A DNA stretch of 64,000 bases from the NCBI GenBank assembly GCA_944389025.1, contig CALXKU010000013.1, forward strand, positions 2,868 to 66,867, given 5' to 3'. The DNA is from an uncultured Spirochaetaceae bacterium. GTDB taxonomy: Bacteria > Spirochaetota > Spirochaetia > Sphaerochaetales > Sphaerochaetaceae. The notes under the pieces were generated by a model, which was not told where the DNA came from, made no database searches, and was given only the letters and a program-made list of their open reading frames with translations. A program made the position numbers and the translations under genes. Positions 1-64,000 of this stretch are shown piece after piece (within the stretch, counting starts at the first letter, position 1; every line of letters starts with the position of its first letter).

Positions 1-1
1 T

Positions 2-295
2 GTTTCCGAGATTGCAAAGATCTCAATAACTGCCTGGGACATGGGCAGATTGGTTATGGTGACGCGTAGCTGCTATGACTGCGGCTATATCAACGAGGAA
101 GAAGCCTGGGCATATATAGAGAATGCTCATAAAGCCTGCAAAGAAGAATATCCGGACTGGAATGAGTTTGCAAAGGGATATATTTTCGGAAGAGCAATGT
201 GGTCAGGAAATTCAGAATACCTGTCAGGTATCATGAGCATCGCAGAAGGATTGCTTTCCGATGAAGAAAGCCCCTGGAAAAAGGCCGAGCTTTGA
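2..295 (+). CDS. DUF1266-like protein, 5' end outside window
   Basis: The frame is open from nt 2 to the TGA at 293-295; the track ORF 41..295 is only the first ATG. The peptide AWDMGRLV...GYINEEEAW...WNEFAKGYIFGRAMW fits my recollection of the DUF1266 (YbeU/YbeR-like) signature. Confidence 0.6.
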   Translation, partial: VSEIAKISITAWDMGRLVMVTRSCYDCGYINEEEAWAYIENAHKACKEEYPDWNEFAKGYIFGRAMWSGNSEYLSGIMSIAEGLLSDEESPWKKAEL

Positions 296-407
296 AATAG
301 TGCTTTCCACCAAATCAGTTTTCATTTTCTGTGAAAACAGAATTTGAGATTATTGAGGAAAGCAATTTCATCATGGAGAAATGAATAGCTCCCTTGATTG
401 ATGCAAA

Positions 408-833
408 ATGAAACAGACAGACATTTACACTGAAGCTCTGCTAAGCCTTCGAACAATCCTGCAGATAGACCACCCGGAATTCAAGAACTGGATTGAATGG
501 CTGAATCAGGATATCGATGATTGGATCCAACGGAAAGATGTCTCTCACCATCTTCAGGCGTATGGTGGTATGGGCTCTTTCAACGATATACCATACATGA
601 AGGGAGATCATGATTACATCTTTGGCTTTCTGAAATCAATATGCTATGCTTTTGGTCATCTTTATCATAAAAGACAAGGCGTTACGACAGAAGCATTGAT
701 GAAAGAATGTGCATACGATGCAGCCCAGGCAGACTATCATCAAAAGAAGGAACTGAACCAAGCTATCGTCAAACATCTGATAGAAGGCGATCTGCACGAG
801 AATCTGGATAGCCTGCAGGAGAACTCACCATGA
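408..833 (+). CDS. hypothetical small cytoplasmic protein (immunity-type DUF suspected)
   Basis: 141-aa ORF with no signal peptide. Its stop overlaps the next start (ATGA at 830-833). It has a GGMGSFND motif and helical composition, but I cannot name the family with confidence. Confidence 0.5.
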   Translation: MKQTDIYTEALLSLRTILQIDHPEFKNWIEWLNQDIDDWIQRKDVSHHLQAYGGMGSFNDIPYMKGDHDYIFGFLKSICYAFGHLYHKRQGVTTEALMKECAYDAAQADYHQKKELNQAIVKHLIEGDLHENLDSLQENSP

Positions 834-1810
834 ATGATAGATTGTCCCGATCATTATTCAATAAAATGGATAACACAGAGAAGCTGGCATTGATGGAAAG
901 CCTGGCTACCCATTATGATATGGCCTTTCTTGGCCTGCATTCATTTGACCGCTGGGGACAGAGCTGTACCACTGGTATATTCAGGAAAGCGGAGAGGGAA
1001 TTTGTATTCGTTCCAGGGAATACCGTTACTCTGGGCTGGGACCGCTTCGCAATTGGCCCGAATCAGGACACCCAAAAGGAACTGGACTATCTGTTTCAAG
1101 AATGGGAGATGGAACCGCAGGATCCGGAAGAGATGATCCGAAAAAGCATGGCTCCCGTTCGGCAGGCAGCCATTGGCCCTATGCTGGTGGGGCGGGAGCT
1201 GGAGGAACTCTGCTGGGAACCAGTCAAGATGGATGATCCCAGACTGAAAAGCCATCCTGACTGGCTGAAAGAGTTCCGGGATTTTGCCTGGAGCGACCTT
1301 GATAGCCTTACCTTACACAAGTCAGCAAGAATTGAGCGAATGGGAAATGGCTTTCAGATCTGGATCTATAACAGCACAGACTATGATACGTTTATTGCCA
1401 TGCTGGAAAAGCAGGGCCTTTCGCTGCCAACGGCAGATGAATGGGCGTATCTATGCGGAGGTGGCTGCCGTACTCTGTTTCCATGGGGAGATGGACTCGA
1501 CTACTCTATGCGTCTCCACTGGTTTGGAGACATGGAGGAGAAAGAGCGCCCATACGATATGGAAGAGCCGAATTTCTTCGGTATATCAATCGCTTATGAT
1601 CCCTATATGAGGGAAGTCGTAAAGGCAGAATCCTTCACCACATGCGGCGGTGACGGCGGCTGCAATATCTGTGGAGGATTGGGGCCATTTATGGGCTATC
1701 TCCCCTGCTCCCCGCACTACAAGCCAGAAAAGCATGAGAACAGTACGCTGAATGGCGACTATGACTTCTACCGCCCAATCATCCGGATTGATAGTAAAGA
1801 ATTCACATAA
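830..1810 (+). CDS. hypothetical protein with FGE/SUMF1-like C-terminal domain
   Basis: Translationally coupled to the upstream ORF. LPTADEWAYLCGGG..LFPWGD and PNFFGISIAYD resemble the FGE-sulfatase fold motifs (LPTEAEWEYAARGG..YPWG and N.FGLYDM). No signal peptide. Confidence 0.55.
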   Translation: MNDRLSRSLFNKMDNTEKLALMESLATHYDMAFLGLHSFDRWGQSCTTGIFRKAEREFVFVPGNTVTLGWDRFAIGPNQDTQKELDYLFQEWEMEPQDPEEMIRKSMAPVRQAAIGPMLVGRELEELCWEPVKMDDPRLKSHPDWLKEFRDFAWSDLDSLTLHKSARIERMGNGFQIWIYNSTDYDTFIAMLEKQGLSLPTADEWAYLCGGGCRTLFPWGDGLDYSMRLHWFGDMEEKERPYDMEEPNFFGISIAYDPYMREVVKAESFTTCGGDGGCNICGGLGPFMGYLPCSPHYKPEKHENSTLNGDYDFYRPIIRIDSKEFT

Positions 1811-2045
1811 TAAAAAGTATAGCAATAGTTTCTTCACTACCATACCCTTCAAGATATTGATTTCTAATATATGCAACTTCAAGAATAATAAGAAATTCAT
1901 GGAATCCTCCAAAATGGCATGCTATGCTTAATGCAAGATGTTTTTTAGAAACATATTGGCTTCTGTGATCTTCGATAGTGAATCATCCACATAAGAAGGC
2001 TGATGATGTTTCTCTTCTACAGACTGAGCACCAGGAGGCGACAAA

Positions 2046-2894
2046 TTGGAAATCATCAGATTGCCGAAGAAGTTCCGGATTGTCTGCTATGGCATCATGG
2101 ATGGAAATCCAGAAGCACTGGAAACCCTTGAGAGCTTTTCAGAGAAATATCCTCATCAGGTTGCGGCAATCAAGGCAGAGGTCGCTTATTTCAACTTGAA
2201 ATATGACAAGGCACTTGATCTGGACAAGACTGTTCTCCCCTGGCTGGAGGAATGGTACTACAGCAATGTGAGCAATGAGCATATGACTGCTATGACCGTA
2301 GCTGCTATCAGGCTTCATAGGGAGCCGGAGCTTATAGATGCGCTGACTGAAGAGCAGAAACGCATCAGAGTAGATAATGGGCGACCTCAGAGGGATCGTT
2401 TCTGCGATATCCTGAAAGACTGCCTGAAGCGCGGCAAAATGCCATTCAGCGAAGACAACAGGAATTATCCATACCATGAGCCAGAAGAACCAAGGACGAA
2501 GGAAGAGCTCTGGAAGGAACTTACAGCCAAGAACAGGAAAGCGAATCTGAATGATCCTGATGACAGGAGGAAGCTATACAACCACTGCTGTATGTTCGGA
2601 ACTGCAAAGGATGCTATAGAGCTGTTTGAAAGCATTCAGGATGTACCTATGGCCGAGTCCTCATATCAGGATGCAATTGCCCGTTATCTCTATCTTGGGG
2701 ACAGGGACAAGGCACTCCACACAGCTATGCAGTTAGCAACATCGCGTCTATGGGCAGTAGCTGGACCAACACAGGTACGCCCTATGTCATTCTTTGAGGA
2801 CCCGAATCTGAGGGATTTCCTGCTGGAACCGGAATCACTTAAGTGTATACGGGAAGCAGCTTTCATAGACAATGGAACATTAATGCGGAAATAG
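2046..2894 (+). CDS. hypothetical protein
   Basis: TTG start 7 nt after AGGAGG (2033-2038). 282 aa, helical, no recognisable motif. Its stop TAG at 2892-2894 lies just before the start of the giant ORF. Confidence 0.5.
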   Translation: MEIIRLPKKFRIVCYGIMDGNPEALETLESFSEKYPHQVAAIKAEVAYFNLKYDKALDLDKTVLPWLEEWYYSNVSNEHMTAMTVAAIRLHREPELIDALTEEQKRIRVDNGRPQRDRFCDILKDCLKRGKMPFSEDNRNYPYHEPEEPRTKEELWKELTAKNRKANLNDPDDRRKLYNHCCMFGTAKDAIELFESIQDVPMAESSYQDAIARYLYLGDRDKALHTAMQLATSRLWAVAGPTQVRPMSFFEDPNLRDFLLEPESLKCIREAAFIDNGTLMRK

Positions 2895-2908
2895 AGGAGA
2901 AACTAATT

Positions 2909-5900
2909 GTGTACATAGACAAATACTGGGGCAATTACATAGGAGGATCCGATGACAGCCTAAACCTCGTAGAATTCCTTACGGACCAGAAGAAAGATGA
3001 GATACCCCTCAGTGAGATCTTTGCAGGAATAGGATTGGATAAGCAGAACTGGGATTTCCATAATACAATCGAGTATCTTGAATTCATACATTCCAATGGA
3101 ACTGAAATTGACTTCCATTTCGCTATCGATGTTGTCATCGACCTGGCTGCCATCATGCTGGAATGTGCCATCAGCGGAAGTGTAAATCTCCAAGAGCTTG
3201 ATCCATACCACACTCCTACACGCCATATCCGCATCACAGCCACGCCAGAAGAGCATGATAAAATGGACAAAACCCTTGCGGATTTCGCCAATGATCCCCT
3301 CACCTATGACCTACATGAGATGATGAATGACGATGAGATAAAGGACATGGCACATCAGGTGGAGGCTCTTCGGAAAGAGCTGTACTGGTCTGCGGGCAAG
3401 AACCGTGACTACTATGTGAAAGCTGAGGATATGAAGGAAATGCTCCCTGAATGGAAAGGGCCTGCTGGCTGCATCGCAACAAACCGCATCACGGTTGAGG
3501 GTTGCAGGATTGGCTACTGCTATCGTGAGAAAGCGGACGGAGACTGGGATAGCGGCTGGCGATTTACTGCAGGCGATGAAAGCGATGGATATATGGATGA
3601 TCCGAACAATGCCGGAATATATTCCCTGAACACAATCTGCAATGATGATCCTGAGATCATACCTCTGCTGAATACCCATGCCCCATGCGCTTTTGAGAGG
3701 GACGGAAACGGAGTGTTCCAGCAAATTAAAGATTGGAAACCAGAACAGGACGAGGAGGAAGAGAATATGGATATTTTAAAGCAGTGCCAGAAGTGGCATG
3801 AGGAGAATAAGTTCCAGAAGATAATAGATGCACTCGAAGCGATTCCTGATGCAGAACGGACGCCGGAGATGGACAGCGAACTGGCCCGCGCATACAACAA
3901 TCTAGCAGTACCTGGAAAAAGAGAGATGTTCAGGAAGGCAATCGCCCTGCTGGAACCTCATGAAGAATACTTCAAGGATGACTATTTCTGGAACTTCCGC
4001 ATGGGATACTCCTATTTCTATCTAGATCAGGAAGGGCGAGCACTGAGATACTTTGAGAAAGCTCTTGAGCTACAGCCAGATGACGAGGATACAAAGACAT
4101 TTATCAACTGGTGCAGGAAAGGGATTTCCCTTCCCCAGTTCTCTGAATGCTTCCGTGAACGGACAAAGCTGTGGTGGGAAACATTTGCCGAGATGGAATC
4201 TGAATTCCGCCAGATGATGGACAATGACAAGAATCATACGCATGGTGATGAACTTGTGAGTCAGATGAATGAAGTCCTGAATCTGGCCTTTGATGAGATC
4301 AGCTTCGAAATGGGCTTCAACGGTAAGAAATACGAGCTGATACTCACTCCAGAGGGTGATAAGGTCAAGCTCTTCGAGCTGGTCTATTTCCAGAAGCATG
4401 CTCCGGAGAAGATCCTTGAACACTGGAACATTCTGGTAGGCCGGCAGCCTTCCAGGAACATAGGGCTCCGTACCGACGATGGATGGGACATTTCAGGTGA
4501 TGATGTGCAGATCTGGCTTGAAGAGATTGAAGAGAACAGCTTCAGGATCTCTGCCTACTGTGAAAAGCTGCTGCCAATGCTTCAGGAAAATGAAGGACGC
4601 GCATGGTGGATGCTCACTACCATCACCGACCAGGTTCTGGGAGAGATTCCCCATATGAGATACATAGACAGCTTCGATGTCCTTGAGACTCCGAAAGCAG
4701 AGCCATCCATCACCATGTCCCAGTTACCAGACAAGCTGCAGGAAAAAGGAATGGACCTCTCCGCTGACCCAGCAAAATATCTTGAAACATCATATACAGG
4801 ATACAGCATGGAACCTGACAAGAATCCAGATGCGGATCTGCGCCTGGATATCATAGCAGGATCCACATGCTGTGTACCGCTTATCAACGGATATCTGGAT
4901 GGGGACAATGATTTCATGGACAATCTCCATGCAGATGGAAGCGTTGCGGGATTTCTCTTCTATCCCCTTGATACCCTTCAGGAAGAAGAAGGCAGCCAGA
5001 AGATCTTCGATTTCCGTGACAAGCTGGAAGAGGCGCTGACTGAAGGAGACGGACCGGAAGCACTTACTCTCATCGGCGGTGCAACCGGCCTCCAGTATGG
5101 CTATGTTGACTTCATCGCATGGGATATCGGAAAGGCTCTTGATATGGCATCGGACTTCTTCGAGAAGACTGATCTGCCATGGGCAGGCTTCCATACATTC
5201 AGGCGTGAAGCGAAAGCCATAAAGCTCAAGGACCAGAATGAAGGCAACGATAACGATGATGAAGATGAAACCGAAACTGATGAGCTTGAGGAGACGCTCA
5301 CAGGGATGGACTACATACCATACACACCGCAGGATGCAGATGAGTTCTTTGCACAGCTTGAGAAATGGAATGATGAAGATGAGTACACACGCTGCATCCA
5401 GGCACTGAACGCAATCCCTGAAGACTGGAGGAACTACCGCACAGCATATGCCCTTGCCAGAGCTCTGGAGAACTATGCAATCATCGGAGACCATAAGGAA
5501 GGAACGCCAAGCTACAAAGGAGACAAAGCTCTCAACAAAGCCATCAATGCCTTGGAATCCGTTAGGAAAGATGGAGAAGACAAGGCTGAGTGGAACATGA
5601 GGATGGCCTATGGATACCAGTATCTCTTCGGCCAGGAGGAAAATGCACTTCCCTATGCCAGGAAATGGGCAGAGCTTGATCCTGCAGACGAGGATGCTGA
5701 GGCTGTAATCGGTGACTGTGAAAGGAGGATTGCCGAGCGTAAAGAGGCGGAGAAGAGCGACCACAGGGGAGTATTCACAGGCTTCGTACTGCTATCCAAA
5801 GGAGAATGGGACAAGGCGCAGTTCATCCATGATATGAAGGAGAAATGGGATATCACGGTGGATGAACATGACGAGAGCGAAGACAAGAGCGATGATACTA

Positions 5901-7858
5901 CCCTAGTATTCGAGACCGATGACATGATGGCTGCCATCAGCCTGATGCCATACCCGATTCCAGGAAAAGAGGCCGAGGAGAATGCAGAGAACAATTACCT
6001 CTGGCCTGATGCGGTGAAGGCCGCGGAAAAACACAAAGCCCATATAATGGTGGCAGTTCTTGGCAAAGGCGATGATTTCATAAAGAAAGGCAAGCTATAT
6101 ACAAAGATAATTGCCACATGCTGTCGTCAGGAATATGCAACAGGAATCTACACAAGCGGAGTCGTCTTCCAACCTGAATACTATGAGCATTTTGCAGACA
6201 TGATGAAGGAAGACGAGCTGCCCATCTTCAACTGGATCTGGTTCGGCCTGTACAAAGGCGAGAAAGGCATGAATGCCTATACATATGGGATGGATATCTT
6301 CGGAAAGGATGAGATGGAAGTTCTGGATGCGGATGCAAAGCCGGAAGAGCTGCATGGCTTCCTTGCAAATATCGTATCATATGTCCTGAATGGCGATGTC
6401 GTGCTTAAGGACGGCGAGACAATCGGATTCACAGAGAACGACAAGCACACAATCACGCGGAGCCCTGGGGTTGGACTCCCAGAAGACCAGATGACACTGA
6501 AGATCTCGTACAAGCCTTCGGATGGAGGCCCTGAAGACGATGATGATAGTGATAACAATCCTGAAGATGTTGAGGTCTATACACCTGAGGAGATGGATGA
6601 TGCAGATTTCCACATTGAGACTATCCATGAGAAGGGACTGCCCGTAGATGAGCTGAACGCCTACAGCCACATGGCAATATATCTCCGCTGGTGCATGGAA
6701 AATGACCTGATGGGAGAAGACTTCCTGAAGGAATACAGCGAAACAGTGAAGCAAGTAAAGAAAAATCCATCCAGCGTGGATTTGAGGATTTTCATCAGGG
6801 ATGAACTGGATGGACAGCTTACAGGTCCTATGTTCAATAAAAAGGGCCGTGCGTTTGCCTCATACTATTATGGTGAGATGGATAGTCCATATTACCCTAG
6901 CGATATCGACAACTATGCCATCGGTATGATTGGAGAAGAACGGAATTACTCCGATGAGATCCAGGATGAGGCATACCTCTTCATCCCGTTTGATGAAGAA
7001 TACTATCAAGCGATGGCAAAGGTGATCGGAAGGCGCTTCGAGAACTGGCAGGGACAGGATTTTGATGAGGATACCCTTGAACCTTCTGATCTAGCTCAGG
7101 CATTCATGGAATACCTTGGTTGCGAGTGCACCTACTTTCCTTCCATGAAGGATGATGACCCAACCATGTCGGCATACAGCTATGCTAGGCGCGATGCTGC
7201 ACATGAAGGCTTTATCCCAATACTCATCAATGCATCAGATGAAACCCTGTGGGAGTGCCTTATCATGAATTCCGACCCGGATAGTGATGGCAACGATGAC
7301 TATTCATTCGCTCCCGATAAGGTGTCAAAGTACAGGGAGAGAATGCTTTCTGCCCCAGTCGGGAACGGGAAAGATACACTGAAGGCGCTTATAGATCAAA
7401 GGAAGGAAGAAACAGAAGATGATGAGATGGACTGGGAAGAGGAAATCCTGGGCAGCATGGAAGGCGGCTATGACAACTGCCGCCTTACAAGCTACTGGAA
7501 TGATGAAAATGGAATGACCTACCCTCTCATCCTTGCAAAGATACCGGTGAGAAAACCGTGGGAGATCTTCGCATATCTTCCATTCGGAGGCTGGAATGAC
7601 TGCCCCGATACGCCAGTCCTGATGGCTGTCGCGAAATACTGGGCAGAGGAATACGGAGCAGTTCCTGCCGCAGTGACACACGATGAGCTGGAATTCATGC
7701 TTGATTCCCCAATTCCTGAAGACAAGGCAATGGATACGGCCATTGAGCAGTATGGCTTCTGTCCTGATGTAATCGATCAGGGACAGGAGGAAGACACGGT
7801 TGGATCTCTTGCAGATGTCCTGCGGCAGTCCACGGTCTGGTACTTCTGGTGGGATTGA
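2909..7858 (+). CDS. giant multi-module protein (DUF2185-like, 2 TPR-like modules, DUF4026-like, DUF4253-like)
   Basis: One uninterrupted frame. The track start GTG 2843 overlaps the upstream gene, while in-frame GTG 2909 sits 9 nt after AGAGGAG (2893-2899). Modules recognised by motif recall: GYCYRE..DSGWRF (about 3467-3735), TPR-like 3767-4128 and 5333-5745, DUF4026-like about 5767-6515, and LPFGGWNDCP..YGA (about 7204-7855). Poly-acidic linkers join them. Confidence 0.7.
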   Translation: MYIDKYWGNYIGGSDDSLNLVEFLTDQKKDEIPLSEIFAGIGLDKQNWDFHNTIEYLEFIHSNGTEIDFHFAIDVVIDLAAIMLECAISGSVNLQELDPYHTPTRHIRITATPEEHDKMDKTLADFANDPLTYDLHEMMNDDEIKDMAHQVEALRKELYWSAGKNRDYYVKAEDMKEMLPEWKGPAGCIATNRITVEGCRIGYCYREKADGDWDSGWRFTAGDESDGYMDDPNNAGIYSLNTICNDDPEIIPLLNTHAPCAFERDGNGVFQQIKDWKPEQDEEEENMDILKQCQKWHEENKFQKIIDALEAIPDAERTPEMDSELARAYNNLAVPGKREMFRKAIALLEPHEEYFKDDYFWNFRMGYSYFYLDQEGRALRYFEKALELQPDDEDTKTFINWCRKGISLPQFSECFRERTKLWWETFAEMESEFRQMMDNDKNHTHGDELVSQMNEVLNLAFDEISFEMGFNGKKYELILTPEGDKVKLFELVYFQKHAPEKILEHWNILVGRQPSRNIGLRTDDGWDISGDDVQIWLEEIEENSFRISAYCEKLLPMLQENEGRAWWMLTTITDQVLGEIPHMRYIDSFDVLETPKAEPSITMSQLPDKLQEKGMDLSADPAKYLETSYTGYSMEPDKNPDADLRLDIIAGSTCCVPLINGYLDGDNDFMDNLHADGSVAGFLFYPLDTLQEEEGSQKIFDFRDKLEEALTEGDGPEALTLIGGATGLQYGYVDFIAWDIGKALDMASDFFEKTDLPWAGFHTFRREAKAIKLKDQNEGNDNDDEDETETDELEETLTGMDYIPYTPQDADEFFAQLEKWNDEDEYTRCIQALNAIPEDWRNYRTAYALARALENYAIIGDHKEGTPSYKGDKALNKAINALESVRKDGEDKAEWNMRMAYGYQYLFGQEENALPYARKWAELDPADEDAEAVIGDCERRIAERKEAEKSDHRGVFTGFVLLSKGEWDKAQFIHDMKEKWDITVDEHDESEDKSDDTTLVFETDDMMAAISLMPYPIPGKEAEENAENNYLWPDAVKAAEKHKAHIMVAVLGKGDDFIKKGKLYTKIIATCCRQEYATGIYTSGVVFQPEYYEHFADMMKEDELPIFNWIWFGLYKGEKGMNAYTYGMDIFGKDEMEVLDADAKPEELHGFLANIVSYVLNGDVVLKDGETIGFTENDKHTITRSPGVGLPEDQMTLKISYKPSDGGPEDDDDSDNNPEDVEVYTPEEMDDADFHIETIHEKGLPVDELNAYSHMAIYLRWCMENDLMGEDFLKEYSETVKQVKKNPSSVDLRIFIRDELDGQLTGPMFNKKGRAFASYYYGEMDSPYYPSDIDNYAIGMIGEERNYSDEIQDEAYLFIPFDEEYYQAMAKVIGRRFENWQGQDFDEDTLEPSDLAQAFMEYLGCECTYFPSMKDDDPTMSAYSYARRDAAHEGFIPILINASDETLWECLIMNSDPDSDGNDDYSFAPDKVSKYRERMLSAPVGNGKDTLKALIDQRKEETEDDEMDWEEEILGSMEGGYDNCRLTSYWNDENGMTYPLILAKIPVRKPWEIFAYLPFGGWNDCPDTPVLMAVAKYWAEEYGAVPAAVTHDELEFMLDSPIPEDKAMDTAIEQYGFCPDVIDQGQEEDTVGSLADVLRQSTVWYFWWD

Positions 7859-8109
7859 TAGGAGGTGCAGAATAAGGCAACGATGGCAAAAACACTATCA
7901 ATACAGCTGAATGATGAACAGATGGATTTCCGTAGACAGCTTACCTGCATTCACGGTTGTTCCACTTAAGATGAACTGCAAACCGCATGGCATTCCGAGG
8001 TAAGAGATATTGGATTCTGAGCCGCCATGCAGGAAATGGTTTTCTATGCTGTGGAACATGGTAAGGCAATATTTGCTACTGGAGATCGAGAAGAAATCAG
8101 GAGGAAGGG

Positions 8110-8469
8110 ATGTCGCAGATTGCATCATTTTATCTGATAAGGAACAAACAGCGTCAGATGCTGCACGATGGCAACTGTTCCGGAGCTGTATATATGGCTA
8201 TCTGGGATTGGTGTGAATGCGAACTGGATCTGGATATGCGCTTTACCGCCCCACAGACAGAGGATACATTGGATTGTGTTCTGATAGACAAAGAACTGGC
8301 ATTCAGGTTGCTGAAGGCGCTGAAAGAACATGATATCCAGGAACTGGCAGAGGGAATCGCTCTGGATTGGGATCTCTCCACAGAAGCAGTTCAGGAAGGG
8401 CTTGAAACACTGAATGCTCACCTGAAACTGGTAAACAGCGATACAGCTTTGCTGTATGAGATGACATAA
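8110..8469 (+). CDS. hypothetical small acidic protein
   Basis: ATG 5 nt after AGGAGG (8099-8104). 119 aa with no signal peptide and no family recognised. Confidence 0.5.
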   Translation: MSQIASFYLIRNKQRQMLHDGNCSGAVYMAIWDWCECELDLDMRFTAPQTEDTLDCVLIDKELAFRLLKALKEHDIQELAEGIALDWDLSTEAVQEGLETLNAHLKLVNSDTALLYEMT

Positions 8470-8489
8470 AGAAGGAGGTTCCTACCCTG

Positions 8490-9623
8490 ATGGAGAGAGT
8501 TTTCATCAATCCCATTACAAATAAACAGTGGCAGCTTGAGGTAGATGGTCTGACAATCAGAACATGCCTGAACGGAGGGAGGGTCAAGGAAATCCAGTGC
8601 GACTCCGCTTTCCAAGTCAGGAGCAAAGCTGCAAGTGCTATGATGGAACAGCTGCGAAAAGGCTTTGTCTATCAGAAGCCAGAGGCTGCAACAGGAGAAG
8701 CGATCTGCCACAGATTCGTAGGAAGAGATAACAATGGCTTCATGCCTTTGGCAACCAGTCCCCACAGGGATGATTTCTTCCTGACAAGAGTATCAGGGAA
8801 TTTTGATGACGAGATTCTCTATCACTTTGACGGAAACGGAAAGATAATCGAAACTGTTTCCCTGGGGGCAAAACGAATGACTTACGAACAGGTCCTTTGC
8901 CCAAATGACACGCTGATAATGAATAACAGCTATCTTCTGGAGCAGTTTTCTCTCCATACCCATGAGATCAAGCCTTTCGCAAACAGAAAGAACAGTATGA
9001 AGACCATGCTGGATGGAAGCGGGAACCTTGCCTTGTGGTACACGGGTGAGGAGATTGTCGTCTTTGACTTTGCGGACAACAGGGAAATATGGAAGGAATG
9101 CGTGAAGTGCAGAAAATCAAAAGATCCTGCTTTTGCATACTATTGCTTTGGGATGCTGTCTCCACAGCAAAGCAAAGCTGCCTATCAGGTCACAAAAGGC
9201 GAGTATGTGATTGTTGATCTGAATACTGGACGAAAAGTCGTAATCCAGAATGATGGATGGCATCCTTTCTTTTCTCCGTATGACCAATGCTTCTCAGTGG
9301 GAGGGAAGTTCTATCAGGCAGAAACTGGAGAAGAGACAGAGAACCCCTTCCCCTTTACCGTACGACAGGGACTAAGCCTTTCAGATACCTGCACAGTCAG
9401 GATAAGGGGAAGCCTGATGGCAGTCCAGCAGGAACGGGGCAACTCCCCCATAGAGCTGTGGGATACTGACAGGCGAGAACTGATAGCTTCCATCTGTGAT
9501 CCATTTGTTGTGAAACAGACGAGTTTCGCATTCACTGATAAAGGACTGGTTCTGCACACCGATTACGGGACTATGAGCATCTATCAATGTACTGATGAAA
9601 AAGAAGGATTATGCAGTGGATAG
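8490..9623 (+). CDS. hypothetical protein, WGR-like N-terminus plus repeat-rich body
   Basis: AGGAGG lies upstream. The N-terminus KQWQLEVDG..RT..NGGRVKE..F....A..A...QLRKGFVY resembles a WGR domain. The remainder is beta-rich and may be a propeller. Confidence 0.5.
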   Translation: MERVFINPITNKQWQLEVDGLTIRTCLNGGRVKEIQCDSAFQVRSKAASAMMEQLRKGFVYQKPEAATGEAICHRFVGRDNNGFMPLATSPHRDDFFLTRVSGNFDDEILYHFDGNGKIIETVSLGAKRMTYEQVLCPNDTLIMNNSYLLEQFSLHTHEIKPFANRKNSMKTMLDGSGNLALWYTGEEIVVFDFADNREIWKECVKCRKSKDPAFAYYCFGMLSPQQSKAAYQVTKGEYVIVDLNTGRKVVIQNDGWHPFFSPYDQCFSVGGKFYQAETGEETENPFPFTVRQGLSLSDTCTVRIRGSLMAVQQERGNSPIELWDTDRRELIASICDPFVVKQTSFAFTDKGLVLHTDYGTMSIYQCTDEKEGLCSG

Positions 9624-9685
9624 AAGAATCATTGATCATAGAAACGATGAGGATTGATTAGGCCATATAGTGAAAGGAGGCATTC

Positions 9686-10465
9686 ATGGGACTTGATATC
9701 TATGCAGGAACGCTTACGCGTTATTACACACATAACTGGAGGACCATTGTCCAGCAATGGGCAGAGGAGAGCGGATACTCATTCAGCAGGATCTCACCAG
9801 ATGAAGATGATATCAATGACGAGAATGCATTGTCTCCGGAAGAGGTGCAGGATGCAGTGGAAAACTGGCGGGACCAGATACTTAACGCGTTGGACACAGG
9901 TGGCAAAGAACCATATGCCCCATGGGAAGAGGATAATGAGAAACCCTACTACACTGACAAACCTGATTGGGATGCCTTTGGAGCCATGCTCCTTGTAGCT
10001 GCATGCCACACATACAACGAACCTGTACCTCCAGATGTGGAAAAGGACTGGGACTTCGGGGAACATCCATTGATCGCAAGGCTTGCGGGGGATCATGAAC
10101 GGGTATGGTCACTCTTCAGAGGTACTGTCTGCTGGCTCCCGATTTCTGACAGCTTCATATTCCAGGCTCCCATGCCCAATGGGAATGAAGTCACAATTGG
10201 AACAATCGGAGGTCTTAGGAAAGAGCTGGATAAGCTGAACCAGCTGGCATGGCAGGCTGATGAGACAACAATCATCGGATGGTCTGAAACCGAAGGTTAT
10301 CCTGTTGATGGCACTGTGGACCAGAATGGACAGTTCAGCAAAGAAGATATACCGGAACACACAAAGTACGATACCCAGGCACTGGCTAAATTTGCCTTCT
10401 CGATGTTCTGGCAGGCTATGCTGTTCGCCGAGAATCATCAGGTGCCAATCATGCTGGACTTCTGA
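9686..10465 (+). CDS. hypothetical protein
   Basis: ATG 6 nt after AGGAGG. 259 aa, acidic and Trp-rich, cytoplasmic. No family recognised. Confidence 0.5.
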   Translation: MGLDIYAGTLTRYYTHNWRTIVQQWAEESGYSFSRISPDEDDINDENALSPEEVQDAVENWRDQILNALDTGGKEPYAPWEEDNEKPYYTDKPDWDAFGAMLLVAACHTYNEPVPPDVEKDWDFGEHPLIARLAGDHERVWSLFRGTVCWLPISDSFIFQAPMPNGNEVTIGTIGGLRKELDKLNQLAWQADETTIIGWSETEGYPVDGTVDQNGQFSKEDIPEHTKYDTQALAKFAFSMFWQAMLFAENHQVPIMLDF

Positions 10466-10606
10466 TTACATTTTCTGGGTATGGGTATCATATGGAACAG
10501 AAGTATCCTACAAAGATATTCAGTGAAGCTCTGGATACCGATAGTTCATCAGAAAGGAAATGGAATTCGGATTCAGAGGATTTATAAATGGAAAGGAGGA
10601 AAGAAA

Positions 10607-11485
10607 ATGAGCGATAAGATATTCCAACAGGAACTGAAGGATGACAACGCATTTCATTATGGGGGACCGTTTATCATCCAGATGCTCTTCAAAAAACCAG
10701 TGGATATGCCTGATAAGGCAAAGATGACTGCAGTAATTGCAAAGCATATCGGTCCGATAGAGTGTTTCTGCCATGACAAGCAGACAGCGGGCTTTGCCGC
10801 TCTGGAGCATATTGCCGAGTTCAAGGACGGAAAAGGACCGGTGCAGCTCATGGTCATGGGATGCAGCAGCTTTGAGGGAGAAGGATTCGATGATTTCCTC
10901 ATGAGCCAGATGTGGGACTGCCAGGAAGACAGGGAGAGGATCTTCAGGGAATGCCAGTATCAGGTTGTTGCGATTGACATGCTGGCAGCAGCACTTCCTG
11001 CCCTGGAGCGTGCCGATCTGGATGCTGACTTCATGGATGCGCTTGCAGAGCTTTATCCTACATGCGAGGCATTCTATTTTCAGAACAGTGGGAAGCTGTT
11101 TCTGGCAGAGGATGTGCGCTCACACCAGATTGAAGGTCCGGATCGTTTCATAAAGTTCGGTGTCAATGTCAGATTCTTCACTATTCAGGGAACGGATGAT
11201 ATGCTCGTGGATACATTAGGCATGGGTACCCTATTCCTGCCAGATCTTCAGTACCATTTCCATGGCATGGATCCTGACTGGGTGGTCAACCATGCGTATA
11301 ATGTGCTTTCGTATATCCTTACAAACAATAATCCGATCAAAGATGGCGAAACCGTAGATGGCGTAGAAGACGGCCGGATGAGCAGACGCATACAATGGAC
11401 GTGCCAGTATGAGAATGCGCTGATCCAGCCACCAAGGGATGTCATAGACATAAACATGGGGGAATACGCGTCAGGAAACAGATGA
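10607..11485 (+). CDS. hypothetical protein (possibly DUF4261-like)
   Basis: The track ORF starts at 10481, but ATG 10607 lies 7 nt after AGGAGG (10594-10599), and the 42 upstream codons look non-coding. The family guess is weak. Confidence 0.5.
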   Translation: MSDKIFQQELKDDNAFHYGGPFIIQMLFKKPVDMPDKAKMTAVIAKHIGPIECFCHDKQTAGFAALEHIAEFKDGKGPVQLMVMGCSSFEGEGFDDFLMSQMWDCQEDRERIFRECQYQVVAIDMLAAALPALERADLDADFMDALAELYPTCEAFYFQNSGKLFLAEDVRSHQIEGPDRFIKFGVNVRFFTIQGTDDMLVDTLGMGTLFLPDLQYHFHGMDPDWVVNHAYNVLSYILTNNNPIKDGETVDGVEDGRMSRRIQWTCQYENALIQPPRDVIDINMGEYASGNR

Positions 11486-11693
11486 TAAAGAACTTGTTTC
11501 TAACAAGAAAAGCAAGGTTGACGGGCTTTGTAAAAACATTGTCTGCTTATTTATTATAAGCAAAGTAATTATTTTGCTGTTGCGATAATAGAAATAATAC
11601 GTATATCAGTTTTAAGGATTTTTCGCTGGTAGGAATTTGGAAGGAAAAATCTGAAATAATAGCGATAATCGACATAAAATAAAAAATCGTCAT

Positions 11694-11711
11694 AAAACAA
11701 GTACTTGTTTT
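11694..11711 (-). terminator. possible terminator hairpin downstream of guaA-type gene
   Basis: Perfect palindrome AAAACAAG-TA-CTTGTTTT, 33 nt past the stop, followed on the minus strand by a T-rich run. The stem is weak and AT-rich. Confidence 0.3.
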
Positions 11712-11743
11712 ACAACGATTTATATATTACGTAAAAAGTGTAA

Positions 11744-12724
11744 TCATTCCCATTCGATTGTGCCACAGGGCTTTGGTGTCATATCGAATACAACCCTGTT
11801 AACACCTTTCACTTCCTTCAGAATTCTGTCTGTTATATGGGAAAGAAGAGCAAATGGTATCTCTGCTACTGTTGCGGTCATTGCATCTTTTGTATTTACA
11901 GCCCTAATGATTACAGGATATTCGAATGATCTCTTGCCGTCTTTCACACCAACGGACTTGAAGTCTGGAACAGCTGTGAAATACTGCCACACCTTTCCTT
12001 CCAAGCCATTCTTCGCAAACTCTTCTCTCAGTATTGCATCGGACTCCCTTACGCACTCAAGGCGATCACGTGTGATAGCCCCAAGGCATCTTACACCAAG
12101 CCCAGGACCTGGGAACGGCTGACGATAGACCATGCTATCTGGAAGGCCGAGGGCCTTTCCCACGACCCTTACCTCATCCTTATAGAGGAACTTGAGAGGC
12201 TCAACAAGTTCGAATTTAAGATCCTCTGGAAGACCACCTACGTTGTGATGTGCCTTTACCCCGTCGCTTTCGAGGATATCAGGATAGATTGTCCCTTGGG
12301 CAAGGAATCCGATTCCCTCCAGTTTTCTTGCTTCTTCTTCGAAAACCCTTATGAACTCAGCTCCTATTATCTTCCTCTTCTTTTCCGGCTCTTCGACTCC
12401 TGCAAGCTTATCGAGGAAACGATCTACTGCATCGACATATATGAGGTTCGCATCCATCTCATGTCTGAAAACCTTGACAACCTGCTCAGGCTCCCCCTTT
12501 CTTAAAAGGCCATGATTTACATGAACACATACAAGGTTCTTACCAATAGCCTTGATTAAAAGAGCCGCGACCACGGAGGAATCAACACCTCCAGAGAGGG
12601 CCAGAAGAACCTTTCCGTCCTTTACCTGCTCCTTTATCTTTGAAATCTGTTCGGAAATGAAAGCATTCGCAGCTTCTGCAGTCTCTATTCTCTTTAGAGA
12701 CTCCGGTCTAACGTTATCAGCCAT
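11744..12724 (-). CDS. guaA: GMP synthase, ATP pyrophosphatase/dimerisation subunit only (no GATase domain)
   Basis: SGGVDSS P-loop, GTIYPD..ES, HHNVGGLP, PL..L.KDEVR..G..LGLP and the C-terminal KP.GTIEWE are all hallmarks of the GuaA C-terminal half. The ORF is only 326 aa. Confidence 0.9.
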   Translation of the reverse strand: MADNVRPESLKRIETAEAANAFISEQISKIKEQVKDGKVLLALSGGVDSSVVAALLIKAIGKNLVCVHVNHGLLRKGEPEQVVKVFRHEMDANLIYVDAVDRFLDKLAGVEEPEKKRKIIGAEFIRVFEEEARKLEGIGFLAQGTIYPDILESDGVKAHHNVGGLPEDLKFELVEPLKFLYKDEVRVVGKALGLPDSMVYRQPFPGPGLGVRCLGAITRDRLECVRESDAILREEFAKNGLEGKVWQYFTAVPDFKSVGVKDGKRSFEYPVIIRAVNTKDAMTATVAEIPFALLSHITDRILKEVKGVNRVVFDMTPKPCGTIEWE

Positions 12725-12940
12725 AAAAACCTCCTATCAGAGTATAGTCTATTATTCTTATATTATTTTCCAAGGTCGTGAACAAGTGCTTAACAGGAAG
12801 ATGGTAGCAATTACTATTGCTGAAATAAGGCCATCCATACTAAAAGAAATGAAGCTAAAACTCTTCATTTCTATACAAATCTCAAATTGAACTTGAAAAA
12901 TGTATAGAAAAACATAGAATGAGTTTAAGGACAGGAAAGA

Positions 12941-14143
12941 ATGAAAATAATCGAACGAATATTGGCTCCAGATTTAAAGCGCCTCGCCAGTACTTACAAA
13001 GTATTAACAATATTCGGGCCAAGACAGGCAGGAAAATCTACGTTAGCAAAGAAAGTTTTCCAGGAATACGAATTCATCAATCTTGAAGATTCTGCATTGA
13101 GCATGGAAGCAATAGAAGATCCAAAAGGTTTCCTGATAAATCATCCATCGCCTCTCATCATAGATGAAATTCAGCGAGTACCATCACTAATAAGCCAGAT
13201 TCAGGCAAATGTTGACAAGAGCGACAAAAACGGACAATACATCTTAACAGGAAGCTATCAGAAAGAAGTAAGAAAAGCGGTTGCACAATCTCTTGCAACC
13301 AGAACAGCCACAGCTTATCTTTTACCGCTCTCTCTCATGGAACTAACAAATGCAGGGATAACACTGCCTCGAAATGAGCAGATGTTCACAGGCTTCATGC
13401 CCAACATCTATAGCAGTCCGGGAATCGTCCCTTCCGAATACTATTCATACTACCGCTCAATCCATCTTGATAAGGACATAAGAGAAGAAAAGAATTTTTC
13501 AGACCTGCATCAATTTCATGTTTTCCTTGAAATAATGGCGGGACGAGCAGCTCAACTGGTCAACCATACAGCAATTTCCGGGGAAGTGGGAGTAAGCTCA
13601 ACAACTATAAAAGAATGGACGGGACTGCTTGAAAACGCATATATAATATATTTTCTTCCGCCATGGAGCAGGAATTTGACAAGCAGAGCTGTAAAAACTC
13701 CTAAAATATATTTCATAGAAACAGGACTTCTTGTATCCCTTGCAAGAATCTCAAGTCCGAAAGAGATTGGAATCACATCACTGACAGGAGCAATATTTGA
13801 AAACATGGTTGTTATGGAAGCACTGAAAGCCCGACTTAATTGCTCCGCAGAACCTAAACTATATTTTTTCAAAGACAACAATGGCCTTGAAGTAGATCTG
13901 ATATTAGAAAAAGGAATAAGAGAAATCGAACTTTTCGAAATCAAATCAGCCTATACCATTTCAAATGATTTCACAAGAAACATGAACAGGTTTGAAAAGC
14001 TCCATCCTGGCTATAAGATAGGCAAGAACATCATATATTCAGGAGAAACCCTTCCCGAGCCGATTAATGGAGTAAGATACATCAACTATAAGGATATTGC
14101 CCCATATTTTACTGAAGAAGAAAAATATATTCCCCGATTTTAG
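12941..14143 (+). CDS. AAA-family ATPase with DUF4143-type C-terminal domain
   Basis: Walker A GPRQAGKST and Walker B-like LIIDEIQ. The roughly 400-aa length and architecture are typical of AAA_14/DUF4143 proteins. Confidence 0.8.
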   Translation: MKIIERILAPDLKRLASTYKVLTIFGPRQAGKSTLAKKVFQEYEFINLEDSALSMEAIEDPKGFLINHPSPLIIDEIQRVPSLISQIQANVDKSDKNGQYILTGSYQKEVRKAVAQSLATRTATAYLLPLSLMELTNAGITLPRNEQMFTGFMPNIYSSPGIVPSEYYSYYRSIHLDKDIREEKNFSDLHQFHVFLEIMAGRAAQLVNHTAISGEVGVSSTTIKEWTGLLENAYIIYFLPPWSRNLTSRAVKTPKIYFIETGLLVSLARISSPKEIGITSLTGAIFENMVVMEALKARLNCSAEPKLYFFKDNNGLEVDLILEKGIREIELFEIKSAYTISNDFTRNMNRFEKLHPGYKIGKNIIYSGETLPEPINGVRYINYKDIAPYFTEEEKYIPRF

Positions 14144-14223
14144 TGTACTTAAAAACAGAGAGTAGGGATTTCTCCTTTATAATATGCCGAGGCAAGATAC
14201 AATGCTTACCTCAGCAAGAACTC

Positions 14224-16050
14224 TTATTTTTCCCTTTTGTAATCCAGAGGAAGGCTTTCCCACCGTTTCTTTAAGAGGAACGCAGCATCCTTCGGCTGTC
14301 TCTGGCGTGTGAATACCCCTTTTTTATTACCATTTACACGCATTAGTCCTTCCGTGGTCTGGAAGTCTGCAAAGTTCCAGATCTGCTCTCCTTTTACGAA
14401 GCTGTAGGAATCAAAGACGCGATGAAGCATCTCCAGTACCTCGCACTGGTACTCCTGAGACCACATGACCGAGGGAAGCTTATGCTCGCTAGGCATCGTA
14501 TCGGCCCCATACTCGGTGAAAACGAACGGCTTGTTGAGATTCAGTGCTGCCCAGTCATCCATCTCCTTCTTAAAACGCTCCTCGGCATCTGTAATCTCGT
14601 AACCGCCGAGAATGTACCATCCGTAATATCTGTTAAGCGATATGAAATCGGAAAGATGGTGGCATCTGCAACGCGTAGTACTTGAATTGGATTCCATTGC
14701 GAATGTTCGCGGCCTCTTCTGAGGATCGAGAGCACGGGCGAGGTTGAAGACCTCCGTGAAATACGGTACGCTGTTCTCATCCGTCGATTCAGGCTCGTTA
14801 AGCAGGCTCCAGGCAATCACGCTCGGATGGTTCTTATCACGCACAATCATTTCCTCAACTGCCCTAAGATGGGCTTTTAGAAGTATCGGAGTCGTAGGTT
14901 TGGAGAAGAACGATTTCGCACCCTTTCCCGTTCCCGCATCAAGGAAGTTCACGAGGCTCTCAAAGAGTCCTACTGCCGGAACCTCGTCTATGATAAGGAA
15001 ACCTTCCCTGTCCGCCATCCTGTATATTTCCTCATCATAAGGATAGTGCGAAGTCCTGAATGAGTTTGCCCCTATCCATTTCATGAGCTCGAAATCGCGT
15101 TTCATCACCCCGATATTGAATCCACGCCCGACAATATCGCTATCCTCGTGCTTTCCAAATCCTTTGAGGTATATCGGAGAGCCGTTGAGAAGAATCTCCG
15201 TCCCCTTTATCTCGACAGTCCTGATTCCGATTTCAAGAGGATACATGTCGAGAACTTCATTCCCATTGGAGAGTGTGATTTCAAGAGTATAGAGATATGC
15301 ATCCCTGACGCGCCAGAGATGCGGATTCTCAACACACATATAGCCAGATGCTCCAAAGGCCTCGGAGACGAGCTTTCCATCCTCATCATAGAGTTTGAGG
15401 GAAACATCCCCCTTGCCTTTCTGCGAGACTGAATAGTTTATCCTCGCCTCGCCTTCTCCGATTTCATAGCTGAGATCCACATCCGTGATGCTGTTCTTCG
15501 GAACGGCTATCAGATGAACCGACCTCTGAAGCCCTGAATAGTTGTAGAAATCGAAATAGGGCTTGCTCATCTTCCTTCCATTCTCGAGCCTGATTGTCCG
15601 CCCGCACGGTATATTGGTCTCGTTGAGTTCATTGTTGACCCTGACGACAAGCCTGTTAAGCTCACCGCATACGGCCTTATCTGTTATATCTACGAGGAAT
15701 GGAAGGAATCCCCCCTCATGCTCTCCGACAAGCTCTCCGTTGAGATACACCCAAGCCCTGTGGGTTGCCGCACCAAAACGGATGAACACATCAGAGCCCC
15801 TCATGAAAACAGGAATCGTGATATCAGTCTCGTACCACATGTCCCCCGTGTACTCCCTGATGGCCTTCTCCGTATAGAAATCCTGGAAACTCGCAGGAAC
15901 AGGTATCATATCCCGACCGGGAACACCTTTACTCCAGCCCAGCTTCTCCCCCTCCCCCTGCCAGTCAAGGGAGAACTTCCACATCCCATCAAGCTTCATT
16001 GAACATCTTGTCGGGGTAGTCATCGGATAAAGTAACGAATAATCAAGCAT
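14224..16050 (-). CDS. uidA: beta-glucuronidase (GH2)
   Basis: Collinear with E. coli GUS from the N-terminus (TPTR..KLDG.W.FSLD). Acid/base NEP (WSLLNEPES), nucleophile TEYG, and the glucuronide-specific N-K motif (NGNKKGVFTR) are present. AGGAGG lies 6 nt upstream of the ATG. Confidence 0.9.
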   Translation of the reverse strand: MLDYSLLYPMTTPTRCSMKLDGMWKFSLDWQGEGEKLGWSKGVPGRDMIPVPASFQDFYTEKAIREYTGDMWYETDITIPVFMRGSDVFIRFGAATHRAWVYLNGELVGEHEGGFLPFLVDITDKAVCGELNRLVVRVNNELNETNIPCGRTIRLENGRKMSKPYFDFYNYSGLQRSVHLIAVPKNSITDVDLSYEIGEGEARINYSVSQKGKGDVSLKLYDEDGKLVSEAFGASGYMCVENPHLWRVRDAYLYTLEITLSNGNEVLDMYPLEIGIRTVEIKGTEILLNGSPIYLKGFGKHEDSDIVGRGFNIGVMKRDFELMKWIGANSFRTSHYPYDEEIYRMADREGFLIIDEVPAVGLFESLVNFLDAGTGKGAKSFFSKPTTPILLKAHLRAVEEMIVRDKNHPSVIAWSLLNEPESTDENSVPYFTEVFNLARALDPQKRPRTFAMESNSSTTRCRCHHLSDFISLNRYYGWYILGGYEITDAEERFKKEMDDWAALNLNKPFVFTEYGADTMPSEHKLPSVMWSQEYQCEVLEMLHRVFDSYSFVKGEQIWNFADFQTTEGLMRVNGNKKGVFTRQRQPKDAAFLLKKRWESLPLDYKREK

Positions 16051-16252
16051 AAAAGTCCTCCTGAATAGTAGATTATATCATATGTTCCACGCATCAAGCT
16101 CAAATCTTTCCTGAACGAAAAAAGAACAATAAACAGTTTTTAATGCTCTCCACCCTTACGGACCGCATACACTTATGATATATTATTCTCATGGTTTGTA
16201 ATTGCGGGCTCATCGTTAAGACGGCTCTGTTTCGGGGGTTAACAAATCAGGA

Positions 16253-19200
16253 ATGGAAAGTTTAAAGACACCGTCTATTGGCATCGATCAGATAGAAGAA
16301 CTCCTTCAGAGGGCAACAAAAGATGCCCTTTCAGGCCTGCTCAACCGGGCTACGATGGAGATGCATATTTCTCAGCGTCTTAACGAGATGTCACAGGACG
16401 AATCATGTGCTCTGTTCATAATAGACCTGGATGCGTTCAAACGGGTCAACGACACACTCGGCCATCAGGCGGGTGACATGGCGATACAGGAATCAGCAAA
16501 GATTCTCTCCCACATCTTCAGAGGTAGCGATATAGTAGGCAGACTGGGAGGGGATGAGTTTGCGGTCTTCATGTGTGGAGCGGATATCACGGAGGATCTC
16601 GTCAGGAATAAGGGAGCCGCAATCTGTGACAATCTGCAGATGACAATCGGGGACAAGGGAGATGTTCCTCTTACGGCAAGTGTCGGGATATCATTTTATA
16701 AAGGTGCTGAGAAATTCGATAAGATGTACCAGGATGCGGACCTTGCCCTTTACAAGGCAAAGAAGACTGGAAAGAACACATACTGCCTCAAATCCTGGGA
16801 CTTCTATCATGGCAGGGATGAGAGCGATGACTATCATCTGGTGAACACCATCCCGATAGGAAGCCTGCTGGAAGGACTGGACAGCGGCATAGCACTTCTT
16901 GAAGTTGATGATGAGATCAACGTAATCTACGTGTCCCCCAATCTTGCGAAAATGCTCCATATTGAGAAAGATGTTAAACTCCCGATTCCCGTCTCCACCT
17001 GGATACACCCGGATGACTACCAGGTTTTCAAGACCACACTGGAGAAAACCATCGTCTCTGGAGAACAGGTTGGACAGACACAGAGAGTGAAGATCAATAA
17101 GAACGAGGACTGGACATGGTGGCATATCAAGGCGGTAAGGATCAAGTTCAGTTCCACGAAACCGGTTGTACTCGTGACGACGAACGATGTCACCGATTTC
17201 AAAGAAAAGGAAAAAGAGCTACAGAAGGAGAACGAGCTGCTGCAAGCCGCCTTCGCACAGACTTCACAGCACCTCTGGCAGGTTGATATTGAAAAGAGAC
17301 TTTTTATCACATATGACATGACGGGCAGCGATTATAAGAAAGAGATGACATTTTCCTTTCCTGATGAGCTTATTTCCAGCGGTATCATACATGCGAACTC
17401 CGTAGATAAATTCAAAGAATTTGCAAAGGGACTTCTCAGCGGACAGACGGAAGGATACGGGACGTTCATAGTACGCTACCAGGAGACCGGCAGTTACGGA
17501 TGGGTCGCCATGTCATACAAGATGATGTTCGACGAAGTGGGAAACGCGGTTAGGGCGATCGGAATTGAAGACACCCTTTCCAGTTCCTTCTTCCAAGACA
17601 GCCCGGAGAGCCTCCCGACCCGGCTGATGCCTGAAGCTATGCTCTCTGATCTCATATTGCACATGCATCTAAACCTCAGCCGTGACAGCATTGAGGAATT
17701 CTGGCTTGAAGGAAAGGACATACTCGGCAATCTTGAAAGTTACAGCGCTAGCATGATCCTTTCAAAAATCCGGGGGAAACTGGAGAGGAATGAGAACGAA
17801 AAGGAGATAGTCGAATTCTATGATACAGATTATATCATCACGCATTTCCAATCAGATGAAGACTGGATGGTATTGGAAGGGCATGGAATTGACCGTGGAG
17901 GGAATATTCGGAGAATAAGACACGTATGGCACATCACGACATCACCTTTCACACGGGAGAAGATGCTCAATGCCTATCTCATACAAAGCACCATTCCGGA
18001 TGAATGGGACAGCATCCTGAAGAAACAGCAACAGCATATGGACCAATCTCTGCTGTACGACAGATCCGTCATGGATAATATCGCAGCAAGCATATTCCAA
18101 GAGCCCGCAAGCATGGCGCGTACTGTTGGGATATTCCAGATCAGCGGACTTAACATAAGTGAACAGGAAAAGCAGGGAAATCTGAGAAAATCGATAGGAG
18201 CAATACTTTCCATGTCCTTGGGAGGCTCATCGGTTCTGGGAAACTACGGACCGGACAGGTTCTTCATACTCTTTCCTTCTCCGGGAGGCAAGGAAAGCCT
18301 CAGACACCGTGTTGAGCAGGCGATAACATTCATCCGGCGCGTACTGAAGAAAGACCTTGAACATGAGCAGATCCGGTTCATCGTCGGGCTTGCCATACAG
18401 AGCCCCGGGGGCGTAGGATACGGGACACTGCTGACTGCTGCCGCATATTCCTGCACAAGACGGTGGAACTCACCCGTAGATACTATCTCTTTCGCGAATG
18501 AGGCCGAGGAGCAGGACTGGACGATGCTCCAGGATACGGAAGGCGAGGACCGTGTCTCGGTACTGAAACAGGAGCTGGGGAAACCCCTATCTGAGAGTGA
18601 GAAGGATGTAGCATTCAACTGCATGAGCATAATGCTCTCAGCAGATTCCCTTGACGCATCTGTCCAGGGAGTACTGAGGAACATAGGCATGTACTACCAG
18701 GCGGACAGGGTATACGTTCTTTATGTTGCGAATGACAGGAAAGTCATAACGATGCCGTTCGAATGGGACGATCCTTGCAAATGCTCCGTCCAGCAGGTCG
18801 TCTCAGGCATGCTAATTGAGAACTTTCCTCTCATCAAGCGATGCATGGAGGAAAAGGCCCCGATATTCCTAACCCGAAGTGAGAAAATAAAAAGGGAAAA
18901 TGCCGGGGAGCAGGATAAGAAATGGTATTTTTCTGCCTACCCTCTTGAAGTGCACGGTGTGATAGAAGGCTTCCTTTGCATAGAAAATGCGAAGAAATAT
19001 CCGACGAACGCAGCGCTTTTCAGCACGCTCATCCCATACATACTCCGCGAAAAGGAAAGATTCAACGGAAACGGAAAGGAGCAAAGCGGTAAGACTGTCG
19101 AACAGCTGATGGGCCTGCCCGATCTCAGATCTTACATGAACACCATAAGTCAGCTCGATTCGGAGAAATACAACACGCTCGGCGCCGTATGTGTGGACAT

Positions 19201-20308
19201 CCCGAGCATGGCCGCAATCAATAACGGGCAGGGATTTGAGGCGGGAAGCCGGATGCTCTGGTATGTTTCGAAGACACTTACGGACATATTCGGCCCCTCA
19301 CTTCTTTTCAGAACCTGGGAGGCTGAATTCATAGCCTTCTGTCCGAATACGACGAAAGAAGTCTTTCTAGGGAGATGCTCGAGGCTCAACTCGATAATCC
19401 AGCGCCGCTACCCTAAAGAGATAAGAATTGGAGAGGCGTGGGCGGACGGCGTCTTCTCAGGGAGAAAACTCGTCGAGGAAGCAAGGCAGGACATGAGGGA
19501 AGAAAAGGATGAGTTCTTCTCATCATCCCCATCCATACTGTCGATGGGGAAACTCCTTCCTCACCATGACCCGTCACTACCGCAGCCCGTGGTCTTCTAC
19601 CAGCCTCAGATTGACATGTCAACAGGCTCTATGATCGGGGCGGAAGCCCTTGTAAGAGGAATCGATAGAGACGGCTCACTGATTCCACCTTCCAGATTCA
19701 TAGATACTCTGGAGGAGAAAGGAACCATAAGGGAGCTTGACATGTTCGTACTCAATGCCGCACTCTCCCAGGTTGCGCTATGGAAGAAGGAGGGGTATGG
19801 CACGATTCCCGTCACCGTCAATTTCTCCAGGATCACCTTGCTCTACCCTTCGACACTCGCATCCGTACTCGCAATCCAGAGCAGATATCCGGAGATTGCA
19901 CCCAGCACTCTGGAGCTTGAGATCACAGAAGGTTCCGCAGTCCTAGAGAACAAGGAATTCAGGAGTCTTGTCGACAAGTTCAGAAACTACGGTCTACATA
20001 TAAGCCTGGATGATTTCGGGTCCAAATATGCAAACCTGTCACTCTTTACAAATGTCATGTTCGACACAGTGAAGCTAGACAGGTCCCTGATAAGCGAGCT
20101 TGCAGATAATCAGATCAACAGGATGCTCGTCCACGATCTGGTACAGCTATGCAATGCAAGGGGCATGAGATGCATCGCAGAGGGGGTTGAGACAGAGGAG
20201 CAGAGGAAGGCCCTTTTAGAAGCGGGATGCCATTTTGCTCAGGGATTCTATTATGACAAACCTCTATCCCAAGAGCAGTTTGAAGAGAAATATCTGAGAA
20301 AAAACTAG
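16253..20308 (+). CDS. multidomain c-di-GMP signalling protein (GGDEF-PAS-degenerate GGDEF-GAF-degenerate GGDEF-EAL)
   Basis: Canonical GGDEF at nt 16547-16561. GGDEF-like folds carry GPDRF (about 18250) and WEAEF (about 19315) in place of the motif. A GAF-like block spans about 18670-18990. The EAL domain has EALVR at 19643-19651, plus DDFGS and EGVET. Confidence 0.9.
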   Translation: MESLKTPSIGIDQIEELLQRATKDALSGLLNRATMEMHISQRLNEMSQDESCALFIIDLDAFKRVNDTLGHQAGDMAIQESAKILSHIFRGSDIVGRLGGDEFAVFMCGADITEDLVRNKGAAICDNLQMTIGDKGDVPLTASVGISFYKGAEKFDKMYQDADLALYKAKKTGKNTYCLKSWDFYHGRDESDDYHLVNTIPIGSLLEGLDSGIALLEVDDEINVIYVSPNLAKMLHIEKDVKLPIPVSTWIHPDDYQVFKTTLEKTIVSGEQVGQTQRVKINKNEDWTWWHIKAVRIKFSSTKPVVLVTTNDVTDFKEKEKELQKENELLQAAFAQTSQHLWQVDIEKRLFITYDMTGSDYKKEMTFSFPDELISSGIIHANSVDKFKEFAKGLLSGQTEGYGTFIVRYQETGSYGWVAMSYKMMFDEVGNAVRAIGIEDTLSSSFFQDSPESLPTRLMPEAMLSDLILHMHLNLSRDSIEEFWLEGKDILGNLESYSASMILSKIRGKLERNENEKEIVEFYDTDYIITHFQSDEDWMVLEGHGIDRGGNIRRIRHVWHITTSPFTREKMLNAYLIQSTIPDEWDSILKKQQQHMDQSLLYDRSVMDNIAASIFQEPASMARTVGIFQISGLNISEQEKQGNLRKSIGAILSMSLGGSSVLGNYGPDRFFILFPSPGGKESLRHRVEQAITFIRRVLKKDLEHEQIRFIVGLAIQSPGGVGYGTLLTAAAYSCTRRWNSPVDTISFANEAEEQDWTMLQDTEGEDRVSVLKQELGKPLSESEKDVAFNCMSIMLSADSLDASVQGVLRNIGMYYQADRVYVLYVANDRKVITMPFEWDDPCKCSVQQVVSGMLIENFPLIKRCMEEKAPIFLTRSEKIKRENAGEQDKKWYFSAYPLEVHGVIEGFLCIENAKKYPTNAALFSTLIPYILREKERFNGNGKEQSGKTVEQLMGLPDLRSYMNTISQLDSEKYNTLGAVCVDIPSMAAINNGQGFEAGSRMLWYVSKTLTDIFGPSLLFRTWEAEFIAFCPNTTKEVFLGRCSRLNSIIQRRYPKEIRIGEAWADGVFSGRKLVEEARQDMREEKDEFFSSSPSILSMGKLLPHHDPSLPQPVVFYQPQIDMSTGSMIGAEALVRGIDRDGSLIPPSRFIDTLEEKGTIRELDMFVLNAALSQVALWKKEGYGTIPVTVNFSRITLLYPSTLASVLAIQSRYPEIAPSTLELEITEGSAVLENKEFRSLVDKFRNYGLHISLDDFGSKYANLSLFTNVMFDTVKLDRSLISELADNQINRMLVHDLVQLCNARGMRCIAEGVETEEQRKALLEAGCHFAQGFYYDKPLSQEQFEEKYLRKN

Positions 20309-20359
20309 CAGGAGAGAACCATTCAAGGTAAATTAAGAAAACAAAGGAGGGTGAAGCAC

Positions 20360-22924
20360 ATGAGCCAGGAAGAAGAGACAAGAAACAAGAAAGAGAGAAA
20401 GAAGAAGACATCCCCTCTCGTAATCGGAATCGGAGCCTCCGCAGGAGGGCTTGAAGCCCTGCAGCAGTTCTTCGATTGCATGCCGTCGCATAGCGGACTG
20501 AGCTTCGTGATAATTCAGCATCTTTCCCCTGACTATAAGAGTCTTATGGCCGACATACTTGCAAAGCACACTGAGATGAACGTATTTCAGGCGGACAATC
20601 AGATGCCTGTGCTTGCGAACACCGTCTATCTTATTCCCCCAAAGAAGTACATGACGATAAAGGACGGGCATCTCATCCTCTCCGACTATGATACGGGAAC
20701 GCTCAACCATCCTATCGACGTCTTCTTCACATCTCTTGCCGAAGACAGAAAGGAACAGGCGATTGTAGCTGTGCTCTCAGGCACGGGCTCAGATGGTACG
20801 AACGGAGTAAAAGCTGTTAAAGAGAAAGGTGGACTTGTCATTGCACAGGCACCGGAGAGTGCGAAATTCGACGGGATGCCTAGAAGCGTTATAAATACGG
20901 GTCTTGCCGATTTCGTCCTCTCCCCAGAGGAGATAGCTGAGGAGATACTCAACTTCTCAACTACTCCAACCCTGCTTCGTGGGAAACAGGGTGAGACTAC
21001 GCTCACAGAGGAGGACGAACTCTTCAGTGAGGAGGAGACGCTGTCCCACATATATGCAATACTCAAAAATGCAAGCGGAATAGACTTCACATACTACAAG
21101 CGTTCCACGATCTTAAGGAGGATCGAGAGGAGGATGCTCGTCACGCACACATCCTCGCTCACGGAGTTCGCACACCTTCTGGGAGACAGTCCTGAAGAGG
21201 TTAACATACTTGTAAAAGAGATACTGATAGGAGTGACCAATTTCTTCCGCGATCCCGCGTTCTTCGAGAAACTCAAGTACAATGCGATCTACAAGATCGT
21301 TGACAAAGCGAAGGAGGATGAGCCAATCAGAGTCTGGAGCGCAGGATGCTCCACAGGGGAGGAGGCATATTCGATAGCTATACTCTTTTCCGAGGTCATG
21401 GAAGAGCTTGAGGTGTCACGCGATGTCAAGATTTTCGCAACCGATGTCGACAGCAAGGCAATCGAACAGGCAGGCAAAGGGGTGTTCTCAGAGAACATAA
21501 TCGACGATGTCACTCCGGACAGGCTGTCAAAGTACTTCATAAAGCAGAACGACCAGTACCAGATCTGCAAGGAAATCAGGAAAATGATAGTCTTTGCGAC
21601 GCACAACATGTTCTCAGACCCTCCGTTCGGTAAGCTTGATCTGATTGTCTGCCGCAACGTCATGATCTACTTCCAGCCAGTGCTGAGAAGAGGCCTCTTC
21701 GCCATCTTCCATTCCGCACTGAAGAACAATGGATATCTCTTCCTTGGCAAGAGCGAGACTGCAGGGGAATACGTCAACCTGTTCAAACCCGTATGCAGCG
21801 CGGAGAAGATATACATCCACAAGGGAGAGGGAAAGGTCGAAGATCTCACACCGCCCGCATTCAACATTCCAAACATACAGACGATTTCCCCTTCAAGCAT
21901 AAGATCCGCAAGCATGCAGAGCGACGGCTCGGATGATGAGGCAAAATATACGAAATTCCTTGAGACGTTTCTGCCACCATCGGTAGTAATCGACGGCAAT
22001 GACAACATAATCCATTTCTTCGGCTCTTACGGCGATTACCTCTCAATCGCTCCGGGAAAGGCGAGTCTCAACCTATTTACTATGCTCAACAAGGATCTCA
22101 GACTCGTTGCCGCAACCGGGCTGAGCAGGGTTAAATCCGAAAAGACCGCTATAACATACACCGACATAGCAGTAGACACCGCTTCGGGAAGGAAAGTCAT
22201 AAACCTGACAATCCAGCCGGTACCACCGGCAGATGGGGAGGATGAGGGGAATCTCACGGCGATACTCTTTTTGGAGAACAAACCTTCCGAGATCAATGGC
22301 AAGGTGGAGAAGTACGACCTTGATGAGACGGCGGCAAAACGCATAGCGGAGCTTGAACATGAATTTGCAGTCTCCCAGAGCGATCTGAAATCCACGATTC
22401 AGCGCCTTGAAACGGTGAACGGGGAGCTCCAGGCGGCGAACGAGGAGCTACTCACCGCCAATGAGGAGCTACAGAGCTCTACAGAGGAACTGCAGTCCGT
22501 AAACGAGGAGCTTTATACGGTTAATACCGAGCACCAGCTTAAGCTTGATGAGCTTACGATGATGACGAACGACCTCTCAAACTTCCTCTCATCCACCATG
22601 ATAGGAATACTCTTTGTCGACAGCAATCTGAACATAAGAAAGTTCACCGAGTATGTCGGAAGGGAGTTCCAGCTCATGGAGCATGATATCGGGCGTTCGA
22701 TAAAGATATTCGCGCACTCATTCCCTGATGAGGCCATAGAAGATGACTGCCAGACGGTACTGAGAGACCTTGTCTCCATAGACAGGGAAGTCACAGCGAT
22801 GAACGGAAGGTACTATACACTGAGAATCGCACCATACCGGACAACGGAAAACAGCATCCGCGGCCTCGTCATAACAATCATAGACAGCCTCGGAACAGCT
22901 GCACACGAGAAAAACAAGGAGTGA
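20360..22924 (+). CDS. CheB methylesterase-CheR methyltransferase fusion with coiled coil and C-terminal PAS
   Basis: CheB-like N-terminus (GASAGGLEAL..VIIQH), CheR SAM-binding block (RVWSAGCSTGEE..DL..CRNV.IYF), heptad repeats (NEEL..ANEELQS..EELQS.NEEL) and a PAS-like C-terminus. ATG 20360 is 9 nt after AGGAGG; the track start is GTG 20351. Confidence 0.85.
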   Translation: MSQEEETRNKKERKKKTSPLVIGIGASAGGLEALQQFFDCMPSHSGLSFVIIQHLSPDYKSLMADILAKHTEMNVFQADNQMPVLANTVYLIPPKKYMTIKDGHLILSDYDTGTLNHPIDVFFTSLAEDRKEQAIVAVLSGTGSDGTNGVKAVKEKGGLVIAQAPESAKFDGMPRSVINTGLADFVLSPEEIAEEILNFSTTPTLLRGKQGETTLTEEDELFSEEETLSHIYAILKNASGIDFTYYKRSTILRRIERRMLVTHTSSLTEFAHLLGDSPEEVNILVKEILIGVTNFFRDPAFFEKLKYNAIYKIVDKAKEDEPIRVWSAGCSTGEEAYSIAILFSEVMEELEVSRDVKIFATDVDSKAIEQAGKGVFSENIIDDVTPDRLSKYFIKQNDQYQICKEIRKMIVFATHNMFSDPPFGKLDLIVCRNVMIYFQPVLRRGLFAIFHSALKNNGYLFLGKSETAGEYVNLFKPVCSAEKIYIHKGEGKVEDLTPPAFNIPNIQTISPSSIRSASMQSDGSDDEAKYTKFLETFLPPSVVIDGNDNIIHFFGSYGDYLSIAPGKASLNLFTMLNKDLRLVAATGLSRVKSEKTAITYTDIAVDTASGRKVINLTIQPVPPADGEDEGNLTAILFLENKPSEINGKVEKYDLDETAAKRIAELEHEFAVSQSDLKSTIQRLETVNGELQAANEELLTANEELQSSTEELQSVNEELYTVNTEHQLKLDELTMMTNDLSNFLSSTMIGILFVDSNLNIRKFTEYVGREFQLMEHDIGRSIKIFAHSFPDEAIEDDCQTVLRDLVSIDREVTAMNGRYYTLRIAPYRTTENSIRGLVITIIDSLGTAAHEKNKE

Positions 22925-22932
22925 GAAACGCC

Positions 22933-23529
22933 TTAAACAAGAATCTCATCGAGCCTTTCACATCTGAGGGGCTCGAGCCCATCAAATGTAATAAGATAGC
23001 CAAGGCCATTAGGAACATTCATACTTAAAAAACTTGATTTCTCAAGATTGAAAAGGGAGATTACAAGAGCTCTCATAATACCTGAATGCGTTACTATCGT
23101 GGCAGAGCTCCCACCCTCCTCCTCGCACTTTCTGACAGTTCCGAGAAATGCCTTCCTCGCCCGCTCCATCACAGGAGTAAGTGTCTCCTCATCCCTCATG
23201 GGCACATCGCAAACCCAGGAAGAGAAATAATCAAGCATCTCAGCCTCATTCGCAAGAACATGCCCCTCTAGCGAGCGGAAGTTAATTTCCTTGTAATCAT
23301 CACTGATTACCGGACTCTTATCTGGAAAGAGGAGATGAGAAGTATCAACGCACCTGGTAAGGGATGATGAGAAATAAGCCTCGCTCTCAGGATACCTAAG
23401 GCTCTCCCTCATCCTGATAAGCTCTGCTCTTCCATGCTCTGTCAGAGACACGTCCATCCATCCCGAGAGCATATGATTAACGTTAGCCACGCTCTCACCA
23501 TGGCGCACCAAAGTAAGCCTGAATTCCAT
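22933..23529 (-). CDS. histidine phosphatase family protein (phosphoglycerate mutase-like)
   Basis: RHGES motif (LVRHGESVAN) at the N-terminus and a later TH.G motif (IVTHSGIMRA). GGAGGA lies 6 nt upstream of the ATG. Confidence 0.8.
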   Translation of the reverse strand: MEFRLTLVRHGESVANVNHMLSGWMDVSLTEHGRAELIRMRESLRYPESEAYFSSSLTRCVDTSHLLFPDKSPVISDDYKEINFRSLEGHVLANEAEMLDYFSSWVCDVPMRDEETLTPVMERARKAFLGTVRKCEEEGGSSATIVTHSGIMRALVISLFNLEKSSFLSMNVPNGLGYLITFDGLEPLRCERLDEILV

Positions 23530-23683
23530 CTCACATCCTCCGCATCATAGAGATATTATGAAAATATGATGGAGTATGACAAGCTCAGAGCCAAAGAGGA
23601 AAAAACAAGGTGCGAGAGATCATACTCTTATGCATTAATTTTCAGAAAAAACAAAAAAATTCCGATATTTTCTGCATAAGCTA

Positions 23684-23712
23684 TTGCATAACGCCCTGAA
23701 TATGCGTATAAA
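23684..23712 (+). promoter_or_regulatory. putative sigma70-type promoter of the amino-acid ABC operon
   Basis: TTGCAT, 17 nt, then TATAAA, ending 49 nt upstream of the ATG at 23761. Confidence 0.35.
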
Positions 23713-23760
23713 TATACAAAAATTTAAATATAGAAATCATATTAGGGAGAGAAAAGGAAA

Positions 23761-24576
23761 ATGAAAAAATTTCTCAGCTTTGTAGTCTTAGCACTTGTTC
23801 TCGTAGCATTCTCAGCCCCTCTTTTCGCAGGTGGTGCAGCAGAAGAGACTTCCGCTCTTCAGACAATCAAGGACAGAGGCCGCCTTATCGTCGGAACAGA
23901 GGCACAGTATGCCCCTTATGAATTCAGAGATATGAACAACAATATCGTTGGATGTGACATGTTCCTTGCCGAAAAGATTGCGGATGCCATCGGCGTTGAG
24001 CTTGAAATAGTTGACATGGCTTTCGATGGAATCATCCCTGCGGTACAGTCCGGACAGGTAGACATCGGCCTCGCAGCTTTCACAAACACCCCTGAGAGAG
24101 CTGAGGTTATCGACTTCTCATCAATTTACGAGGAGAGCCAGCAGTATCTGGTGGTCGCAGCTGGCAATGAGGATGTATATACATCAGCAGAGGCTCTCGC
24201 AGGAAAGCAGGTAGGAGCACAGAGAGGTACGATCCAGTCCCAGCTCATTTTAAAGACTTTCCCTGATTCTCAGCTCTTCGAGCTTGCAAAGTACCCAGAG
24301 CTCGCACTTGAGGTTCAGAATGGGAATATCGCAGGTCTCGTAGTTGATGCTGCTGTCGGGGACTCAATCATCGCATCCAGTGACGGAAAGCTCGTAAAGG
24401 CAAACTTCACATTCGACTCAAAGGAAGCACTCTTCGGTAAGTCTGCTGTTGTGAAGAAGGGAAGCGCCGATTTCCTCCAAGAAGTCAACAAGGTTATCGA
24501 GCAGGTTGTTGCTGACGGCTCATACCAGCAGGCATATGACGATGCTGTAGCACTTCAGAAGGAACTCGGTCTCTGA
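23761..24576 (+). CDS. amino-acid ABC transporter substrate-binding protein (family 3)
   Basis: Signal peptide ending LFAGG. The L.VGT....PYEF and D...GL core is typical of polar amino-acid binding proteins. Confidence 0.85.
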   Translation: MKKFLSFVVLALVLVAFSAPLFAGGAAEETSALQTIKDRGRLIVGTEAQYAPYEFRDMNNNIVGCDMFLAEKIADAIGVELEIVDMAFDGIIPAVQSGQVDIGLAAFTNTPERAEVIDFSSIYEESQQYLVVAAGNEDVYTSAEALAGKQVGAQRGTIQSQLILKTFPDSQLFELAKYPELALEVQNGNIAGLVVDAAVGDSIIASSDGKLVKANFTFDSKEALFGKSAVVKKGSADFLQEVNKVIEQVVADGSYQQAYDDAVALQKELGL

Positions 24577-24578
24577 TT

Positions 24579-25274
24579 ATGGGCTTCTTCGAGCAGATTG
24601 CAGCAATACTGCAACAGTATACCCCGTTCTTTCTTGACGGTATAAAAAACACCCTCATCATTGCAGCCCTGAGCGTAGTGCTGGGGGCTGTTTTCGGTAC
24701 CCTTATGGCGATAATGAGGATGTGCAAGATAAAGCCTCTCAGATGGCTTGCTACCGCTTATATCGAATTCGTACGCGGAACTCCTCTCATGGTCCAGCTG
24801 ATGTTCATATTCTACGGGCTTCCGATGGTCGGCATACAGTTTCCCGACATCTCATGGATTCCGAACTTCTCCCGTTTCATGGCAGGAATTGTCGCAATGA
24901 GCATCAACAGCTGCGCTTATGTTGCCGAGGTTATCAGATCCGGAATACAGGCTGTGGATGAGGGACAGATGGAAGCGGCAAGGAGCATAGGCTTCAAATA
25001 CGGGGAATCGATGAAGCTCGTAATCCTTCCGCAGGCTATCAGAAACATCCTTCCAGCCCTTGGAAACGAGTTCGTAACCGTCATAAAGGAATCATCGATT
25101 GTTTCTGTAATCGGAATATCGGATCTCATGTACAGCACGAACGGAGTCATCGCCATCACATACAGAAGCCTGCCATGCCTTGCGATAGCGGCATGTCTCT
25201 ACTTCATACTCACGTTCACGGGAAGCAGGCTGATCGCAGTACTTGAAAAGAGGATGAAGCATGGAAGGCAATAA
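24579..25274 (+). CDS. amino-acid ABC transporter permease
   Basis: His/Glu/Gln/Arg-type permease. It has the EAA-like loop (EAARS.G....M..VILPQA.R...P) and about 5 TM segments. Confidence 0.9.
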
Positions 25275-25998
25275 TATAATAGAAGTAAGAAACCTCTGTA
25301 AGAGTTTTGGCTCGCTTGAGGTTTTAAATGATATAAACACAGACTTCAAAGAGAAGGAAGTGGTCTCAATCATCGGGCCCTCAGGAGGCGGAAAGAGTAC
25401 GTTCCTGCGCTGTCTGAATCTCCTTGAGACTCCGACTTCCGGACAGATAATCTTCAATGGAGTGGACCTCTGTTCAAAGAAGATAGACATAAATGTTCAC
25501 AGACAGAAGATTGGAATGGTATTCCAGCACTTCAACCTGTTCAACAACATGAATGTCATGAAGAACCTTACAATCGCTCCGATGAAGATAAACGGGAAAA
25601 GCCGGGAGGAAGCCGAGGAGAAGGCCCTTGGATTTCTAAAGAGGATGGGGCTTGAGGATAAGGTCAACGCCTACCCTGCTCAGCTTTCAGGAGGACAGAA
25701 GCAGAGAATTGCTATTGTAAGATCTCTGATGATGGAACCGGAGGTGATGCTCTTCGATGAGCCCACCAGCGCCCTCGATCCTGAGATGATAGGAGAGGTC
25801 CTCGATGTCATCAAACAGCTCGCATACGATGGAATGACGATGCTCATAGTGACACATGAGATGCGCTTTGCCAGGGAAGTGAGTGACAGGATTCTTTTCC
25901 TTGATGGAGGAAAGATCGATGAGGACAGAAGTGCGGACGAGTTCTTCGATGATCCAAAGAGTCCTCGTCTTATCAGTTTTCTGAAGAAAGTTCTTTAA
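25261..25998 (+). CDS. amino-acid ABC transporter ATP-binding protein
   Basis: Walker [10 protein letters not shown], signature LSGGQKQR, Walker [12 protein letters not shown] and the H-loop VTHEM. GlnQ-like length. Confidence 0.9.
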
Positions 25999-26042
25999 AA
26001 ATTTTAAAGATTAAGATAAATATCAATCATTGGAATATAAGC

Positions 26043-26076
26043 ATTGAAAAGGGAGACCTCTTTTCAATCTTTTTTT
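26043..26076 (+). terminator. rho-independent terminator-like hairpin after the ABC genes
   Basis: 9-bp stem ATTGAAAAG/CTTTTCAAT with an 8-nt loop, followed by CTTTTTTT. The stem is AT-rich, so it may be only partly efficient. Confidence 0.45.
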
Positions 26077-26083
26077 GGAGCAT

Positions 26084-27373
26084 ATGAAAAAAGATTATCA
26101 GTTCAGATATGGAAGTACGTCTGTGACCATTCCTGTTGAGGAAAGCCAGGTCATCGGCGTGATTGACGGCAATAAGACCGAACCTCTGAAAGACATAAAG
26201 GGCACCCTCATAAATACTCTGGAGAACCCGATAGACTCCCCTGCCCTTTCAGCTATTGCAAAAGATGCAAATAGCATCGTCATCGTCATAAGCGATATGA
26301 CGAGATTCTGGATGAGGCAGGATGTGATAGTCCCTATCCTGGTAGAATACCTTATCGGAAAATGCGGAAAAAGATATGAAGATCTAGAAATCATAATCGC
26401 AACCGGTACTCATGTGGGAGCTCCGGAGGAGGACCTCAGGACACTTGTCACATCCGAAATCTACGATAAGGTCCGCACTGTAAACCATGACTGCCGCTCA
26501 GAAGATCTCGTATACCTTGGAAAGACGAGCTATGGTACACCTGTGAGCGTGAACGGAGATGCGGCAAGAGCCGATCTCGTAATCTGTCTTGGTGCTGCGA
26601 CATACCATGTCATGGCAGGTTTCGGAGGAGGTAGGAAGAGCATACTTCCCGGCATCTCCAGCCTTGAGACGATAAAGCATAATCATGCTTACAGCCTCTC
26701 TCCCGATGCATTCACAACCAATCCTGAAATCGGTAACGGAGTCCTTGAGGGCAATCCGCTCAATGAGGACATGCTTGAAGCGGCGGCAATGATGAAGAAC
26801 CTCTTCATGATCACCCTTGTCACAGACACCGAATTCCGCCTCGCGTCCATCTTCTCAGGGCACTGGAAGACCTCCTGGCTAAGAGCATGCGATGAAGTCA
26901 GAGCGATATACACAGTACCGATAAAAGAGAAAGCGGATGTGGTGATTACAAGCTGCGGGGGCTTTCCAAAGGATGAATCGCTCTACCAGGGGACAAAGGC
27001 TGTCGATAACGTCATCTCCTCTCTTAAGGACGGAGGAACACTAATTCTCCTTCTTGAGGGGCGCAACGGTGGGGGAAGTCCAGACTATTTCAGCTGGATA
27101 GGGCCTCTTGTCGACGGGACATTCGAAAAAGAGCTCAGGGAGAACTTCACAGTCGGTGGCTACATCTTCTTCCTTAACTGTGAACAGGCCAGGAGATTCA
27201 ACATCCTGATGTATTCCTCCATTCCAGCAGAGACTGTGGCCCCTATGGGTATCAGGGCATACGATGACCTTGATAAGCTCTTATCTGATGCAGAGCTTGA
27301 TGGGAAATCGGTCTATATCATACCGACAGGCTCAACGGTTCTGCCGGTCGTAGAGAACAAAGAAAGTAAATAA
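26084..27373 (+). CDS. LarA-family (nickel-pincer dependent) 2-hydroxyacid racemase/epimerase homologue
   Basis: IIATGTH, HVMAGFGGGRKSILPG and IKHNH blocks match my recollection of the LarA catalytic His, the cofactor-tethering Lys and the Ni-ligand His regions. About 430 aa. The start is uncertain (TTG 26075 or ATG 26084). Confidence 0.75.
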   Translation: MKKDYQFRYGSTSVTIPVEESQVIGVIDGNKTEPLKDIKGTLINTLENPIDSPALSAIAKDANSIVIVISDMTRFWMRQDVIVPILVEYLIGKCGKRYEDLEIIIATGTHVGAPEEDLRTLVTSEIYDKVRTVNHDCRSEDLVYLGKTSYGTPVSVNGDAARADLVICLGAATYHVMAGFGGGRKSILPGISSLETIKHNHAYSLSPDAFTTNPEIGNGVLEGNPLNEDMLEAAAMMKNLFMITLVTDTEFRLASIFSGHWKTSWLRACDEVRAIYTVPIKEKADVVITSCGGFPKDESLYQGTKAVDNVISSLKDGGTLILLLEGRNGGGSPDYFSWIGPLVDGTFEKELRENFTVGGYIFFLNCEQARRFNILMYSSIPAETVAPMGIRAYDDLDKLLSDAELDGKSVYIIPTGSTVLPVVENKESK

Positions 27374-27384
27374 GAGGTGATAAC

Positions 27385-28575
27385 ATGCCAGAACTAAGCA
27401 AGAGAGTCGGAACATTCACGGATTCAGTCATAAGACGCATGACACGCATAAGCGACGCATGCCCGGGAAGCATAAACCTCTCCCAGGGATTTCCAGATTT
27501 CGATCCCCCAAAGCCACTTCTTGATGCGCTGAAGAGGGTTGCATATGAGGGACCTCACCAGTACTCCGTCACATTCGGAGCGGAAAACTTCAGAGAAGCG
27601 CTCGCAAAAAAGGTCGAAAAGAGCATGAAGCGCAAGATAGATCCTGATAAGGAGATAGTCGTCACATGCGGAGGTACAGAGGCCATGATGTGTGCCATGA
27701 TGACAATCTGCAATCCAGGAGACAAGGTCATGGTATTCTCACCTTTTTATGAGAACTACGGTGCGGATGCCATTCTCTCAGGCGCAGAGCCTATTTTCAT
27801 CCCTCTCGTTCCTCCTACCTACTCTTTCGATATCTCTCTGATTGAAGAAGGATTCAAAAACGGAGCGAAAGCTATCATAGTATGCAATCCATCAAACCCA
27901 TGCGGTAAGGTTTTCACAGAAGCTGAGCTCATGGCAATTGGAGAGCTTGCGATCAAATACGATGCGTTCGTCGTAACCGATGAAGTTTATGAGCATATAA
28001 TCTATAAGCCGAACGTACATGTCGCGGCAGCATCCCTGCCGGGAATGTTCGAGCATACGATCACATGCAACTCGCTATCGAAAACATACTCGATAACAGG
28101 ATGGCGCCTTGGATACCTCATCGGGCCGGAAGAAGTCATTGAGGCTGCAAAGAAAGTGCACGACTTCCTTACAGTAGGAGCTGCAGCCCCACTGCAGGAA
28201 GCTGCAGTAGCAGGTCTTACCCTACCGGAGAGTTACTACGAGGACTTAGGAAAGCTATATACAGAAAAGCGGGACTACTTCCTCGAAGGGCTGGACAGGA
28301 TAGGCCTTAAACACAACACCCCTCAGGGCTCGTACTTTGTTCTTGTGGACATACAGGATTTTCTGGATCTTCCACGCTTTAAAGGCTGGAGTGATCTCGA
28401 GTTCTGTGAGTGGATGGTTGAGAATATCGGGGTTGCGGCCGTTCCAGGCTCAAGCTTCTTCAGAGAGCCTGTCAACAACCTCATAAGACTCCACTTCGCA
28501 CGTTCAAAAGAGACTCTGGATCTCGCACTTGAACGCCTTTCAAAGTTCAGGGAAATCCTTGAAGAAAAGAACTGA
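27385..28575 (+). CDS. class I/II PLP-dependent aminotransferase
   Basis: NP.NP.G, the PLP-lysine block NSLSKTYSITGWRLGY and the C-terminal RL.FA motif are present. GAGGTG RBS. Confidence 0.85.
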   Translation: MPELSKRVGTFTDSVIRRMTRISDACPGSINLSQGFPDFDPPKPLLDALKRVAYEGPHQYSVTFGAENFREALAKKVEKSMKRKIDPDKEIVVTCGGTEAMMCAMMTICNPGDKVMVFSPFYENYGADAILSGAEPIFIPLVPPTYSFDISLIEEGFKNGAKAIIVCNPSNPCGKVFTEAELMAIGELAIKYDAFVVTDEVYEHIIYKPNVHVAAASLPGMFEHTITCNSLSKTYSITGWRLGYLIGPEEVIEAAKKVHDFLTVGAAAPLQEAAVAGLTLPESYYEDLGKLYTEKRDYFLEGLDRIGLKHNTPQGSYFVLVDIQDFLDLPRFKGWSDLEFCEWMVENIGVAAVPGSSFFREPVNNLIRLHFARSKETLDLALERLSKFREILEEKN

Positions 28576-28580
28576 GAACT

Positions 28581-28616
28581 AAAAAGCTCCTAGGAAGACA
28601 ATTCTGGGAGCTTTTT
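28581..28616 (+). terminator. rho-independent terminator
   Basis: Perfect 10-bp inverted repeat AAAAAGCTCC...GGAGCTTTTT with a 16-nt loop, starting 6 nt after the stop. Confidence 0.5.
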
Positions 28617-28685
28617 CAGCTCTTGAATCACCCTGCTTTGATGAAAACCTTATTTGATTGGACCCATCTGTGCTATCATGGATTC

Positions 28686-29669
28686 ATGCGTAGTAAATTT
28701 ATACCATTCATTATAATCACGCTAATACTTGCCCTTCTCTTCTCATCATGTCAGAGCATTCAGACCCCTCCTGATTACTCGGATCCAAGCACATGGGCAT
28801 ATTTTGCCGCAGGAGAGGATAAGGAGGCTGACCTTTTCATCATATGCCCTACCGTGGATATGGGAGAGGAAGGGAATTACAACATGAGGATGGAGGATGA
28901 GGCGGCAAAAACCTCCTTCATCGGAGCTCTTAACATGGAGAGGGGAATCTATGAGGATGAGACGAAGATGTATGCCCCGTTCTACCGTCAGATGACATTC
29001 CCTCTTTATGAGAATGGACAGGCGGAGTCCGGGATGCCTCTTGAAATCGCATATTCAGATATCGAGAACGCATTCTTTTACTACCTTGATAACATGAACG
29101 ATGGACGGCCATTTATTCTGGCTGGTTTTTCACAGGGAGCTCAGCTTGCCCTGATGCTGCTTGAGGAGCACTTTGACGATGATGCACTCATGGATAAGCT
29201 GATTGCAGCGTACTGCATCGGATGGAAAATCACAGAAGAGGAGCTTGATAGATATCCTCACCTTAAAATGGCGGAAAGAGAGGATGATACGGGTGTTATA
29301 GTATCATTCAATACCGAAGATCCAGCTATCGAGGGCTCGATAATAGTTCCAGAAGGAACAAAAACCCTCGCGATAAACCCGCTTAGCTGGAGTACCGGTT
29401 CAGGCGTTGCATCAAGAGAGCTGAACATGGGAGCCTGCTTCACCGATTACTCCGGTTCCGTTACGACTGAAATTCCATATTTTACCGGTACATATCTTGA
29501 TGAGGAAAGAGGAACGCTCAAGGTTACTGATGTAATAATGAGCGACTACTCGAACTCCCTCTTCCCCGACGGGGTTTATCATCTTTATGACTACCAGTTC
29601 TTCTTCAGGAATCTTCAAGATAACGTGAAAAAAAGAGTTGATGCGTATTTTGAAACCTTCTCTTATTAG
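28686..29669 (+). CDS. lipoprotein, alpha/beta-hydrolase-like (DUF3089-like)
   Basis: From ATG 28686 the product begins MRSKFIPFIIITLILALLFSSC, a textbook lipoprotein signal plus lipobox. The GFSQGA nucleophile-elbow-like motif is present. The track start TTG 28623 would add 21 non-signal residues. Confidence 0.6.
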   Translation: MRSKFIPFIIITLILALLFSSCQSIQTPPDYSDPSTWAYFAAGEDKEADLFIICPTVDMGEEGNYNMRMEDEAAKTSFIGALNMERGIYEDETKMYAPFYRQMTFPLYENGQAESGMPLEIAYSDIENAFFYYLDNMNDGRPFILAGFSQGAQLALMLLEEHFDDDALMDKLIAAYCIGWKITEEELDRYPHLKMAEREDDTGVIVSFNTEDPAIEGSIIVPEGTKTLAINPLSWSTGSGVASRELNMGACFTDYSGSVTTEIPYFTGTYLDEERGTLKVTDVIMSDYSNSLFPDGVYHLYDYQFFFRNLQDNVKKRVDAYFETFSY

Positions 29670-29679
29670 CTGAAATGAA

Positions 29680-29703
29680 AGGTCTGCACGATTCGGCAGA
29701 CCT
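29680..29703. terminator. bidirectional hairpin between convergent genes
   Basis: Perfect 8-bp GC-rich stem AGGTCTGC/GCAGACCT with an 8-nt loop, between the stops at 29669 (+) and 29740 (-). There is no strong T-run. Confidence 0.45.
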
Positions 29704-29739
29704 CTTCAAGAAGTACGACAAAACAATCCTAAATGAATA

Positions 29740-30891
29740 TCAATCGGGCAGCTCAGATATGAAAGCCTTTCCCTCAACAGTCATTTTATAAGCCTCACCG
29801 CTGGCTATCAGAGCCGCCTCTCCCTTCTCAAGAGTAAGAGATTGTAGACCGCAGGAAAATGTGACTCTACCTTCCGTAACGATTGCAATAGAAACTCCCT
29901 CTCCGCTCACGTCATATTCGCCACTTGATACAGATAGGAGTGAGAACTTGTCGGATGGGGATGAGTAGAGTGTACGACCGTGAGAGTCAATCGACGCTGA
30001 GCATTTCTCAACCTTCAATGGGGAGAAGTCCATGATGGCGCAGAGCTCATCAAGATCAATCCTCTTTTTCGTAAGCCCGCCGCGAAGCACGTTATCCGAA
30101 TCATTCATTACCTCAATCCCGTTACCAAGCACATAGGCATGAAGGGTGCCAGGCCTTATAGCCATCGCCTCACCAGGGGAAAGATGCACAACATTCATCA
30201 AGTAAGGAAAAAGGGAGCCGATGTCACCCGCATATTCATCAAGGCATTCCTTTACGATTCCCTCACGGGTAAGGAAACCGTCAGAGAAGGAAGCAGATGA
30301 TGATATTGCCGAGCCAAGTTCGGTAAGAATGCTATCCTGAAGTGGCTTATCAAGGCTGAAAAGAGACTTGAAAAGATGTTCTAGACTGTCGGAGAAAGGC
30401 TTAATCACAGCCTCATATGATGATGGTATCACGTGCGAAAGATCAGCCCTGATCTCATCAATCGATCTGAAACCGCATAGCGCACTGATGGGAGAAAGGG
30501 CGAGAATCATCTCGCATTTCTCGTTATCATCCTGGTATGAGACCTCCGCTCCAGCTTTTCGCTTCTCCTCCTCCCTCTTCCAGCCAAGCTCCGCCTGAGT
30601 ACGGCTAGGATGGCACTGGAGGGAAAGCGGCTTCTCTATTGCAAGCACTTTCATCAAAAATGGAAGACGTCCAGAATACCTGTCCCAGTCCTTGGGGCCA
30701 AGGTATTCCCTGTTTTCAAGCATGAAGGAGGAGAGTCTCTCTCCGTTTACATCAGCATCTCCGGAAGGATGCCCACCCAGCCATAACTCTGCCTGAGGTT
30801 TGCCGTCATATCCTCCGATAAGCGAAGGTATGAAATCCCTGTTACCCCAAGCGTAATTCTTCACAACGCCACTTATTTTTACGATGTTCAT
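29740..30891 (-). CDS. manA: mannose-6-phosphate isomerase, class I
   Basis: VKNYAWGN, ELWLGGHP and LSLQCHP zinc-site motifs. ATG 30891 (MNIVKISG..) is preferred, because the longer track ORF (TTG 30957) would contain the terminator hairpin at 30934-30951. Confidence 0.85.
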   Translation of the reverse strand: MNIVKISGVVKNYAWGNRDFIPSLIGGYDGKPQAELWLGGHPSGDADVNGERLSSFMLENREYLGPKDWDRYSGRLPFLMKVLAIEKPLSLQCHPSRTQAELGWKREEEKRKAGAEVSYQDDNEKCEMILALSPISALCGFRSIDEIRADLSHVIPSSYEAVIKPFSDSLEHLFKSLFSLDKPLQDSILTELGSAISSSASFSDGFLTREGIVKECLDEYAGDIGSLFPYLMNVVHLSPGEAMAIRPGTLHAYVLGNGIEVMNDSDNVLRGGLTKKRIDLDELCAIMDFSPLKVEKCSASIDSHGRTLYSSPSDKFSLLSVSSGEYDVSGEGVSIAIVTEGRVTFSCGLQSLTLEKGEAALIASGEAYKMTVEGKAFISELPD

Positions 30892-30924
30892 GCGCAAAGT
30901 ATAAGGATATGAAAGCTTGAATGC

Positions 30925-30951
30925 AATAATAATCCCTGCCTCGCGGCAGGG
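30925..30951 (-). terminator. rho-independent terminator ending the peptide-uptake operon
   Basis: 7-bp GC stem CCCTGCC/GGCAGGG with a 4-nt loop, followed on the minus strand by ATTATTATT. It lies 25 nt downstream of the stop at 30976. Confidence 0.5.
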
Positions 30952-30975
30952 TATCAAGAGGGGATGGCCACGGAT

Positions 30976-31242
30976 TCACTCGGATGCCGAGTCATCATCC
31001 CAGGCAAGGTTTCCTTCCTTGTCCGTATACGTGTATGCGATTGCATAATATATGACAGGATCTTTCTCCTTCCATCTGCGATATGCGGCGGCCACTGCCG
31101 AAGCCATACCACGGTTGTTAACATAATCCCTTCCCCTCTCGAGCATGATGGATCTCAGAGAGCCGAGGGAAATCCTGATCTTCTTTGAATATAGGGCGAT
31201 TGCAAGCTCCCCTATGAAATCATAGACATCGTCATTGGTCAT
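30976..31242 (-). CDS. hypothetical 88-aa protein
   Basis: Its start overlaps the stop of the upstream TPR gene by 4 nt (ATGA). No signal peptide and no family recognised. Confidence 0.45.
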   Translation of the reverse strand: MTNDDVYDFIGELAIALYSKKIRISLGSLRSIMLERGRDYVNNRGMASAVAAAYRRWKEKDPVIYYAIAYTYTDKEGNLAWDDDSASE

Positions 31243-32063
31243 ACTTTATTCTCCTCCTTTATCAATCCTAGTTTTCGCGCAATCGGGAGTGCTTTCGTAT
31301 ATCCGAACGCACCTGGGTACGCAATCTCCATCAGACGCACGATAGCCGCCCTTGCCTTCTCCTCATCTCCATGGATCATGTGGTACCAGTAAAGGCCGTA
31401 AAGCATCGTGTTCTCCTCTAAGTGCACCCTGTTCTCACGAGGAAGGACGAGCGTAGCCATCTTCTCCTCATCGATGAACTCCTCCGGCTTCACAAGCCCC
31501 TTATAGAGTTTGACGCACATCGAATACCCATAATCCATCTGAGGGGGTACCACATCATCCGCTATAAGGGAAAGAGACTCTTCTGCCTCCTTGTATCTTC
31601 CAAGCTCGGCATAGGATGTGTATATCCAGTGGATTAGAGGATAATGCTCGCTCTCCGCCGTCAAGTGCAGACATTCCTTGAAATCGGAGATGGATGCCTC
31701 GACATCCCCGTTTATATTCATAGTGGTTGCACGGTAGTACCAGTAAAGCCAGTTAGACGGATCCAGCTGAATGGAAAGAGTGTAATCCGCAATAGCCTGC
31801 CAGTACTCATTTTTCAGGCTGTGCTTCCCTCCGCGTCCGAAATAGTTCGGTGCGTAGAACGGGGCGTATGCGATTCCCTTGGAATGGGCCTCAAGGGCCT
31901 CATCGTAACGTTTTTCTAGGCTCAGTGCCTTTCCCATGACATACCAAGCATAGCCATCGGTATCGTCCTTTGCAATAAGGGCCTCTGCCTCATCCATGCT
32001 CGGCTGCATCATCAGCATGCGCCTCATCTCATCATTTCTTTCCTGATTGAAAACGAATTTCAT
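31239..32063 (-). CDS. TPR-repeat protein, paralogue 1 of an uncharacterised 4-member family
   Basis: Starts MKFVFN. Shares PFYAPNYFGRG, ADYTL.IQLDPS.W.YWYYRA, HW.YT.YAELG, PQMDYGY, LYKG.VKPEE and MLYGLYWY.MIHGDE with the ORFs at 36811, 37631 and 42659. ATGA overlap with the S10 peptidase gene. Confidence 0.7.
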   Translation of the reverse strand: MKFVFNQERNDEMRRMLMMQPSMDEAEALIAKDDTDGYAWYVMGKALSLEKRYDEALEAHSKGIAYAPFYAPNYFGRGGKHSLKNEYWQAIADYTLSIQLDPSNWLYWYYRATTMNINGDVEASISDFKECLHLTAESEHYPLIHWIYTSYAELGRYKEAEESLSLIADDVVPPQMDYGYSMCVKLYKGLVKPEEFIDEEKMATLVLPRENRVHLEENTMLYGLYWYHMIHGDEEKARAAIVRLMEIAYPGAFGYTKALPIARKLGLIKEENKV

Positions 32064-33502
32064 GCCTTATCTCCCGGCATATCACCATTCATGAATGCCC
32101 TGATATCATCAGTAAGACTCTTGATGTTATCGTTTCCGATATAGATCATATGCCCTGACGGATAGCCTTTTATGGAGACCCTTTCCTCAGGAAGGTTCGC
32201 ATGGTTGAGCATGTAATACGCGATTCCAATCTCGGTGGCCATGTCGTAGTAGCCGTTTGCGAAGAACGAACGCATGCCAGGAGTTCTCCACATGGCATTA
32301 TAAAGATGCTGAGCCGTAGTGAGCTCCGCCTCCTTGTTCCACTTTTTGTTGATCGTCGTTGTCGGCTTATAGAGCCTCGGGAAATCGTGTATGCCAAGGC
32401 TTGGAAATACTCCTCCTTCAAGGGCAGATATGAAATACGGATTATATTTTCCCCGTGATGCATCGGTTGCAAGACCGTATGCGATCTCGTCAGTAAACGG
32501 ATTGTAAAGAGGCCTTGTCATCCTTCCATCCAGCCTCGACACAGCCTTACCGCGATCCCTTATTACCTCGGCTCTGAACGAGGCATCCTCTATCACAAGG
32601 TTCCTCTCCTCAAGATAGCGGTCGGAGACTCCTGTGAAATACATGATCTTCTTCTTTACCTTCTCCCTCTCCTTGCCCTTGAGAGAGCTGCCACGGTAAA
32701 GGGCGAGCACATACTCGCTGTCTGCGAATGCTCTGGCCTCATGCACCCATTCATCAAGCTCAACAGAATGATCCGTGTTATGGTACCAGTTGATTGCAGC
32801 ATATGTCGGGAAACCGAGGACCGCAGGCTCTGCGGGGACCTCCCTGTTGAAGAACTTGCCGGTTGATACCGAGTTGCCGATGAACACGATTCCGTCGAAT
32901 GCGAAATCATAATACCTGTCAGCACTTCCACGTGCGGCAATACCTGCTGCGCATGCGGCTCTGGTACAGCCATAACTCTCACCGATGACATATTTTGGAC
33001 TCATCCAGCGCTCATATCTCTGAAGCCAGGACTGCATGAAAGAAAGGAGTGCCTCGGCATCCTCTTCCACTCCGTAGAACTGACTGCCCTTAGCCTCGTC
33101 AAGCAGAACACCGAATCCTGTTCCAACCGGATCCACAAGTACGAGATCTGCAATGTCAAGAAGGCACTCCGGGTTGTCTATGACCTCATACGGTGGAAGA
33201 CCGGTCATATCATCGACATCATCCTTGTATTTGATTCTTTTCGGGCCTACAAAACCAAGGTGCACCATCACAGATGATGTTCCCGGTCCTCCATTGAAAG
33301 CGAAGATCACAGGACGCTTTGAAAGGTCCTCAACCCCATCCCTGAAGTATGAGAAAGAGAATATTGAGGCAATCGCTTTGCCATTCTCATCATAGAAGAC
33401 ATTATCCTCGCTTACGCTTCTATAAGAGATCTTCTCCCCTCTTAAGGTTATCTCACCCTTACCCTCGAAACGGGAAGGTGTGAAAACATCGTTGATGAAC
33501 AT
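32060..33502 (-). CDS. serine carboxypeptidase, family S10, cytoplasmic
   Basis: FNGGPGTSS oxyanion block, GESYG catalytic serine motif and a C-terminal GHM histidine block. No signal peptide. GGAGGG RBS. Confidence 0.8.
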   Translation of the reverse strand: MFINDVFTPSRFEGKGEITLRGEKISYRSVSEDNVFYDENGKAIASIFSFSYFRDGVEDLSKRPVIFAFNGGPGTSSVMVHLGFVGPKRIKYKDDVDDMTGLPPYEVIDNPECLLDIADLVLVDPVGTGFGVLLDEAKGSQFYGVEEDAEALLSFMQSWLQRYERWMSPKYVIGESYGCTRAACAAGIAARGSADRYYDFAFDGIVFIGNSVSTGKFFNREVPAEPAVLGFPTYAAINWYHNTDHSVELDEWVHEARAFADSEYVLALYRGSSLKGKEREKVKKKIMYFTGVSDRYLEERNLVIEDASFRAEVIRDRGKAVSRLDGRMTRPLYNPFTDEIAYGLATDASRGKYNPYFISALEGGVFPSLGIHDFPRLYKPTTTINKKWNKEAELTTAQHLYNAMWRTPGMRSFFANGYYDMATEIGIAYYMLNHANLPEERVSIKGYPSGHMIYIGNDNIKSLTDDIRAFMNGDMPGDKA

Positions 33503-33556
33503 GTTCCCTCCTTATAAACAAAATATGGAAGGCATAAGCCCTCCATATCGCCGCCT

Positions 33557-35137
33557 CTAGTTCCTTACTCTGAGGTTATCCCAGAATATGACGTTGTTGA
33601 CGTTGACCTCGAAGCCCTCGACATTGTCACTCATCGTCCAGATGTTGTACCTGTCGTTGGTGAAGATCGCCGCAGGATCGTCTATATAGATGATCTGCTG
33701 AGCCTGCCTGTAGAGATCCGCCCTCTTCTCCTCATCCATCTCGCTCATGGCCTCGGCAAGGAGACGGTCAACCTCGGCATTCGAATACCAGCCGTAGTTG
33801 TTATTGTTGTTTCCGTCCGGTGATGTGGTCCAGATCCTTCTGAGCCCTTCATCGCAGTCAGCGGTTCCGGCCCCATATCCCATGAAGAACATCGCCCATG
33901 GGAAATCCTCTCCAGGATACGTCCTGTTTCCCTGTACAGCCTTGAAGGTAGCGTTATCAACAGTCTCGATCGTTGCGTTGATACCGACTTCTGAGAGCAT
34001 GGCGACTATCATCTCACAGGTCTCTGTCGACTTGTTGTAGTTCGGATAGAGCATGATTGAGATATCGAATCCATCCGGGTATCCTGCCTCAGCAAGAAGT
34101 GCCTTAGCCTTAACCGGATCATAAGGAATAACTCCGAAATCATAGTAACCCCATACGTTCGGGTTAACCGGTGCAGTGCATGCCTTCTCCCCGATATCCG
34201 AATAGAGGGTATCGACGATGAGCTGCCTGTCGATAGCATAGGAAATCGCCTGACGTACGAGCGGACTCTTCGTATACTCGTTGGCGCAGTTGAACTGAAG
34301 ACCATGCGATCCGATTCCCTCGAACATCTTCACCTGGATGCCCGGAGTCTCCTGAAGACGTGGAATCTCAGAAGAGTTCACCGTTGCCACATCGACCTGT
34401 CCGGTCTCGAGGGCTACAAGACGTGCGTTCGCATCTGCTACGATGAGAATATCGATAACCTTCGTAGGAACCTCTCCTCTGAAATGATCAGGGAACGCTT
34501 CGAAGACCATCTCCTGGTCCTTATCCCAGGATGCGAGGCGGTAAGGTCCTGTTCCGTTGACCGATTCAACAGTAAGACCGAGATCCATACCATACTTTTC
34601 AATGTAATCCGCATCAAGAATGAGGTTCGAGCGGTGTGTCAGGTTTGCAAGGAAGCTTGCAACCGGTCCCGTTGTCACAAGACATACGGTGTAGTCATCA
34701 ACAGCGTAGACATCGGCGATGTAACCGCAGGCAAGTGAGCTGTAGCGAACCGCTGGGTTGTCAAGGAGCCTTCTGTATGAGGCAACGACATCGGCGGATG
34801 TGAGCTCCTTTCCGTTATGGAACTTTACCCCGTGGCGAAGATTGAACGTCCATGTGACTCCATCCTCTCCTACAGACCAGCTCTCTGCAAGGTCCCCTTC
34901 GATGCTTCCGTCCAGAGCCCTTCTCACAAGCTGTGAATAGACGGCTCTCAGATAAACATCGTTAGTGTTGTTCATCTGGCCATCCATATACCCCTGATCC
35001 GCACCTGTAGCTATGATCAGAGTGTCCTTATACTCCGGCAGCGCTGCGCTCTCCTCCTTTTCAGATGAACCGCCAGCGAATACGGAAAAGGCAGCGAGAA
35101 AAACGAGTAAAAGTACTAATAAAGCTTTTCTTCTCAT
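33557..35137 (-). CDS. ABC transporter substrate-binding protein, family 5 (peptide/nickel type), copy 1
   Basis: Signal peptide ending VFAGGSS. OppA/DppA-type length and blocks (W..S.DG...TF.LR.GVKFH.G, AEAGYPDGF). Confidence 0.9.
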   Translation of the reverse strand: MRRKALLVLLLVFLAAFSVFAGGSSEKEESAALPEYKDTLIIATGADQGYMDGQMNNTNDVYLRAVYSQLVRRALDGSIEGDLAESWSVGEDGVTWTFNLRHGVKFHNGKELTSADVVASYRRLLDNPAVRYSSLACGYIADVYAVDDYTVCLVTTGPVASFLANLTHRSNLILDADYIEKYGMDLGLTVESVNGTGPYRLASWDKDQEMVFEAFPDHFRGEVPTKVIDILIVADANARLVALETGQVDVATVNSSEIPRLQETPGIQVKMFEGIGSHGLQFNCANEYTKSPLVRQAISYAIDRQLIVDTLYSDIGEKACTAPVNPNVWGYYDFGVIPYDPVKAKALLAEAGYPDGFDISIMLYPNYNKSTETCEMIVAMLSEVGINATIETVDNATFKAVQGNRTYPGEDFPWAMFFMGYGAGTADCDEGLRRIWTTSPDGNNNNNYGWYSNAEVDRLLAEAMSEMDEEKRADLYRQAQQIIYIDDPAAIFTNDRYNIWTMSDNVEGFEVNVNNVIFWDNLRVRN

Positions 35138-35182
35138 ATGTCCTCCTTATATAGAGGAAGGCCATGGGACCTTCCATGAATG

Positions 35183-36766
35183 TTAGTTCCTTACTCTGAG
35201 GTTATCCCAGAATATGACGTTGTTGACATTGACATCGAAACCTTCGACCTTGTCACTCATCGTCCAGATGTTGTACCTGTCGTTTGTAAAGACCGCAGCC
35301 GGGTCATCGATGTAGAGAATCTGCTGGGCCTGCCTGTAGAGATCCGCCCTCTTCTCCTCATCCAGTTCGCTCATGGCCTCATCAAGCAGGCGGTCAACCT
35401 CGGCATTTGAATACCAGCCGTAGTTGTTATTGTTGTTCCCGTCCGGAGATGTGGACCAAATTCTTCTCAGTCCCTCGTCACAGTCGGCAGTTCCAGCACC
35501 GAACCCCATGATGAACATCGCCCATGGGAAGTTCTCACCCGGGTATGTCCTGTTGCCCATGGCTCCGGAGAATGTTGCCATATCTACAGTCTCGATTGTC
35601 GCGTTGATGCCGACTTCAGCAAGCATCGCAACGACCATCTCACAGGTCTCAGTCGACTTGTTATAGCCAGGCTGAAGCATGATTGAGATATCGAATCCAT
35701 CTGGGTATCCTGCCTCAGCAAGGAGAGCTTTCGCCTTCTCCACATCCTGAGGGATCACTCCGAAGTCGTAGTAGCCCCATACGTTCGGGTTAACCGGTGC
35801 TGTGCATGCCTTCTCCCCGATATCCGAATAAAGGGTATCAGCGATAAGCTGCTTATCAATCGCGTAGACTACCGCCTGGCGAACAAGTGGGCTCTTCATG
35901 TACTCGTTGGCACAGTTGAACTGAAGACCGTGAGCTCCGATGCCCTCATATGTCTTAACCTCGACTCCCGGGGTCTCCTTCAGGCGTGGAATCTCTGATG
36001 TGTTAACGACCGTGACATCAACCTCCCCTGTCTCGAGTGCTACAAGACGAGCATTTGCATCAGATACGATGAGGATATCTACATTCTTCGTAGGAACCTC
36101 TCCTCTGAAGTAGTCAGGGAATGCCTCAAGAACCATCTCCTGGTCTCTGTCCCATGAGACAAGACGATAAGGTCCTGTTCCGTTCACGGATTCTGCCGTA
36201 AGACCGAGATCCATACCATATTTTTCGATGTAGTCCGCATCAAGGATGAGGTTCGAACGGTGCGTCAGGTTCGCAAGAAGGCTTGCAATCTGCGTGGGCG
36301 TTACGAGGCACACCGTGTAATCATCGACAGCGTAGACATCGGAGATGTACCCCTTCGCAAGAGAGCTGTAACGTACTGCGGGATTATCAAGGAGCCTTCT
36401 GTATGATGCAACAACATCGGCAGAGGTAAGCTCCTTTCCATTATGGAACTTGACCCCGTGGCGAAGATTGAACGTCCATGTGACTCCATCCTCTCCTACA
36501 GACCAGCTCTCGGCAAGGTCCCCTTCGATGCTTCCATCCAGAGCCCTTCTCACAAGCTGTGAATAAACTGCTCTGAGATATACGTCGTTGGTGTTGTTCA
36601 TCTGGCCGTCCATGTAATTCTGATCGGAGCCTGATGCGAAGCGAATCGTATCCCTGTATTCAGGAAGAGCAGAGTCTTCCGTCTCCGCATCACTCGTTCC
36701 GAGGGCGAAAACCGAGAAAGTCACAGCCATCATGATCATCATTAAAGCAATCGTTTTCTTCAACAT
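35183..36766 (-). CDS. ABC transporter substrate-binding protein, family 5, copy 2
   Basis: Tandem paralogue of copy 1, with an identical run of about 88 aa (YMDGQMNNTNDVYLR...VRYSSLA). Signal peptide ending FALG. Confidence 0.9.
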   Translation of the reverse strand: MLKKTIALMMIMMAVTFSVFALGTSDAETEDSALPEYRDTIRFASGSDQNYMDGQMNNTNDVYLRAVYSQLVRRALDGSIEGDLAESWSVGEDGVTWTFNLRHGVKFHNGKELTSADVVASYRRLLDNPAVRYSSLAKGYISDVYAVDDYTVCLVTPTQIASLLANLTHRSNLILDADYIEKYGMDLGLTAESVNGTGPYRLVSWDRDQEMVLEAFPDYFRGEVPTKNVDILIVSDANARLVALETGEVDVTVVNTSEIPRLKETPGVEVKTYEGIGAHGLQFNCANEYMKSPLVRQAVVYAIDKQLIADTLYSDIGEKACTAPVNPNVWGYYDFGVIPQDVEKAKALLAEAGYPDGFDISIMLQPGYNKSTETCEMVVAMLAEVGINATIETVDMATFSGAMGNRTYPGENFPWAMFIMGFGAGTADCDEGLRRIWSTSPDGNNNNNYGWYSNAEVDRLLDEAMSELDEEKRADLYRQAQQILYIDDPAAVFTNDRYNIWTMSDKVEGFDVNVNNVIFWDNLRVRN

Positions 36767-36810
36767 TTCATTCCCCTATTTTTACTGATGGGCATATCCC
36801 ATCTGAATTC

Positions 36811-37620
36811 CTATTCGATTATTCCCAGTTTTCTGGCAATAGGTACAGCCTTCGTATAGCCGAACGCCCCGGGCACTGCAATCTTCATAAGATGCTTTAT
36901 GGCATCATATGCCTTCTTCTCATCCCCATGTATCATCCAGTACCAGTAAAGTCCGTAGAGCATACCGTTCTCCTCAAGAGCAACCCTTCCAGGTTGAGGA
37001 AGGACAAGGCGAGCCATCTCCTCCTCGTTGATGTATTCCTCTGGCTTGACGATGCCCTTATAAAGCTGAACCGAACGCCTGTAGCCGTAATTGCGCTGAG
37101 GACATTCGACGATGCCATCCACATATTCAAGACTCTCTTCGGCCTTATCATAGAGTCCAAGCTCGGCATATGTGGTATAAAGCCAGTGGACTATGACATA
37201 GCGCTGGGAGGGGATTGTCAGAGGAATGCACTCCTCAAAATCGGAAAGCGCGCTCTCGATATCCCCATGTACGCTCTCACAGGTCGCCCTGTAATAGCGA
37301 TATGTCCATACCGACGGATCTAGCTGGATGCACATCGTAAAATCGGCAAGGGCGGCGTAATAGTGGCCCATGCTGTTATGCCTCCTTCCCCGTCCGAAAT
37401 AGTTAGGTGCGTAGAATGGATGATACATTATTCCTTTTGAGAAAGCCTCTAAGGCCTCCTCAGCTCTCTTCTCAAGACCGAGGGCCATACCGAGTTTGAA
37501 CAGGGCATAACCGTCTGTCTCATCCTTTTCAAGGAGAGCCTGAGCTTCCGCCAATGTCGGCTTCATCATCAGGATATCAGATATCTCATCCGTCTTCTTC
37601 TGGTTATACACGAATTTCAT
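36811..37620 (-). CDS. TPR-repeat protein, paralogue 2
   Basis: Same conserved blocks as 31239..32063. It follows paralogue 3 after a 10-nt gap. Confidence 0.7.
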   Translation of the reverse strand: MKFVYNQKKTDEISDILMMKPTLAEAQALLEKDETDGYALFKLGMALGLEKRAEEALEAFSKGIMYHPFYAPNYFGRGRRHNSMGHYYAALADFTMCIQLDPSVWTYRYYRATCESVHGDIESALSDFEECIPLTIPSQRYVIVHWLYTTYAELGLYDKAEESLEYVDGIVECPQRNYGYRRSVQLYKGIVKPEEYINEEEMARLVLPQPGRVALEENGMLYGLYWYWMIHGDEKKAYDAIKHLMKIAVPGAFGYTKAVPIARKLGIIE

Positions 37621-37630
37621 GCAAGACCGC

Positions 37631-38443
37631 CTATTTTATTATTCCAAGTTTTTTTGCAATCGGCTGTGATTTCAAAAGCCCGAAAGTCCCCGGATAACCG
37701 ATCTCCTGAAGCCTCTTTATCGCATCATAGGCCTTCTTCTCGTCCCCATGAATCATCCAGTACCAGTAGAGCCCGTAGAGCATGTGGCTCTCTTCGAAAT
37801 GGACACGGTTTGGTCTGTCTATTACGACCTTTGCCATCTCCTCCTCGTCGATATAATCCTCAGGCTTAACGATGCCCTTGTAAAGCTGGACGGCTCTCTC
37901 GTAGCCATAATCCATCTGCGGAGCCTTTAGAGAACAGTCAATAAGATCCAGAGACTCCTCGGCCTTCTTATAGTCCCCAAGTTCGGCATATGTGGTGTAA
38001 AGCCAGTGAATGAGTGGATAGTGCTCATGAGGGTCTGTAAGGTGCAGGCACTCTTTGAAATCATCAATTGAATCCTCAAGAAGCCCCCCTCTCACATTCG
38101 CCGTAGTCGCCCTGTAGTACCAGTACGTCCAGTTAGATGGATCCAGCTGTATGCAGAGTGTGAAATCGGCCATAGCCCTCTTCCACTTTCCTGCAGCATT
38201 ATGCCTTCTGCCCCGTCCGAAATAATTGGGGGCGTAGAACGGCTCATACATGATTCCCATAGAATAGGCATCGATCGCCTCATCAATTCTGTTTTCTCCA
38301 GCAAGTGCCGTTCCCATGACATACCATGCGTAGCCGTCCGTCTCATCCTTATCAAGGAGCGCCTGAGCCTCTTTAACCGTTGGGCTCATCATCAGGATAT
38401 CGCGCATCTTCCTGTTCTTCTCTTCATTGTATACGAATTTCAT
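37631..38443 (-). CDS. TPR-repeat protein, paralogue 3
   Basis: Same conserved blocks. AGGAGG lies 9 nt upstream of the ATG. Confidence 0.7.
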   Translation of the reverse strand: MKFVYNEEKNRKMRDILMMSPTVKEAQALLDKDETDGYAWYVMGTALAGENRIDEAIDAYSMGIMYEPFYAPNYFGRGRRHNAAGKWKRAMADFTLCIQLDPSNWTYWYYRATTANVRGGLLEDSIDDFKECLHLTDPHEHYPLIHWLYTTYAELGDYKKAEESLDLIDCSLKAPQMDYGYERAVQLYKGIVKPEDYIDEEEMAKVVIDRPNRVHFEESHMLYGLYWYWMIHGDEKKAYDAIKRLQEIGYPGTFGLLKSQPIAKKLGIIK

Positions 38444-38500
38444 TCTTCACTATCCTCCTTTTCAGAAGCTTCAAAGGAAAAATTCCTTTGAAACTCATAT

Positions 38501-39481
38501 CTATCTCTTATGCACCTTGTGACAGGCAACAAAATGCTCCGGAGAAATTTCTTTAAGCTCAGGGACTACTGAGGAGCACTCCTCCGTTGCGAACGGGCAG
38601 CGGGTGTGGAAACAGCAGCCCGTTGGTGGATGCCTCGGAGATGGAACATCTCCCTGGATTTCAGCCTGCATCGTCTTCATATCCGGATCAGGCACTGGGA
38701 TTGCACTTAAAAGCGCCTTCGTATAAGGATGCTCGGCATGCTCGAAAAGCTCATCCTTGGATGTGATTTCCACGATATGTCCAAGATACATGACAGCAAT
38801 TCTGTCACAAAGATGATGGACGACACTGAGATTGTGAGAGATGAAGATATATGTCAGCCCCCTCTTCTCCTTGAGCACCTTCATCAGATTAAGAATCTGA
38901 GCCTGAATGGATACATCCAGCGCGGATACCGGCTCATCGCAGATTATGAGCTCCGGGCTGAGAGTAAGTGCTCTTGCAATTCCAATCCTCTGCCTCTGTC
39001 CGCCTGAGAACTCATGAGGGTATCTCGTAATCTGGTCGCTATTGAGTCCGACCTCCTTCATCAGACGCTCAACAAGGCTGTTACGCTCCTCCTTCGTCCC
39101 CTTCTTATGCTCATCCAGCGGCTCTCTTATGCAGCGTCCGACGGTGAAACGGGGATCAAGGGATGAGTAAGGATCCTGAAATATGATCTGTATCTTCTCA
39201 GCCATCTCCTTGCTATAGCGTCTCTTATCAGAGAGGATAGACTCCCCTCTGAATTTTATCTCTCCGGATGTCGGACGCAGAAGTCCCACGATGGTGTGCC
39301 CCGTGGTGGATTTCCCGCATCCGGACTCACCGACGATGCCGAAAGCTTCTTTTTTATAAACGTTGAAGCTCACTCCGTCGACGGCCTTTACGTATTCCTT
39401 TTTACCTATGATGGAATTCCCCTTCACAGGATAATAGACCTTGAGGTCTTTGACCTCCAGAAGAACTTCCTTATTCTCCAT
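38501..39481 (-). CDS. oligopeptide/dipeptide ABC transporter ATP-binding protein (OppF/DppF type)
   Basis: Walker [10 protein letters not shown], signature FSGGQRQR, Walker B ICDEPVSALD and a C-terminal Cys-rich oligopeptide-ATPase tail. ATG 39481 follows GGGGGAGAG and overlaps the upstream stop by 11 nt. Confidence 0.9.
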   Translation of the reverse strand: MENKEVLLEVKDLKVYYPVKGNSIIGKKEYVKAVDGVSFNVYKKEAFGIVGESGCGKSTTGHTIVGLLRPTSGEIKFRGESILSDKRRYSKEMAEKIQIIFQDPYSSLDPRFTVGRCIREPLDEHKKGTKEERNSLVERLMKEVGLNSDQITRYPHEFSGGQRQRIGIARALTLSPELIICDEPVSALDVSIQAQILNLMKVLKEKRGLTYIFISHNLSVVHHLCDRIAVMYLGHIVEITSKDELFEHAEHPYTKALLSAIPVPDPDMKTMQAEIQGDVPSPRHPPTGCCFHTRCPFATEECSSVVPELKEISPEHFVACHKVHKR

Positions 39482-40460
39482 CTCTCTCCCCCTTCTCATA
39501 TTTCCAGCAACGGACAAGTCTTCCATCATCAAGAGGGAAGAGAGGTGGCGCCTGATTCACGCACTTATCCGAGCAGTATGGACAGCGCGGAGAGAACCGG
39601 CAGCCAGCGGGGTAGTCTTTCGGGCTGGGAATACTTCCCTTGATTGAAAAGAGCGTATCCTTCTTGTCCGTAGGGCTCGGTATGGACTTGAGAAGTCCTG
39701 ATGTGTAGGGATGAAGGGGATCCTTGAAGATGCTCCTTACATCCGCGTACTCAACCGCAAGACCGGCGTACATGACCATCACACGCTTCGCAATCTGAGC
39801 AACGACACCAAGATCATGGGTGATGAGTATGATTGAAGTATGGTTCTCCTGCTGAAGATCCTTCAGAAGATGCATGATCTGAGCCTGTATGGTGACATCG
39901 AGAGCCGTGGTTGGCTCATCGGCAATCAGGATATCTGGATTGCAGGCAAGTGCCATGGCTATCATGACACGCTGCCTCATACCACCTGAGAGCTGATGGG
40001 GATACTCATCGAGCACCTGCGCAGCAGACGGGATCTTGACTTTTTCAAGCATCTCAAGCGCCTTTGCCCTCGCCTCCTTCTTATTCATCCCCTGATGGAG
40101 GCGGAGGATATCCGTTATCTGATAGCCGATCGTGAATACAGGATTGAGCGATGTCAAAGGTTCCTGGAAGATCATGGAAATATGATTTCCCCTAATCTTA
40201 CGCATCTCCTTCTCGCTTTTCTCAAGAAGGTTCTCACCACGGAAGATGATCTTGCCATCGATGATTTTGCCAGGAGGAGTTGCAACGATCTGAAGTATGG
40301 AGAGGGACGTGACGCTCTTGCCGCATCCCGATTCCCCTACGATTGCAAGGGTCTCATCCGGCATTAGATCGAAATCCAGTCCGTCAACCGCGGGGACCAC
40401 ACCCTCCTCCGTATAGAAATATGTTTTCAGGTTTTCAACCTTAAGTAGCGGTTCTGCCAT
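39471..40460 (-). CDS. oligopeptide/dipeptide ABC transporter ATP-binding protein (OppD/DppD type)
   Basis: [16 protein letters not shown] and [13 protein letters not shown] 40460 ([11 protein letters not shown]) is preceded by AAGGAG. The longer track ORF prefix has no homology-like features. Confidence 0.9.
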
Positions 40461-40471
40461 AAAGAATCTCC

Positions 40472-41311
40472 TTACCTGGTATTCTTGAGTTTCGGATCGA
40501 GGGCATCTCTCAGACCGTCTCCGACAAGGGAGAAGCTCATGACGACCAGAGTGATTGCGATACCCGGGAATATCGCCTCCCACGGATTCGAACGTAAAAC
40601 ATCCTTTGCCTTATTGAGCATCGCACCCCATTCCGGATTTGGCGGCTGTACGCCAAGGCCCAGGAAGGAAAGGGAGGATGAGGTGAGGATGGCCGATCCG
40701 AGATTCAGCGTCACGTTTACAATCATCTGGGAAACGGAGTTTGGAACGATATGCTTGCATATGATCTTGAAACTGCTTTCCCCTATCACCTTCGCTGCCC
40801 CGATATACTGCGCGTCCTTGTTCGTCATTACGACACCGCGCACCATTCGCGCTATGGACGGTATCGAGAATATCGAGATAGCGACTATGGTATTACCAGT
40901 ACCGTTTCCAAGTATTGCTACTACGACTATCGCCAGAAGAAGGCTTGGAAAAGCCAGAAGCACATCGATGACCCTTGAAATCACAGAATCAACCCAGCCA
41001 CCGAAATATCCTGCGAGAACACCTAAAACTATTCCGACAAAGCAACCGGAGAGTACGCCGGTGAAACTGATGTACATAGATATGCGCGCACCATATACGA
41101 TTCTTGTCAGGATATCACGCCCGAGATAATCCGTTCCGCACGGGTGCTCAAGGCTCGGTCCCTGCCCTATCTCCCTCAGATTCTGCTCAAGCGGCCCCTC
41201 AGGGAAGAAAAGAGGTCCGAAAATGGCCATGAAAAAGAAAAGGCAGAGAATTACGAGGCCTATGACAGAAACCTTTCTCTTAATGAATCGTCTGAATATT
41301 GGATTTTTCAT
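40472..41311 (-). CDS. peptide ABC transporter permease (OppC/DppC type)
   Basis: N-terminal TM, the periplasmic GTD.LGRD motif, an EAA-type loop and 6 TM segments. Confidence 0.9.
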   Translation of the reverse strand: MKNPIFRRFIKRKVSVIGLVILCLFFFMAIFGPLFFPEGPLEQNLREIGQGPSLEHPCGTDYLGRDILTRIVYGARISMYISFTGVLSGCFVGIVLGVLAGYFGGWVDSVISRVIDVLLAFPSLLLAIVVVAILGNGTGNTIVAISIFSIPSIARMVRGVVMTNKDAQYIGAAKVIGESSFKIICKHIVPNSVSQMIVNVTLNLGSAILTSSSLSFLGLGVQPPNPEWGAMLNKAKDVLRSNPWEAIFPGIAITLVVMSFSLVGDGLRDALDPKLKNTR

Positions 41312-41317
41312 AGAACC

Positions 41318-42250
41318 TCACTTTATCTTCACTCTAGGATCAACGAATCCATAAAGGATATCGACAATCGTATTCACCACGACGAAAGAGAACGAAAGAA
41401 TAAGAACTGTGCTCTGTATCGCCGGATAGTCACGTCCGTTCACGCTGTTTACAAGGAATGTACCGATTCCTGGAATGTTGAAGATCGTCTCGACCATAGT
41501 AGCTCCTGCAAGCAGACTTCCGAATCTCAGGCCGATTGCCGTCAAAACAGGAATGAAAGCGTTCTTAAACGCGTATTGGGTGATGATCTTCCTCTTTGAA
41601 ACACCGTAAGCCTTCGCTGTCCTCGTATAATCCTGGTTGATGACATCAAGCATCGAGGAGCGGGTAGTACGGGATATCATGCCTATGGCTCCAAGGCCGA
41701 GTGTCGCAATCGGGAGTATCGCATGTTTCCATGTAGTCAGACCAAGGCTTGGCAGAATGCGCAGATGCAGGCAGAAGAAGAGCATGAGCAGCATTGCAAG
41801 GAAGAAGGACGGCACGGATACGGCAATCATCGAAATGACCATTACGATGTTGTCCCCCGCCTTGTTATGGAACGTCGCTGCTATGATACCCGCGATTACG
41901 CCGAGTAGAGAACCGAGCACTGTTCCTCCGAGGGCAAGTATGATCGTATACTGATACCTGTTCGCCAGCTCGGTGGCAATCGTCTTATGGGTGACTATGG
42001 AAGTGCCAAGGTCCCCATGGAATATGCCTGCAATCCATCTCAGGTACTGCACAATCAGAGGATCATTGAGTCCGTAGTGCTCTCTCATGGCCTCAATGGT
42101 CGCCTCATTGGATCCACCGCCCTCCGACACGCCGTAAAGCAGCGTGATCGGATCGCCGGGGATAATCCTTACCATGAGAAATACTACAACGGAAACGAGA
42201 AACAGAGTCGGTATCAGTTGTAATAAACGTCTTATGATATATTTCAGCAT
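41318..42250 (-). CDS. peptide ABC transporter permease (OppB/DppB type)
   Basis: MLKYIIRRLLQ.IP N-terminus, the GDP motif and the YTRTAKA.G block are all typical of OppB/DppB. Confidence 0.9.
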   Translation of the reverse strand: MLKYIIRRLLQLIPTLFLVSVVVFLMVRIIPGDPITLLYGVSEGGGSNEATIEAMREHYGLNDPLIVQYLRWIAGIFHGDLGTSIVTHKTIATELANRYQYTIILALGGTVLGSLLGVIAGIIAATFHNKAGDNIVMVISMIAVSVPSFFLAMLLMLFFCLHLRILPSLGLTTWKHAILPIATLGLGAIGMISRTTRSSMLDVINQDYTRTAKAYGVSKRKIITQYAFKNAFIPVLTAIGLRFGSLLAGATMVETIFNIPGIGTFLVNSVNGRDYPAIQSTVLILSFSFVVVNTIVDILYGFVDPRVKIK

Positions 42251-42594
42251 AGGGCAGCTATCACACTCATCTCAAGAAGATATCCGTCATCGATTTTGGA
42301 CTCGATGCAGACTCTCGCCGGTGCGCGTCCTGGAACCGTCCAGGCGTTGTAAACCTCATTCATCTCAGCCTTGAGTGACATGTCAGAAATGTAGATTGTC
42401 ACCATCAGAAGGTGAGCCTTATCCGTACCATGGAGCTTAAAAAGCTCATCATAACGCTCAAGAAGGGCTTTAGTCTGCTCCTTGATCGTCGCGTGCTTCT
42501 TTCCGTCCACATGTCCGCTGAAATAGATTATGCCGTTATGGACCGTGGCACGGGAGAATGTTGCTGCCGGATCGATGTATTTGATGTCTTCCAT
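42244..42594 (-). CDS. RidA/YjgF/TdcF-family protein
   Basis: 116 aa with the family's length and blocks (G...FSG....D........Q....L, PAR..I). Confidence 0.8.
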   Translation of the reverse strand: MEDIKYIDPAATFSRATVHNGIIYFSGHVDGKKHATIKEQTKALLERYDELFKLHGTDKAHLLMVTIYISDMSLKAEMNEVYNAWTVPGRAPARVCIESKIDDGYLLEMSVIAALC

Positions 42595-42658
42595 TTTATC
42601 TCCTCCTTCATCCAGGACCCAAAGATGGTCGTCTTTGAGCCCCGCACGTGAAATCTCC

Positions 42659-43471
42659 TTACTTTATTATTCCAAGCTTCTTTGCGATTGGAATTCCCTT
42701 CGTATAACCGAAAGCCCCTGGGACTCCGATTTCCATCAGGCGTGCAATCGCATCATAGGCTGCCTTATCATTGCCATTCATCTTCTGGAACCAGTAAAGG
42801 CCGTAAAGCATTCCGCACTCCTCGAGGTGCACTCTGCCCGGTCTGTTGAGAACTGCCTTTGCCATCTCCTCTTCGTTGATGAACTCCTCCGGCTTAACGA
42901 TGCCCTTGTAAAGCTGAACAGCCCTCTGATAGCCATAATCCATCTGAGGAGCATGAGCCTTGCTGCAATCAATGAGATCAAGGCATTTCTTAGCCTCGTC
43001 GAACTTTCCAAGCTCACAGTTTGATGTATAGAGCCAATGAACGAGAGGATACTGCTCATCCGGATTCGTGATATTCAGGCACTGCCTGAAATCATAGATG
43101 CAGTTCTCATACTCTTCATGTGTATTCCATGTTGTAGCCCTGTAATACCAGTATGTCCAAGTGGAAGGTTCAAGCTGGATGCAGAGTGTGAAATCTGCAA
43201 TTGCCTGCCTCCATTCACCAACAGCATTATGACGTCTGCCTCTTCCAAAATAGTTAGGTGCGTAGAATGGTGCGTATGAGATACCGATGGAATGCGCCTC
43301 TATAGCCTCCTCCACCTTACCGCTGTTTGAAAGGGCGACAGCCTTCTTGTACCATGCAAGAGGATCCGTCTCATCCTTCTTAAGCTCAGCCTCAGCCTCC
43401 TCAAGAGTCGGCTGCATCATGAGGATGTTCCTCATCTCGAGATTCTTCTCTTCGTTGTAAACAAATTTCAT
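42659..43471 (-). CDS. TPR-repeat protein, paralogue 4 (first gene of the peptide operon)
   Basis: Same conserved blocks as the other three. AAAGGAGGG RBS. Preceded by a 376-bp AT-rich intergenic region. Confidence 0.7.
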   Translation of the reverse strand: MKFVYNEEKNLEMRNILMMQPTLEEAEAELKKDETDPLAWYKKAVALSNSGKVEEAIEAHSIGISYAPFYAPNYFGRGRRHNAVGEWRQAIADFTLCIQLEPSTWTYWYYRATTWNTHEEYENCIYDFRQCLNITNPDEQYPLVHWLYTSNCELGKFDEAKKCLDLIDCSKAHAPQMDYGYQRAVQLYKGIVKPEEFINEEEMAKAVLNRPGRVHLEECGMLYGLYWFQKMNGNDKAAYDAIARLMEIGVPGAFGYTKGIPIAKKLGIIK

Positions 43472-43723
43472 TTGATACCCTCCTTTGAATATCAGAACAA
43501 AACAAATATAGAAAAATGATAACTCAAATAATATTTGATAGTCTACATTTCAATTGTATTTTTTTCGCATATTTATGCAGGAATAATACAGATGGTTACA
43601 TTCCTCTACCATAGGCTATTTATAGACTGAAAGACTTCAAACTTAAACATCTTAAAGCAAAATCATAACGGCAATATTTTCTTTATATTTATATAGGTTT
43701 GTTTTAAATATTATTTCTTTCCT

Positions 43724-43735
43724 GAAATTAATTTC
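43724..43735. promoter_or_regulatory. perfect palindrome GAAATTAATTTC (copy shared with the sorC upstream region)
   Basis: The 14-mer CTGAAATTAATTTC is identical to 50858-50871. It lies between the end of the sugar operon and the start of the peptide operon. Confidence 0.25.
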
Positions 43736-43847
43736 GAACATCACTTATTTAAATGCTTTTAAAATCAAAGAAAACAATGCTCTGGGCAGAAAAGGGATGC
43801 GGATACAGATGAGCTACAAAACTTTAAAAATAAGTGTCGGTCTATAA

Positions 43848-44282
43848 TTAATAACACCAATTATCCCTGATATAATCATAACTGAATTCGATAGACTTCA
43901 CAGTAAGAGGAAGGCAGAGATGAGGTGGATCGTCGGCCTTAAAACTGCCAGGACGAAGCACCGAGCAGTTTAGGGATGAGAATTCTTTCTCGAAAGCGGA
44001 GGCAAAGCCATTGCAAAGCTTTTCGATATCAGATCGGCTTTTTCCTAGTGAAATCCCCAGAAGGCCTATGAACATGAGAGTGCCCTCAACAAGGCCGCAC
44101 TGGGCACCGTAATATGATGCCCCATGCATTCCAAGAGCGGCAGAGAGAACATCCTCTGCCAAAGGAACAGAGAAGAGATGGGAAAGACACCTCAACGTGG
44201 TCCTTGCACAGTTCTCATCCTCATCATAGTACAGGTGGTGAACCTCAGAGGCTATAAATGATCTTTCATCATCTCTTATCAT
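43848..44282 (-). CDS. C_GCAxxG_C_C-family protein
   Basis: The three spaced Cys blocks of the family are present (ENCARTTL, YYGAQCGLVEG, SSLNCSVL). ATGA overlap with the kinase gene. Confidence 0.6.
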   Translation of the reverse strand: MIRDDERSFIASEVHHLYYDEDENCARTTLRCLSHLFSVPLAEDVLSAALGMHGASYYGAQCGLVEGTLMFIGLLGISLGKSRSDIEKLCNGFASAFEKEFSSLNCSVLRPGSFKADDPPHLCLPLTVKSIEFSYDYIRDNWCY

Positions 44283-45715
44283 GAGCGGAATATGTTCCTT
44301 ACAGATGGGTATATCAGCTTAAAGCGCTCATAGAGTTTCTCATAATGCCTTACCCTCTCCTCATTCGGATAGTATGTTTCAGATCGCATACCGGCAAGAA
44401 TCGAGGAGATGAAAGCCGAATAGGATGAGATCAGCTTCTTACCATAAAGCACTACAGATGAGAGTGCGATGCTCGGTAGCGCCTCCGAGTCCTCGAAGAC
44501 AACAACAGGAGCATTGAATATGTCTGCGAATATCTGATTCCATACGCTCTCACTCGCCCCTCCTCCTATCAGGGAAACACTGGAGGGCTTGATCCTGTGA
44601 TTATCCATCCCCATTCTGAGAGAGAATGCAACACCTTCAAGGGCACTCCTTGCAAGATCTGATAGCGTGGTGGAGTTATCCAGTCCGACATATACACCCC
44701 TTACCTTGTCATCCGCAACAGGAAAGCGCTCTCCTACAAGGTATGGCATGCACAGAAGGTTCTCATTTCCATGCTTATCAGAGGAAAGAAGATCATGAAG
44801 GACATCATACCTGTTACTCTCCCCTTCCGGATATATGACTCTCGATATCCAGTTATGGACATTAGCAGCGTTCAGAACCGGGATGACGTTGATATAAAGC
44901 CCCCTGTTTATCGCGGCAAGATTGAACACCCCCTCCATCGGGCGATCCGAGAGGGATGCAACCCATCCGCTCGTGCCGAGATTCACGCTGAATTCCCCCG
45001 CTCTCGTAACACCGGAGGCGAGAGTGGTCGCACCCGCATCCCCGGAGCCTACAAAGACTTCCACATTTCTCCTGAAACCTGTCGCCTCAGAGGCTTTATC
45101 ACTCACAAGACCTGCGACCTCATCCGAATACATCAGAGTGGGAAGAATACGGCTCTCAACAAGCCCGGAAAGCGGGATGTATTCTTTTTTCAGGATATCC
45201 ATCATACCGGATGTGGACATGTTTGTAACATCGGAGACACATCGCCCTGTAAGCTTATATACAAGGTAATCCTTCGCACTTATAAGCAGATGCTCAGCCT
45301 TCTCAAGAACATCAGGCCTGTTCTTTTTGAACCACAGCATCTTGGCAATAGGGATTGTCCCATTCATCGATATCGTTGTCAGCTCAGAAACATAGGAAGG
45401 CAGTTCATCAACAAACTCGGCTCCCCGCTGGTCATCATATAGCACAGCGTTTCCTATGGGCTCCCCAGAGCTATCGAGAAAATACAGATCCTGCATCTGC
45501 CCCGAGAAGATGATGTAATCAATATCAGAGGTGTCAAACCTCTTCGTTAGAGAAAGAAACGCCTTCCACCACTCATGCGGATCCTGCTCTATGAATCCAT
45601 CGGAGTGTATCGTGCTGATGTTCTCCTTGCCAGAAAATGAGATGTTCTGCTTCTCATCCAGGACGACGCACTTCAAGGCTGTCGTTCCGAGATCGAATGC
45701 CGCTATTCTTGCCAT
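44279..45715 (-). CDS. FGGY-family carbohydrate kinase
   Basis: N-terminal DLGTTALK phosphate-1 motif, a central GSGDAG-like block and the C-terminal GGGASES..W.QI.ADIF motif. 478 aa. Confidence 0.85.
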   Translation of the reverse strand: MARIAAFDLGTTALKCVVLDEKQNISFSGKENISTIHSDGFIEQDPHEWWKAFLSLTKRFDTSDIDYIIFSGQMQDLYFLDSSGEPIGNAVLYDDQRGAEFVDELPSYVSELTTISMNGTIPIAKMLWFKKNRPDVLEKAEHLLISAKDYLVYKLTGRCVSDVTNMSTSGMMDILKKEYIPLSGLVESRILPTLMYSDEVAGLVSDKASEATGFRRNVEVFVGSGDAGATTLASGVTRAGEFSVNLGTSGWVASLSDRPMEGVFNLAAINRGLYINVIPVLNAANVHNWISRVIYPEGESNRYDVLHDLLSSDKHGNENLLCMPYLVGERFPVADDKVRGVYVGLDNSTTLSDLARSALEGVAFSLRMGMDNHRIKPSSVSLIGGGASESVWNQIFADIFNAPVVVFEDSEALPSIALSSVVLYGKKLISSYSAFISSILAGMRSETYYPNEERVRHYEKLYERFKLIYPSVRNIFRS

Positions 45716-46485
45716 TCCTCTTTCGCCCTCCCGATATCGGAAATATATGCCCTGAGACTCTCAAGCGATTCATTAAGATGCTTCACGATCGCAGTCCCGA
45801 TGATGACGCCTCTAAAGCCTTCCTTATATTTTCTCACAACCTGCTCGCATGTGCTGATACCGAATCCTGCAAGCCCTACGACATGTGGATAGCCAAGGGA
45901 TTTTTCAAGCATATGGTGATACATCTCGACAGCAGATCCTTTTCCCGTCTGCCCGACATAAAGCTGCTCATAGACGAGGGGGAAAGTGGAGAACACGTCA
46001 TCAAGCTCGCTATCGCTCATATCAGGATTTGAAAATCCGATGACATCCACTCCGTATGGATTAAGTTGCGGAATCAGAGAGACCCTCTCGCTCTCTTTCA
46101 AATCCGGAATGACCACGCCATCAAGCACACCGGCTCGCGAGAATTCCAGGTAAAGCCCACTTTCAATGAAATCTCTCTCATACGCCATAGCCCAGATCGG
46201 CTTATCGGTGGCTTTCCTTATCCTGGTCCAGTAATCTAAAGAGCAACAGATACTCTTATCTACAGCTCTGTGCGCATCAGCGATAACCTGTCCATCCGAA
46301 TAAGGGTCTGAGGATGCAAAACCAAGCTCGATTATGTCAAGAGAAGACCGGTTTATGACATCAAGGACATCAAAGAACTCCTCACAGCCAGGGTATCCTG
46401 CAAGTACATAACCGACAAGAAGCTTCCCCCGTCTTTCTAGCAAAATCTTCGTGCGATCAGATGAAATCTCAATCATTTCTGCCAC
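45703..46485 (-). CDS. tryptophan synthase alpha-chain (TrpA) paralogue of unknown substrate
   Basis: Aligns with the genuine TrpA in this window. IIELGFASSDPYSDGQVI matches [24 protein letters not shown] matches IGFGIS, and VIIGTAIVK matches VIIGSAIVR. Its coding sequence overlaps both neighbours. Confidence 0.7.
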   Translation of the reverse strand: MAEMIEISSDRTKILLERRGKLLVGYVLAGYPGCEEFFDVLDVINRSSLDIIELGFASSDPYSDGQVIADAHRAVDKSICCSLDYWTRIRKATDKPIWAMAYERDFIESGLYLEFSRAGVLDGVVIPDLKESERVSLIPQLNPYGVDVIGFSNPDMSDSELDDVFSTFPLVYEQLYVGQTGKGSAVEMYHHMLEKSLGYPHVVGLAGFGISTCEQVVRKYKEGFRGVIIGTAIVKHLNESLESLRAYISDIGRAKEEWQE

Positions 46486-47425
46486 TTCCCATTTTCTGAA
46501 ACACTACTGCGAATACGATTATGACACCGGTGACTATGTTCTGTACGAACGTAGGAACCTGCATGATCGTAAGTCCATTTGCAAGGATTGTGAAGAGCGC
46601 AACACCGACAACAGTTCCAAGCACATTCGGAATCCCTTCCCTGAAAAGTGTCTTTCCTATGAAGATCGTCGCATAGGAGTTGAGCATATACGCATCTCCT
46701 CCTGTCGGGGATGCGGAACCGATTCTGGATGCAAGAAGGACTCCGGCAAAACCCGCCATGGCGCCAGAGATTGTGAAGGCTATCGTCTTATAGGCATTGA
46801 CGCGGATACCGGCTACCCGGCTTGCCGTCTCATTTCCACCGATGGCATAAAGCTTGCGTCCCATGGCAGTGCGTGTCATCAGATACTGGAATACTATGAT
46901 GGCAAAAAGCATCAGAACGGTAAGGTATGGAACAGGTCCGAACTTTCCTGTTCCGAGGACCTTGAAGCTCCCCGGAATCCCGTTAAAAACGATTGCACCG
47001 TCAGAGAGCCAGTATGTTATTCCATATATGACCTGCCCCATTGCAAGGGTGACTATGAATGACATGACCCTAAACCGGGTCACGATGAACCCATTCACAA
47101 ACCCCACGACGGCACTCAGTACGATGGATAGCAGCAGAGCGGGAAGGAACGGCATTCCGCTGATTGCCAGCAGCGCGGAAAGGACACCGCTGAAGGAGGC
47201 AATGTTACCAACGGAAAGGTCGAATTCCTCAACACTCATAATAAGCGTTGCTCCAAGGCTTATTATGCACAGAATCGCCATCTGCCTCGTTATATTCCAG
47301 AAGTTAGTCGTAGAGAGGAAAGCACGCGGATTAAGAATGCCGAATATCACGATAACGAATACGAGTGCGAATATCGTACCGTATGCCCTCACAATAGCTC
47401 TGAAATCTGTTTTTCTCTTCTCCAT
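46469..47425 (-). CDS. sugar ABC transporter permease (ribose/RbsC type)
   Basis: About 9-10 TM segments and typical RbsC-like blocks (G.DLSVG, GG...A.R.GI.V). ATG 47425 lies 1 nt after the ATPase stop codon. Confidence 0.9.
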   Translation of the reverse strand: MEKRKTDFRAIVRAYGTIFALVFVIVIFGILNPRAFLSTTNFWNITRQMAILCIISLGATLIMSVEEFDLSVGNIASFSGVLSALLAISGMPFLPALLLSIVLSAVVGFVNGFIVTRFRVMSFIVTLAMGQVIYGITYWLSDGAIVFNGIPGSFKVLGTGKFGPVPYLTVLMLFAIIVFQYLMTRTAMGRKLYAIGGNETASRVAGIRVNAYKTIAFTISGAMAGFAGVLLASRIGSASPTGGDAYMLNSYATIFIGKTLFREGIPNVLGTVVGVALFTILANGLTIMQVPTFVQNIVTGVIIVFAVVFQKMGSGRND

Positions 47426-47426
47426 A

Positions 47427-48914
47427 TCATCTATCCCTGTAACAGTAGCCGAGAACCTGTTCGGAAGTAAGATTCCTGTTCTCAAGGCGTTCCCATGTCT
47501 TTCCGTTCGAAATAACCGTTATGCTGTCTGCAACCTCAAGCATCTCCTTCAGATCGCTTGTCACATATACGACCGCGCTTCCCTCGCTAGCGCACTTGCG
47601 CAGGAGGTCATGAATCTCCTGTCTCGTCTTCACATCCACAGCCTGAGTAGGCTCATCGCATAAGAAGAGTTCAGGCTTTGTCATTAAAGCACGGGCAAAA
47701 ACAGCTTTCTGCTGGTTGCCTCCTGAGAGCTCTCCGACACTCTGGTTCATCCCTTGGCACTGTATGCTCATCTGCTGAATCTTCTCTTCAGCATCCGCCC
47801 TCTCCCCTTTTACATCGTAAAGACCATGTTTAACATAACCATCGATTGAAGAGAGTACGATGTTATCTTTAAGGGATCTTGAGACGACAAGCGAATGCCC
47901 CCTTCTGTCCTCATGAACAAGGACTATACCGTTTTTGATGCATTTCGCAGGAGAAGGTTTATCAAATGGGGAACCGTTGTAGATTATCTTTCCCCCGCTT
48001 TTCTCCCTGAGTCCGTAAAGCGCTTCAAGGCTTTCCGTACGCCCAGATCCTCCGAGGCCGAAGAGTCCCATTATCTCACCGCTATGGGCAGTGAAGGAGA
48101 CATCTTTCACAATACCATCCGAGGTGGAAAGATGCTCCACTCTGAAGACCTCACGCCCAGAGGAAGAGTGAGATCGGTCACGCTCACGGCTGACCCAGTT
48201 ATCCGTCATGAGCCTTACCAGCCCACCCTGATCTATGGCAGATGTGTTAACGGTATCAACAAGCTGTCCGTTCTTGAACACCGTTATCCTCTCCGTCAGC
48301 CCGAAAATCTCCTCAAGCCTATGTGAGACGTAGAGTATCGCAGTCCCGTCCGCATTTATCTTTCTGATAAGGGAGAAGAGTTTCGCGCTCTCCTTATCCG
48401 TAAGCGATGCGGTGGGCTCATCAAGAATCAAGAGTTTTGAGTTGTTCATGACGGAGCGCACGATCTCAAGCATCGTCTTCTGAGAGGGACTGAGCTCACT
48501 GGCCATCTTATCAAGAGGCAGAGTTATACCGTAGGCCTCCATCACGCTCTCGATATTTTTCCTCATGCTCTTGAAATCGATACTCACTCCGTGCCGCTTG
48601 GGAGTATCCATTCCAAGGTAAATGTTCTCAACACCGGAGAAAGAGGGGACGAGGTTCCTGTCCTGGTGTATTACGCTTATTCCTGCCCTGCGACTTTCCA
48701 CCGGATCCGCTATCTCAACTTCCTTTCCTGAGATCAAAATCCTTCCGTCAGTCTTTGGATATACCCCTGTAAGAATCTTTATGAAAGTGGATTTCCCTGC
48801 CCCGTTCTCCCCGACCAGACCATGAATCTCACCCTCTGCTATTTTGAAGTTGATATCCTTTAGGGCATAGAAAGAACCGAATCTCTTGCATAACCCTTCC
48901 GTTTCGATAAGCAT
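47427..48914 (-). CDS. sugar ABC transporter ATP-binding protein (duplicated ABC, RbsA/MglA type)
   Basis: Two ABC halves. The first has GENGAGKST, LSPSQKTM and ILDEPTASL. The second has LSGGNQQK and LCDEPTQAVD. Confidence 0.9.
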   Translation of the reverse strand: MLIETEGLCKRFGSFYALKDINFKIAEGEIHGLVGENGAGKSTFIKILTGVYPKTDGRILISGKEVEIADPVESRRAGISVIHQDRNLVPSFSGVENIYLGMDTPKRHGVSIDFKSMRKNIESVMEAYGITLPLDKMASELSPSQKTMLEIVRSVMNNSKLLILDEPTASLTDKESAKLFSLIRKINADGTAILYVSHRLEEIFGLTERITVFKNGQLVDTVNTSAIDQGGLVRLMTDNWVSRERDRSHSSSGREVFRVEHLSTSDGIVKDVSFTAHSGEIMGLFGLGGSGRTESLEALYGLREKSGGKIIYNGSPFDKPSPAKCIKNGIVLVHEDRRGHSLVVSRSLKDNIVLSSIDGYVKHGLYDVKGERADAEEKIQQMSIQCQGMNQSVGELSGGNQQKAVFARALMTKPELFLCDEPTQAVDVKTRQEIHDLLRKCASEGSAVVYVTSDLKEMLEVADSITVISNGKTWERLENRNLTSEQVLGYCYRDR

Positions 48915-48962
48915 GCATCCCCCTAAATGCAGGATGCCCCCGCAGAGGCATCCTGAATAAAG

Positions 48963-49880
48963 TCAATTTTCAGCCGTAATCAGCAGAGCCGGTACGTACT
49001 GGTTTCCGCTCAGTGCCTCCTCACCATTGAGAAGCTTGATGACTTCCTGAGCGCAGAGACGGGACATTCCCTCAAAGTCCTGAGCGAGTGTCGCTTTGAA
49101 GTTCGTTCCCTGATTTATGAGCTGGACAGCCTGCTCGTTACCATCAACTCCGACTACGATAACCTCATCCCTTCCTGCTTCCATGAGGGCCTGAGTTGCT
49201 CCGATAGCAGGCTCGTCCCATGCGCAGAAGATGGCGGCGAAGCTACCCTTCTCCGGATATGCGGTAAGAATGTTCTCTACGATATCCTTCGCATTGTTAA
49301 TCTGGTTTGGAACATCGCAATGATACTCAGCGATCATTTCGACATCAGGATATTTCGGAAGCTCATCGATCATGGCAAGCGTCCTCTGGACAACGCTCGG
49401 CTGCGGGCGGTGCGTGATATGGAAGAACTTTCCCTTGTTTCCCATCAGGCCAAAGAGGTACTCGCACATCTGCACACCCATCTGATAGTTGTCACTCGTG
49501 GCATTCATCTGCATGCAATCCATGAAGCCCGCATCAACACCGAAGATAGGGATACCTGCATCCGCGGCTTCCTGGATCTGGGTTGCGACCAGGTTCGGAT
49601 CAACGCTGACAATCACAATCGCGTCAACAGCGGAAATCGTCGCGGTCTCGATATCGGAAGCAAGCCTGCTGAGATCGTTCGCAGAATCAAATACGGACAC
49701 CTTCACCCCAGCCGCCTCGAATTCCTCCGTCAGTATGTCAACATCCTGTTTTGTAGTGACTGAAGACATGTACGGTGTACATATGGCAACAGTCTTTTCA
49801 CCGGACTCGGCTGCACCGGATGCGAACAGAATTCCGGTCAATGAAAGCAAACATATAAGCAGAATCAGAACCTTCTTCAT
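48963..49880 (-). CDS. sugar ABC transporter substrate-binding protein (RbsB-like)
   Basis: From ATG 49880 (5 nt after GGAGG) the product starts MKKVLILLICLLSLTGILFASG, a signal peptide. It has a periplasmic-binding-protein type I fold pattern. Confidence 0.85.
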   Translation of the reverse strand: MKKVLILLICLLSLTGILFASGAAESGEKTVAICTPYMSSVTTKQDVDILTEEFEAAGVKVSVFDSANDLSRLASDIETATISAVDAIVIVSVDPNLVATQIQEAADAGIPIFGVDAGFMDCMQMNATSDNYQMGVQMCEYLFGLMGNKGKFFHITHRPQPSVVQRTLAMIDELPKYPDVEMIAEYHCDVPNQINNAKDIVENILTAYPEKGSFAAIFCAWDEPAIGATQALMEAGRDEVIVVGVDGNEQAVQLINQGTNFKATLAQDFEGMSRLCAQEVIKLLNGEEALSGNQYVPALLITAEN

Positions 49881-49900
49881 TTTTTCCTCCTTTTTGACGG

Positions 49901-50848
49901 TCATGCCGTCACCGTTCCGATTATATTTCTTGCGGTCTCAAGAGATGTGATCAGCACGTCTATCACACCGGCCTTGAGAACCGCTTTTATGGCTTCAGCC
50001 TTATCGCGACCAGAGGCTATTGCAATAACCTTTGACCCCTGTATGTCATTGATTGATGCACCTATCATCCTGTCACTCAGGCTTGTGCGTAGAACATTGC
50101 CATCGGCATCAAGATAGGAAGAACAGATACTTGATACCGCATGCAAAGCCCTGAGGGAATTTAAATCCTCATCGGTCAAGCCTCCGGCAAGAGCACCAGT
50201 GGAAGAGGCATCAACATTTCCGATTCCGACAAGCGAGACATCACAGGTTGGGATGAGATCCAGCACTTTCCTGACGCTCGGCTCTGCGACGAAAGCATTC
50301 TTCGCCTCCACGCTGTTTGCAAAATTCGGAGCGGTGAAGACGTAATAGCGGCCATTGGATTTCGCTGCCATCTCCTGGGCTATAACATTCGCATACCAGT
50401 CAGTCCCATTACTGGAGAAACCTCCACAGAGGGGGACATATTCAAAACCGTGCTTCTTTGTCACAGGAATGCTGTCAGCAATGAATTTTACGGTACGGCT
50501 ACTCATGAGCCCCACCCTGTAACCATCCTTTATCTCTATTGCAAGGTAATCGGCAGCCTTGCCGGCAAGGAGCCTCATCTCGGTCTCTCCGAATGAATTT
50601 CCAAGGTCGAACACAACCGCCTCAAGTCCGTATTCATCCCGGATCAGATCCTGGTAATGGGCCTCAAAGGAGTTCGGATAATTGAAACGGACCGTAACAA
50701 GATTCCTCTCGTTGGCTATCGCTATTATCCTCGAAATCTGAGGTCTTGATATCCCGAGCTTTGCGGAAATCTCCTTCTGGCTCAATCCGTCCCTGTAATA
50801 CAGCTCGCAGACTCTAAAGATGTATTTAGTGTTATCAAGAACGCTCAT
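49901..50848 (-). CDS. SorC/DeoR-family transcriptional regulator
   Basis: N-terminal HTH (YYRDGLSQKEISAKLGISRPQISR) plus a sugar-phosphate-binding SorC domain. 315 aa. Confidence 0.85.
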   Translation of the reverse strand: MSVLDNTKYIFRVCELYYRDGLSQKEISAKLGISRPQISRIIAIANERNLVTVRFNYPNSFEAHYQDLIRDEYGLEAVVFDLGNSFGETEMRLLAGKAADYLAIEIKDGYRVGLMSSRTVKFIADSIPVTKKHGFEYVPLCGGFSSNGTDWYANVIAQEMAAKSNGRYYVFTAPNFANSVEAKNAFVAEPSVRKVLDLIPTCDVSLVGIGNVDASSTGALAGGLTDEDLNSLRALHAVSSICSSYLDADGNVLRTSLSDRMIGASINDIQGSKVIAIASGRDKAEAIKAVLKAGVIDVLITSLETARNIIGTVTA

Positions 50849-50859
50849 ATCCGACCTCT

Positions 50860-50949
50860 GAAATTAATTTCAATGCATGAATTAATTTCCTATAAGAATT
50901 TTCCTTTACAGTTAATGAGTTGTAAACAAAAATTTCAGAAATAAATTTC
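50860..50949. promoter_or_regulatory. cluster of GAAAT/ATTTC half-site palindromes upstream of sorC (candidate operator array)
   Basis: GAAATTAATTTC (50860-50871, perfect), GAATTAATTTC (50879-50889) and AATTTCAGAAATAAATTTC (50931-50949). The first lies 12 nt upstream of the sorC ATG, next to its GAGG RBS. Confidence 0.35.
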
Positions 50950-51726
50950 ACTTCTTATGGCTTTAATAATCCTTCTGACGAAAGACCTCACATGATCTGG
51001 AGAATCCTTCCCATACTCTGCGATGATTCTAACAATCGCAGATCCGATTATCACCCCATCGGAGAGAGAGGCCATTGCTTTTGCCGACTCCTCATCCGAG
51101 ATACCGAATCCTATCGCGACAGGGATATCGGGACGCACGCTTCTAACAGAATCTATCATTCGCCCGATATTTGAAGAGAAGCTTTTCCTGACACCTGTCA
51201 CTCCGAGGGAAGAGACACAGTAAATGAAACCTGTTGCATCGGCAGCTATCATGCGGATCCTCTCATCACTTGTCGGTGCGATGAGGGAGATCAGGGCTAT
51301 TCCATGGCTCTCAGCAACAAAGGAGAACTCATCTTTCTCCTCATATGGGACATCTGGAAGAATCAAAGCACAAAAACCCGCCTTCTCCATCCTTGAAAGG
51401 AAAGCCTCCGTACCATAGGAGAATACGACATTGGCATAAGTCATGATTGCAAGAGGGACATCAATTCCTTCCGCTCTGAGAGATTGCACCATCTCAAAGA
51501 CATCATCCGAACTCACTCCAGTCATCAGCCCTCTCTGATTAGCCTCCTGAATCACAGGCCCCTCGGCCATCGGATCAGAGAACGGTATTCCCAGCTCAAT
51601 CAGGCTTGCCCCCTCCTCTGCCATCGCCCTTATTATTTCCTTGCTTGTCTCGATATCAGGATCTGCTACCGTAATGAACGGAATGAACGCCTTCCCTTTG
51701 GAAAATACTCTTTTTATATCACTCAT
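50935..51726 (-). CDS. trpA: tryptophan synthase alpha chain
   Basis: Full-length collinearity with TrpA (FIPF.T..DP, ELG.PFSDP, Y.N.V, GFGIS, G.I.GSAIV). ATG 51726 overlaps the trpB stop (ATGAGTGA). Confidence 0.9.
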
Positions 51727-52900
51727 AGATGTTCCTCCCCCTGTACCTTGCAATTGCCGCAGTATCCTTGTCCCCTCTTCCTGAAATGTTCACTACGATG
51801 ATCTGGTCCCTGCTCATCTTCGGTGCAAGCTTGATGGCATAAGAGACCGCATGTGCCGATTCGATTGCGGGGATTATGCCCTCGGTGCGCGAAAGATACT
51901 CAAAAGCGTTTACCGCCTCATCATCCGTGATTGGAACATACTCCGCTCGCCCGACTGATGCCAGATACGCATGCTCCGGTCCGATTCCAGGATAATCGAG
52001 ACCGGCAGAGATTGAGTAAACAGGAGCAATCTGCCCATGTTCATCCTGACAGAATATGCTCTTCATCCCGTGAAATATCCCCACTCGTCCAGTTGCCATT
52101 GTCGCTGCCGTATCACAAGAATCGACACCTCTGCCCGCAGCCTCGCAACCTATAAGGCGCACACTCTCATCTTCAATGAAATGGTAGAAAGCCCCTATCG
52201 CATTCGAGCCACCACCGACACATGCGATTACTGCATCCGGAAGACGGCCTTCCTTTTCGAGAATCTGCTCCTTGATTTCAGCAGATATCACAGCTTGGAA
52301 ATCACGAACCATGGTGGGAAACGGGTGCGGCCCCATTACCGACCCTATAACATAATGGGTATCGCTGATCCTCTTCGTCCATTCACGGAATGTCTCACTC
52401 ACCGCATCTTTGAGCGTTGCCGTCCCTGAATCGACTGGATGCACCTTAGCCCCCAGCAGCTCCATCCTGTATACGTTAAGAGCCTGACGCTCGGTATCAA
52501 GGCGTCCCATGAATATCTCACACTCCATGCTTAAAAGAGCGGCTGCGGTTGCGGTTGCAACACCGTGCTGTCCGGCTCCCGTCTCTGCGATAAGACGGGT
52601 CTTCCCCATCTTCTTTGCAAGCAGTGCCTGTCCCAGCGCGTTATTGATCTTATGAGCTCCGGTATGATTAAGGTCCTCCCTTTTAAGGTATATCTTCGCA
52701 CCTCCGAGATCCCGTGTCATATTCGCCGCATAATACAGCCTTGACGGCCTGGATGCATATTCATTGAGCAGATACTGAAGCTCACTTCTGAATTCAGGAT
52801 CATCCTTGAAACGCTCATATGCCTCATTCAGCTCCAAAACCGCATTCATCAGCGTCTCAGGGATATACATGCCACCATATTCTCCGAATCTCACACTCAT
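51719..52900 (-). CDS. trpB: tryptophan synthase beta chain
   Basis: FGEYGG.YIPE, the PLP-lysine block [19 protein letters not shown] and GGGSNA. ATG 52900 lies 6 nt after GGAG; the track start is TTG 52912. Confidence 0.95.
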
Positions 52901-53133
52901 ATAAAACTCCAAACGATGGAAATATTGTTACTATGTACAATAACAAGAATGGGAACAAGATGTCAATTACTATTAATAGAAACATAATTAAATTTAGAAT
53001 TGTTTCCAACTGTTCAATGAGAAATGTGTGGATTTGTCAGTCAAAATTAGAAAAGAAGAATGGCTAAACGGGAAATGCTCAGAGATGGAAAGCATTTTAT
53101 AAGATGCGTTTCCCGCCGCCATTCTCGAAAAAC

Positions 53134-53320
53134 TTATAGATGCTTAGAAAAGAACGAGAGTGCATTCTCCTGCTCTTTTAGCCTGAAATCATGGGCACAG
53201 TCCTCCATAATGGAGCAAAAGTTCTCTGGAACACCAAGACTCTCATACTCAGAGATAACACTATCGGAGAGTTTCTTTACGCTATCGTACGGAAATATAG
53301 CATCATTTTTTTCCATAAAG
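53134..53320 (-). pseudogene. 3'-terminal remnant of an alpha/beta-hydrolase (esterase-like) gene
   Basis: The last 60 or so codons read FMEKNDAIFPYDSVKKL...YESLGVPENFCSIMEDCAHDF...FFSKHL. This is the usual C-terminal Asp...His segment of dienelactone-hydrolase-type esterases. There is no N-terminal nucleophile domain upstream. Confidence 0.4.
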
Positions 53321-53476
53321 CAGAAAGGCGGGGCAATCATATTCGTAAGCTCAGATATCGAGGAGCTTCTTGGCATGGCAGACAGGATAATGGTAATCTC
53401 GCATGGCCAGATTGCTCTTGATGAGAATGCAAACCTCCTTACGAAAGAAGCCCTTCTTAAAGCTGTAGGATACTGA
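53321..53476 (+). pseudogene. 3'-terminal remnant of a sugar-type ABC ATPase gene
   Basis: KGGAIIFVSSDIEELLGMADRIMVISHGQI is the D-loop/H-loop tail of RbsA/MglA-type ATPases. The Walker A, signature and Walker B parts are absent, and the upstream part of the ORF is antisense to the esterase remnant. Confidence 0.5.
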
Positions 53477-53516
53477 AAAGGCAGGGGAAGATTCCTCATC
53501 CCCCACCTTAAACAAT

Positions 53517-54530
53517 TCAGAGAGGATTTCTTTCAAGTTCCTGGAGAATTTCTTCAAAGCAGCATGTGGCAAGGCAGACATACTGGTCCGCACCACCATA
53601 ATAGACGAACAGTTTTCCATCAATCACAACATTGCCACATGGGAAGCATATACCCTTGTAGATTCCCTTAGTCTCATAATCATATTCCGGAGTGAGTATG
53701 GGCTCTGGGAGGCGATGGGTAACACGGGATGGATCATCTGTGTCCAGCAGCATAGCCCCTACCCTGTATTTATTATCTGGACCAACTGCATGGTAGAGCA
53801 TGAACCACCCTCTGTCGGTTCTTATAGGTGGGGCGCTTCCTCCGATCTTCACCTCCCAGTCATACTGTGCCGTAGCAAGAAGTTTAAGCTCCTTATGCTC
53901 GAGCAGGTCGTCTGAAAATGCGATCCATATCGCAGGATTTGCTGTTCCATACTCATCACCAACCCATTCCATCGGACGATGAAGAGTGACGAATTTGCCA
54001 TGAACCTTCTCAGGAAAGATTATGACATCCCGGTCATCGACCATAGCATCGGTAAGATAGCCCGGACGGTAAATCGTTTTGAAATCCCTGGTAATAGCAA
54101 GACCGGTGCGAGTTGCGTTCTCCCTCAGTATTTTCGGAGCATTCGGAGTAAGATCTTTCAGTGTTTCACGGCCGCCGTTTATCCAGTAACGGCCCGGAGG
54201 GGTTGGGACTGCCGCATATGTGATGAAATACCAGTCGTCCATTTTTATCAGACGTGGGTCTTCAATGCTACCGCCATCCCACGTGCCAGGAACCTTCTCA
54301 AATATGGGCTTGTCCGATAACCTTTCAAACTCATATCCATCACGACTTACAGCAAGTGCGATATTCACATTGTGTTCAGCATCATCACCTGCGGCTCTGT
54401 AAAGAAGTATTACTTCCCCGTTCTTCTCGTCATACCACGCTCCGGGATTAGTACAGACAAGGCTTTCCCACTCACGCTCCGGGCTGGGGGAAAGTATGGG
54501 ATTACCCTTGTATTTTTCAAGCTTCATCAT
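53517..54530 (-). CDS. GH130-family glycoside phosphorylase/hydrolase (beta-mannoside type)
   Basis: YKGNPIL, NPGA, LLYRA, ALAVS.DG..FER and EDPR blocks are typical of GH130. 337 aa, no signal peptide. Confidence 0.75.
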   Translation of the reverse strand: MMKLEKYKGNPILSPSPEREWESLVCTNPGAWYDEKNGEVILLYRAAGDDAEHNVNIALAVSRDGYEFERLSDKPIFEKVPGTWDGGSIEDPRLIKMDDWYFITYAAVPTPPGRYWINGGRETLKDLTPNAPKILRENATRTGLAITRDFKTIYRPGYLTDAMVDDRDVIIFPEKVHGKFVTLHRPMEWVGDEYGTANPAIWIAFSDDLLEHKELKLLATAQYDWEVKIGGSAPPIRTDRGWFMLYHAVGPDNKYRVGAMLLDTDDPSRVTHRLPEPILTPEYDYETKGIYKGICFPCGNVVIDGKLFVYYGGADQYVCLATCCFEEILQELERNPL

Positions 54531-54537
54531 CTCCTCC

Positions 54538-55848
54538 TCAGTCTTTTACACCTGGCAGATAGGCACCCATTTGCTTAAGTTTTCCCTGAAGCGTCCTGAC
54601 AGAAATCTCCCTAGGAGAACTTTCACGGGAAAGAGCGGCCGCAGCACCGGCTGCCATTCCAGTGATGAAACAGCATGGCATTACGCGTGTCGATCCGTTC
54701 ATCTCACGACTCGTACTTATACATCGGCCTGCGACCAGAAGATTGCTGGTACCTTTGGGCAGTAGGCAGCGATACGGGATTCCATAGCTGTTTCCCAGTC
54801 CGTACCCCTTCAGATAATTCTCCTCATACTTCGTCTTTGCAGCCCCTGGGGAGACCGGATGAAGGTCTATCGGATAGCAGTAACGACCTATCTCATCATC
54901 AAAGGACGCTCTCTTCTCATAATCCTCCGCACTGAGGACGTACTCACCTATTATTCTTCGCGTCTCTCTGAATCCGAGCTGACTCCCTGTTGATACGATT
55001 TTTGCTTTTTCATAGCCTTCAAGATAATGATTGTAATAATATTCGTACTCAGGTAGACGTTTACGGGCATCAATAATACCTTTCGTGATATCCTTCTCAT
55101 CCGTTCCATCCACGGAGAACACATGGCCTATGTTACCCCCTCCCATGTCGGATGGAAGATGCCACATGCCAGGCAGGCTTGTATCCCTCACACTGAAGAC
55201 ATTATCTTTGAAAGCCTCTTCCAGCTTGCGGTTATCAGGATCCTCGCCTACGATGACTAAAGCCTTTTTCCAGTCGATATCACTCCAGAGACTGCATAGC
55301 GTCGCAGGCATCATCCTGCCAGAGATATCTCCTTTCTCCGCAGCTGCCCCAGCCATGACTGCGAGAGTGCCATCTCCTGTAGAGTCTATATAAGTATGGG
55401 CCTCTACGGCGAAAAGCTCCTCATGGCCTTGAAGGATTACGGAACTGATCGCACCATTGGCAGTCTCAACCCCTACGAGTCTGGTATCAAAAAGGAAATC
55501 AGAGCCAGAAGATACCATCATATCATCATAGATCCTTTTGAGCTTCTCTATATCGATAGGAAGTTCTATCACTCTGAAATCGGTAGAGGAACCGTAAAGA
55601 GCGTCAAAGACTTCCCTCCCTATTCCACCTGGAAGAAAATTCACACCATCTGAGAAACGCATGAATGCAGGAACCGCGGAAAGGGCTGCAGCCCCTCCGA
55701 AGCACTGTGATTTCTCAGCAAGGAACACGCTTGCTCCCATGCGGGATGCAGTCACAGCTGCGGCGATACCGGCAGGACCTCCTCCTGCTATGAACACATC
55801 GACCTGTTTTCTGACAGGTATTCTTCTTTCAAATCTGATTTCCTTCAT
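54538..55848 (-). CDS. FAD-dependent oxidoreductase
   Basis: Rossmann dinucleotide motif DVFIAGGGPAGIAAA at the N-terminus. About 436 aa, with a C-terminal GR..S....G..R motif as in the FAD_oxidored/GIDA-like family. Confidence 0.75.
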   Translation of the reverse strand: MKEIRFERRIPVRKQVDVFIAGGGPAGIAAAVTASRMGASVFLAEKSQCFGGAAALSAVPAFMRFSDGVNFLPGGIGREVFDALYGSSTDFRVIELPIDIEKLKRIYDDMMVSSGSDFLFDTRLVGVETANGAISSVILQGHEELFAVEAHTYIDSTGDGTLAVMAGAAAEKGDISGRMMPATLCSLWSDIDWKKALVIVGEDPDNRKLEEAFKDNVFSVRDTSLPGMWHLPSDMGGGNIGHVFSVDGTDEKDITKGIIDARKRLPEYEYYYNHYLEGYEKAKIVSTGSQLGFRETRRIIGEYVLSAEDYEKRASFDDEIGRYCYPIDLHPVSPGAAKTKYEENYLKGYGLGNSYGIPYRCLLPKGTSNLLVAGRCISTSREMNGSTRVMPCCFITGMAAGAAAALSRESSPREISVRTLQGKLKQMGAYLPGVKD

Positions 55849-56495
55849 GGAGTACCTCCTTTTCCCTTATCGACAAGAGCGCGCATCCTTGAGAAGAATG
55901 ATGAGAAGTCGTCCTCTTTTAACGCCCCTGTATTATAGAGATAGATATAATCGTAAAAATTAGGCAGCCATGGCAGGTCCTTCATCCCCTTGGCGAACCT
56001 GTGTGCGGCTATCTCGCTACATCGTGTTATATGAGACAAATGCTCATGAGAGAAAAACTTCCAGAGCCTTACAGGCTCGAGGCTGTCACTGACATAACCG
56101 TTTTTCTCTTCAAGCACATGGAAAAGCTCATGATAGACATGCGTATCAAGAGCATCTTCGATATTAAGGCAGGGCTCGCCATCCCAGGAGCTGTTCTCAG
56201 CGAGAGAAGCGATGCTTTCTTTATAGACATATATCACTGCTCTGCCTCCTTCGAACATCGTCTGTCCTCTGAGGTTCACAGTCCCAAGACGTTCACTTTT
56301 ATCCTCAACCACGAGAGAAACGTCAAGCTCAGAGCATAACTGATCAACACTCATGCCCCCATACTTCTTGGCCTGAGCATCCCCCGCCTTAAGAGCTTCT
56401 TCTATATAATAGAGATATCTGTTTTCAGGGATCTTTCCGAAAACTGCATCCGCAGACAGTTCTGCCATGGCAAGTACAATATCATCGGGGACCAT
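55845..56495 (-). CDS. hypothetical protein with HExxH motif (putative zinc metallopeptidase-like)
   Basis: HELFH lies in a helical context (THVYHELFHVLEE). ATGA overlap with the FAD oxidoreductase gene. No other family recognised. Confidence 0.45.
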   Translation of the reverse strand: MVPDDIVLAMAELSADAVFGKIPENRYLYYIEEALKAGDAQAKKYGGMSVDQLCSELDVSLVVEDKSERLGTVNLRGQTMFEGGRAVIYVYKESIASLAENSSWDGEPCLNIEDALDTHVYHELFHVLEEKNGYVSDSLEPVRLWKFFSHEHLSHITRCSEIAAHRFAKGMKDLPWLPNFYDYIYLYNTGALKEDDFSSFFSRMRALVDKGKGGTP

Positions 56496-56519
56496 CCAAA
56501 AACTCCTATTTCTGGCATA

Positions 56520-58661
56520 TCACCTGTAAGCGACAGCCAGAATCTCATCATCCTCTGTAAGATACTCGGTCTCCATCTGCAGGAGAGAGAGCACCTGATC
56601 GGCCGTCTGCAGACTTGACAGATCCAGCACTTTCTCCCTGTAGAAGGTGAAAATACGGGGTATGCTGGCGTTCGCATCCGAATAAGTTGTGTTCTCATCC
56701 ATGAACGCCTTGAAAACTGTCTGTATCTGATTTTTACAGAACCGGGTGCATTGAGCTCCTGTTTTTCTAAGGCGCACCGTTCCTTCCCTGTCTATTACAC
56801 AAAGACTTGTACGCTTCTGCTTAAGCAGGCCGAAAAGCACCTTCTTCGTCTCTTCACCACAAAATATGCGCCACCGTCCCGTCTGCTGGACCAGACTGAC
56901 CTGCTCCGGCTCAAGATTCAGCGACTTGGCCGCAATAGCCGAAAGCTCATCAAGAGCAAGCTCTTTAGCTGTCAGATTCTTCTGTCTCAGCTCCGTTGCA
57001 CCTGTCGCTATAGCACGAAGGAGATTTTTCTGCATATCGACCTCAATAGTCACATCGACAGTCGCTTCGTTCGCACCGGAACGGACGATTTTCTCGATAA
57101 CCTCCTCCCTGATACGCTTTATATCATCCTCCCCAGGCGAGACGACCGTACGTTCCACCTGCTCTCTGACCATCGCAAGAGCAACACCGATGGTAGAGAT
57201 GTATGGGGCGTTCTTTGCTATCCTTGCGGTGAATTTCATATCCTCTGCAAGGGCATATGTGACGACAGAACCGCTTCCACCGCCACCTACGAGAGTGATG
57301 AAATTCCTATCAAGCTCATAATCGGCAATCAGGTCTTCTATCACGGGCTTGAGTGTTTTTATCGCCTGGCCCATCACCTCTTTCGCGGCCTCCTCGGCAC
57401 TGATTCCAAGGTAAGCGCCGAAAACTTCCCATGCGCTGCGGTTTGAACTCTGAGAGCCATACGCATAATCCCCTTTTGGCACGTAGCCAAGAAGGTTCGC
57501 GGCTCCAGCAAGAGTAAGGGAGTAGACATCACCGTCTTTCGTACGGATGCTGACGTATTCGCACGGATCATCCCGCCTTGGGCTGATAAGCTCTATGCTG
57601 CCACCAGAGAAATCCACATCAGAAAAGCATTCATATCTCAACCCTGCGATATGGGCGCTCCTTGGTCCCACGCTTGAAACGGTCCTGCCTGAGGAATCCA
57701 TTCTTATCATGCTACCACCCGCGATTGCCAGAGTGCGCACATCAAGGGACTGCAGATACGTCTTATGACCTCCGACCTGGGCGTATTTTATCATGACCTT
57801 GCCGTTCTTTATCACGGAAATATCGATACTCGTTCCGCCAACCTCAAGGAAGATTCCATCGGAGACTTTTTCATACATGAGAGCGCCGGCCACTCCGGCA
57901 GCAAGGCCCGAGAGCATGGTAAGGATTGGACGCTTACGAACCTCGTTTATGCTCATTACGCCACCATCACACCTCATGATCATCAGATCCGTCTTGATAT
58001 TCGTCTCTCTCACGGCGGATTCGGTCATATTGGCAGTCTCTATCATCTTCGGGATGAGACTGGCATTGACAACAGCAGTTCGGGTTCTCATCTTAAGCCC
58101 GTAAAGCTGTGATATCTCATGCCCGCATGTTGCGTACATGCCTTTATCCACAGCTCTGCCTGCAACCAGCAACTCATTGGCGTTATTGTCCACGCCATAT
58201 GCCTCTGAAGCGACGATGACCTCCGCACCGCTTTCCCTCAGTCCATCTATTGCTGAATCTATCAGCTCTGGGGATAGCTCCTTGGAATCGATGAATCTGT
58301 GATAGCTTTTCAGATATTTTCCCTGGGCAAGCTCTATATCTCCTATCTGCGTCTCACTGCGGGCACTTCTTGAATCGAATCCCGTTCCCATTCCGATTAT
58401 TCCAACGGATGCGACATCTCCCTCAAGAAGAGCATTCGTAGCCTGCGTGGTTCCATGTGCGATGAACGTCACATCCTCTGGAGCGATACCATTCTCATTA
58501 ACAAGATCTGAGATGATACGCACGACACCGACTGCTACACCTTCTTCATGCGTGGTTGGAATCTTCTTCTTTGCAATGATCTCATATGTGTCATTGTCCA
58601 GGATTACAGCGTCTGTGAATGTACCGCCCACATCTATACCGATACGTACTTGCTTACCCAT
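56520..58661 (-). CDS. hydantoinase/oxoprolinase A-type (HyuA-like) ATPase
   Basis: IGIDVGGTFTD N-terminal hallmark, ASKHA-fold repeats (GGT..D, GGGGS). 713-aa length typical of HyuA. Confidence 0.8.
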   Translation of the reverse strand: MGKQVRIGIDVGGTFTDAVILDNDTYEIIAKKKIPTTHEEGVAVGVVRIISDLVNENGIAPEDVTFIAHGTTQATNALLEGDVASVGIIGMGTGFDSRSARSETQIGDIELAQGKYLKSYHRFIDSKELSPELIDSAIDGLRESGAEVIVASEAYGVDNNANELLVAGRAVDKGMYATCGHEISQLYGLKMRTRTAVVNASLIPKMIETANMTESAVRETNIKTDLMIMRCDGGVMSINEVRKRPILTMLSGLAAGVAGALMYEKVSDGIFLEVGGTSIDISVIKNGKVMIKYAQVGGHKTYLQSLDVRTLAIAGGSMIRMDSSGRTVSSVGPRSAHIAGLRYECFSDVDFSGGSIELISPRRDDPCEYVSIRTKDGDVYSLTLAGAANLLGYVPKGDYAYGSQSSNRSAWEVFGAYLGISAEEAAKEVMGQAIKTLKPVIEDLIADYELDRNFITLVGGGGSGSVVTYALAEDMKFTARIAKNAPYISTIGVALAMVREQVERTVVSPGEDDIKRIREEVIEKIVRSGANEATVDVTIEVDMQKNLLRAIATGATELRQKNLTAKELALDELSAIAAKSLNLEPEQVSLVQQTGRWRIFCGEETKKVLFGLLKQKRTSLCVIDREGTVRLRKTGAQCTRFCKNQIQTVFKAFMDENTTYSDANASIPRIFTFYREKVLDLSSLQTADQVLSLLQMETEYLTEDDEILAVAYR

Positions 58662-58726
58662 AGAAACCTCACTTCAAAAGACAATGCCGGCCCCTGCCTG
58701 AAGACAACGGGGCCAGACTGTTTGAA

Positions 58727-60010
58727 TCAGAATACGATGAAACTTGCCAGAGCCAGACCTGCGAAAGTGGATGCTGCAAGCCAGAGAATCGTCTTCTTCG
58801 TATATTCATTCACATCGGTCTTTGTGAAATCGGAAACCCAGACGTTATGCGAGTTGGTAGGATCGCAGACAGCCTGCAGATTGCTGTCCATGCGGAGGGC
58901 AAGCATTGCGGCTATCGGATTCATTCCACTAGCAACGAGAAGTGCGGAGATTCCGCTTCCCAGACCGAACATGTTCAGCGGCCCACGATAGATTGCCAGA
59001 GGTGAGAGTATTCCGAAAATGAGAACATATGTGATCGGAGAACTTGGAATCATCGCTGAAATCACAGGAGAAAGGATTGCTGAAACCTGCGGAGAGAGCA
59101 CTGTCTGCAATGTCATTCCGATTCCGATGAGCAGAGCAAGCGCACCGCTGGCATCCTGCAGTCCTTCGATAAACGCACCGGAGACCACCTGAACAGCCTT
59201 CTTAGGTGTTGCAAGAATCAGAGTACAGATGATACCTATCATCGTGGCTGCCGTAATCGGAAGGTTGAATGCGAACACAAGTACGACAGGGATAAGCGGG
59301 CTAATGAGAGCAATGGTACGGACATTCTGAACACCAGTCTGCTCCGCGGCAGAAGGCATCGCCCACGCCTTTGCCCTGCTCTTGTCGTTCCTGATGAACA
59401 CGAAGAGCATGATTGCACAAACGAGGATAACAGGGATTCCGCTTACCCATGAATAAGAAGTTACAACATCCATTGTGAGACCAAGGGCGTCTCCGTAAAC
59501 AGCCAGAGTTCCAAGATGGAACGTAACACCTATGGCATTCGAGAAAAGGAGGACCAGACCACTGACAATAGGGCTGAGGCCTGTTGAGATCATGATCGGA
59601 ATGATGATCGTACCAACAAGAATAACCATTCCAAGTCCGCTTGAAGCTGAGAAAAGGATTGAACATACAATCAGGAACACGTACGCTGTCGCCATCGGCT
59701 TGTCACCGGCGAGCTCAGCGGCCTTACGTATCATCGTATGCGTGACCCCGACTTTTGTCAGAACCTTTCCGAACCACGCTCCAAAGAACAGTCCGGTCAT
59801 ACCGCTCGCCATTCTCATGGCACCACTTTCGAGAACGTTCTGCACGATCGTGAAATCTGCATCAGGATCGATGAACGGGACGCCAGCCACTGCTGCGATG
59901 GCAACAGCCATAAGTGGTAATGCCAGGATGGTTGGCAACTTGCGAGTCATCATCAGAACAACACTGACGATGAAGATCAGGAAAATAAGAATAGCCTGAA
60001 ATGTCTGCAT
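58727..60010 (-). CDS. secondary transporter, ion-transporter superfamily (GntP/CitMHS-like)
   Basis: 427 aa with about 12-13 hydrophobic segments and Gly/Pro-rich re-entrant-like loops. The family assignment is tentative. Confidence 0.6.
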   Translation of the reverse strand: MQTFQAILIFLIFIVSVVLMMTRKLPTILALPLMAVAIAAVAGVPFIDPDADFTIVQNVLESGAMRMASGMTGLFFGAWFGKVLTKVGVTHTMIRKAAELAGDKPMATAYVFLIVCSILFSASSGLGMVILVGTIIIPIMISTGLSPIVSGLVLLFSNAIGVTFHLGTLAVYGDALGLTMDVVTSYSWVSGIPVILVCAIMLFVFIRNDKSRAKAWAMPSAAEQTGVQNVRTIALISPLIPVVLVFAFNLPITAATMIGIICTLILATPKKAVQVVSGAFIEGLQDASGALALLIGIGMTLQTVLSPQVSAILSPVISAMIPSSPITYVLIFGILSPLAIYRGPLNMFGLGSGISALLVASGMNPIAAMLALRMDSNLQAVCDPTNSHNVWVSDFTKTDVNEYTKKTILWLAASTFAGLALASFIVF

Positions 60011-60295
60011 GACATATCCTCCTATGTTTTTTTGCTATGCAAGGTAATGAAAAAAATCTCCATAATTTATGAAAACTATTTCGACTTTGAACCTTTTTTA
60101 GCTTTAACCTCTGGCTAATATGCTATAATAGCTTTCACTAGCCGTCAAGTTTTTTGAAATTTTTTTTCAAAGCATAAAAGATATTCGCTTTTTAGCAGAT
60201 GTAGCATCCCACAAGGCGATGCGTTTGAATTGAAGATGGTGCCGACTTTCAGTATTATATGAAAAACAGAAAAGGAATGTGGTAAAATATTTTTC

Positions 60296-61186
60296 ATGAC
60301 TATAGAGAACGACAGAAGCGCACAGGTGAAAGTCTCGCCTGTAATATCGAAAATAATATCCATGCAGGCGAGCCTGACAGTGAGGGAAGGAGAAATCGCA
60401 CAATATGTGATCCAGCATCCGGATAAGATCATAAACAGTACAATCACGACTGTGGCGAAACACACCGGTACTTCCGAGGCGAGCATCAACCGTTTCTGCA
60501 AGAAAATCGGCTACAAGGGCTTCAACGGTTTCAAAATCGCACTTGCTCAGGAGACGTTTTACAACACCATACATGCCAGACAGGCTGAGGATCAGCCTAG
60601 CGGCCCCATTCCATCAATCATGCATGATTATGTCAACATGCTTATAAGCACATCTGCGATGCAGGATGAGGAAGTGCTCGAGAATGCGATATCCTGCCTG
60701 CAGAATGCCGAGAACATATACATATTGAGTTTCGATAACACCCTGATGGTTGCTCAAGATTTGCAATACAAGTTCGATCTCGTAGGAATCCATGCCATAG
60801 ACGTTCACATGCCAAGCAACATACAGACGTTCTGTTCCAACGTGAGTGAAAGAGATCTCATAATAGTCATTGTACCGACGATTCTTCTAAAAGATATCTA
60901 CAGGGCTGTAACTACCTGCAAGGACCGTGGAGCACATATTCTTGCGATTACAAGCTATGATTCGCCAAAGCTGGATCATATCGTGGATTTCAAGTTCGTG
61001 ACATGCGATAAGATAACGGCACAGAACTCGATCGGGCTGTCAAACAACCTGATGTTCCTCTATATTACAGACATCATCTATTGCACGCTGCTTCAGAAAA
61101 ACAGGAATCTTCAGCAGAAGAAGCTTGCCGTCGACGCGTCACTGAACGACCAGCTTCATATCGAACATTATATGCTCGAATACTGA
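60296..61186 (+). CDS. MurR/RpiR-family transcriptional regulator (HTH + SIS)
   Basis: The N-terminal HTH_6 pattern (L...E..IA.Y....P......I...A.....SEASI.RFCKK.GYKGF..FK) is followed by a SIS domain. Confidence 0.85.
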   Translation: MTIENDRSAQVKVSPVISKIISMQASLTVREGEIAQYVIQHPDKIINSTITTVAKHTGTSEASINRFCKKIGYKGFNGFKIALAQETFYNTIHARQAEDQPSGPIPSIMHDYVNMLISTSAMQDEEVLENAISCLQNAENIYILSFDNTLMVAQDLQYKFDLVGIHAIDVHMPSNIQTFCSNVSERDLIIVIVPTILLKDIYRAVTTCKDRGAHILAITSYDSPKLDHIVDFKFVTCDKITAQNSIGLSNNLMFLYITDIIYCTLLQKNRNLQQKKLAVDASLNDQLHIEHYMLEY

Positions 61187-61261
61187 TATCTCAGACATCT
61201 TTGACTTTTTCTGTTGACTTTTACAGACCGCTCCTATTTTCTTAATATTAAGGAGAAAACA

Positions 61262-62410
61262 ATGTCATACAGATTCAATCTAAATGAGACAAGCTATCAT
61301 GGCAGCGGTGCCATAAAGGAAATCGCAGCTGAAGCGAAGGGACGAGGGTTTAAAAAGGCTTTCGTCTGCTCGGATCCGGACCTCATCAAATTCAATGTCA
61401 CGAAGAAAGTCCTAGACGTGCTGGATGAAGCAGGGCTGAGCTATGAAGTATATTCAGATATCAAAGCCAATCCTACGATTGAGAATGTTCAGCACGGGGT
61501 TGACGCATTCAAGGCCAGCGGGGCTGACTATATCATCGCCATCGGCGGCGGATCCTCAATGGACACCGCAAAAGCTATTGGAATCATAATCACAAATCCG
61601 GAATTCGCAGATGTTCGTTCTCTTGAAGGGACAGCGGCGACGAAAAACCCATGCACACCGATCATAGCTGTCCCGACCACTGCTGGAACAGCTGCAGAGG
61701 TTACAATCAACTACGTGATCACCGATGTGGAGAGAAAGAGGAAGTTCGTATGCGTCGATCCTCACGACATGCCGATCATAGCCGTCGTCGATCCGGACAT
61801 GATGTCCACCATGCCTAAAGGACTCACAGCAGCCACTGGAATGGATGCTCTGACACATGCTATCGAAGGCTATACGACTAAAGGGGCTTGGGAGATGTCC
61901 GACATGTTCCATCTCAAGGCTATCGAAATCATCAGCAGAAGTCTGAGAAAGGCCGTTGCAAACGATCCTGAAGGAAGAGAAGGCATGGCACTTGGACAGT
62001 ATATCGCAGGAATGGGATTTTCCAACGTAGGGCTTGGAATCGCCCATTCTATGGCACACACCCTTGGTGCGGTATATGACACACCTCATGGAGTCGCATG
62101 TGCCATGATGCTTCCGATCGTCATGGAATTCAATCAGGAGACAACCGGAGAGAAATACAGGGAGATTGCACGTGCGATGGGAGTTAAGAATGTCGATACC
62201 ATGAGCCAGAGCGAATACCGTAAGGCCGCCATAGATGCGGTAAAAAAGCTCAGCGAGGATGTCGGAATTCCAAAGACCGTCGATGCGATAAAAGAGGCGG
62301 ATCTTGATTTCCTCGCACAGAGTGCTGCTGCAGACGCTTGTGCACCTGGAAACCCCAAAGAAGCATCGATTGACGATTTCAAAGCGATGTTCAGAAAAAT
62401 AATGAAATAA
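61262..62410 (+). CDS. fucO: lactaldehyde reductase / iron-containing alcohol dehydrogenase
   Basis: Long identical stretches to E. coli FucO as I recall it (NPEFADVRSLEG, PTTAGTAAEVTINYVITD, RKFVCVDPHD, DALTHAIEGY, LGQYIAGMGFSNVGLG, TPHGVA). ATG 61262 follows AAGGAG. Confidence 0.9.
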   Translation: MSYRFNLNETSYHGSGAIKEIAAEAKGRGFKKAFVCSDPDLIKFNVTKKVLDVLDEAGLSYEVYSDIKANPTIENVQHGVDAFKASGADYIIAIGGGSSMDTAKAIGIIITNPEFADVRSLEGTAATKNPCTPIIAVPTTAGTAAEVTINYVITDVERKRKFVCVDPHDMPIIAVVDPDMMSTMPKGLTAATGMDALTHAIEGYTTKGAWEMSDMFHLKAIEIISRSLRKAVANDPEGREGMALGQYIAGMGFSNVGLGIAHSMAHTLGAVYDTPHGVACAMMLPIVMEFNQETTGEKYREIARAMGVKNVDTMSQSEYRKAAIDAVKKLSEDVGIPKTVDAIKEADLDFLAQSAAADACAPGNPKEASIDDFKAMFRKIMK

Positions 62411-62417
62411 GGAAGTG

Positions 62418-62441
62418 TCAGCCTGTGGAAACTCAGGCTGA
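62418..62441 (+). terminator. terminator-like hairpin after fucO
   Basis: Perfect 8-bp stem TCAGCCTG/CAGGCTGA with an 8-nt loop, 8 nt after the stop. The downstream tail ATTCATTTCT is only moderately T-rich. Confidence 0.45.
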
Positions 62442-62471
62442 ATTCATTTCTAGTCTCTCAGAACTTATTTC

Positions 62472-62500
62472 TTGACTTATGGAAACAGGCCTCCGACAAT
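62472..62500 (+). promoter_or_regulatory. putative sigma70-type promoter of the lipoprotein gene
   Basis: TTGACT, 17 nt, then GACAAT, followed by an A8 run, GGAGG (62510-62514) and the ATG at 62523. Confidence 0.4.
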
Positions 62501-62522
62501 AAAAAAAACGGAGGACTTCCTT

Positions 62523-64000
62523 ATGATTAAACGACTCATACCCGCCCTACTCTGCCTACTGGCAATTTTCCTGCCAGCATGTACCGGGGGGGGCAACACA
62601 TCAATCCCCGGAAGCGGAACTTTACGGGTCATCATCAATGACAAAATTGACAGTCAAAGAGGAATCGAGCCGGCAAAATTAGAAGTAGACCATTATGTCA
62701 TAAGCGGCAACAGCAGAGAAGGAGCTGTACTGGGACCGGTCAGCCTCGCAAGTGGGGAAACGACAGAGGAGTTCACCCTTGAGAGTGGGAACTGGACCAT
62801 TGAAGCCGAGGCGATTGCCATTCATGATGGAGAAAACTATAGCATCGGAGGTGGAAAAAAGGACATCACCATCACGCCCGGCTCAGTCGCGCAATGCAGC
62901 ATTGTAATAGCCGAGTATTCAGAAGATGGCTCACTGCTTTTTAACCTATCAGTCACAGATGCCTCGATTACCACACTGAATGCAGAGATATACAAAGCAG
63001 ACAACACCCTTTTGAAGACACTAAATCTTGATAGAAATGAAAACGGCATCTTCACAGCAAGGGCAGATCTTACTCCGGGATTCTACCTAGTAAGAATTTG
63101 CTCATCAGAAGATACCCCTCTTTTTGATGAGACAGTCAGAATCTGGAGCAATATTGAGACGGTTTTCAAAGGAAGCTATGACGGTACAAGCTTTGACATC
63201 ACAATTGTCGACGAAATCATCAGCACACCAGAGATCCAGCTTAGCATGCCAGAAAGCGTAGCAGCCAACGGAGTGCTAAAAGCAAGTGCCCACACAAACC
63301 TCGAAGACTGCTCTTTCAGCTGGTCTATCAACGGTAAGATGATTGAAGGGGAGAAAAACTCAGAGCTTTCATACGGACTCACAGGAAACACCTACCAAAA
63401 GGGAGATGTGATCAGAGTGACTGTGTTCATTTCCCGGGGCGATATCCTATGGAGCGCCTCATCAGAACTGAGCATTACAGCGGGAATCGGCCTTCCTGAG
63501 AACGTGAATATAACATCAACAGGAGGAGTAGAACTTGATTACGGTAATGCTGTTGATTTCACATTCTCCGGAGACTTCCCCGCGGCAACAGAATTCATAT
63601 GGAAGATTAATGGCTCTGAAATAACTCCAAATGGCTATACACCATCCTCCCTCGGCAAATTAACAGTTACTCTTGTAGCGAGCTACAATGGCGAAACAAA
63701 AGAATACACTCAGGAAATGACAGTATCACCTGTGGTATCAATCTCGATTCCATCTGACAGCATTGAAGCTGGAGGGAAGCTAAATATCACCATAGAAGAG
63801 TGTCTTCCTGAAAATGCAAATTTGTTGATAATCACGAAATTCCAAGATGGGACAGAAGAAGAATACCGCATCAGCGATGGCACAATCACGATAGCTGAGG
63901 ATTCTCCGAAAGGAATGGCAACTGTCCTCTGGAAAATCATAGAGGATGGAAACACCTATGAGGGAGAAATAAAAGAAATCGAAATCACTGTGCCTACCTC
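62523..64000 (+). CDS. surface/periplasmic lipoprotein with repeated beta-rich modules, 3' end outside window
   Basis: It is absent from the ORF track because it has no stop; I translated the frame by hand and it is open to nt 64000. The product begins MIKRLIPALLCLLAIFLPAC (signal plus lipobox). The Thr/Ser/Gly/Ile-rich body has recurring W.ING..I modules. Confidence 0.7.
   Translation, partial: MIKRLIPALLCLLAIFLPACTGGGNTSIPGSGTLRVIINDKIDSQRGIEPAKLEVDHYVISGNSREGAVLGPVSLASGETTEEFTLESGNWTIEAEAIAIHDGENYSIGGGKKDITITPGSVAQCSIVIAEYSEDGSLLFNLSVTDASITTLNAEIYKADNTLLKTLNLDRNENGIFTARADLTPGFYLVRICSSEDTPLFDETVRIWSNIETVFKGSYDGTSFDITIVDEIISTPEIQLSMPESVAANGVLKASAHTNLEDCSFSWSINGKMIEGEKNSELSYGLTGNTYQKGDVIRVTVFISRGDILWSASSELSITAGIGLPENVNITSTGGVELDYGNAVDFTFSGDFPAATEFIWKINGSEITPNGYTPSSLGKLTVTLVASYNGETKEYTQEMTVSPVVSISIPSDSIEAGGKLNITIEECLPENANLLIITKFQDGTEEEYRISDGTITIAEDSPKGMATVLWKIIEDGNTYEGEIKEIEITVPT
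62586..62593 (+). repeat. G8 homopolymer inside the lipoprotein CDS (codons 22-24)
   Basis: Read directly: ACC GGG GGG GGC immediately after the lipobox Cys codon. Confidence 0.9.

What the first reader, a model, noticed from the sequence alone, without database searches (positions are those of the whole stretch)
2909..7858. 1,649-aa single polypeptide that concatenates modules normally seen as separate small immunity-type proteins
The frame is uninterrupted for almost 5 kb. Along it I recognise a DUF2185-like block (GYCYRE..DSGWRF..N..IYSL), two TPR-like modules, a DUF4026-like block, a helical block (HMAIYLRWCMENDLMGEDF) and a DUF4253-like C-terminus (LPFGGWNDCP...YGA). They are separated by strongly acidic linkers (NDNDDEDETETDELEE; EDDDDSDNNPEDVEV). 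As far as I recall, these families are typically stand-alone proteins of about 100-250 aa in polyimmunity loci. A covalent chain of at least five of them would be a multi-immunity protein, or a decoy/sponge for several effectors. That is unusual and untested.
Basis: partly seen in the sequence, partly recalled or inferred. Interest (0 to 1): 0.65.

Follow-up and report, generated by a model that had tools for sequence, protein, structure and literature searches.

The report
Giant multi-domain "polyimmunity" protein, already described
This 1,649-residue gene really does string together at least seven toxin-immunity-type modules. Such "polyimmunity proteins" of gut Firmicutes were described by comparative genomics in 2012 and have thousands of close relatives, so this is an ordinary member of a known, still experimentally untested, class.

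Summary
Window 2909-7858 (+) is one uninterrupted 1,649-aa ORF with a GTG start and a GAGGAG ribosome-binding site. Pfam hits above threshold are Imm68, Imm33 (DUF2185), DUF4261, DUF7832 and DUF4253. There are also two TPR blocks and a roughly 360-aa domain (X1) that Pfam does not cover. The protein is cytoplasmic and very acidic (pI 4.3). dN/dS against its closest relative is about 0.11 overall.

The multi-immunity reading matches a published class. Zhang et al. 2012 (PMC3482391) defined "polyimmunity proteins" that combine Imm68, Imm33, SUKH, SuFu, Imm66/67/69 and TPR, with up to 10 domains in Firmicutes. The family is common: 4,937 hits, mostly 1,860-2,070 aa, in gut Clostridia and also Bacteroidales. 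So "unusual" is wrong and "untested" is right.

New details:
- The gene sits inside a long co-directional array of small immunity-type genes.
- The closest relative differs by one CAG>TAG change in the first acidic linker. This splits the protein into two genes at a retained SD+ATG.
- That relative also carries a 633-bp SUFU module. The window lost it by deletion between 11-bp repeats.
- TPR1+X1 is one ~480-aa unit that is also common as a stand-alone protein (AlphaFold pLDDT 95).
- One relative's array is flanked by conjugation and integrase genes.

No partner toxin was found.

The parts
2895..2900 (+). Shine-Dalgarno-like GAGGAG, 8 nt upstream of the GTG start at 2909
   Evidence: sequence read directly
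2909..7858 (+). Polyimmunity protein gene: 1,649 aa, pI 4.3, 351 D+E against 155 K+R, no hydrophobic segment or signal peptide
   Evidence: dN/dS 0.109 against the L020 orthologue
2912..3382 (+). Module 1: Imm68 (aa 2-158)
   Evidence: Pfam PF15583, E 4e-40, 138 bits against a cut-off of 29.6
3470..3727 (+). Module 2: Imm33 / DUF2185 (aa 188-273). Stand-alone homologues match aa 163-281.
   Evidence: Pfam PF09951, E 2e-32; stand-alone 'DUF2185 domain-containing proteins'
3734..3769 (+). Acidic linker 1 (WKPEQDEEEEN) followed by an internal ATG at 3767-3769. Codon CAG 3746-3748 is TAG in the closest relatives. GAGGAGG at 3752-3758 then serves as the SD for the downstream 1,575-aa gene. This is a fission/fusion joint.
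3767..5233 (+). Module 3: TPR1 (3 TPR repeats, aa ~293-408) plus X1 (alpha/beta, aa ~409-775). They form one ~480-aa unit; X1 is not in Pfam.
   Evidence: End-to-end matches to many ~480-520-aa stand-alone proteins. AlphaFold2 pLDDT 95.5, pTM 0.92. Foldseek matches only the TPR part. No Pfam family for X1 in 42 members.
5234..5299 (+). Acidic linker 2 (aa 776-797, DQNEGNDNDDEDETETDELEET)
   Evidence: net charge -13 over 25 aa
5300..5758 (+). TPR2 block (aa ~798-950). Some relatives have a SUKH/SMI1_KNR4 module inserted just after it.
   Evidence: Similarity to TPR1 and to the TPR N-termini of L016/L022 proteins. SUKH insertion in P0070, P0109 and L004. The boundary is approximate.
5768..6511 (+). 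Module 4: DUF4261-type module (aa 954-1201; Pfam core aa 1124-1199 = nt 6278-6505).
   Evidence: Pfam PF14080, E 7e-22. Stand-alone 'DUF4261 domain-containing proteins' align over aa 954-1201. No DUF4026 hit at E<=1.
6515..6597 (+). Acidic linker 3 (aa 1203-1228) with the deletion scar GAGGAGATGGA at 6587-6597. In L020 two copies of this 11-mer flank a 633-bp (211-aa) SUFU module that the window lacks. The window keeps the first residues of that module (EVYTPEEM).
   Evidence: SUFU present at this site in most relatives
6593..6934 (+). Module 5: DUF7832 (aa 1229-1342), helical
   Evidence: Pfam PF25191, E 3e-34
6935..7531 (+). X3: unassigned region (aa 1343-1541) that travels with DUF7832 and DUF4253 in shorter relatives
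   Evidence: No Pfam hit. Conserved in the L010 452-aa protein. dN/dS 0.043.
7532..7855 (+). Module 6: DUF4253 (aa 1542-1649), C-terminus ...WYFWWD
   Evidence: Pfam PF14062, E 1e-32
41..11485 (+). 3' part of the surrounding co-directional array of small immunity-type genes: DUF1266, DUF6966, five genes without a Pfam family, the giant gene, and a terminal DUF4261 gene. The array continues at least 7 kb upstream of the window on the source contig.
   Evidence: homology with L020 ends at 11483
11684..11721 (.). Perfect-loop hairpin (19-nt arms), terminator-like, between the end of the array and the convergent gene

Best explanation
The gene encodes a cytoplasmic polyimmunity protein. It is a chain of independently folding toxin-binding modules: Imm68, Imm33, TPR1+X1, TPR2+DUF4261-type, DUF7832, X3 and DUF4253. 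The modules are joined by flexible, strongly acidic linkers. Each module is inferred to bind and block a different toxin domain injected by competing bacteria. Several of these are probably nucleases, given the Imm33/SUFU/SUKH associations and the DNA-like negative charge. One transcript and one start codon therefore pre-emptively supply many immunities in equal amounts.

The gene is one element of a long orphan-immunity array that contains no toxin gene. Its module content changes by events at the linkers: microhomology deletion or insertion of whole modules, and splitting or fusing of genes through a single stop-codon change at a retained SD+ATG.

Shown here: the domain content, the cytoplasmic and acidic nature, purifying selection, array context, stand-alone existence of modules, and the two linker events. 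Inferred: toxin binding and protection.
For: - Domain families above Pfam thresholds.
- The same families are named as the components of polyimmunity proteins in PMC3482391.
- pI 4.3 and no TM or signal segment.
- dN/dS 0.04-0.24 in every module.
- In the six loci with enough flank (window/L001, L017-L020, L022) the gene lies in a co-directional array rich in immunity or damage-repair families, with no toxin gene seen. Families include Imm51, Imm32, Imm-NTF2, Barstar, SUKH, NADAR, RtcB and PTS_2-RNA.
- Modules occur as separate proteins and in other orders.
- CAG>TAG split at linker 1 with SD+ATG, and a SUFU deletion between 11-bp repeats at linker 3.
- A second, independent SUFU-less junction exists in P0018-type proteins.
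- Presence/absence polymorphism of array genes at one chromosomal site (L027 vs L028).
Against: - No partner toxin was identified in the window or in any fetched locus.
- No module was tested for toxin binding here or, as far as the literature search shows, anywhere.
- Zhang et al. list no associated toxin for Imm68 or Imm67, so their 'immunity' label rests on guilt by association.
- X1 and X3 have no annotation.
- Two stand-alone TPR+X1 genes that were looked up were not next to toxin genes.
- TPR1 resembles peptide-binding co-chaperone TPRs, which would also fit a scaffold role.
Confidence: 0.7

Rival explanations
1. The gene is translated or processed into several smaller products rather than acting as one 190-kDa chain. 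Candidate routes are internal initiation at the SD+ATG in linker 1 (3752-3769) or cleavage in the acidic linkers. The fusion would then be mainly a compact way of encoding separate immunity proteins.
For: A canonical AGGAGG lies 8 nt upstream of the in-frame ATG at 3767. The same ATG is the called start of the 1,575-aa gene in L020/L021 after a single nonsense change. Module starts often coincide with a Met that aligns with the initiator Met of stand-alone versions (L010 and L011 ORFs).
Against: Only one of the linkers has a well-spaced SD+ATG. No protease domain is present. The uninterrupted frame is conserved in most of thousands of relatives. This implies selection on the fused state, or at least no cost from it.
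Confidence: 0.15
2. The protein is not an immunity chain but one integrated scaffold or chaperone-like machine. Its TPR domains would recruit a client and the other domains would cooperate on one task, for example sensing or sequestering a single class of invader protein.
For: There are two TPR blocks. TPR1 matches Hsp90/Hsp70-peptide-binding TPR domains structurally (RPAP3, SGT, FKBP51; TM 0.7-0.78 on the target). TPR1 and X1 fold as one rigid unit (pTM 0.92). Module order is well conserved among the top 120 homologues.
Against: Modules are gained, lost, split off and reordered freely among relatives while staying under selection. Examples are SUFU present or absent, SUKH present or absent, DUF4259 present or absent, Imm68-Imm33 as its own gene, and the L016 order TPR-SUFU-DUF7832-Imm33. 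This is not expected of an obligate multi-domain machine. There are no enzymatic or signalling domains. The genomic company is other immunity genes.
Confidence: 0.1
3. The long ORF is an artefact, either an assembly join or a decaying fusion of pseudogenes.
For: The gene comes from metagenome assemblies. Close relatives show a nonsense split and a module deletion.
Against: The identical protein is found on two independent long contigs, and a third assembly covers its first third. dN/dS is 0.11, with every module constrained. Thousands of full-length relatives exist, including in isolate genomes such as Flavonifractor sp. An10.
Confidence: 0.02

Closest known systems
Polyimmunity proteins of Firmicutes (Zhang, de Souza, Anantharaman, Iyer, Aravind 2012, Biol Direct 7:18; example gi 160893617, Clostridium sp. 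L2-50)
   Same: Many structurally unrelated immunity domains in one cytoplasmic polypeptide. The same named families appear (Imm68, Imm33/DUF2185, SuFu and SUKH in relatives, TPR). Encoded in a toxin-free operon of other immunity genes. Found in Firmicutes.
   Different: The paper says polyimmunity proteins tend to sit in small loci of two or three genes, and may not occur in bacteria that have extended polyimmunity loci. Here, and in L017-L020 and L022, the giant gene is embedded in an extended array of 20-30 genes. The mapping of DUF4261, DUF7832, DUF4253 and X1 onto the paper's Imm66, Imm67, Imm69 and SuFu-family-2 could not be established because the supplementary file is not held.
Acquired interbacterial defence (AID / rAID-1) clusters of Bacteroidales (Ross et al., bioRxiv 10.1101/471110, published 2019)
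   Same: Long co-directional arrays of orphan immunity genes in human-gut bacteria. Content varies between strains. Some arrays sit on integrative conjugative elements. One relative here (Subdoligranulum, L022) has a T4SS coupling-protein fragment upstream and WYL, HTH/M78 and a tyrosine integrase downstream.
   Different: AID genes are single-domain and were shown to protect against T6SS effectors. Here the host is a Clostridia member (no T6SS is expected, from general knowledge). There is no 5' XerD-like recombinase or integron-like intergenic repeat in the window. There is no low-GC skew. Several other arrays have no mobility genes within 10 kb. Nothing has been tested experimentally.
Tandem T7SS immunity gene strings (esaG, tipC) that evolve by recombination between paralogues (Garrett et al. 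2022, PMC9484751)
   Same: The immunity repertoire in Firmicutes changes by recombination between short shared sequence blocks, which deletes or expands units. Here an 11-bp repeat at module starts deleted the SUFU module.
   Different: Those are separate paralogous genes of one family. Here the units are unrelated domains inside one ORF, and the homology is only microhomology in the linker and module-start codons.
Polyvalent proteins of phages and conjugative elements (Iyer et al. 2017, J Bacteriol; cited from memory, not read here)
   Same: Very large proteins that concatenate many conflict-related domains. They are associated with mobile elements.
   Different: Those combine enzymatic anti-restriction or DNA-modifying domains and are thought to be delivered with the DNA. 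This protein has no enzymatic domain and no PADLOC hit.

Membership tests
Polyimmunity protein (Zhang et al. 2012) | Two or more distinct immunity-protein domains in one polypeptide | tested here: met
   Imm68 and Imm33 are above the Pfam gathering scores, as are DUF4261, DUF7832 and DUF4253, which co-occur with them. Definition in PMC3482391, section 39.
Polyimmunity protein (Zhang et al. 2012) | Encoded in an operon of immunity genes without an associated toxin gene or cassette | tested here: met
   No toxin family was found among the genes of window 41-11485, the 7 kb upstream, or the arrays of L017-L020. Several neighbours have no Pfam family, so a hidden toxin cannot be fully excluded.
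Polyimmunity protein (Zhang et al. 2012) | Cytoplasmic globular protein without enzymatic domains | tested here: met
   Maximum 19-residue hydropathy is 1.95, with no signal or TM segment. No enzymatic family in Pfam or NCBIfam.
Polyimmunity protein (Zhang et al. 2012) | Neutralises more than one toxin | not testable with these tools
   Needs co-expression, binding or competition experiments. No published test was found.
Pfam Imm68 (PF15583) | Full-length HMM match above the gathering score | tested here: met
   138 bits against 29.6; profile positions 1-152 of 152
Pfam Imm33 / DUF2185 (PF09951) | Full-length HMM match above the gathering score | tested here: met
   111.6 bits against 25.4; profile positions 1-86 of 87
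   No DUF4026 hit at E<=1. The region is covered by DUF4261 (PF14080, 77.8 bits) and by stand-alone DUF4261 proteins over aa 954-1201.
Pfam DUF4253 (PF14062) and DUF7832 (PF25191) | HMM match above the gathering score | tested here: met
   113 and 118 bits against a cut-off of 27
TPR repeat domain | Helix-turn-helix repeats with the TPR sequence profile and fold | tested here: met
   The single sequence is just below the Pfam cut-offs (25.5 against 27). The family profile matches TPR structures at 1e-33. The AF2 model superposes on 3-TPR domains with TM 0.7-0.78.
AID / rAID-1 systems (Ross et al. 2019) | 5' XerD-like recombinase, low-GC co-directional genes and integron-like intergenic repeats (rAID-1), or location on an ICE (AID-1) | tested here: inconclusive
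   The window shows no recombinase, no repeat family and no GC skew. An ICE-like context is seen in one relative (L022) and partly in L019, but not in L024-L029. The 5' end of the window's own array lies outside the data.
Anti-phage defence systems (PADLOC) | Match to a PADLOC model | tested here: not met
   No hit for the giant protein or its six neighbours

The most novel reading that the evidence does not exclude
These arrays, with their giant polyimmunity gene, may be the Firmicutes counterpart of Bacteroidales AID systems: horizontally mobile (sometimes ICE-borne) pre-emptive immunity islands shared across gut Clostridia, Erysipelotrichaceae and Bacteroidales. On this reading the acidic linkers are evolved joints. 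Their purine-rich GAG/GAT codons supply microhomology for whole-module deletion or insertion, and also latent SD+ATG signals. Modules could then be swapped, split off or fused without loss of function. The ~480-aa TPR+X1 unit would be a new immunity family, absent from Pfam, whose alpha/beta part had no match in PDB or BFVD, although TPR hits dominated both searches.
Probability: 0.3. Interest if true: 0.55.

Novelty: new member of a known kind. Interest (0 to 1): 0.3.

Why it matters
If polyimmunity proteins work as predicted, a single gene protects abundant gut Clostridia against many contact-dependent toxins at once. Its transfer between species would reshape who can kill whom in the gut.

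This window adds a tidy natural experiment for that untested idea. Near-identical loci differ by a one-base gene split and by a clean single-module deletion. It also shows that giant polyimmunity genes live inside extended immunity arrays, not instead of them. The class and its predicted role have been in the literature since 2012, so the finding is a useful example and not a discovery.

Tried and rejected
- AlphaFold2 of aa 409-775 with a shallow 20-sequence alignment failed (pLDDT 35). It was repeated successfully on aa 293-775 with 42 diverse stand-alone homologues.
- A sequence search of the whole protein against PDB gave nothing beyond weak TPR hits.
- Foldseek searches of PDB and BFVD matched only the TPR part. 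No fold was assigned to X1. TPR hits dominate the lists, so a weak X1 match could be hidden.
- The supplementary data of Zhang et al. are not held, so Imm66, Imm67 and Imm69 could not be mapped onto the DUFs.
- BLAST of the five unannotated neighbours against the giant protein, and of the giant protein against itself, found no internal paralogy. The only exception is a weak DUF4261 match at E 0.003.
- PADLOC gave no defence-system match.
- There are no integron-like intergenic repeats in the array and no informative promoter or terminator inside it.
- The idea that all acidic linkers are fossil SD+ATG intergenic regions was rejected. Only linker 1 has a properly spaced SD; linker 2 has spacing of 12 nt and linker 3 has none.
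- Organism: an exact-sequence look-up gave no names. TrpB points to an uncultured Clostridia member (85% identity to a 'Clostridiaceae bacterium' MAG). The 'Spirochaetaceae' label on the near-identical 7-kb contig L003 is probably a binning error, but this is not settled, because a terminal-gene homologue is labelled Candidatus Treponema faecavium.
- Looking for toxins beside stand-alone TPR+X1 genes found none in two look-ups.
- 'ICE cargo' as a general rule was rejected. It holds for L022 and partly for L019, but not for L024-L029.
Full report
**Observation**

Window 2909-7858 (+) translates without interruption into 1,649 residues. The maximal ORF begins at 2843. The GTG at 2909 follows a GAGGAG box by 8 nt and lies just after the upstream gene's stop, so it is the likely start.

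The product has pI 4.3 (351 Asp+Glu against 155 Lys+Arg). It has no hydrophobic segment that could be a signal peptide or membrane helix, and it has four stretches with net charge of -11 or lower over 25 residues.

**Domain content**

Pfam gives five families far above their gathering scores:

| Module | Residues | E-value |
|---|---|---|
| Imm68 | aa 2-158 | 4e-40 |
| Imm33 (= DUF2185) | aa 188-273 | 2e-32 |
| DUF4261 | aa 1124-1199 | 7e-22 |
| DUF7832 | aa 1229-1342 | 3e-34 |
| DUF4253 | aa 1542-1649 | 1e-32 |

- A TPR at aa 363-392 falls just under threshold on the single sequence.
- 'DUF4026' is not supported. Stand-alone 'DUF4261 domain-containing proteins' align over the whole of aa 954-1201, so that stretch is one DUF4261-type module.

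Residues 293-775 (TPR1 plus an unassigned ~360-aa region, X1) behave as one unit:
- An exhaustive search of 1.84 billion representative proteins found 1,457 relatives.
- Many are ~480-520-aa stand-alone proteins matched end to end. Others sit at varied positions in 700-1,770-aa proteins.
- None of 42 diverse members has a Pfam family over X1.
- With that alignment AlphaFold2 gives a confident single-body model (pLDDT 95.5, pTM 0.92).
- Foldseek matches only the three-TPR part, which resembles peptide-binding co-chaperone TPR domains. No match to the X1 alpha/beta part was seen in PDB or BFVD, though TPR hits dominate both lists.
- An earlier model from a shallow alignment failed.

NCBIfam, PADLOC and a PDB sequence search added nothing.

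**Is it real?**

- The identical protein is on two independent contigs of about 109 and 112 kb.
- A third assembly covers window 1-4412 at 99.9% identity.
- Against the closest relative (L020), dN/dS is 0.109 overall and 0.04-0.24 in every module, including X1 and X3.

It is a functional gene, not an assembly join or a decaying fusion.

**How common is it?**

A search of 5.8 billion proteins returned 4,937 hits. The best 120 are all 1,575-2,070 aa with the same backbone.
- Most carry an extra SUFU module between DUF4261 and DUF7832.
- Some also have a SUKH (SMI1_KNR4) module after TPR2, or a DUF4259 module at the N-terminus.
- Named sources include [Eubacterium] siraeum, Flavonifractor sp. An10 and Subdoligranulum variabile.
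- More distant full or partial versions occur in Erysipelotrichaceae, Enterocloster bolteae, Oscillospiraceae, Anaerotruncus, Bacteroides gallinaceum and Parabacteroides.
- Shorter combinations exist: DUF7832-X3-DUF4253 (452 aa), SUFU-DUF7832 (450 aa), TPR-SUFU-DUF7832-Imm33 (819 aa), SUFU-DUF7832-DUF4253 (652 aa) and TPR+X1 alone (481 aa).

The window organism is probably an uncultured Clostridia member. Its TrpB is 85% identical to that of a 'Clostridiaceae bacterium' MAG.

**Context**

In the window the gene lies in a tight co-directional run from position 41 to 11485. The run holds DUF1266, DUF6966, five genes without a Pfam family, and a terminal DUF4261 gene. A hairpin at 11684-11721 lies just beyond the end of the run.

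The source contig extends the run at least 7 kb upstream, with DUF5713, DUF4241, Imm-NTF2, NADAR, C_GCAxxG and DUF6881. The relatives with enough flank (L017-L020, L022) show the same picture:
- Arrays have 20-30 genes.
- They include Imm51, Imm32, SUKH, Barstar, RtcB, PTS_2-RNA, NADAR, DUF4304 and SF0329.
- They always end with the DUF4261 gene.
- No toxin gene is recognisable.

Array content differs between genomes, and even at one chromosomal site (L027 against L028). Flanks differ between genomes, and homology between the window and L020 stops at the array end.

In Subdoligranulum variabile the array is bracketed by mobile-element genes. A T4SS coupling-protein fragment lies upstream. WYL, HTH, M78 and a tyrosine integrase lie downstream, before housekeeping genes. 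L019 shares the WYL and HTH genes. Other arrays sit between housekeeping genes with no mobility gene within 10 kb. Mobility is therefore plausible but not general. The rest of the window holds ordinary metabolic, transport and signalling genes.

**Two informative differences from the closest relative**

L020 and L021 share 88-96% DNA identity with window 327-11483.

1. Gene split. In linker 1 the window's CAG (3746-3748, Gln280) is TAG in both relatives. Everything else stays in frame. The downstream GAGGAGG (3752-3758) and ATG (3767) then serve as ribosome-binding site and start of a 1,575-aa gene, after a 279-aa Imm68-Imm33 gene. One base thus converts one protein into two.

2. Module deletion. 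L020 has 633 extra bases (211 aa, the SUFU module) flanked by two copies of GAGGAGATGGA. The window has one copy, at 6587-6597, and retains the first residues of the SUFU module (EVYTPEEM). It therefore lost the module by an in-frame microhomology deletion. SUFU-less proteins of the P0018 type have a different junction, so the loss (or gain) happened more than once.

Synonymous divergence also drops from about 0.4-0.9 upstream of this junction to 0.04-0.17 downstream. This points to a recombination breakpoint at a module boundary. Only linker 1 has a well-spaced SD+ATG, so the idea that every linker is a fossil intergenic region was dropped.

**Comparison with what is known**

Zhang et al. [quoted passage not shown]
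- They name SUKH, SuFu, Imm33, Imm66, Imm67, Imm68, Imm69 and TPR as the usual components.
- They state that some Firmicutes proteins have up to 10 immunity domains.
- The present protein meets the testable criteria: several immunity domains, a toxin-free immunity operon, and a cytoplasmic non-enzymatic protein.
- Actual toxin neutralisation cannot be tested here, and two literature searches found no experimental study of such proteins.

One point differs from that paper. It suggested that polyimmunity proteins sit in small loci and may not coexist with extended polyimmunity loci. Here they are embedded in extended arrays.

The arrays resemble the experimentally validated AID and rAID-1 clusters of Bacteroidales. 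The window, however, lacks the recombinase, the repeats and the GC skew that define rAID-1.

Recombination-driven turnover of immunity units is known for tandem esaG and tipC genes. Here the same logic acts on domains inside one ORF.

**Mechanism and confidence**

Most likely (about 0.7), the protein is a chain of independent toxin-binding modules that gives pre-emptive, equimolar immunity against several incoming toxins. The extreme acidity and the Imm33/SUFU/SUKH associations with HNH-type nucleases in Zhang's tables point to nucleic-acid-targeting toxins for at least some modules.

Rivals:
- Production as several pieces through internal initiation or processing (0.15; not exclusive of the main reading).
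- An integrated TPR scaffold (0.1).
- An artefact (0.02).

**Verdict**

The claim of rarity is wrong. This is a new member of a known, computationally defined and experimentally untested kind, with some useful evolutionary detail.

Noticed in passing
window 12941-14143 (+): An AAA_14/DUF4143 ATPase gene just outside the array matches the PADLOC candidate defence family PDC-S01 (E 3e-87).
   Followed up: no
window 11744-12724 (-): A 325-aa ORF has a PP-loop ATPase region and the GMP-synthase C-terminal domain but no glutamine amidotransferase domain. It is convergent with the array end.
   Followed up: no
window 16253-20308 (+) and 20351-22924 (+): A 1,351-aa GGDEF/EAL/PAS protein is followed by an 857-aa CheB methylesterase-CheR methyltransferase-PAS fusion. 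This is an unusual single-polypeptide pairing of opposing chemotaxis enzymes.
   Followed up: no
window 10481-11485 (+): The terminal DUF4261 gene is listed as a 334-aa ORF, but nearly all homologues are 291-294 aa and cover 87% of it. The true start is probably about 40 codons downstream. Some clusters of this protein hold 5,000-10,000 member sequences, so it is extremely abundant in gut metagenomes.
   Followed up: partly
L003 (CALXXO010000103.1) vs window 1-4412: A 7-kb contig 99.9% identical to the window is binned in a 'Spirochaetaceae' MAG, whereas the window's TrpB points to Clostridia. This is probably a binning error. However, a homologue of the terminal array gene is labelled Candidatus Treponema faecavium, and its loci (L027-L029) sit beside a ribosomal/rpoB operon.
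   Followed up: partly
window 2909-7855 vs L020 2483-8065: Synonymous divergence is mosaic: dS is about 0.3-0.9 for modules upstream of 6597 and 0.04-0.17 downstream. This suggests a recombination breakpoint at the SUFU junction.
   Followed up: partly
L022/L023 (OY725843.1, Subdoligranulum variabile 'plasmid 9'): This 75.8-kb record is typed as a non-mobilizable plasmid but carries housekeeping genes (TrkH, LeuA, aconitase-family) beside an integrase and a T4SS coupling-protein fragment. It looks like a chromosomal fragment with an integrated element and not a plasmid. It also has a second, 671-aa polyimmunity protein (TPR-SUFU-DUF7832-Imm33) upstream of the 2,065-aa one.
   Followed up: partly
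L024-L026, about 5207-5999: Short arrays carry separate 142-aa TPR and 118-123-aa DUF7832 genes side by side. These are possibly remnants of a broken-up polyimmunity gene.
   Followed up: no
L027 vs L028 (same flanks): At one chromosomal site, four array genes are present in one sample and absent in another. They include a 652-aa SUFU-DUF7832-DUF4253 protein and an Imm32 gene. This is strain-level presence/absence polymorphism.
   Followed up: no
MT838307.1 (hit H16), 'Bacteriophage sp.' 5.4-kb contig from human faeces: It encodes a TPR+X1 homologue (29% identity over aa 285-777). It may be phage-borne, or the contig may be misclassified.
   Followed up: no

Follow-up and report, generated by a model that had tools for sequence, protein, structure and literature searches.

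Why would an operon for peptide import carry four related cytoplasmic TPR proteins? The question arises from the window, a 64,000-nucleotide stretch of DNA from an uncultured Spirochaetaceae bacterium, in which the initial annotation had described a minus-strand importer operon with four TPR paralogues. The ORF table and the Pfam and NCBIfam families agree with this description: 13 densely packed minus-strand genes span 30976-43471, and four of them encode intact TPR paralogues.

Architecture of the importer operon

Pfam and NCBIfam profile searches back the family assignments of the operon genes, which are given here in the order of transcription together with the basis of each assignment.

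43472-43847, minus strand, AT-rich upstream region, likely the operon promoter region (sequence reading)
42659-43471, minus strand, TPR4, 270 aa, directly upstream of the Rid gene (ORF table, Pfam, alignment)
42244-42594, minus strand, Rid (YjgF/L-PSP) protein, Rid2-like, 116 aa (PF01042)
41318-42250, minus strand, OppB-type permease (ORF; orthologues with BPD_transp_1_N and BPD_transp_1)
40472-41311, minus strand, OppC-type permease (ORF; orthologues with OppC_N and BPD_transp_1)
39471-40460, minus strand, OppD-type ATPase (orthologues with ABC_tran and oligo_HPY)
38501-39532 (ORF; probable ATG start at 39481), minus strand, OppF-type ATPase (ORF table, cassette orthologues)
37631-38443, minus strand, TPR3, 270 aa, the paralogue chosen for AlphaFold (ORF, Pfam, alignment)
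36811-37620, minus strand, TPR2, 269 aa (ORF, Pfam, alignment)
35183-36766, minus strand, first family-5 substrate-binding protein (SBP), DppA/HbpA/GsiB-like, with signal peptide (PF00496)
33557-35137, minus strand, second family-5 SBP (Pfam, NCBIfam)
33522-33549, minus strand, 12-bp hairpin with T-rich tail between the second SBP gene and the S10 gene (consensus scan)
32060-33502, minus strand, S10-like serine carboxypeptidase homologue, 480 aa (PF00450)
31239-32063, minus strand, TPR1, 274 aa, start overlapping the S10 stop (ORF, Pfam, alignment)
30976-31242, minus strand, 88-aa ORF, start overlapping the TPR1 stop (ORF)
30934-30951, minus strand, GC-rich hairpin 3' of the last gene (consensus scan)

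The tight packing and coupling proposed for this unit are readily seen. The S10 and TPR1 genes overlap by 4 nt (ATGA), as do TPR1 and the 88-aa gene, TPR3 and TPR2 are separated by 10 nt, the Rid gene overlaps the start of OppB, and the remaining intergenic gaps measure 6-64 nt. The OppD start was set at MAEPLLKV by reading; the listed ORF (39471-40583) begins upstream at GTG. A strong ribosome-binding site (AAGGAGG) lies 7 nt ahead of the TPR4 ATG. In the likely promoter region, the sigma-70-like matches (43545-43516 and 43737-43710) are weak and not above those of shuffled sequence, and an Rfam search of the region upstream of TPR4 returned no element. The hairpin at 33522-33549 may serve as an internal attenuator or RNA-stability element. 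As for the proposed operon end at 30934-30951, the hairpin itself stands (7 pairs, 6 of them G-C) but its T-tract is poor, and it is likely to mark the end of the operon.

The importer has the parts of an Opp/Dpp-type system, namely two permeases, two oligo_HPY ATPases (domains read in the orthologues), and a family-5 SBP, and its OppB is 70-94% identical among related cassettes. The first SBP scores 294.6 bits on PF00496, carries a signal peptide, and has 5u4o, HbpA, and DppA as its closest PDB relatives. The second is 85% identical to the first, and the pair is a recent tandem duplicate; none of the NCBIfam equivalog models for SBPs reaches its cut-off. The S10-like protein matches PF00450 only in residues 52-212, where it scores 46.6 bits (cut-off 21.9; E = 4e-12), and this partial match, together with the catalytic Ser and His motifs GESYG and GHM (SGHMIY) in the translation, points to peptidase family S10. 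It has no signal peptide and is predicted to be cytoplasmic, no sequence relative was found in the PDB, and orthologues occur in most related cassettes. The 88-aa protein, which had been counted as part of the unit, is missing from all related cassettes. Its very conserved family comprises 67 clusters, Vibrio and other Gammaproteobacteria included, its relatives occur in integron-like contexts, and its confidently predicted 4-helix model has no PDB match. It is thus a mobile orphan unrelated to the cassette, probably inserted later and without a role in the system.

Fold and constraint of the TPR paralogues

Alignment of TPR1-4 (269-274 aa) gave 60-67% pairwise identity and 119 invariant columns, which encompass the blocks quoted in the initial annotation and agree with its by-eye estimate of half to two-thirds; the start MKFV(Y/F)N is present in all four. 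Both profile matches and a helix-hairpin model place the proteins in the generic TPR superfamily. All four paralogues pass the gathering cut-offs of the Pfam models TPR_1 and TPR_2, and the AlphaFold model of TPR3 (pLDDT 94.6, pTM 0.90) is all-TPR, with 16 helices forming helical hairpins throughout its 270 aa. The Foldseek and PDB profile matches are TPR scaffolds only (consensus TPR, OGT, TOM70, PP5, and PEX5), whose ligands are peptides or proteins. The proposed absence of a signal peptide, an HTH, or a recognised catalytic domain held up in Pfam, NCBIfam, AlphaFold, and Foldseek, and the N terminus (MKFVYNEEKN...) is hydrophilic and has no Cys lipobox. Neither a dedicated Pfam or NCBIfam model nor an assigned function was found for the family.

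The best structural match of the same length is NlpI (TM 0.56-0.62), which has ~270-290 aa and TPR hairpins throughout and is also similar in theme: in E. coli it acts as a TPR adaptor, bringing the peptidase MepS to the protease Prc. However, the identity is 18-19%, the scores on NCBIfam NF008391 are 12.6-15.5 bits against a cut-off of 250, and NlpI is an outer-membrane lipoprotein that acts in the periplasm on folded proteins, whereas TPR1-4 are encoded in importer operons. Membership in the NlpI family is ruled out by the missing lipoprotein signal peptide and the NF008391 scores.

All four paralogues are under strong purifying selection. TPR4 and its orthologue in the related locus L002 show a dN of 0.064 and a dS of 1.22, and comparison of each paralogue with the orthologous cassette gives dN values of 0.06-0.23 with saturated dS. 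The exact sequence of each copy recurs on 20-70 public contigs, each 90% cluster holds 43-62 full-length variants, and the copies in other strains are intact and constrained rather than disabled. Selection and recurrence of this kind lie well outside what chance would give. The single TPR copy found outside any cassette is a pseudogene. Four orthologous groups persist across five Spirochaete MAGs plus Flexilinea, the Oscillospiraceae have a separate three-way expansion, and one protein (P0222) is a fusion of three TPR modules. The paralogue sets arose independently at least twice, a case of repeated independent duplication.

Linkage to Rid, importers, and exopeptidases

The suspected link between this family and SBP5/Opp systems was recovered in other genomes, usually with peptidases as well. 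Spirochaetes, Flexilinea, Oscillospiraceae, and Lachnospiraceae all show linkage to Rid, OppBCDF, and a family-5 SBP, and an isolate that bears the cassette is Owariibacterium komagatae 13GAM1G. Every genome locus with sufficient flank (L002, L005-L008, and L010-L016) shares the gene order TPR, Rid, OppB, C, D, F, SBP5. Diverged relatives with 25-43% identity (L020, L022, L023/L026, L024, L028, L065, and L069) have the same parts in shuffled order. The cassettes hold one to five TPR copies, and a TPR gene occupies the position just upstream of Rid in nearly all of them. The linkage is two-way: in the reciprocal test, 11/11 metagenome loci that reach 51% Rid identity to the protein in the window have a TPR gene of the family directly upstream, and loci with a Rid of at most 47% identity mostly have no TPR gene there. 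The steadiest partner of the TPR family is the Rid2-like protein and not the S10 peptidase.

This partner had been labelled RidA. The superfamily assignment stands (66.5 bits on PF01042), but the protein is not RidA sensu stricto, scoring 44.3 bits on the RidA model TIGR00004 against a cut-off of 106.25, and it is nearer to the Rid2 subfamily; its closest solved relatives, PSPTO_0102, NMB1025, and PA5083, are classed as Rid2 (PMC5619798). The catalytic-type Arg in its PARVCIE motif does not vary across ten Rid proteins from cassettes and aligns with the PAR of PSPTO_0102. The YjgF/L-PSP match and this active-site Arg fit the deaminase-competent members of the superfamily (RidA and Rid1-3).

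In characterised Rid2 operons (dauA, dgu, dbu; PMC5619798, PMC12724383), the neighbours of the Rid gene are a transporter and the enzyme that produces its imine. The cassette resembles the Pseudomonas operons dauBAR, dguABC, and dbuABC in that a Rid2-like deaminase gene sits beside a transporter and a dedicated partner gene. However, the partner in those operons is an FAD-dependent D-amino-acid dehydrogenase or oxidase, whereas here it is a TPR protein without a cofactor domain, and the transporter here is a peptide-type ABC importer. Since the TPR gene nearly always holds the slot of the imine-producing enzyme, the TPR protein might itself be an enzyme, or an essential subunit of one, that makes the imine or enamine for the adjacent Rid, with the two forming a catabolic core; it could, for instance, be a cofactor-free lyase or hydrolase whose substrates are imported non-canonical peptides with dehydro-, D-, or otherwise modified residues. 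The minimal cassettes, which consist of TPR, Rid, importer, and regulator only, offer no other candidate enzyme, and the polar residues S61, R77, D93, Y109, Y181, and K189 stay unchanged even in relatives with 27% identity. M19 and Amidohydro_3 partners in some cassettes point the same way, as these families include dehydropeptidase and D-residue-tolerant dipeptidases. We nevertheless consider a catalytic role quite improbable, because the fold is a plain TPR solenoid with zero solved enzymes among more than 200 significant structural matches, a cofactor motif is absent, and there is no conserved His or nucleophile pattern (H146 is replaced by D in many family members, and C132 occupies the canonical small-residue position 27). 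In addition, up to five paralogues per operon would be unusual for a catalytic step, and we know of no catalytic TPR domain.

Cytoplasmic exopeptidases of the S10, S9, M19, and amidohydrolase types usually accompany the cassette. The idea that the TPR proteins are specificity adaptors for S10 is weakened, since the neighbour that never varies is Rid, some cassettes have S9, M19, or amidohydrolases instead, and the minimal cassettes L014 and L016/L019 have no peptidase nearby, so that a pure peptidase-adaptor role is not general. A related proposal is that they are chaperones that help cassette proteins (exopeptidases, Rid trimer, or importer ATPases) to fold, assemble, or stay stable, much as small TPR chaperones do in secretion systems, and that they have no contact with the imported ligand. 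TPR1 is translationally coupled to S10, and some cassettes have loosely matching numbers of TPR copies and hydrolases (3:3 in L010/L012/L013 and 2:2 in L022). Among the NCBIfam models, the highest score, still sub-threshold, goes to the SycD/LcrH class II chaperone family (TIGR02552, 31-37 bits). SycD, LcrH, and IpgC are likewise small cytoplasmic TPR proteins, gripping extended peptide segments in a concave groove, but they have ~160 aa and three TPRs. The scores lie far under the 104.8-bit cut-off and the neighbours of TPR1-4 are transporter and peptidase genes with no type III secretion system, which rules out membership in the class II T3SS chaperones. A chaperone role of any kind appears unlikely, as copy numbers are mismatched in Spirochaete/Flexilinea-type cassettes (4-5 TPR per hydrolase) and in minimal ones (1:0), and S9, S10, M19, and Rid proteins normally need no helper.

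A regulator gene usually flanks the cassettes (GntR/FCD, IclR, LysR, or a histidine kinase with an AraC-type response regulator), and a GntR gene separates TPR from Rid in L024. The TPR proteins could follow an RRNPP-like logic without an HTH: on sensing imported peptides in the cytoplasm, they would control a transcription factor or, by protein-protein contact, gate the importer ATPases. A precedent is the RRNPP family (Rap, NprR, PlcR, PrgX, Rgg; AimR-type), whose cytoplasmic TPR receptors are well known to bind peptides that Opp systems import. However, the flanking regulator family changes between clades, leaving no conserved partner, and no regulator adjoins the cassette in the window. 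The TPR proteins lack an effector domain, and no pro-peptide gene was found beside them: the 376-nt region upstream of TPR4 contains no plausible secreted pro-peptide or signal-peptide ORF, and the TPR genes either overlap their neighbours or lie 10-64 nt from them. One to five copies inside a structural operon, translationally coupled to an enzyme gene, fit stoichiometric components better, and we regard a regulatory function as unlikely too. Membership in RRNPP is ruled out by the lack of an HTH or Rap-type effector domain, of a pro-peptide gene, and of any sequence-family match; the cassette genes also differ in their position within the importer operon, in numbering up to five, and in occurring in Spirochaetes and Chloroflexota. 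The suggestion that these proteins lie apart from RRNPP receptors is thereby borne out.

A candidate role for the TPR proteins

The constant parts of the cassette are the Opp-type importer with its family-5 SBP(s), the Rid2-like imine/enamine deaminase, and 1-5 TPR copies, and the variable parts are the cytoplasmic exopeptidases (S10 here; S9 pairs, M19 dipeptidase, or amidohydrolases elsewhere). The cassette appears to have spread horizontally across several phyla of anaerobic bacteria from gut and rumen. The reading that we tentatively favour, at somewhat less than an even chance, is that it serves peptide uptake and breakdown and that the TPR proteins are cytoplasmic binders of imported peptides or of partner segments. 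Short imported peptides would be held by the conserved, aromatic-rich A-helix (concave) face, as placed by the TPR register; alternatively, the ligand may be a peptide-like segment of a cassette partner such as Rid, the peptidase, or the importer ATPases. Binding could couple import to trimming and then to the Rid-mediated disposal of reactive imine and enamine products, and the paralogues may be sub-specialised for different ligands or partners.

In the TPR family alignment, the A helices are more conserved than the B helices, and three of the seven paralogue-specific positions fall in A helices. F75, Y109, and T113 occupy the canonical TPR ligand-contact positions 5, 5, and 9 in the register of the consensus-TPR alignment. 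However, the invariant R77, D93, R111, and C132 sit at usually structural positions, which counts against a binding face because high conservation need not then mark a ligand site. Carboxylate-clamp TPRs (Hop, PP5, TOM70, and PEX5) are among the best profile matches (residues ~22-140), and their binding of short C-terminal peptides in a concave groove would suit an exopeptidase-rich cassette. The clamp, which we take to be Lys/Asn/Asn/Lys/Arg at A-helix positions of three consecutive repeats, is ruled out by the equivalent residues Y41, T45, G76, T106, and Y110 (consensus-TPR register), and the groove as read from the register is aromatic, whereas that of the clamp proteins is basic. The missing clamp residues count against peptide binding. 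Moreover, ordinary Opp systems work without such a protein, which leaves the need for a cytoplasmic binder unexplained, and the TPR-Rid adjacency would fit a catalytic or Rid-specific role equally well. The TPR family is previously undescribed and uncharacterised, and its near-constant adjacency to the importer, Rid, and trimming enzymes makes it look like a dedicated accessory of peptide import and breakdown.

Organization of the window operon

The ORF table places 13 minus-strand genes at 30976-43471, in the order given by the initial annotation and as tightly packed as it had described, with overlaps or short gaps throughout. The gene for the S10 carboxypeptidase-like protein overlaps TPR1, and TPR1 the 88-aa gene, by 4 nt each; the Rid gene overlaps the OppB gene, the spacer from TPR3 to TPR2 is 10 nt, and the remaining intergenic gaps are at most 64 nt. 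Pfam and NCBIfam scans confirmed an L-PSP/YjgF (Rid) protein and two family-5 solute-binding proteins (SBP5; PF00496, ~295 bits each). For the permeases and ATPases, the matches are OppB/C/D/F orthologues with BPD_transp_1, OppC_N, ABC_tran, and oligo_HPY as their precomputed domains. The S10-like hydrolase shows GESYG and GHM, and its match to PF00450 (E 4e-12) is confined to residues 52-212.

TPR4 is preceded by a strong RBS. The AT-rich region of 376 nt upstream of it contains no plausible small secreted ORF and no Rfam element, and the latter result rules out a riboswitch or leader RNA. The GC hairpin noted at 30934-30951 was found, and a longer one, with 12 bp and a T-rich tail, lies on the minus strand at 33522-33549 between the second SBP gene and S10. 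This hairpin may attenuate transcription or stabilize the upstream SBP message, so that the operon is possibly not uniformly expressed. The two SBP genes (33557-36766) encode proteins that are 85% identical, with one run of over 80 aa in which they do not differ at all, and their DNA is 83-89% identical over the compared blocks. Judged by these identities, their duplication is much younger than that of the TPR paralogues (60-67%), or gene conversion is ongoing. Related cassettes carry from one to at least four SBP copies. The genes on either side seem to have no relation to the cassette. Judged by eye, a 405-aa ORF downstream (29740-30957) resembles type I mannose-6-phosphate isomerase, and a 144-aa Cys-rich protein and a 478-aa FGGY-type sugar kinase-like ORF lie upstream (43848-45715).

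The 88-aa gene (30976-31242, minus strand), initially counted as a member of the peptide-import unit, is absent from every related cassette by tblastn and is a later passenger outside the system. Its product belongs to a separate, very strongly conserved mobile family of ~82-93 aa proteins with 34 invariant columns and 58-84% identity, some of whose members are sourced to Gammaproteobacteria and Vibrio parahaemolyticus. Pfam, NCBIfam, PHROG, and PADLOC gave no match. On Gammaproteobacteria-sourced contigs (L029-L031), homologues sit amid integron-cassette-like genes (ParE/Phd pairs, glyoxalase), and one homologue is directly beside a phage-integrase-family gene and IS110 transposases. The AlphaFold model is a four-helix bundle (pLDDT 89) with no PDB match. 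Absence from other cassettes, membership of this mobile family, and the lack of a signal peptide rule the protein out as a system component or a signaling pro-peptide. The gene looks like a mobile orphan that landed at the 3' end of the operon and then became translationally coupled to TPR1.

A conserved and mobile cassette for peptide import and breakdown

Eighteen loci emerged when a single genome was scanned for each GTDB species. The nearest relatives of the window come from uncultured Spirochaetaceae/Spirochaetales MAGs (87-91% identity), and the other sources are Flexilinea (Chloroflexota), the cultured isolate Owariibacterium komagatae, Angelakisella, Allofournierella, Lawsonibacter, a Lachnospiraceae MAG, and an Oscillospiraceae MAG. 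When the operon proteins were compared with these loci by tblastn, the order TPR, Rid, OppB, OppC, OppD, OppF, SBP5 was retained wherever the contig was long enough, and most loci had an S10 orthologue near the cassette. In L010, L012, and L013, all from Oscillospiraceae, TPRx3-Rid-Opp-SBP5 stands beside a divergent operon of M19 dipeptidase, a 587-aa Amidohydro_3 protein, and S10. The linkage to SBP5/Opp importers, which the initial annotation had proposed to survey in other genomes, thus recurs, and it extends to diverged relatives with the same parts in other gene orders.

Gene order in diverged relatives of the cassette
L020 (39% identity): TPR, TPR, SBP5, OppBCDF, amidohydrolase, TPR, TPR, Rid, S9, S9
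L022 (32% identity): OppBCDF, TPR, TPR, SBP5, S9, S9, Rid
L026: IclR; then M19, TPR, TPR, Rid, TPR, SBP5, OppBCDF, S9, S9
L028: three TPR genes, then SBP5 and Opp
L024: OppC, TPR, 817-aa fusion of three family modules, GntR, YjgF-family protein
L065 and L069: SBP5, Rid, ~2 kb (with an S9 gene in L065), TPR, OppBCDF; LysR upstream in L065

The fusion in L024 (P0222, at 1413-3866) joins three diverged family modules head-to-tail; it stands after an OppC fragment and another, single-module gene and before GntR and a gene for a 154-aa YjgF-family protein. The fusion suggests that the paralogues may work together as one multi-module assembly. TPR copy number follows no consistent rule with respect to SBP or hydrolase number.

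The TPR-Rid link is reciprocal. In a metagenome search with a profile built from cassette Rid sequences, a family TPR gene lay directly upstream in all 11 loci whose Rid was at least 51% identical; of the 29 loci at 47% identity or less, only L065 and L069 had a family TPR gene. The signature parts of this conserved, mobile peptide import and breakdown cassette are a TPR family and a Rid clade, both dedicated to it. The Rid protein had been labeled RidA, a name it does not sustain, as it scores 44 bits against the canonical RidA model TIGR00004 (cut-off 106). Among solved structures, it is closest to PSPTO_0102, NMB1025, and PA5083. PSPTO_0102 and PA5083 are Rid2-subfamily imine deaminases of broad substrate range (PMC5619798). 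The active-site Arg is invariant in the cassette Rid proteins, and a comparative-genomics paper on Rid proteins nowhere mentions peptide transporters. The hydrolases found with the cassettes (S10, S9/acylpeptide-hydrolase-like, M19, and amidohydrolases) are all predicted to be exo-acting on short peptides; none reaches the cut-off of an equivalog model. In the minimal Oscillospiraceae cassette L019, the SBP gene is followed by a gene for a GntR/FCD regulator, on which a gene of the Ldh_2 family converges (17429-18445, 16719-17366). The Ldh_2 family includes cyclic-imine (pyrroline/piperideine-2-carboxylate) reductases, and this neighbor may point once more to imines or may be there by chance.

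In a comparison with L005 and L010-L016, the importer proteins of the window (38501-42250) are 70-80% identical to those of Oscillospiraceae/Lachnospiraceae and 80-88% identical to those of Flexilinea. Identity between phyla is far above expectation, which indicates that the whole cassette has moved horizontally among gut/rumen anaerobes. In a neighbor-joining tree of 47 TPR copies, the four window paralogues fall into four orthologous groups, each kept in five Spirochaete MAGs and Flexilinea. The Oscillospiraceae copies form a separate three-way expansion, and a pair that is specific to position characterizes the distant clade. Compared with the orthologous cassette L002, the TPR genes show dN of 0.06-0.23 with saturated dS, comparable to Rid, S10, and OppC. 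The exact sequence of each window TPR protein occurs on 20-70 contigs, and the 90% clusters hold 43-62 mostly full-length members each. The copies are thus intact in other strains, free of the disabling changes that the initial annotation had named as a possible objection, and the four window copies are functional genes. The sole family copy found outside a cassette, at 5097-5905 of L017 (Spirochaetales MAG SUG940), lies between a histidine kinase gene and a ThiF gene. Codon 41 is an in-frame stop and the reading frame shifts near residue 201; unless the MAG was misassembled at these points, this is a TPR1-type gene in decay.

Fold and predicted role of the TPR proteins

The four TPR proteins (269-274 aa) all begin with MKFV(Y/F)N and are 60-67% identical with 119 invariant columns, in line with the half to two-thirds identity first estimated by eye. 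Generic TPR models are their sole Pfam and NCBIfam matches, and Pfam, NCBIfam, PHROGs, and PADLOC offer no dedicated family model. PADLOC gave nothing but a weak Rid-domain match, which rules out a defense-system reading. The family is small, comprising 83 clusters among 5.8 billion proteins, all unnamed, labeled 'hypothetical', or labeled TPR repeat protein. A search with a C-terminal-half profile added only unnamed distant proteins or 'TPR repeat protein' fragments. An HMM search with the full-length profile returned 257,010 proteins at E<=0.001 and was swamped by giant multi-TPR proteins; only ~six of the top 150 were true members, and its sole contributions were P0170, P0171, P0279, and P0222, the triple fusion. 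Two apparent fusions, P0057 (S49) and P0060 (PepSY), each join a partial family protein to a partial foreign domain on contigs of 1-2 kb and are likely chimeras and uninformative. Searches of the literature that combined TPR, RidA, and oligopeptide, or dehydropeptide and RidA, turned up neither this family nor any Opp-type operon in which cytoplasmic TPR and Rid components are encoded.

TPR3 was modeled with AlphaFold from an alignment of 43 sequences, with very high confidence (pLDDT 94.6, pTM 0.90). The model has 16 helices, namely an N-terminal helix pair, ~six TPR-like hairpins, and a C-terminal helix, with a single irregular segment at 189-212. Foldseek and sequence-profile searches of the PDB matched TPR scaffolds only (consensus TPR, OGT, APC/C subunits, TOM70, PP5, and PEX5), and the best same-length match was the protease adaptor NlpI (TM 0.56-0.62, 18-19% identity). 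Domain scans and structure searches upheld the initial view that the proteins carry no signal peptide or HTH, and detected no cofactor motif or enzyme fold. The A helices (2A, 3A, 5A, 4A, and 6A) are more conserved than the B helices, and their conserved face is strikingly aromatic. In the register of the alignment to consensus TPR, F75, Y109, and T113 occupy canonical ligand-contact positions and R77, R111, and C132 usually structural ones, and of the seven positions specific to paralogues, three (45, 115, and 118) belong to A helices. The proteins lack the basic carboxylate clamp seen in TPRs of the Hop/PP5 type.

Tentatively, the TPR proteins are best read as binding modules, given their fold and conserved A-helix face, their location in the cytoplasm, a copy number that varies, and the exopeptidases that accompany them. 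Each TPR protein would hold an imported peptide, or a peptide-like segment of a partner, and could thereby link import to trimming and to Rid-mediated detoxification. The specificity adaptor for S10 proposed initially is the least general version of this role, because S10 is neither constant nor the closest neighbor. A catalytic or Rid-specific role draws on the position of the TPR gene, which sits where Rid2 operons normally carry the imine-producing enzyme, and on minimal cassettes without any other enzyme, but the fold gives it no support. We consider it improbable that the TPR protein, as catalyst or substrate-holding subunit, frees an enamine/imine from imported non-canonical peptides for conversion by Rid to a keto acid, the two forming a catabolic unit. 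Its substrates could be, for example, dehydro-amino-acid or D-residue peptides of peptidoglycan, lanthipeptides, or damaged dietary protein. If true, it would give a TPR solenoid its first known catalytic role and add a new peptide-catabolism route in gut anaerobes.

Relation to known systems and significance

By analogy, the family would be closest in working mode to TPR adaptors and receptors such as NlpI, RRNPP, and the class II chaperones, but it does not qualify as a member of any of them. NlpI has a lipoprotein signal, which the family lacks. Regulatory and chaperone roles are rivals to the binding-module reading. RRNPP regulators have an effector domain and a pro-peptide gene, neither of which accompanies the family, and the class II chaperone model SycD/LcrH, although the best NCBIfam match, scores 31-37 bits against a cut-off of 104.8. 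The family is uncharacterized yet well supported, and the surprise is moderate rather than high.

Opp/Dpp importers are among the commonest bacterial nutrient systems and are not known to need a cytoplasmic accessory. That a dedicated TPR family and Rid clade accompany one importer lineage in at least three phyla of gut/rumen anaerobes suggests an extra, unrecognized step between peptide import and amino-acid release, which may be hand-over, protection from reactive or toxic products, or new chemistry. The cultured carrier Owariibacterium komagatae 13GAM1G (L010; AP031406, cassette at ~2.40-2.42 Mb) makes genetics and biochemistry feasible. The cassette thus offers a handle on the roles of Rid2-type proteins outside D-amino-acid oxidation and on peptide use by abundant uncultured gut Spirochaetes and Oscillospiraceae.

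Follow-up and report, generated by a model that had tools for sequence, protein, structure and literature searches.

This locus raises the question of what a second TrpA-like protein, encoded among the genes of a ribose-type importer and an FGGY kinase directly downstream of trpBA, may do. In the window (the whole 64-kb stretch of DNA analysed), open reading frames together with Pfam and NCBIfam profile matches identify a minus-strand series of trpB, trpA and seven further genes. The orthodox trpB-trpA pair (50935..52912) consists of trpB (51719-52912; TIGR00263, 646 bits) and trpA (50935-51753; Trp_syntA, 295 bits) and is the direct upstream neighbour of the cassette. The cassette opens with a SorC-family regulator carrying an HTH and a sugar-phosphate-binding domain (49901-50848; PF04198, 184 bits), followed by a CUT2 (ribose-type) substrate-binding lipoprotein (48963-49904; Peripla_BP_4), a tandem-domain (double) ABC ATPase of the RbsA/AraG-like type (47427-48914; profile matches) and a single RbsC/AlsC-like ABC permease (46469-47485; BPD_transp_2). 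Next come the TrpA paralogue, a predicted C-C lyase (45703-46485; Trp_syntA, PF00290, only 112 bits), an FGGY kinase of the xylulokinase-like branch (44279-45715; best match XylB) and a C_GCAxxG_C_C protein (43848-44282; profile match). This order and the junction overlaps of 17, 13 and 4 nt reproduce those given in the first-pass annotation. The permease and paralogue genes overlap by 17 nt from a GTG start or by 8 nt from the ATG at 46476, which is the start used by gene callers on near-identical contigs and is likely the true one; the paralogue and kinase genes overlap by 13 nt, and both the kinase and C_GCAxxG_C_C genes and the regulator and binding protein genes by 4 nt.

The order regulator, binding protein, ATPase, permease, TrpA-like enzyme and kinase was found again in more than 35 loci, and it is kept in essentially every locus with enough flanking DNA. 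The hosts are Sphaerochaetaceae, other spirochaetes, Clostridia and one Anaerolineaceae MAG; an identical six-gene order in two phyla is far above chance, and the cassette is a rare but strictly conserved unit of anaerobic spirochaetes and clostridia. In the survey of cassette neighbourhoods, the regulator is conserved in 27 loci and the ATPase and the permease in 30 each. The neighbours of the TrpA-like gene are always the permease and the FGGY kinase, the kinase gene following it directly, and in two lineages the two enzymes are joined as in-frame fusion proteins (L024, 746 aa; P0126, 745 aa). The conserved order in more than 35 loci and the natural fusions support a functional link of the TrpA-like enzyme with the kinase and importer. 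A seventh conserved gene, or any further conserved enzyme, was not found across the cassette loci; therefore, two enzymes must suffice. The C_GCAxxG_C_C protein had been counted as an operon component, but its gene is confined to the lineage of the window (L090-L092, relatives at 98% and 83%) and absent from all other loci (about 35), so it is a lineage-specific appendage outside the conserved unit. One variant, L030, has no kinase and combines the TrpA-like gene with a regulator and a PhnT2/PhnU2-type transporter, a make-up compatible with uptake of a substrate that is already phosphorylated.

One explanation for the paralogue is that it is a second orthodox TrpA serving a TrpB, or a non-catalytic TrpB activator like chlamydial TrpA. 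It does match Trp_syntA, its TIGR00262 score of 102.6 is borderline, barely above the cut-off of 102.35 (the L030 protein, at 101.2, falls under it), and there is a trpB at a distance of 5 kb in the window. However, its identity to the neighbouring TrpA is 24%, and the clade to which it belongs (approximately 23 representatives among 1.84 billion protein clusters) is 24-28% identical to true TrpAs and is separated from orthodox TrpAs by an E-value gap from 1e-46 to 1e-19. In an unrooted, distance-based neighbour-joining tree, the clade stands apart from 48 orthodox TrpAs in 100 of 100 bootstraps, and the plant TrpA domain is placed outside it. The phylogeny thus agrees with the earlier claim that the paralogue is distinct from orthodox TrpA and supports its membership of a small, apparently monophyletic clade. 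The partner of the TrpA-like enzyme is also always a kinase, sometimes fused, rather than TrpB. Phe54, Asp56, Asn104 and Pro132, which we take from the S. typhimurium complex to be TrpB docking or signalling residues, are conserved at 68%, 89%, 85% and 77% in the sample of 48 orthodox TrpAs; in the clade, the Phe54 position is Ser (81%), the Asp56 position is Asn (51%) or Asp (33%), and the Asn104 and Pro132 positions are variable. This loss of contact positions indicates a stand-alone enzyme that would work without TrpB. A second TrpA, or an activator of TrpB, is hence scarcely credible, the latter also because the catalytic cavity is intact, unlike that of chlamydial TrpA.

The intact cavity is seen first in the motifs IIELGFASSDPYSDG, AGFGIS and IIGTAIV, which align to Glu49, Asp60, Gly211-Gly213 and Gly234-Ser235 of TrpA and place the conserved residues of the paralogue at E53, D64, T180, G207-F208-G209 and G230-T231. 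The catalytic pair and the residues of the indole and phosphate sub-pockets are known for S. typhimurium TrpA, with Phe212 in a stacking contact with the indole ring (PMC11574760, PMC8376405); pocket assignments given here come from alignment to a TrpA sequence, together with published descriptions, rather than from a docked model. Among 27 clade representatives, Glu49, Asp60, Tyr175, Tyr102, Met/Leu100, Gly184 and Gly211 are kept in 100%, Thr183, Phe212, Gly213 and Gly234 in 96%, and Ser/Thr235 in 95%; the catalytic pair and phosphate loops reported for the paralogue are therefore a property of the clade. The aromatic and hydrophobic cavity (Tyr26, Met100, Tyr102, Val125, Pro127, Phe151, Tyr172, Phe208, Ile228) is retained at 77-100%, with Ile228 at 88% when Ile or Val is counted. 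Chlamydial TrpA, which is catalytically dead, lacks exactly the phosphate-loop glycines and Phe212 that the clade keeps. The TrpA-like enzyme thus looks catalytically intact and is apparently active. Neither an invariant Lys nor a His cluster is present in the alignment of the clade. An aldolase mechanism by Schiff base or metal is thus unlikely, and an enamine-like electron sink, such as that of indole, has to come from the substrate itself.

The structure model is consistent with these assignments. The AF2 model of the paralogue (pLDDT 95.2) is a confident (beta-alpha)8 TrpA fold whose top Foldseek matches are all TrpA, the best PDB entries, among them S. typhimurium TrpA, giving TM scores of 0.82-0.84; its structure matches are TrpA and BX1 only, and the identity to BX1 is about 23% in structure alignments. 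The enzyme thus shares with TrpA (EC 4.1.2.8 half-reaction) the fold, the Glu/Asp pair, Thr183, the phosphate-binding loops and most of the hydrophobic cavity, whereas its gene, in most genomes, accompanies those of an importer and a kinase and not trpB. It also departs from TrpA beside loops 2 and 6 (Ser58, Gln174 for Val/Leu177, Leu175, Tyr176), and Trp98 is invariant and Asp105 near-invariant (96%) in the clade; its specificity may therefore differ from IGP. The plant enzymes BX1/IGL are TrpA-derived and TrpB-independent and release free indole and glyceraldehyde-3-phosphate (G3P) with catalytic residues identical to those of TrpA and a changed loop-6 behaviour (PMC11574760). They are probably the closest analogue for the mode of action, and the active site described above is compatible with cleavage of IGP of this type. 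On the other hand, BX1/IGL branched off recently from plant TrpA and are 63% identical to ZmTrpA, whereas the bacterial clade is deep-branching and does not descend from plant TrpA; the plant IGP also comes from biosynthesis (TrpC), in contrast to the import and phosphorylation proposed here. No solved or characterised member was found for the TrpA-like enzyme, the binding protein or the kinase.

The link to the tryptophan genes, from which the first-pass annotation had drawn its speculation on the substrate, stands in part. Three arrangements place genes for tryptophan synthesis next to the cassette: trpBA upstream (the window, L002, L090-L092), trpBA upstream with the regulator relocated downstream (the rumen Clostridiales locus L029), and a full trpEGDCFBA operon 175 nt downstream of the cassette (L004, L005). 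This adjacency persists even where identity between cassette proteins has fallen to about 40%, but in about 30 of the 35 loci there is no trp gene within 10 kb. No trpEGDCF genes were found in the 64-kb window, nor near the stand-alone trpBA pairs within the locus DNA covered. A conserved 12-bp palindrome, GAAATTAATTTC, flanks the cassette promoter in both phyla and is a putative operator. In the window, the proximal copy, a perfect palindrome (50860..50871; 0.3 expected in shuffles), ends 12 nt before the regulator ATG, with a degenerate copy beside it (50878-50889); the distal copy, GAAATAAATTTC (50938..50949, one mismatch), makes up the final four trpA codons. Between them lies a minus-strand promoter-like site, TTTACA-17-GAAAAT (50898..50926; 9 of 12 matches in a consensus scan only), and the equivalent positions carry TTGACA-17-TATAAT in L029 and TTGCAT-17-TAGAGT in L004. 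In 755 kb of cassette loci together with the window there are 40 exact copies, of which 36 immediately precede the first gene of the cassette. The pair around the promoter is present in 26 fetched loci and the window; in L029 the equivalent distal copy and the trpA stop overlap, and other loci have it 78-93 bp upstream of the proximal copy. A consensus scan also gave a promoter-like site for the trpBA pair (52966-52937), upstream of which no such palindrome was found. Because trpA and the regulator gene are separated by an operator-flanked promoter-like site, the cassette appears not to be simply co-transcribed with trpBA. Since the cassette appears to have an operator-controlled promoter of its own and most loci have no trp genes, supplying TrpB would be no more than a secondary role, confined to some lineages, with the trpBA pair a neighbour outside the cassette and a possible consumer of the aglycone.

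The importer, kinase and regulator bear on what is taken up. The hydroxyl-binding residues of RbsB (D89, R141, D215, Q235) are present in 100% of the cassette binding proteins, whereas the stacking residues F15, F16 and F164 are replaced by T, T and I, R90 by S or A, and N190 by W in 96%. Judged by these replacements, the pocket would be remodelled and larger, with a new Trp and the hydroxyl contacts kept. The kinase scores 282 bits against XylB TIGR01312 (cut-off 380) and 164 against NF011601 (cut-off 912). Utilisation of xylose or xylulose was considered and rejected, as these scores are under the cut-offs and an isomerase partner (xylose isomerase) is absent from every cassette locus. The regulator has the SorC-family architecture (N-terminal HTH, PF04198 effector domain, palindromes at its own promoter) and is presumed to be a repressor binding the palindrome. 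It resembles B. subtilis DeoR/SorC-family repressors in its domains and in the palindromes flanking the promoter; its best NCBIfam match is nevertheless B. subtilis-type DeoR at only 155 bits (cut-off 420), followed by LsrR, and GAAATTAATTTC and the effector would be specific to the cassette.

The cassette shares its parts list with the lsr operon: a ribose-type importer and an FGGY kinase under a SorC-family regulator, and a barrel enzyme by which the phosphorylated product is broken down to central metabolites. The analogy drawn earlier holds for this operon logic only. A variant of the autoinducer-2 pathway, with the TrpA-like enzyme in place of LsrF/LsrG disposing of phospho-DPD, is nevertheless highly improbable. 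The scores are far under the cut-offs for LsrK (96/528), LsrB (20/384), LsrR (98/486) and LsrC (127/388), one permease gene replaces LsrC and LsrD, and neither LsrG nor LsrF is present; LsrF is of the DeoC/FbaB family, whereas the cassette enzyme is of the TrpA family, and its hydrophobic indole-type pocket is unsuited to a small, highly oxygenated C5 compound. A rare-carbohydrate pathway deserves more weight, although it remains doubtful: a pentulose, tetrulose or similar sugar would be imported and phosphorylated, and the TrpA-fold barrel, re-tooled, would act on the sugar phosphate without a metal, as an epimerase, isomerase or aldolase feeding the pentose-phosphate pathway or glycolysis, the trp adjacency being a relic or coincidence. 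The ribulose-phosphate-binding barrel superfamily, of which TrpA is a member, also includes epimerases and isomerases. The kinase is nearest to XylB and, among structures, to xylulokinases, the transporter to ribose, allose and arabinose systems (NCBIfam), and the regulator to the deoxyribose-5-P-responsive DeoR type; the kept hydroxyl-binding residues and the many loci without trp genes point the same way. This ordinary sugar-type equipment equally fits a rare carbohydrate and so counts against an aryl-glycerol substrate. Against a carbohydrate stand the TrpA-specific Glu49, Asp60 and Thr183 and the aromatic cavity, kept with no polar sugar-binding replacements, and the recurrent trp adjacency in the diverged cassettes.

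The best explanation of the cassette is that it is a self-contained, substrate-inducible catabolic or salvage unit. We give about an even chance to a two-enzyme route in which G3P is cut off an imported aromatic glycerol-like compound after its phosphorylation; the literature search found no published description of the cassette or of such a pathway, as the first-pass annotation had supposed. Its scheme of import, phosphorylation and cleavage fits the logic of a two-enzyme cassette, while the substrate and the aldolase activity are what we infer. The SorC-family repressor would sit on the two GAAATTAATTTC palindromes and, by analogy with DeoR, LsrR and CggR, be released by the phosphorylated intermediate. 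The importer would take up a compound with a run of hydroxyls and a bulkier, probably aromatic, group, whose terminal CH2OH the xylulokinase-like FGGY kinase would phosphorylate. The Glu53/Asp64 acid/base pair, positioned by Thr180, would then cleave the C-C bond that joins C1 of the glycerol-phosphate chain to the aglycone. D-Glyceraldehyde-3-phosphate would enter glycolysis, and the free aglycone, if indole, would be captured by TrpB where trpBA adjoins the cassette. Pseudouridine catabolism offers a parallel for phosphorylation followed by C-C cleavage: after the kinase PsuK/YeiC, the C-glycosidase PsuG/YeiN cuts the bond between a heteroaromatic ring and a sugar phosphate, giving ribose-5-P and the free base. 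Its enzymes, a PfkB kinase and a lysine-using PsuG-fold enzyme, are of families unrelated to those of the cassette, and it yields ribose-5-P rather than G3P.

The most parsimonious substrate, and our leading guess, is indole-3-glycerol or a close (hetero)aryl-glycerol, although indole-3-glycerol is not known to be plentiful in the environment. Authentic IGP from the kinase would be directly usable by the orthodox TrpAB complex, and a dedicated lyase would then be sensible only for carbon harvest or in TrpA-less genomes; alternatively, the kinase product may be other than IGP.

In addition to the pair at the promoter, a third exact copy of the putative operator (43724..43735) is located downstream of the cassette in the window, 253 nt upstream of a TPR-RidA-Dpp-type ABC operon, and this site is also found in L090, L091 and L092.

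The TrpA paralogue lies in a run of nine minus-strand genes (43848-52912), in the order trpB, trpA, SorC regulator, Peripla_BP_4 binding protein, tandem ABC ATPase, BPD_transp_2 permease, Trp_syntA paralogue (45703..46485), FGGY kinase and C_GCAxxG_C_C protein. The paralogue scores 112 bits against Trp_syntA versus 295 bits for the neighbouring trpA product, and the two proteins are 24% identical. The junction overlaps reported in the first-pass annotation are correct, with the nuance that the GTG start gives a permease/paralogue overlap of 17 nt, and the ATG at 46476, the start chosen by gene callers on the 98%- and 83%-identical contigs, one of 8 nt. At the other end of the run, the trpB frame as listed begins at TTG 52912, and the ATG at 52900, preceded by GGAG, is the likelier start; trpB is closely preceded by the region's best promoter-like site (TTGACA-18-TATTGT with TG, 52966-52937). 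Between trpB and a GH130 gene, the last 55 or so residues of the plus-strand ORF 53060-53476 resemble the C terminus of a sugar-type ABC ATPase (…GGAIIFVSSDIEELLGMADRIMVISHGQI…), and this ORF is probably a gene remnant.

By searching 5.8 billion proteins, 56 clusters with 37-98% identity to the paralogue were recovered at E <= 1e-46, followed by a gap and then by orthodox TrpAs at about 1e-19. Similarly, an exhaustive HMMER search of 1.84 billion 50%-identity representatives gave 23 matches at E <= 1e-30 versus 2298 at 1e-3. The TrpA-like clade is real but rare. As to the possibility raised earlier, that the paralogue falls inside orthodox TrpA, all 100 bootstraps of an unrooted, distance-based neighbour-joining tree separate 27 clade representatives from 48 orthodox TrpAs, among them the window's own TrpA, that of S. 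typhimurium and a TrpA domain from a plant. The AlphaFold model of the paralogue, built on a 29-sequence alignment, is of high confidence (pLDDT 95.2, pTM 0.92), and its only structural matches are TrpA and BX1 (TM 0.82-0.84, 23-28% identity). The search of solved structures with the TrpA-like protein returned orthodox TrpAs only and gave no ligand clue. The published 'TrpA2' was rejected as a clade member, being the archaeal TrpA partnered with TrpB2 (PMC1854888).

By mapping the clade onto the S. typhimurium TrpA sequence, whose numbering places Glu49, Asp60, Thr183, Gly211-213 and Gly234-Ser235, the composition of the active site may be compared. Glu49, Asp60, Tyr175, Tyr102, Met/Leu100, Gly184 and Gly211 are kept in 100% of the clade, Thr183, Phe212, Gly213 and Gly234 in 96%, and Ser/Thr235 in 95%; position 22 (Phe/Tyr) is Tyr in 96%. 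The catalytic Glu/Asp pair and phosphate loops that had been read in the paralogue are 95-100% conserved across the clade in this alignment. The conserved set comprises the acid/base pair together with the residues that have been described as forming the walls of the indole and phosphate sub-pockets. In TrpA, Glu49 is the proton donor/acceptor and Asp60 touches indole N1 (PMC11574760), while Phe212 stacks on the indole ring in a cavity shaped by Gly211, Gly213, Gly234, Leu100 and Ala129, and the same cavity positions are wrecked in the inactive chlamydial TrpA (PMC8376405). Neither an invariant Lys nor a His cluster occurs in the clade alignment, which makes class I or II aldolase chemistry less likely and favours a substrate with an electron sink of its own.

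On the other hand, Phe54, Asp56, Asn104 and Pro132, which we take to be TrpB contacts and which are 68-89% conserved in the orthodox TrpA sample, are replaced in the clade by Ser, by Asn or Asp, and by variable residues at the last two positions. A second orthodox TrpA was rejected on these positions and on genomic pairing. The clade has near-invariant residues of its own (Ser58, His72, Trp98, Asp105, Gln174, Leu175 and Tyr176), of which Gln174 occupies the Val/Leu177 position of TrpA, and they gather at the bases of loops 2 and 6. It is worth adding that the stand-alone activity of BX1 is governed by the dynamics of these two loops (PMC11574760). As judged from the alignment, the clade appears to retain the TrpA active site, and the TrpB face appears to be gone.

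In a scan of one genome per GTDB species, clade members were found at 31 loci in Sphaerochaetaceae, other spirochaetes, Clostridia (Anaerotruncus massiliensis AT3, Oscillospiraceae, Anaerovoracaceae, Limiplasma) and one Anaerolineaceae MAG. When the window proteins were compared with the locus ORFs by BLAST, the order regulator, binding protein, ATPase, permease, TrpA-like enzyme and kinase was found in essentially every adequately flanked locus; the same cassette is also present in Sphaerochaeta pleomorpha Grapes and three metagenomic lineages, and in a distant subclade, 36% identical, represented by a 5.9-Mb genome (GCA_052072235.1, locus L084). Between loci, the identities of all six proteins drop in parallel, so the six genes evolve as one block. 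When all ORFs of the loci were clustered all against all, no further conserved gene emerged, the other recurrent 'families' being antisense shadow ORFs, and there was no third conserved enzyme (dehydrogenase, isomerase or LsrG-like) in the flanks. The C_GCAxxG_C_C gene, which the first-pass annotation had listed in the operon, was rejected as a pathway member, as it is confined to the lineage of the window (98% and 83% relatives). Two neighbouring features were seen at single loci: a SAM-methyltransferase gene directly after the kinase in L084 (10307-11071), and, in Anaerotruncus massiliensis AT3, a cobalamin riboswitch directly downstream of the cassette kinase (L015, 12359-12537), which presumably governs the next, unrelated gene.

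In two Eubacteriales-type genomes the TrpA-like enzyme and the kinase are one protein, with the former N-terminal and the FGGY kinase C-terminal. The first is an in-frame fusion of 746 aa (L024, 7925-10165; TrpA domain 16-252, XylB-like kinase 263-740), and the second, P0126, has 745 aa. Such natural fusions are classical evidence that the enzymes act consecutively. A different arrangement is present on a single contig truncated upstream (L030, 23-4042), where the TrpA-like gene and a SorC regulator follow a PhnT2/PhnU2-like fused-permease ABC transporter in place of the ribose-type importer, with no kinase; the substrate taken up here may already carry a phosphate or be phosphonate-like.

A perfect palindrome, GAAATTAATTTC, lies between trpA and the regulator (50860-50871), with a degenerate copy at 50878-50889 and a one-mismatch copy that forms the last codons of trpA (50938-50949); a promoter-like TTTACA-17-GAAAAT is placed between the distal and proximal sites. 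The window contains four matches at <=1 mismatch versus 0.3 expected from shuffles. The window and 755 kb of cassette loci together contain 40 exact copies. Of these, 36 precede the first cassette gene by no more than about 150 bp, in both spirochaetes and clostridia, and the sites are usually paired, 78-93 bp apart. In a rumen Clostridiales locus (L029), two sites bracket a consensus TTGACA-17-TATAAT promoter, and the layout is the same in the Sphaerochaetaceae locus L004. No copy is found upstream of trpB, and the distant subclade (L084) has the cassette without this operator. These positions make GAAATTAATTTC the predicted target of the SorC-family regulator, and the cassette would be transcribed as a unit of its own under repressor control. 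Seven loci scanned with Rfam gave no T-box or other Trp-responsive leader.

As for the trp genes, trpB-trpA is directly upstream of the cassette in the window, its near relatives (L090-L092) and a further locus, L002; it is also directly upstream in rumen L029, with the regulator moved downstream; and a complete trpEGDCFBA operon lies 175 nt downstream on the same strand in two Sphaerochaetaceae loci, L004 and L005. The chance that a given locus is within 10 kb of trpB is <1% for a 3-Mb genome, so adjacency in at least two, probably three, independent layouts, persisting even where identity between the cassette proteins has fallen to about 40%, is unlikely to be accidental. Even so, trp genes are missing from the neighbourhood of about 30 of 35 cassette loci; the association is facultative. 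In the 64-kb window and the trpBA-linked loci, trpE, G, D, C and F were not found, and the trpBA pair is isolated there.

The transporter, kinase and regulator are all of ordinary sugar type, which would suit a rare-carbohydrate pathway, the rival to an aryl-glycerol substrate, equally well; none of the three matches a characterised equivalog. The nearest structures are generic ribose/polyol binding proteins (about 1e-31) for the binding protein and xylulokinases for the kinase, with no ligand clue. In an alignment of the binding-protein family with E. coli RbsB, the hydroxyl-binding residues Asp89, Arg141, Asp215 and Gln235 are kept in 100% of sequences, the stacking residues Phe15, Phe16 and Phe164 become Thr, Thr and Ile, Arg90 becomes Ser or Ala, and a Trp is gained at the Asn190 position. 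This pattern weakly suggests a ligand that combines a polyol portion with a bulkier and possibly aromatic one. In operon logic the cassette resembles the lsr, deo and ery systems and pseudouridine catabolism, and in enzyme chemistry the plant stand-alone IGP lyases are closest. The likeness to lsr drawn in the first-pass annotation does not extend to membership, as every Lsr equivalog score fails. A full-text literature search gave no description of the cassette; it would be an unprecedented recruitment of the TrpA family in a system otherwise of familiar kind.

In the proposed pathway, the reading with the best support, a 1-substituted glycerol-like compound would be imported, its terminal hydroxyl would be phosphorylated, and TrpA-type retro-aldol cleavage would then yield G3P and an aglycone, with the phosphorylated intermediate relieving the repressor. 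As the phosphate loops have kept their distance from the Glu/Asp pair, the substrate chain would be expected to span three carbons, like that of IGP; conserved Asp64 argues for an N-H or O-H donor beside the ring carbon bearing the chain, and the conserved hydrophobic cavity for an aromatic aglycone. Indole-3-glycerol would satisfy these three points and would explain the trp neighbours. The carriers live in the gut, rumen and digesters, which are indole-rich habitats. A tentative proposal, which we regard as rather unlikely in this exact form, is that the cassette is dedicated to salvaging indole-3-glycerol. The compound might come from dephosphorylated IGP overflow, or from IGP made by reversed TrpA in indole-rich anaerobic habitats. 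The main difficulty is redundancy, as authentic IGP is directly usable by TrpAB. Together with an invariant, even fused, lyase, this points to a catabolic purpose (G3P harvest), to carriers without TrpA, or to an IGP-related, non-identical substrate, which Gln174 and the other substitutions would allow. In a wider version of the proposal, the same chemistry would take G3P from other (hetero)aryl-glycerols.

TrpA is among the best-studied enzymes in biochemistry and, to our knowledge, almost its sole known role in bacteria is to work with TrpB. A conserved clade with TrpA machinery, without the TrpB interface and tied, even by fusion, to a sugar kinase and an importer would give the family a new role in physiology and would amount to a new route of two enzymes, for catabolism or salvage. 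Should indole-3-glycerol be the substrate, the cassette would be a new cross-feeding node in tryptophan/indole metabolism of gut, rumen and digester communities, and its enzyme a naturally TrpB-independent bacterial lyase relevant to enzyme engineering. If the salvage reading is true, the enzyme would be the first stand-alone IGP lyase from a bacterium, and the cassette the first known case in which uptake and a kinase feed the tryptophan pathway at the IGP level; lineages with isolated trpBA (the window, L002, rumen L029), whose trp pathway may be truncated, would make tryptophan from a community-derived intermediate and meanwhile burn the glycerol-phosphate moiety. The hypothesis can be put to a direct test through the operator GAAATTAATTTC and the carriers in culture, Sphaerochaeta pleomorpha Grapes and Anaerotruncus massiliensis AT3. 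In addition, pipelines today label clade proteins 'tryptophan synthase subunit alpha', and tryptophan prototrophy is consequently over-predicted in MAGs.

A third exact copy of GAAATTAATTTC is located downstream of the C_GCAxxG_C_C gene (43724-43735) and is kept in L090-L092. It sits 253 nt upstream of a minus-strand operon (genes about 35100-43471) encoding a 270-aa TPR protein, RidA, a DppB/C/D/F-type ABC transporter, two more paralogous TPR proteins and an SBP_bac_5 binding protein, and the regulon may extend to this second, peptide/opine-type importer in this lineage only. The three paralogous 270-aa TPR proteins (start MKFVYNEEKN...; 42659-43471, 37631-38443, and a third just downstream, L090 18852-19661) are interleaved with the Dpp-type transporter genes and are unusual companions of an ABC importer.
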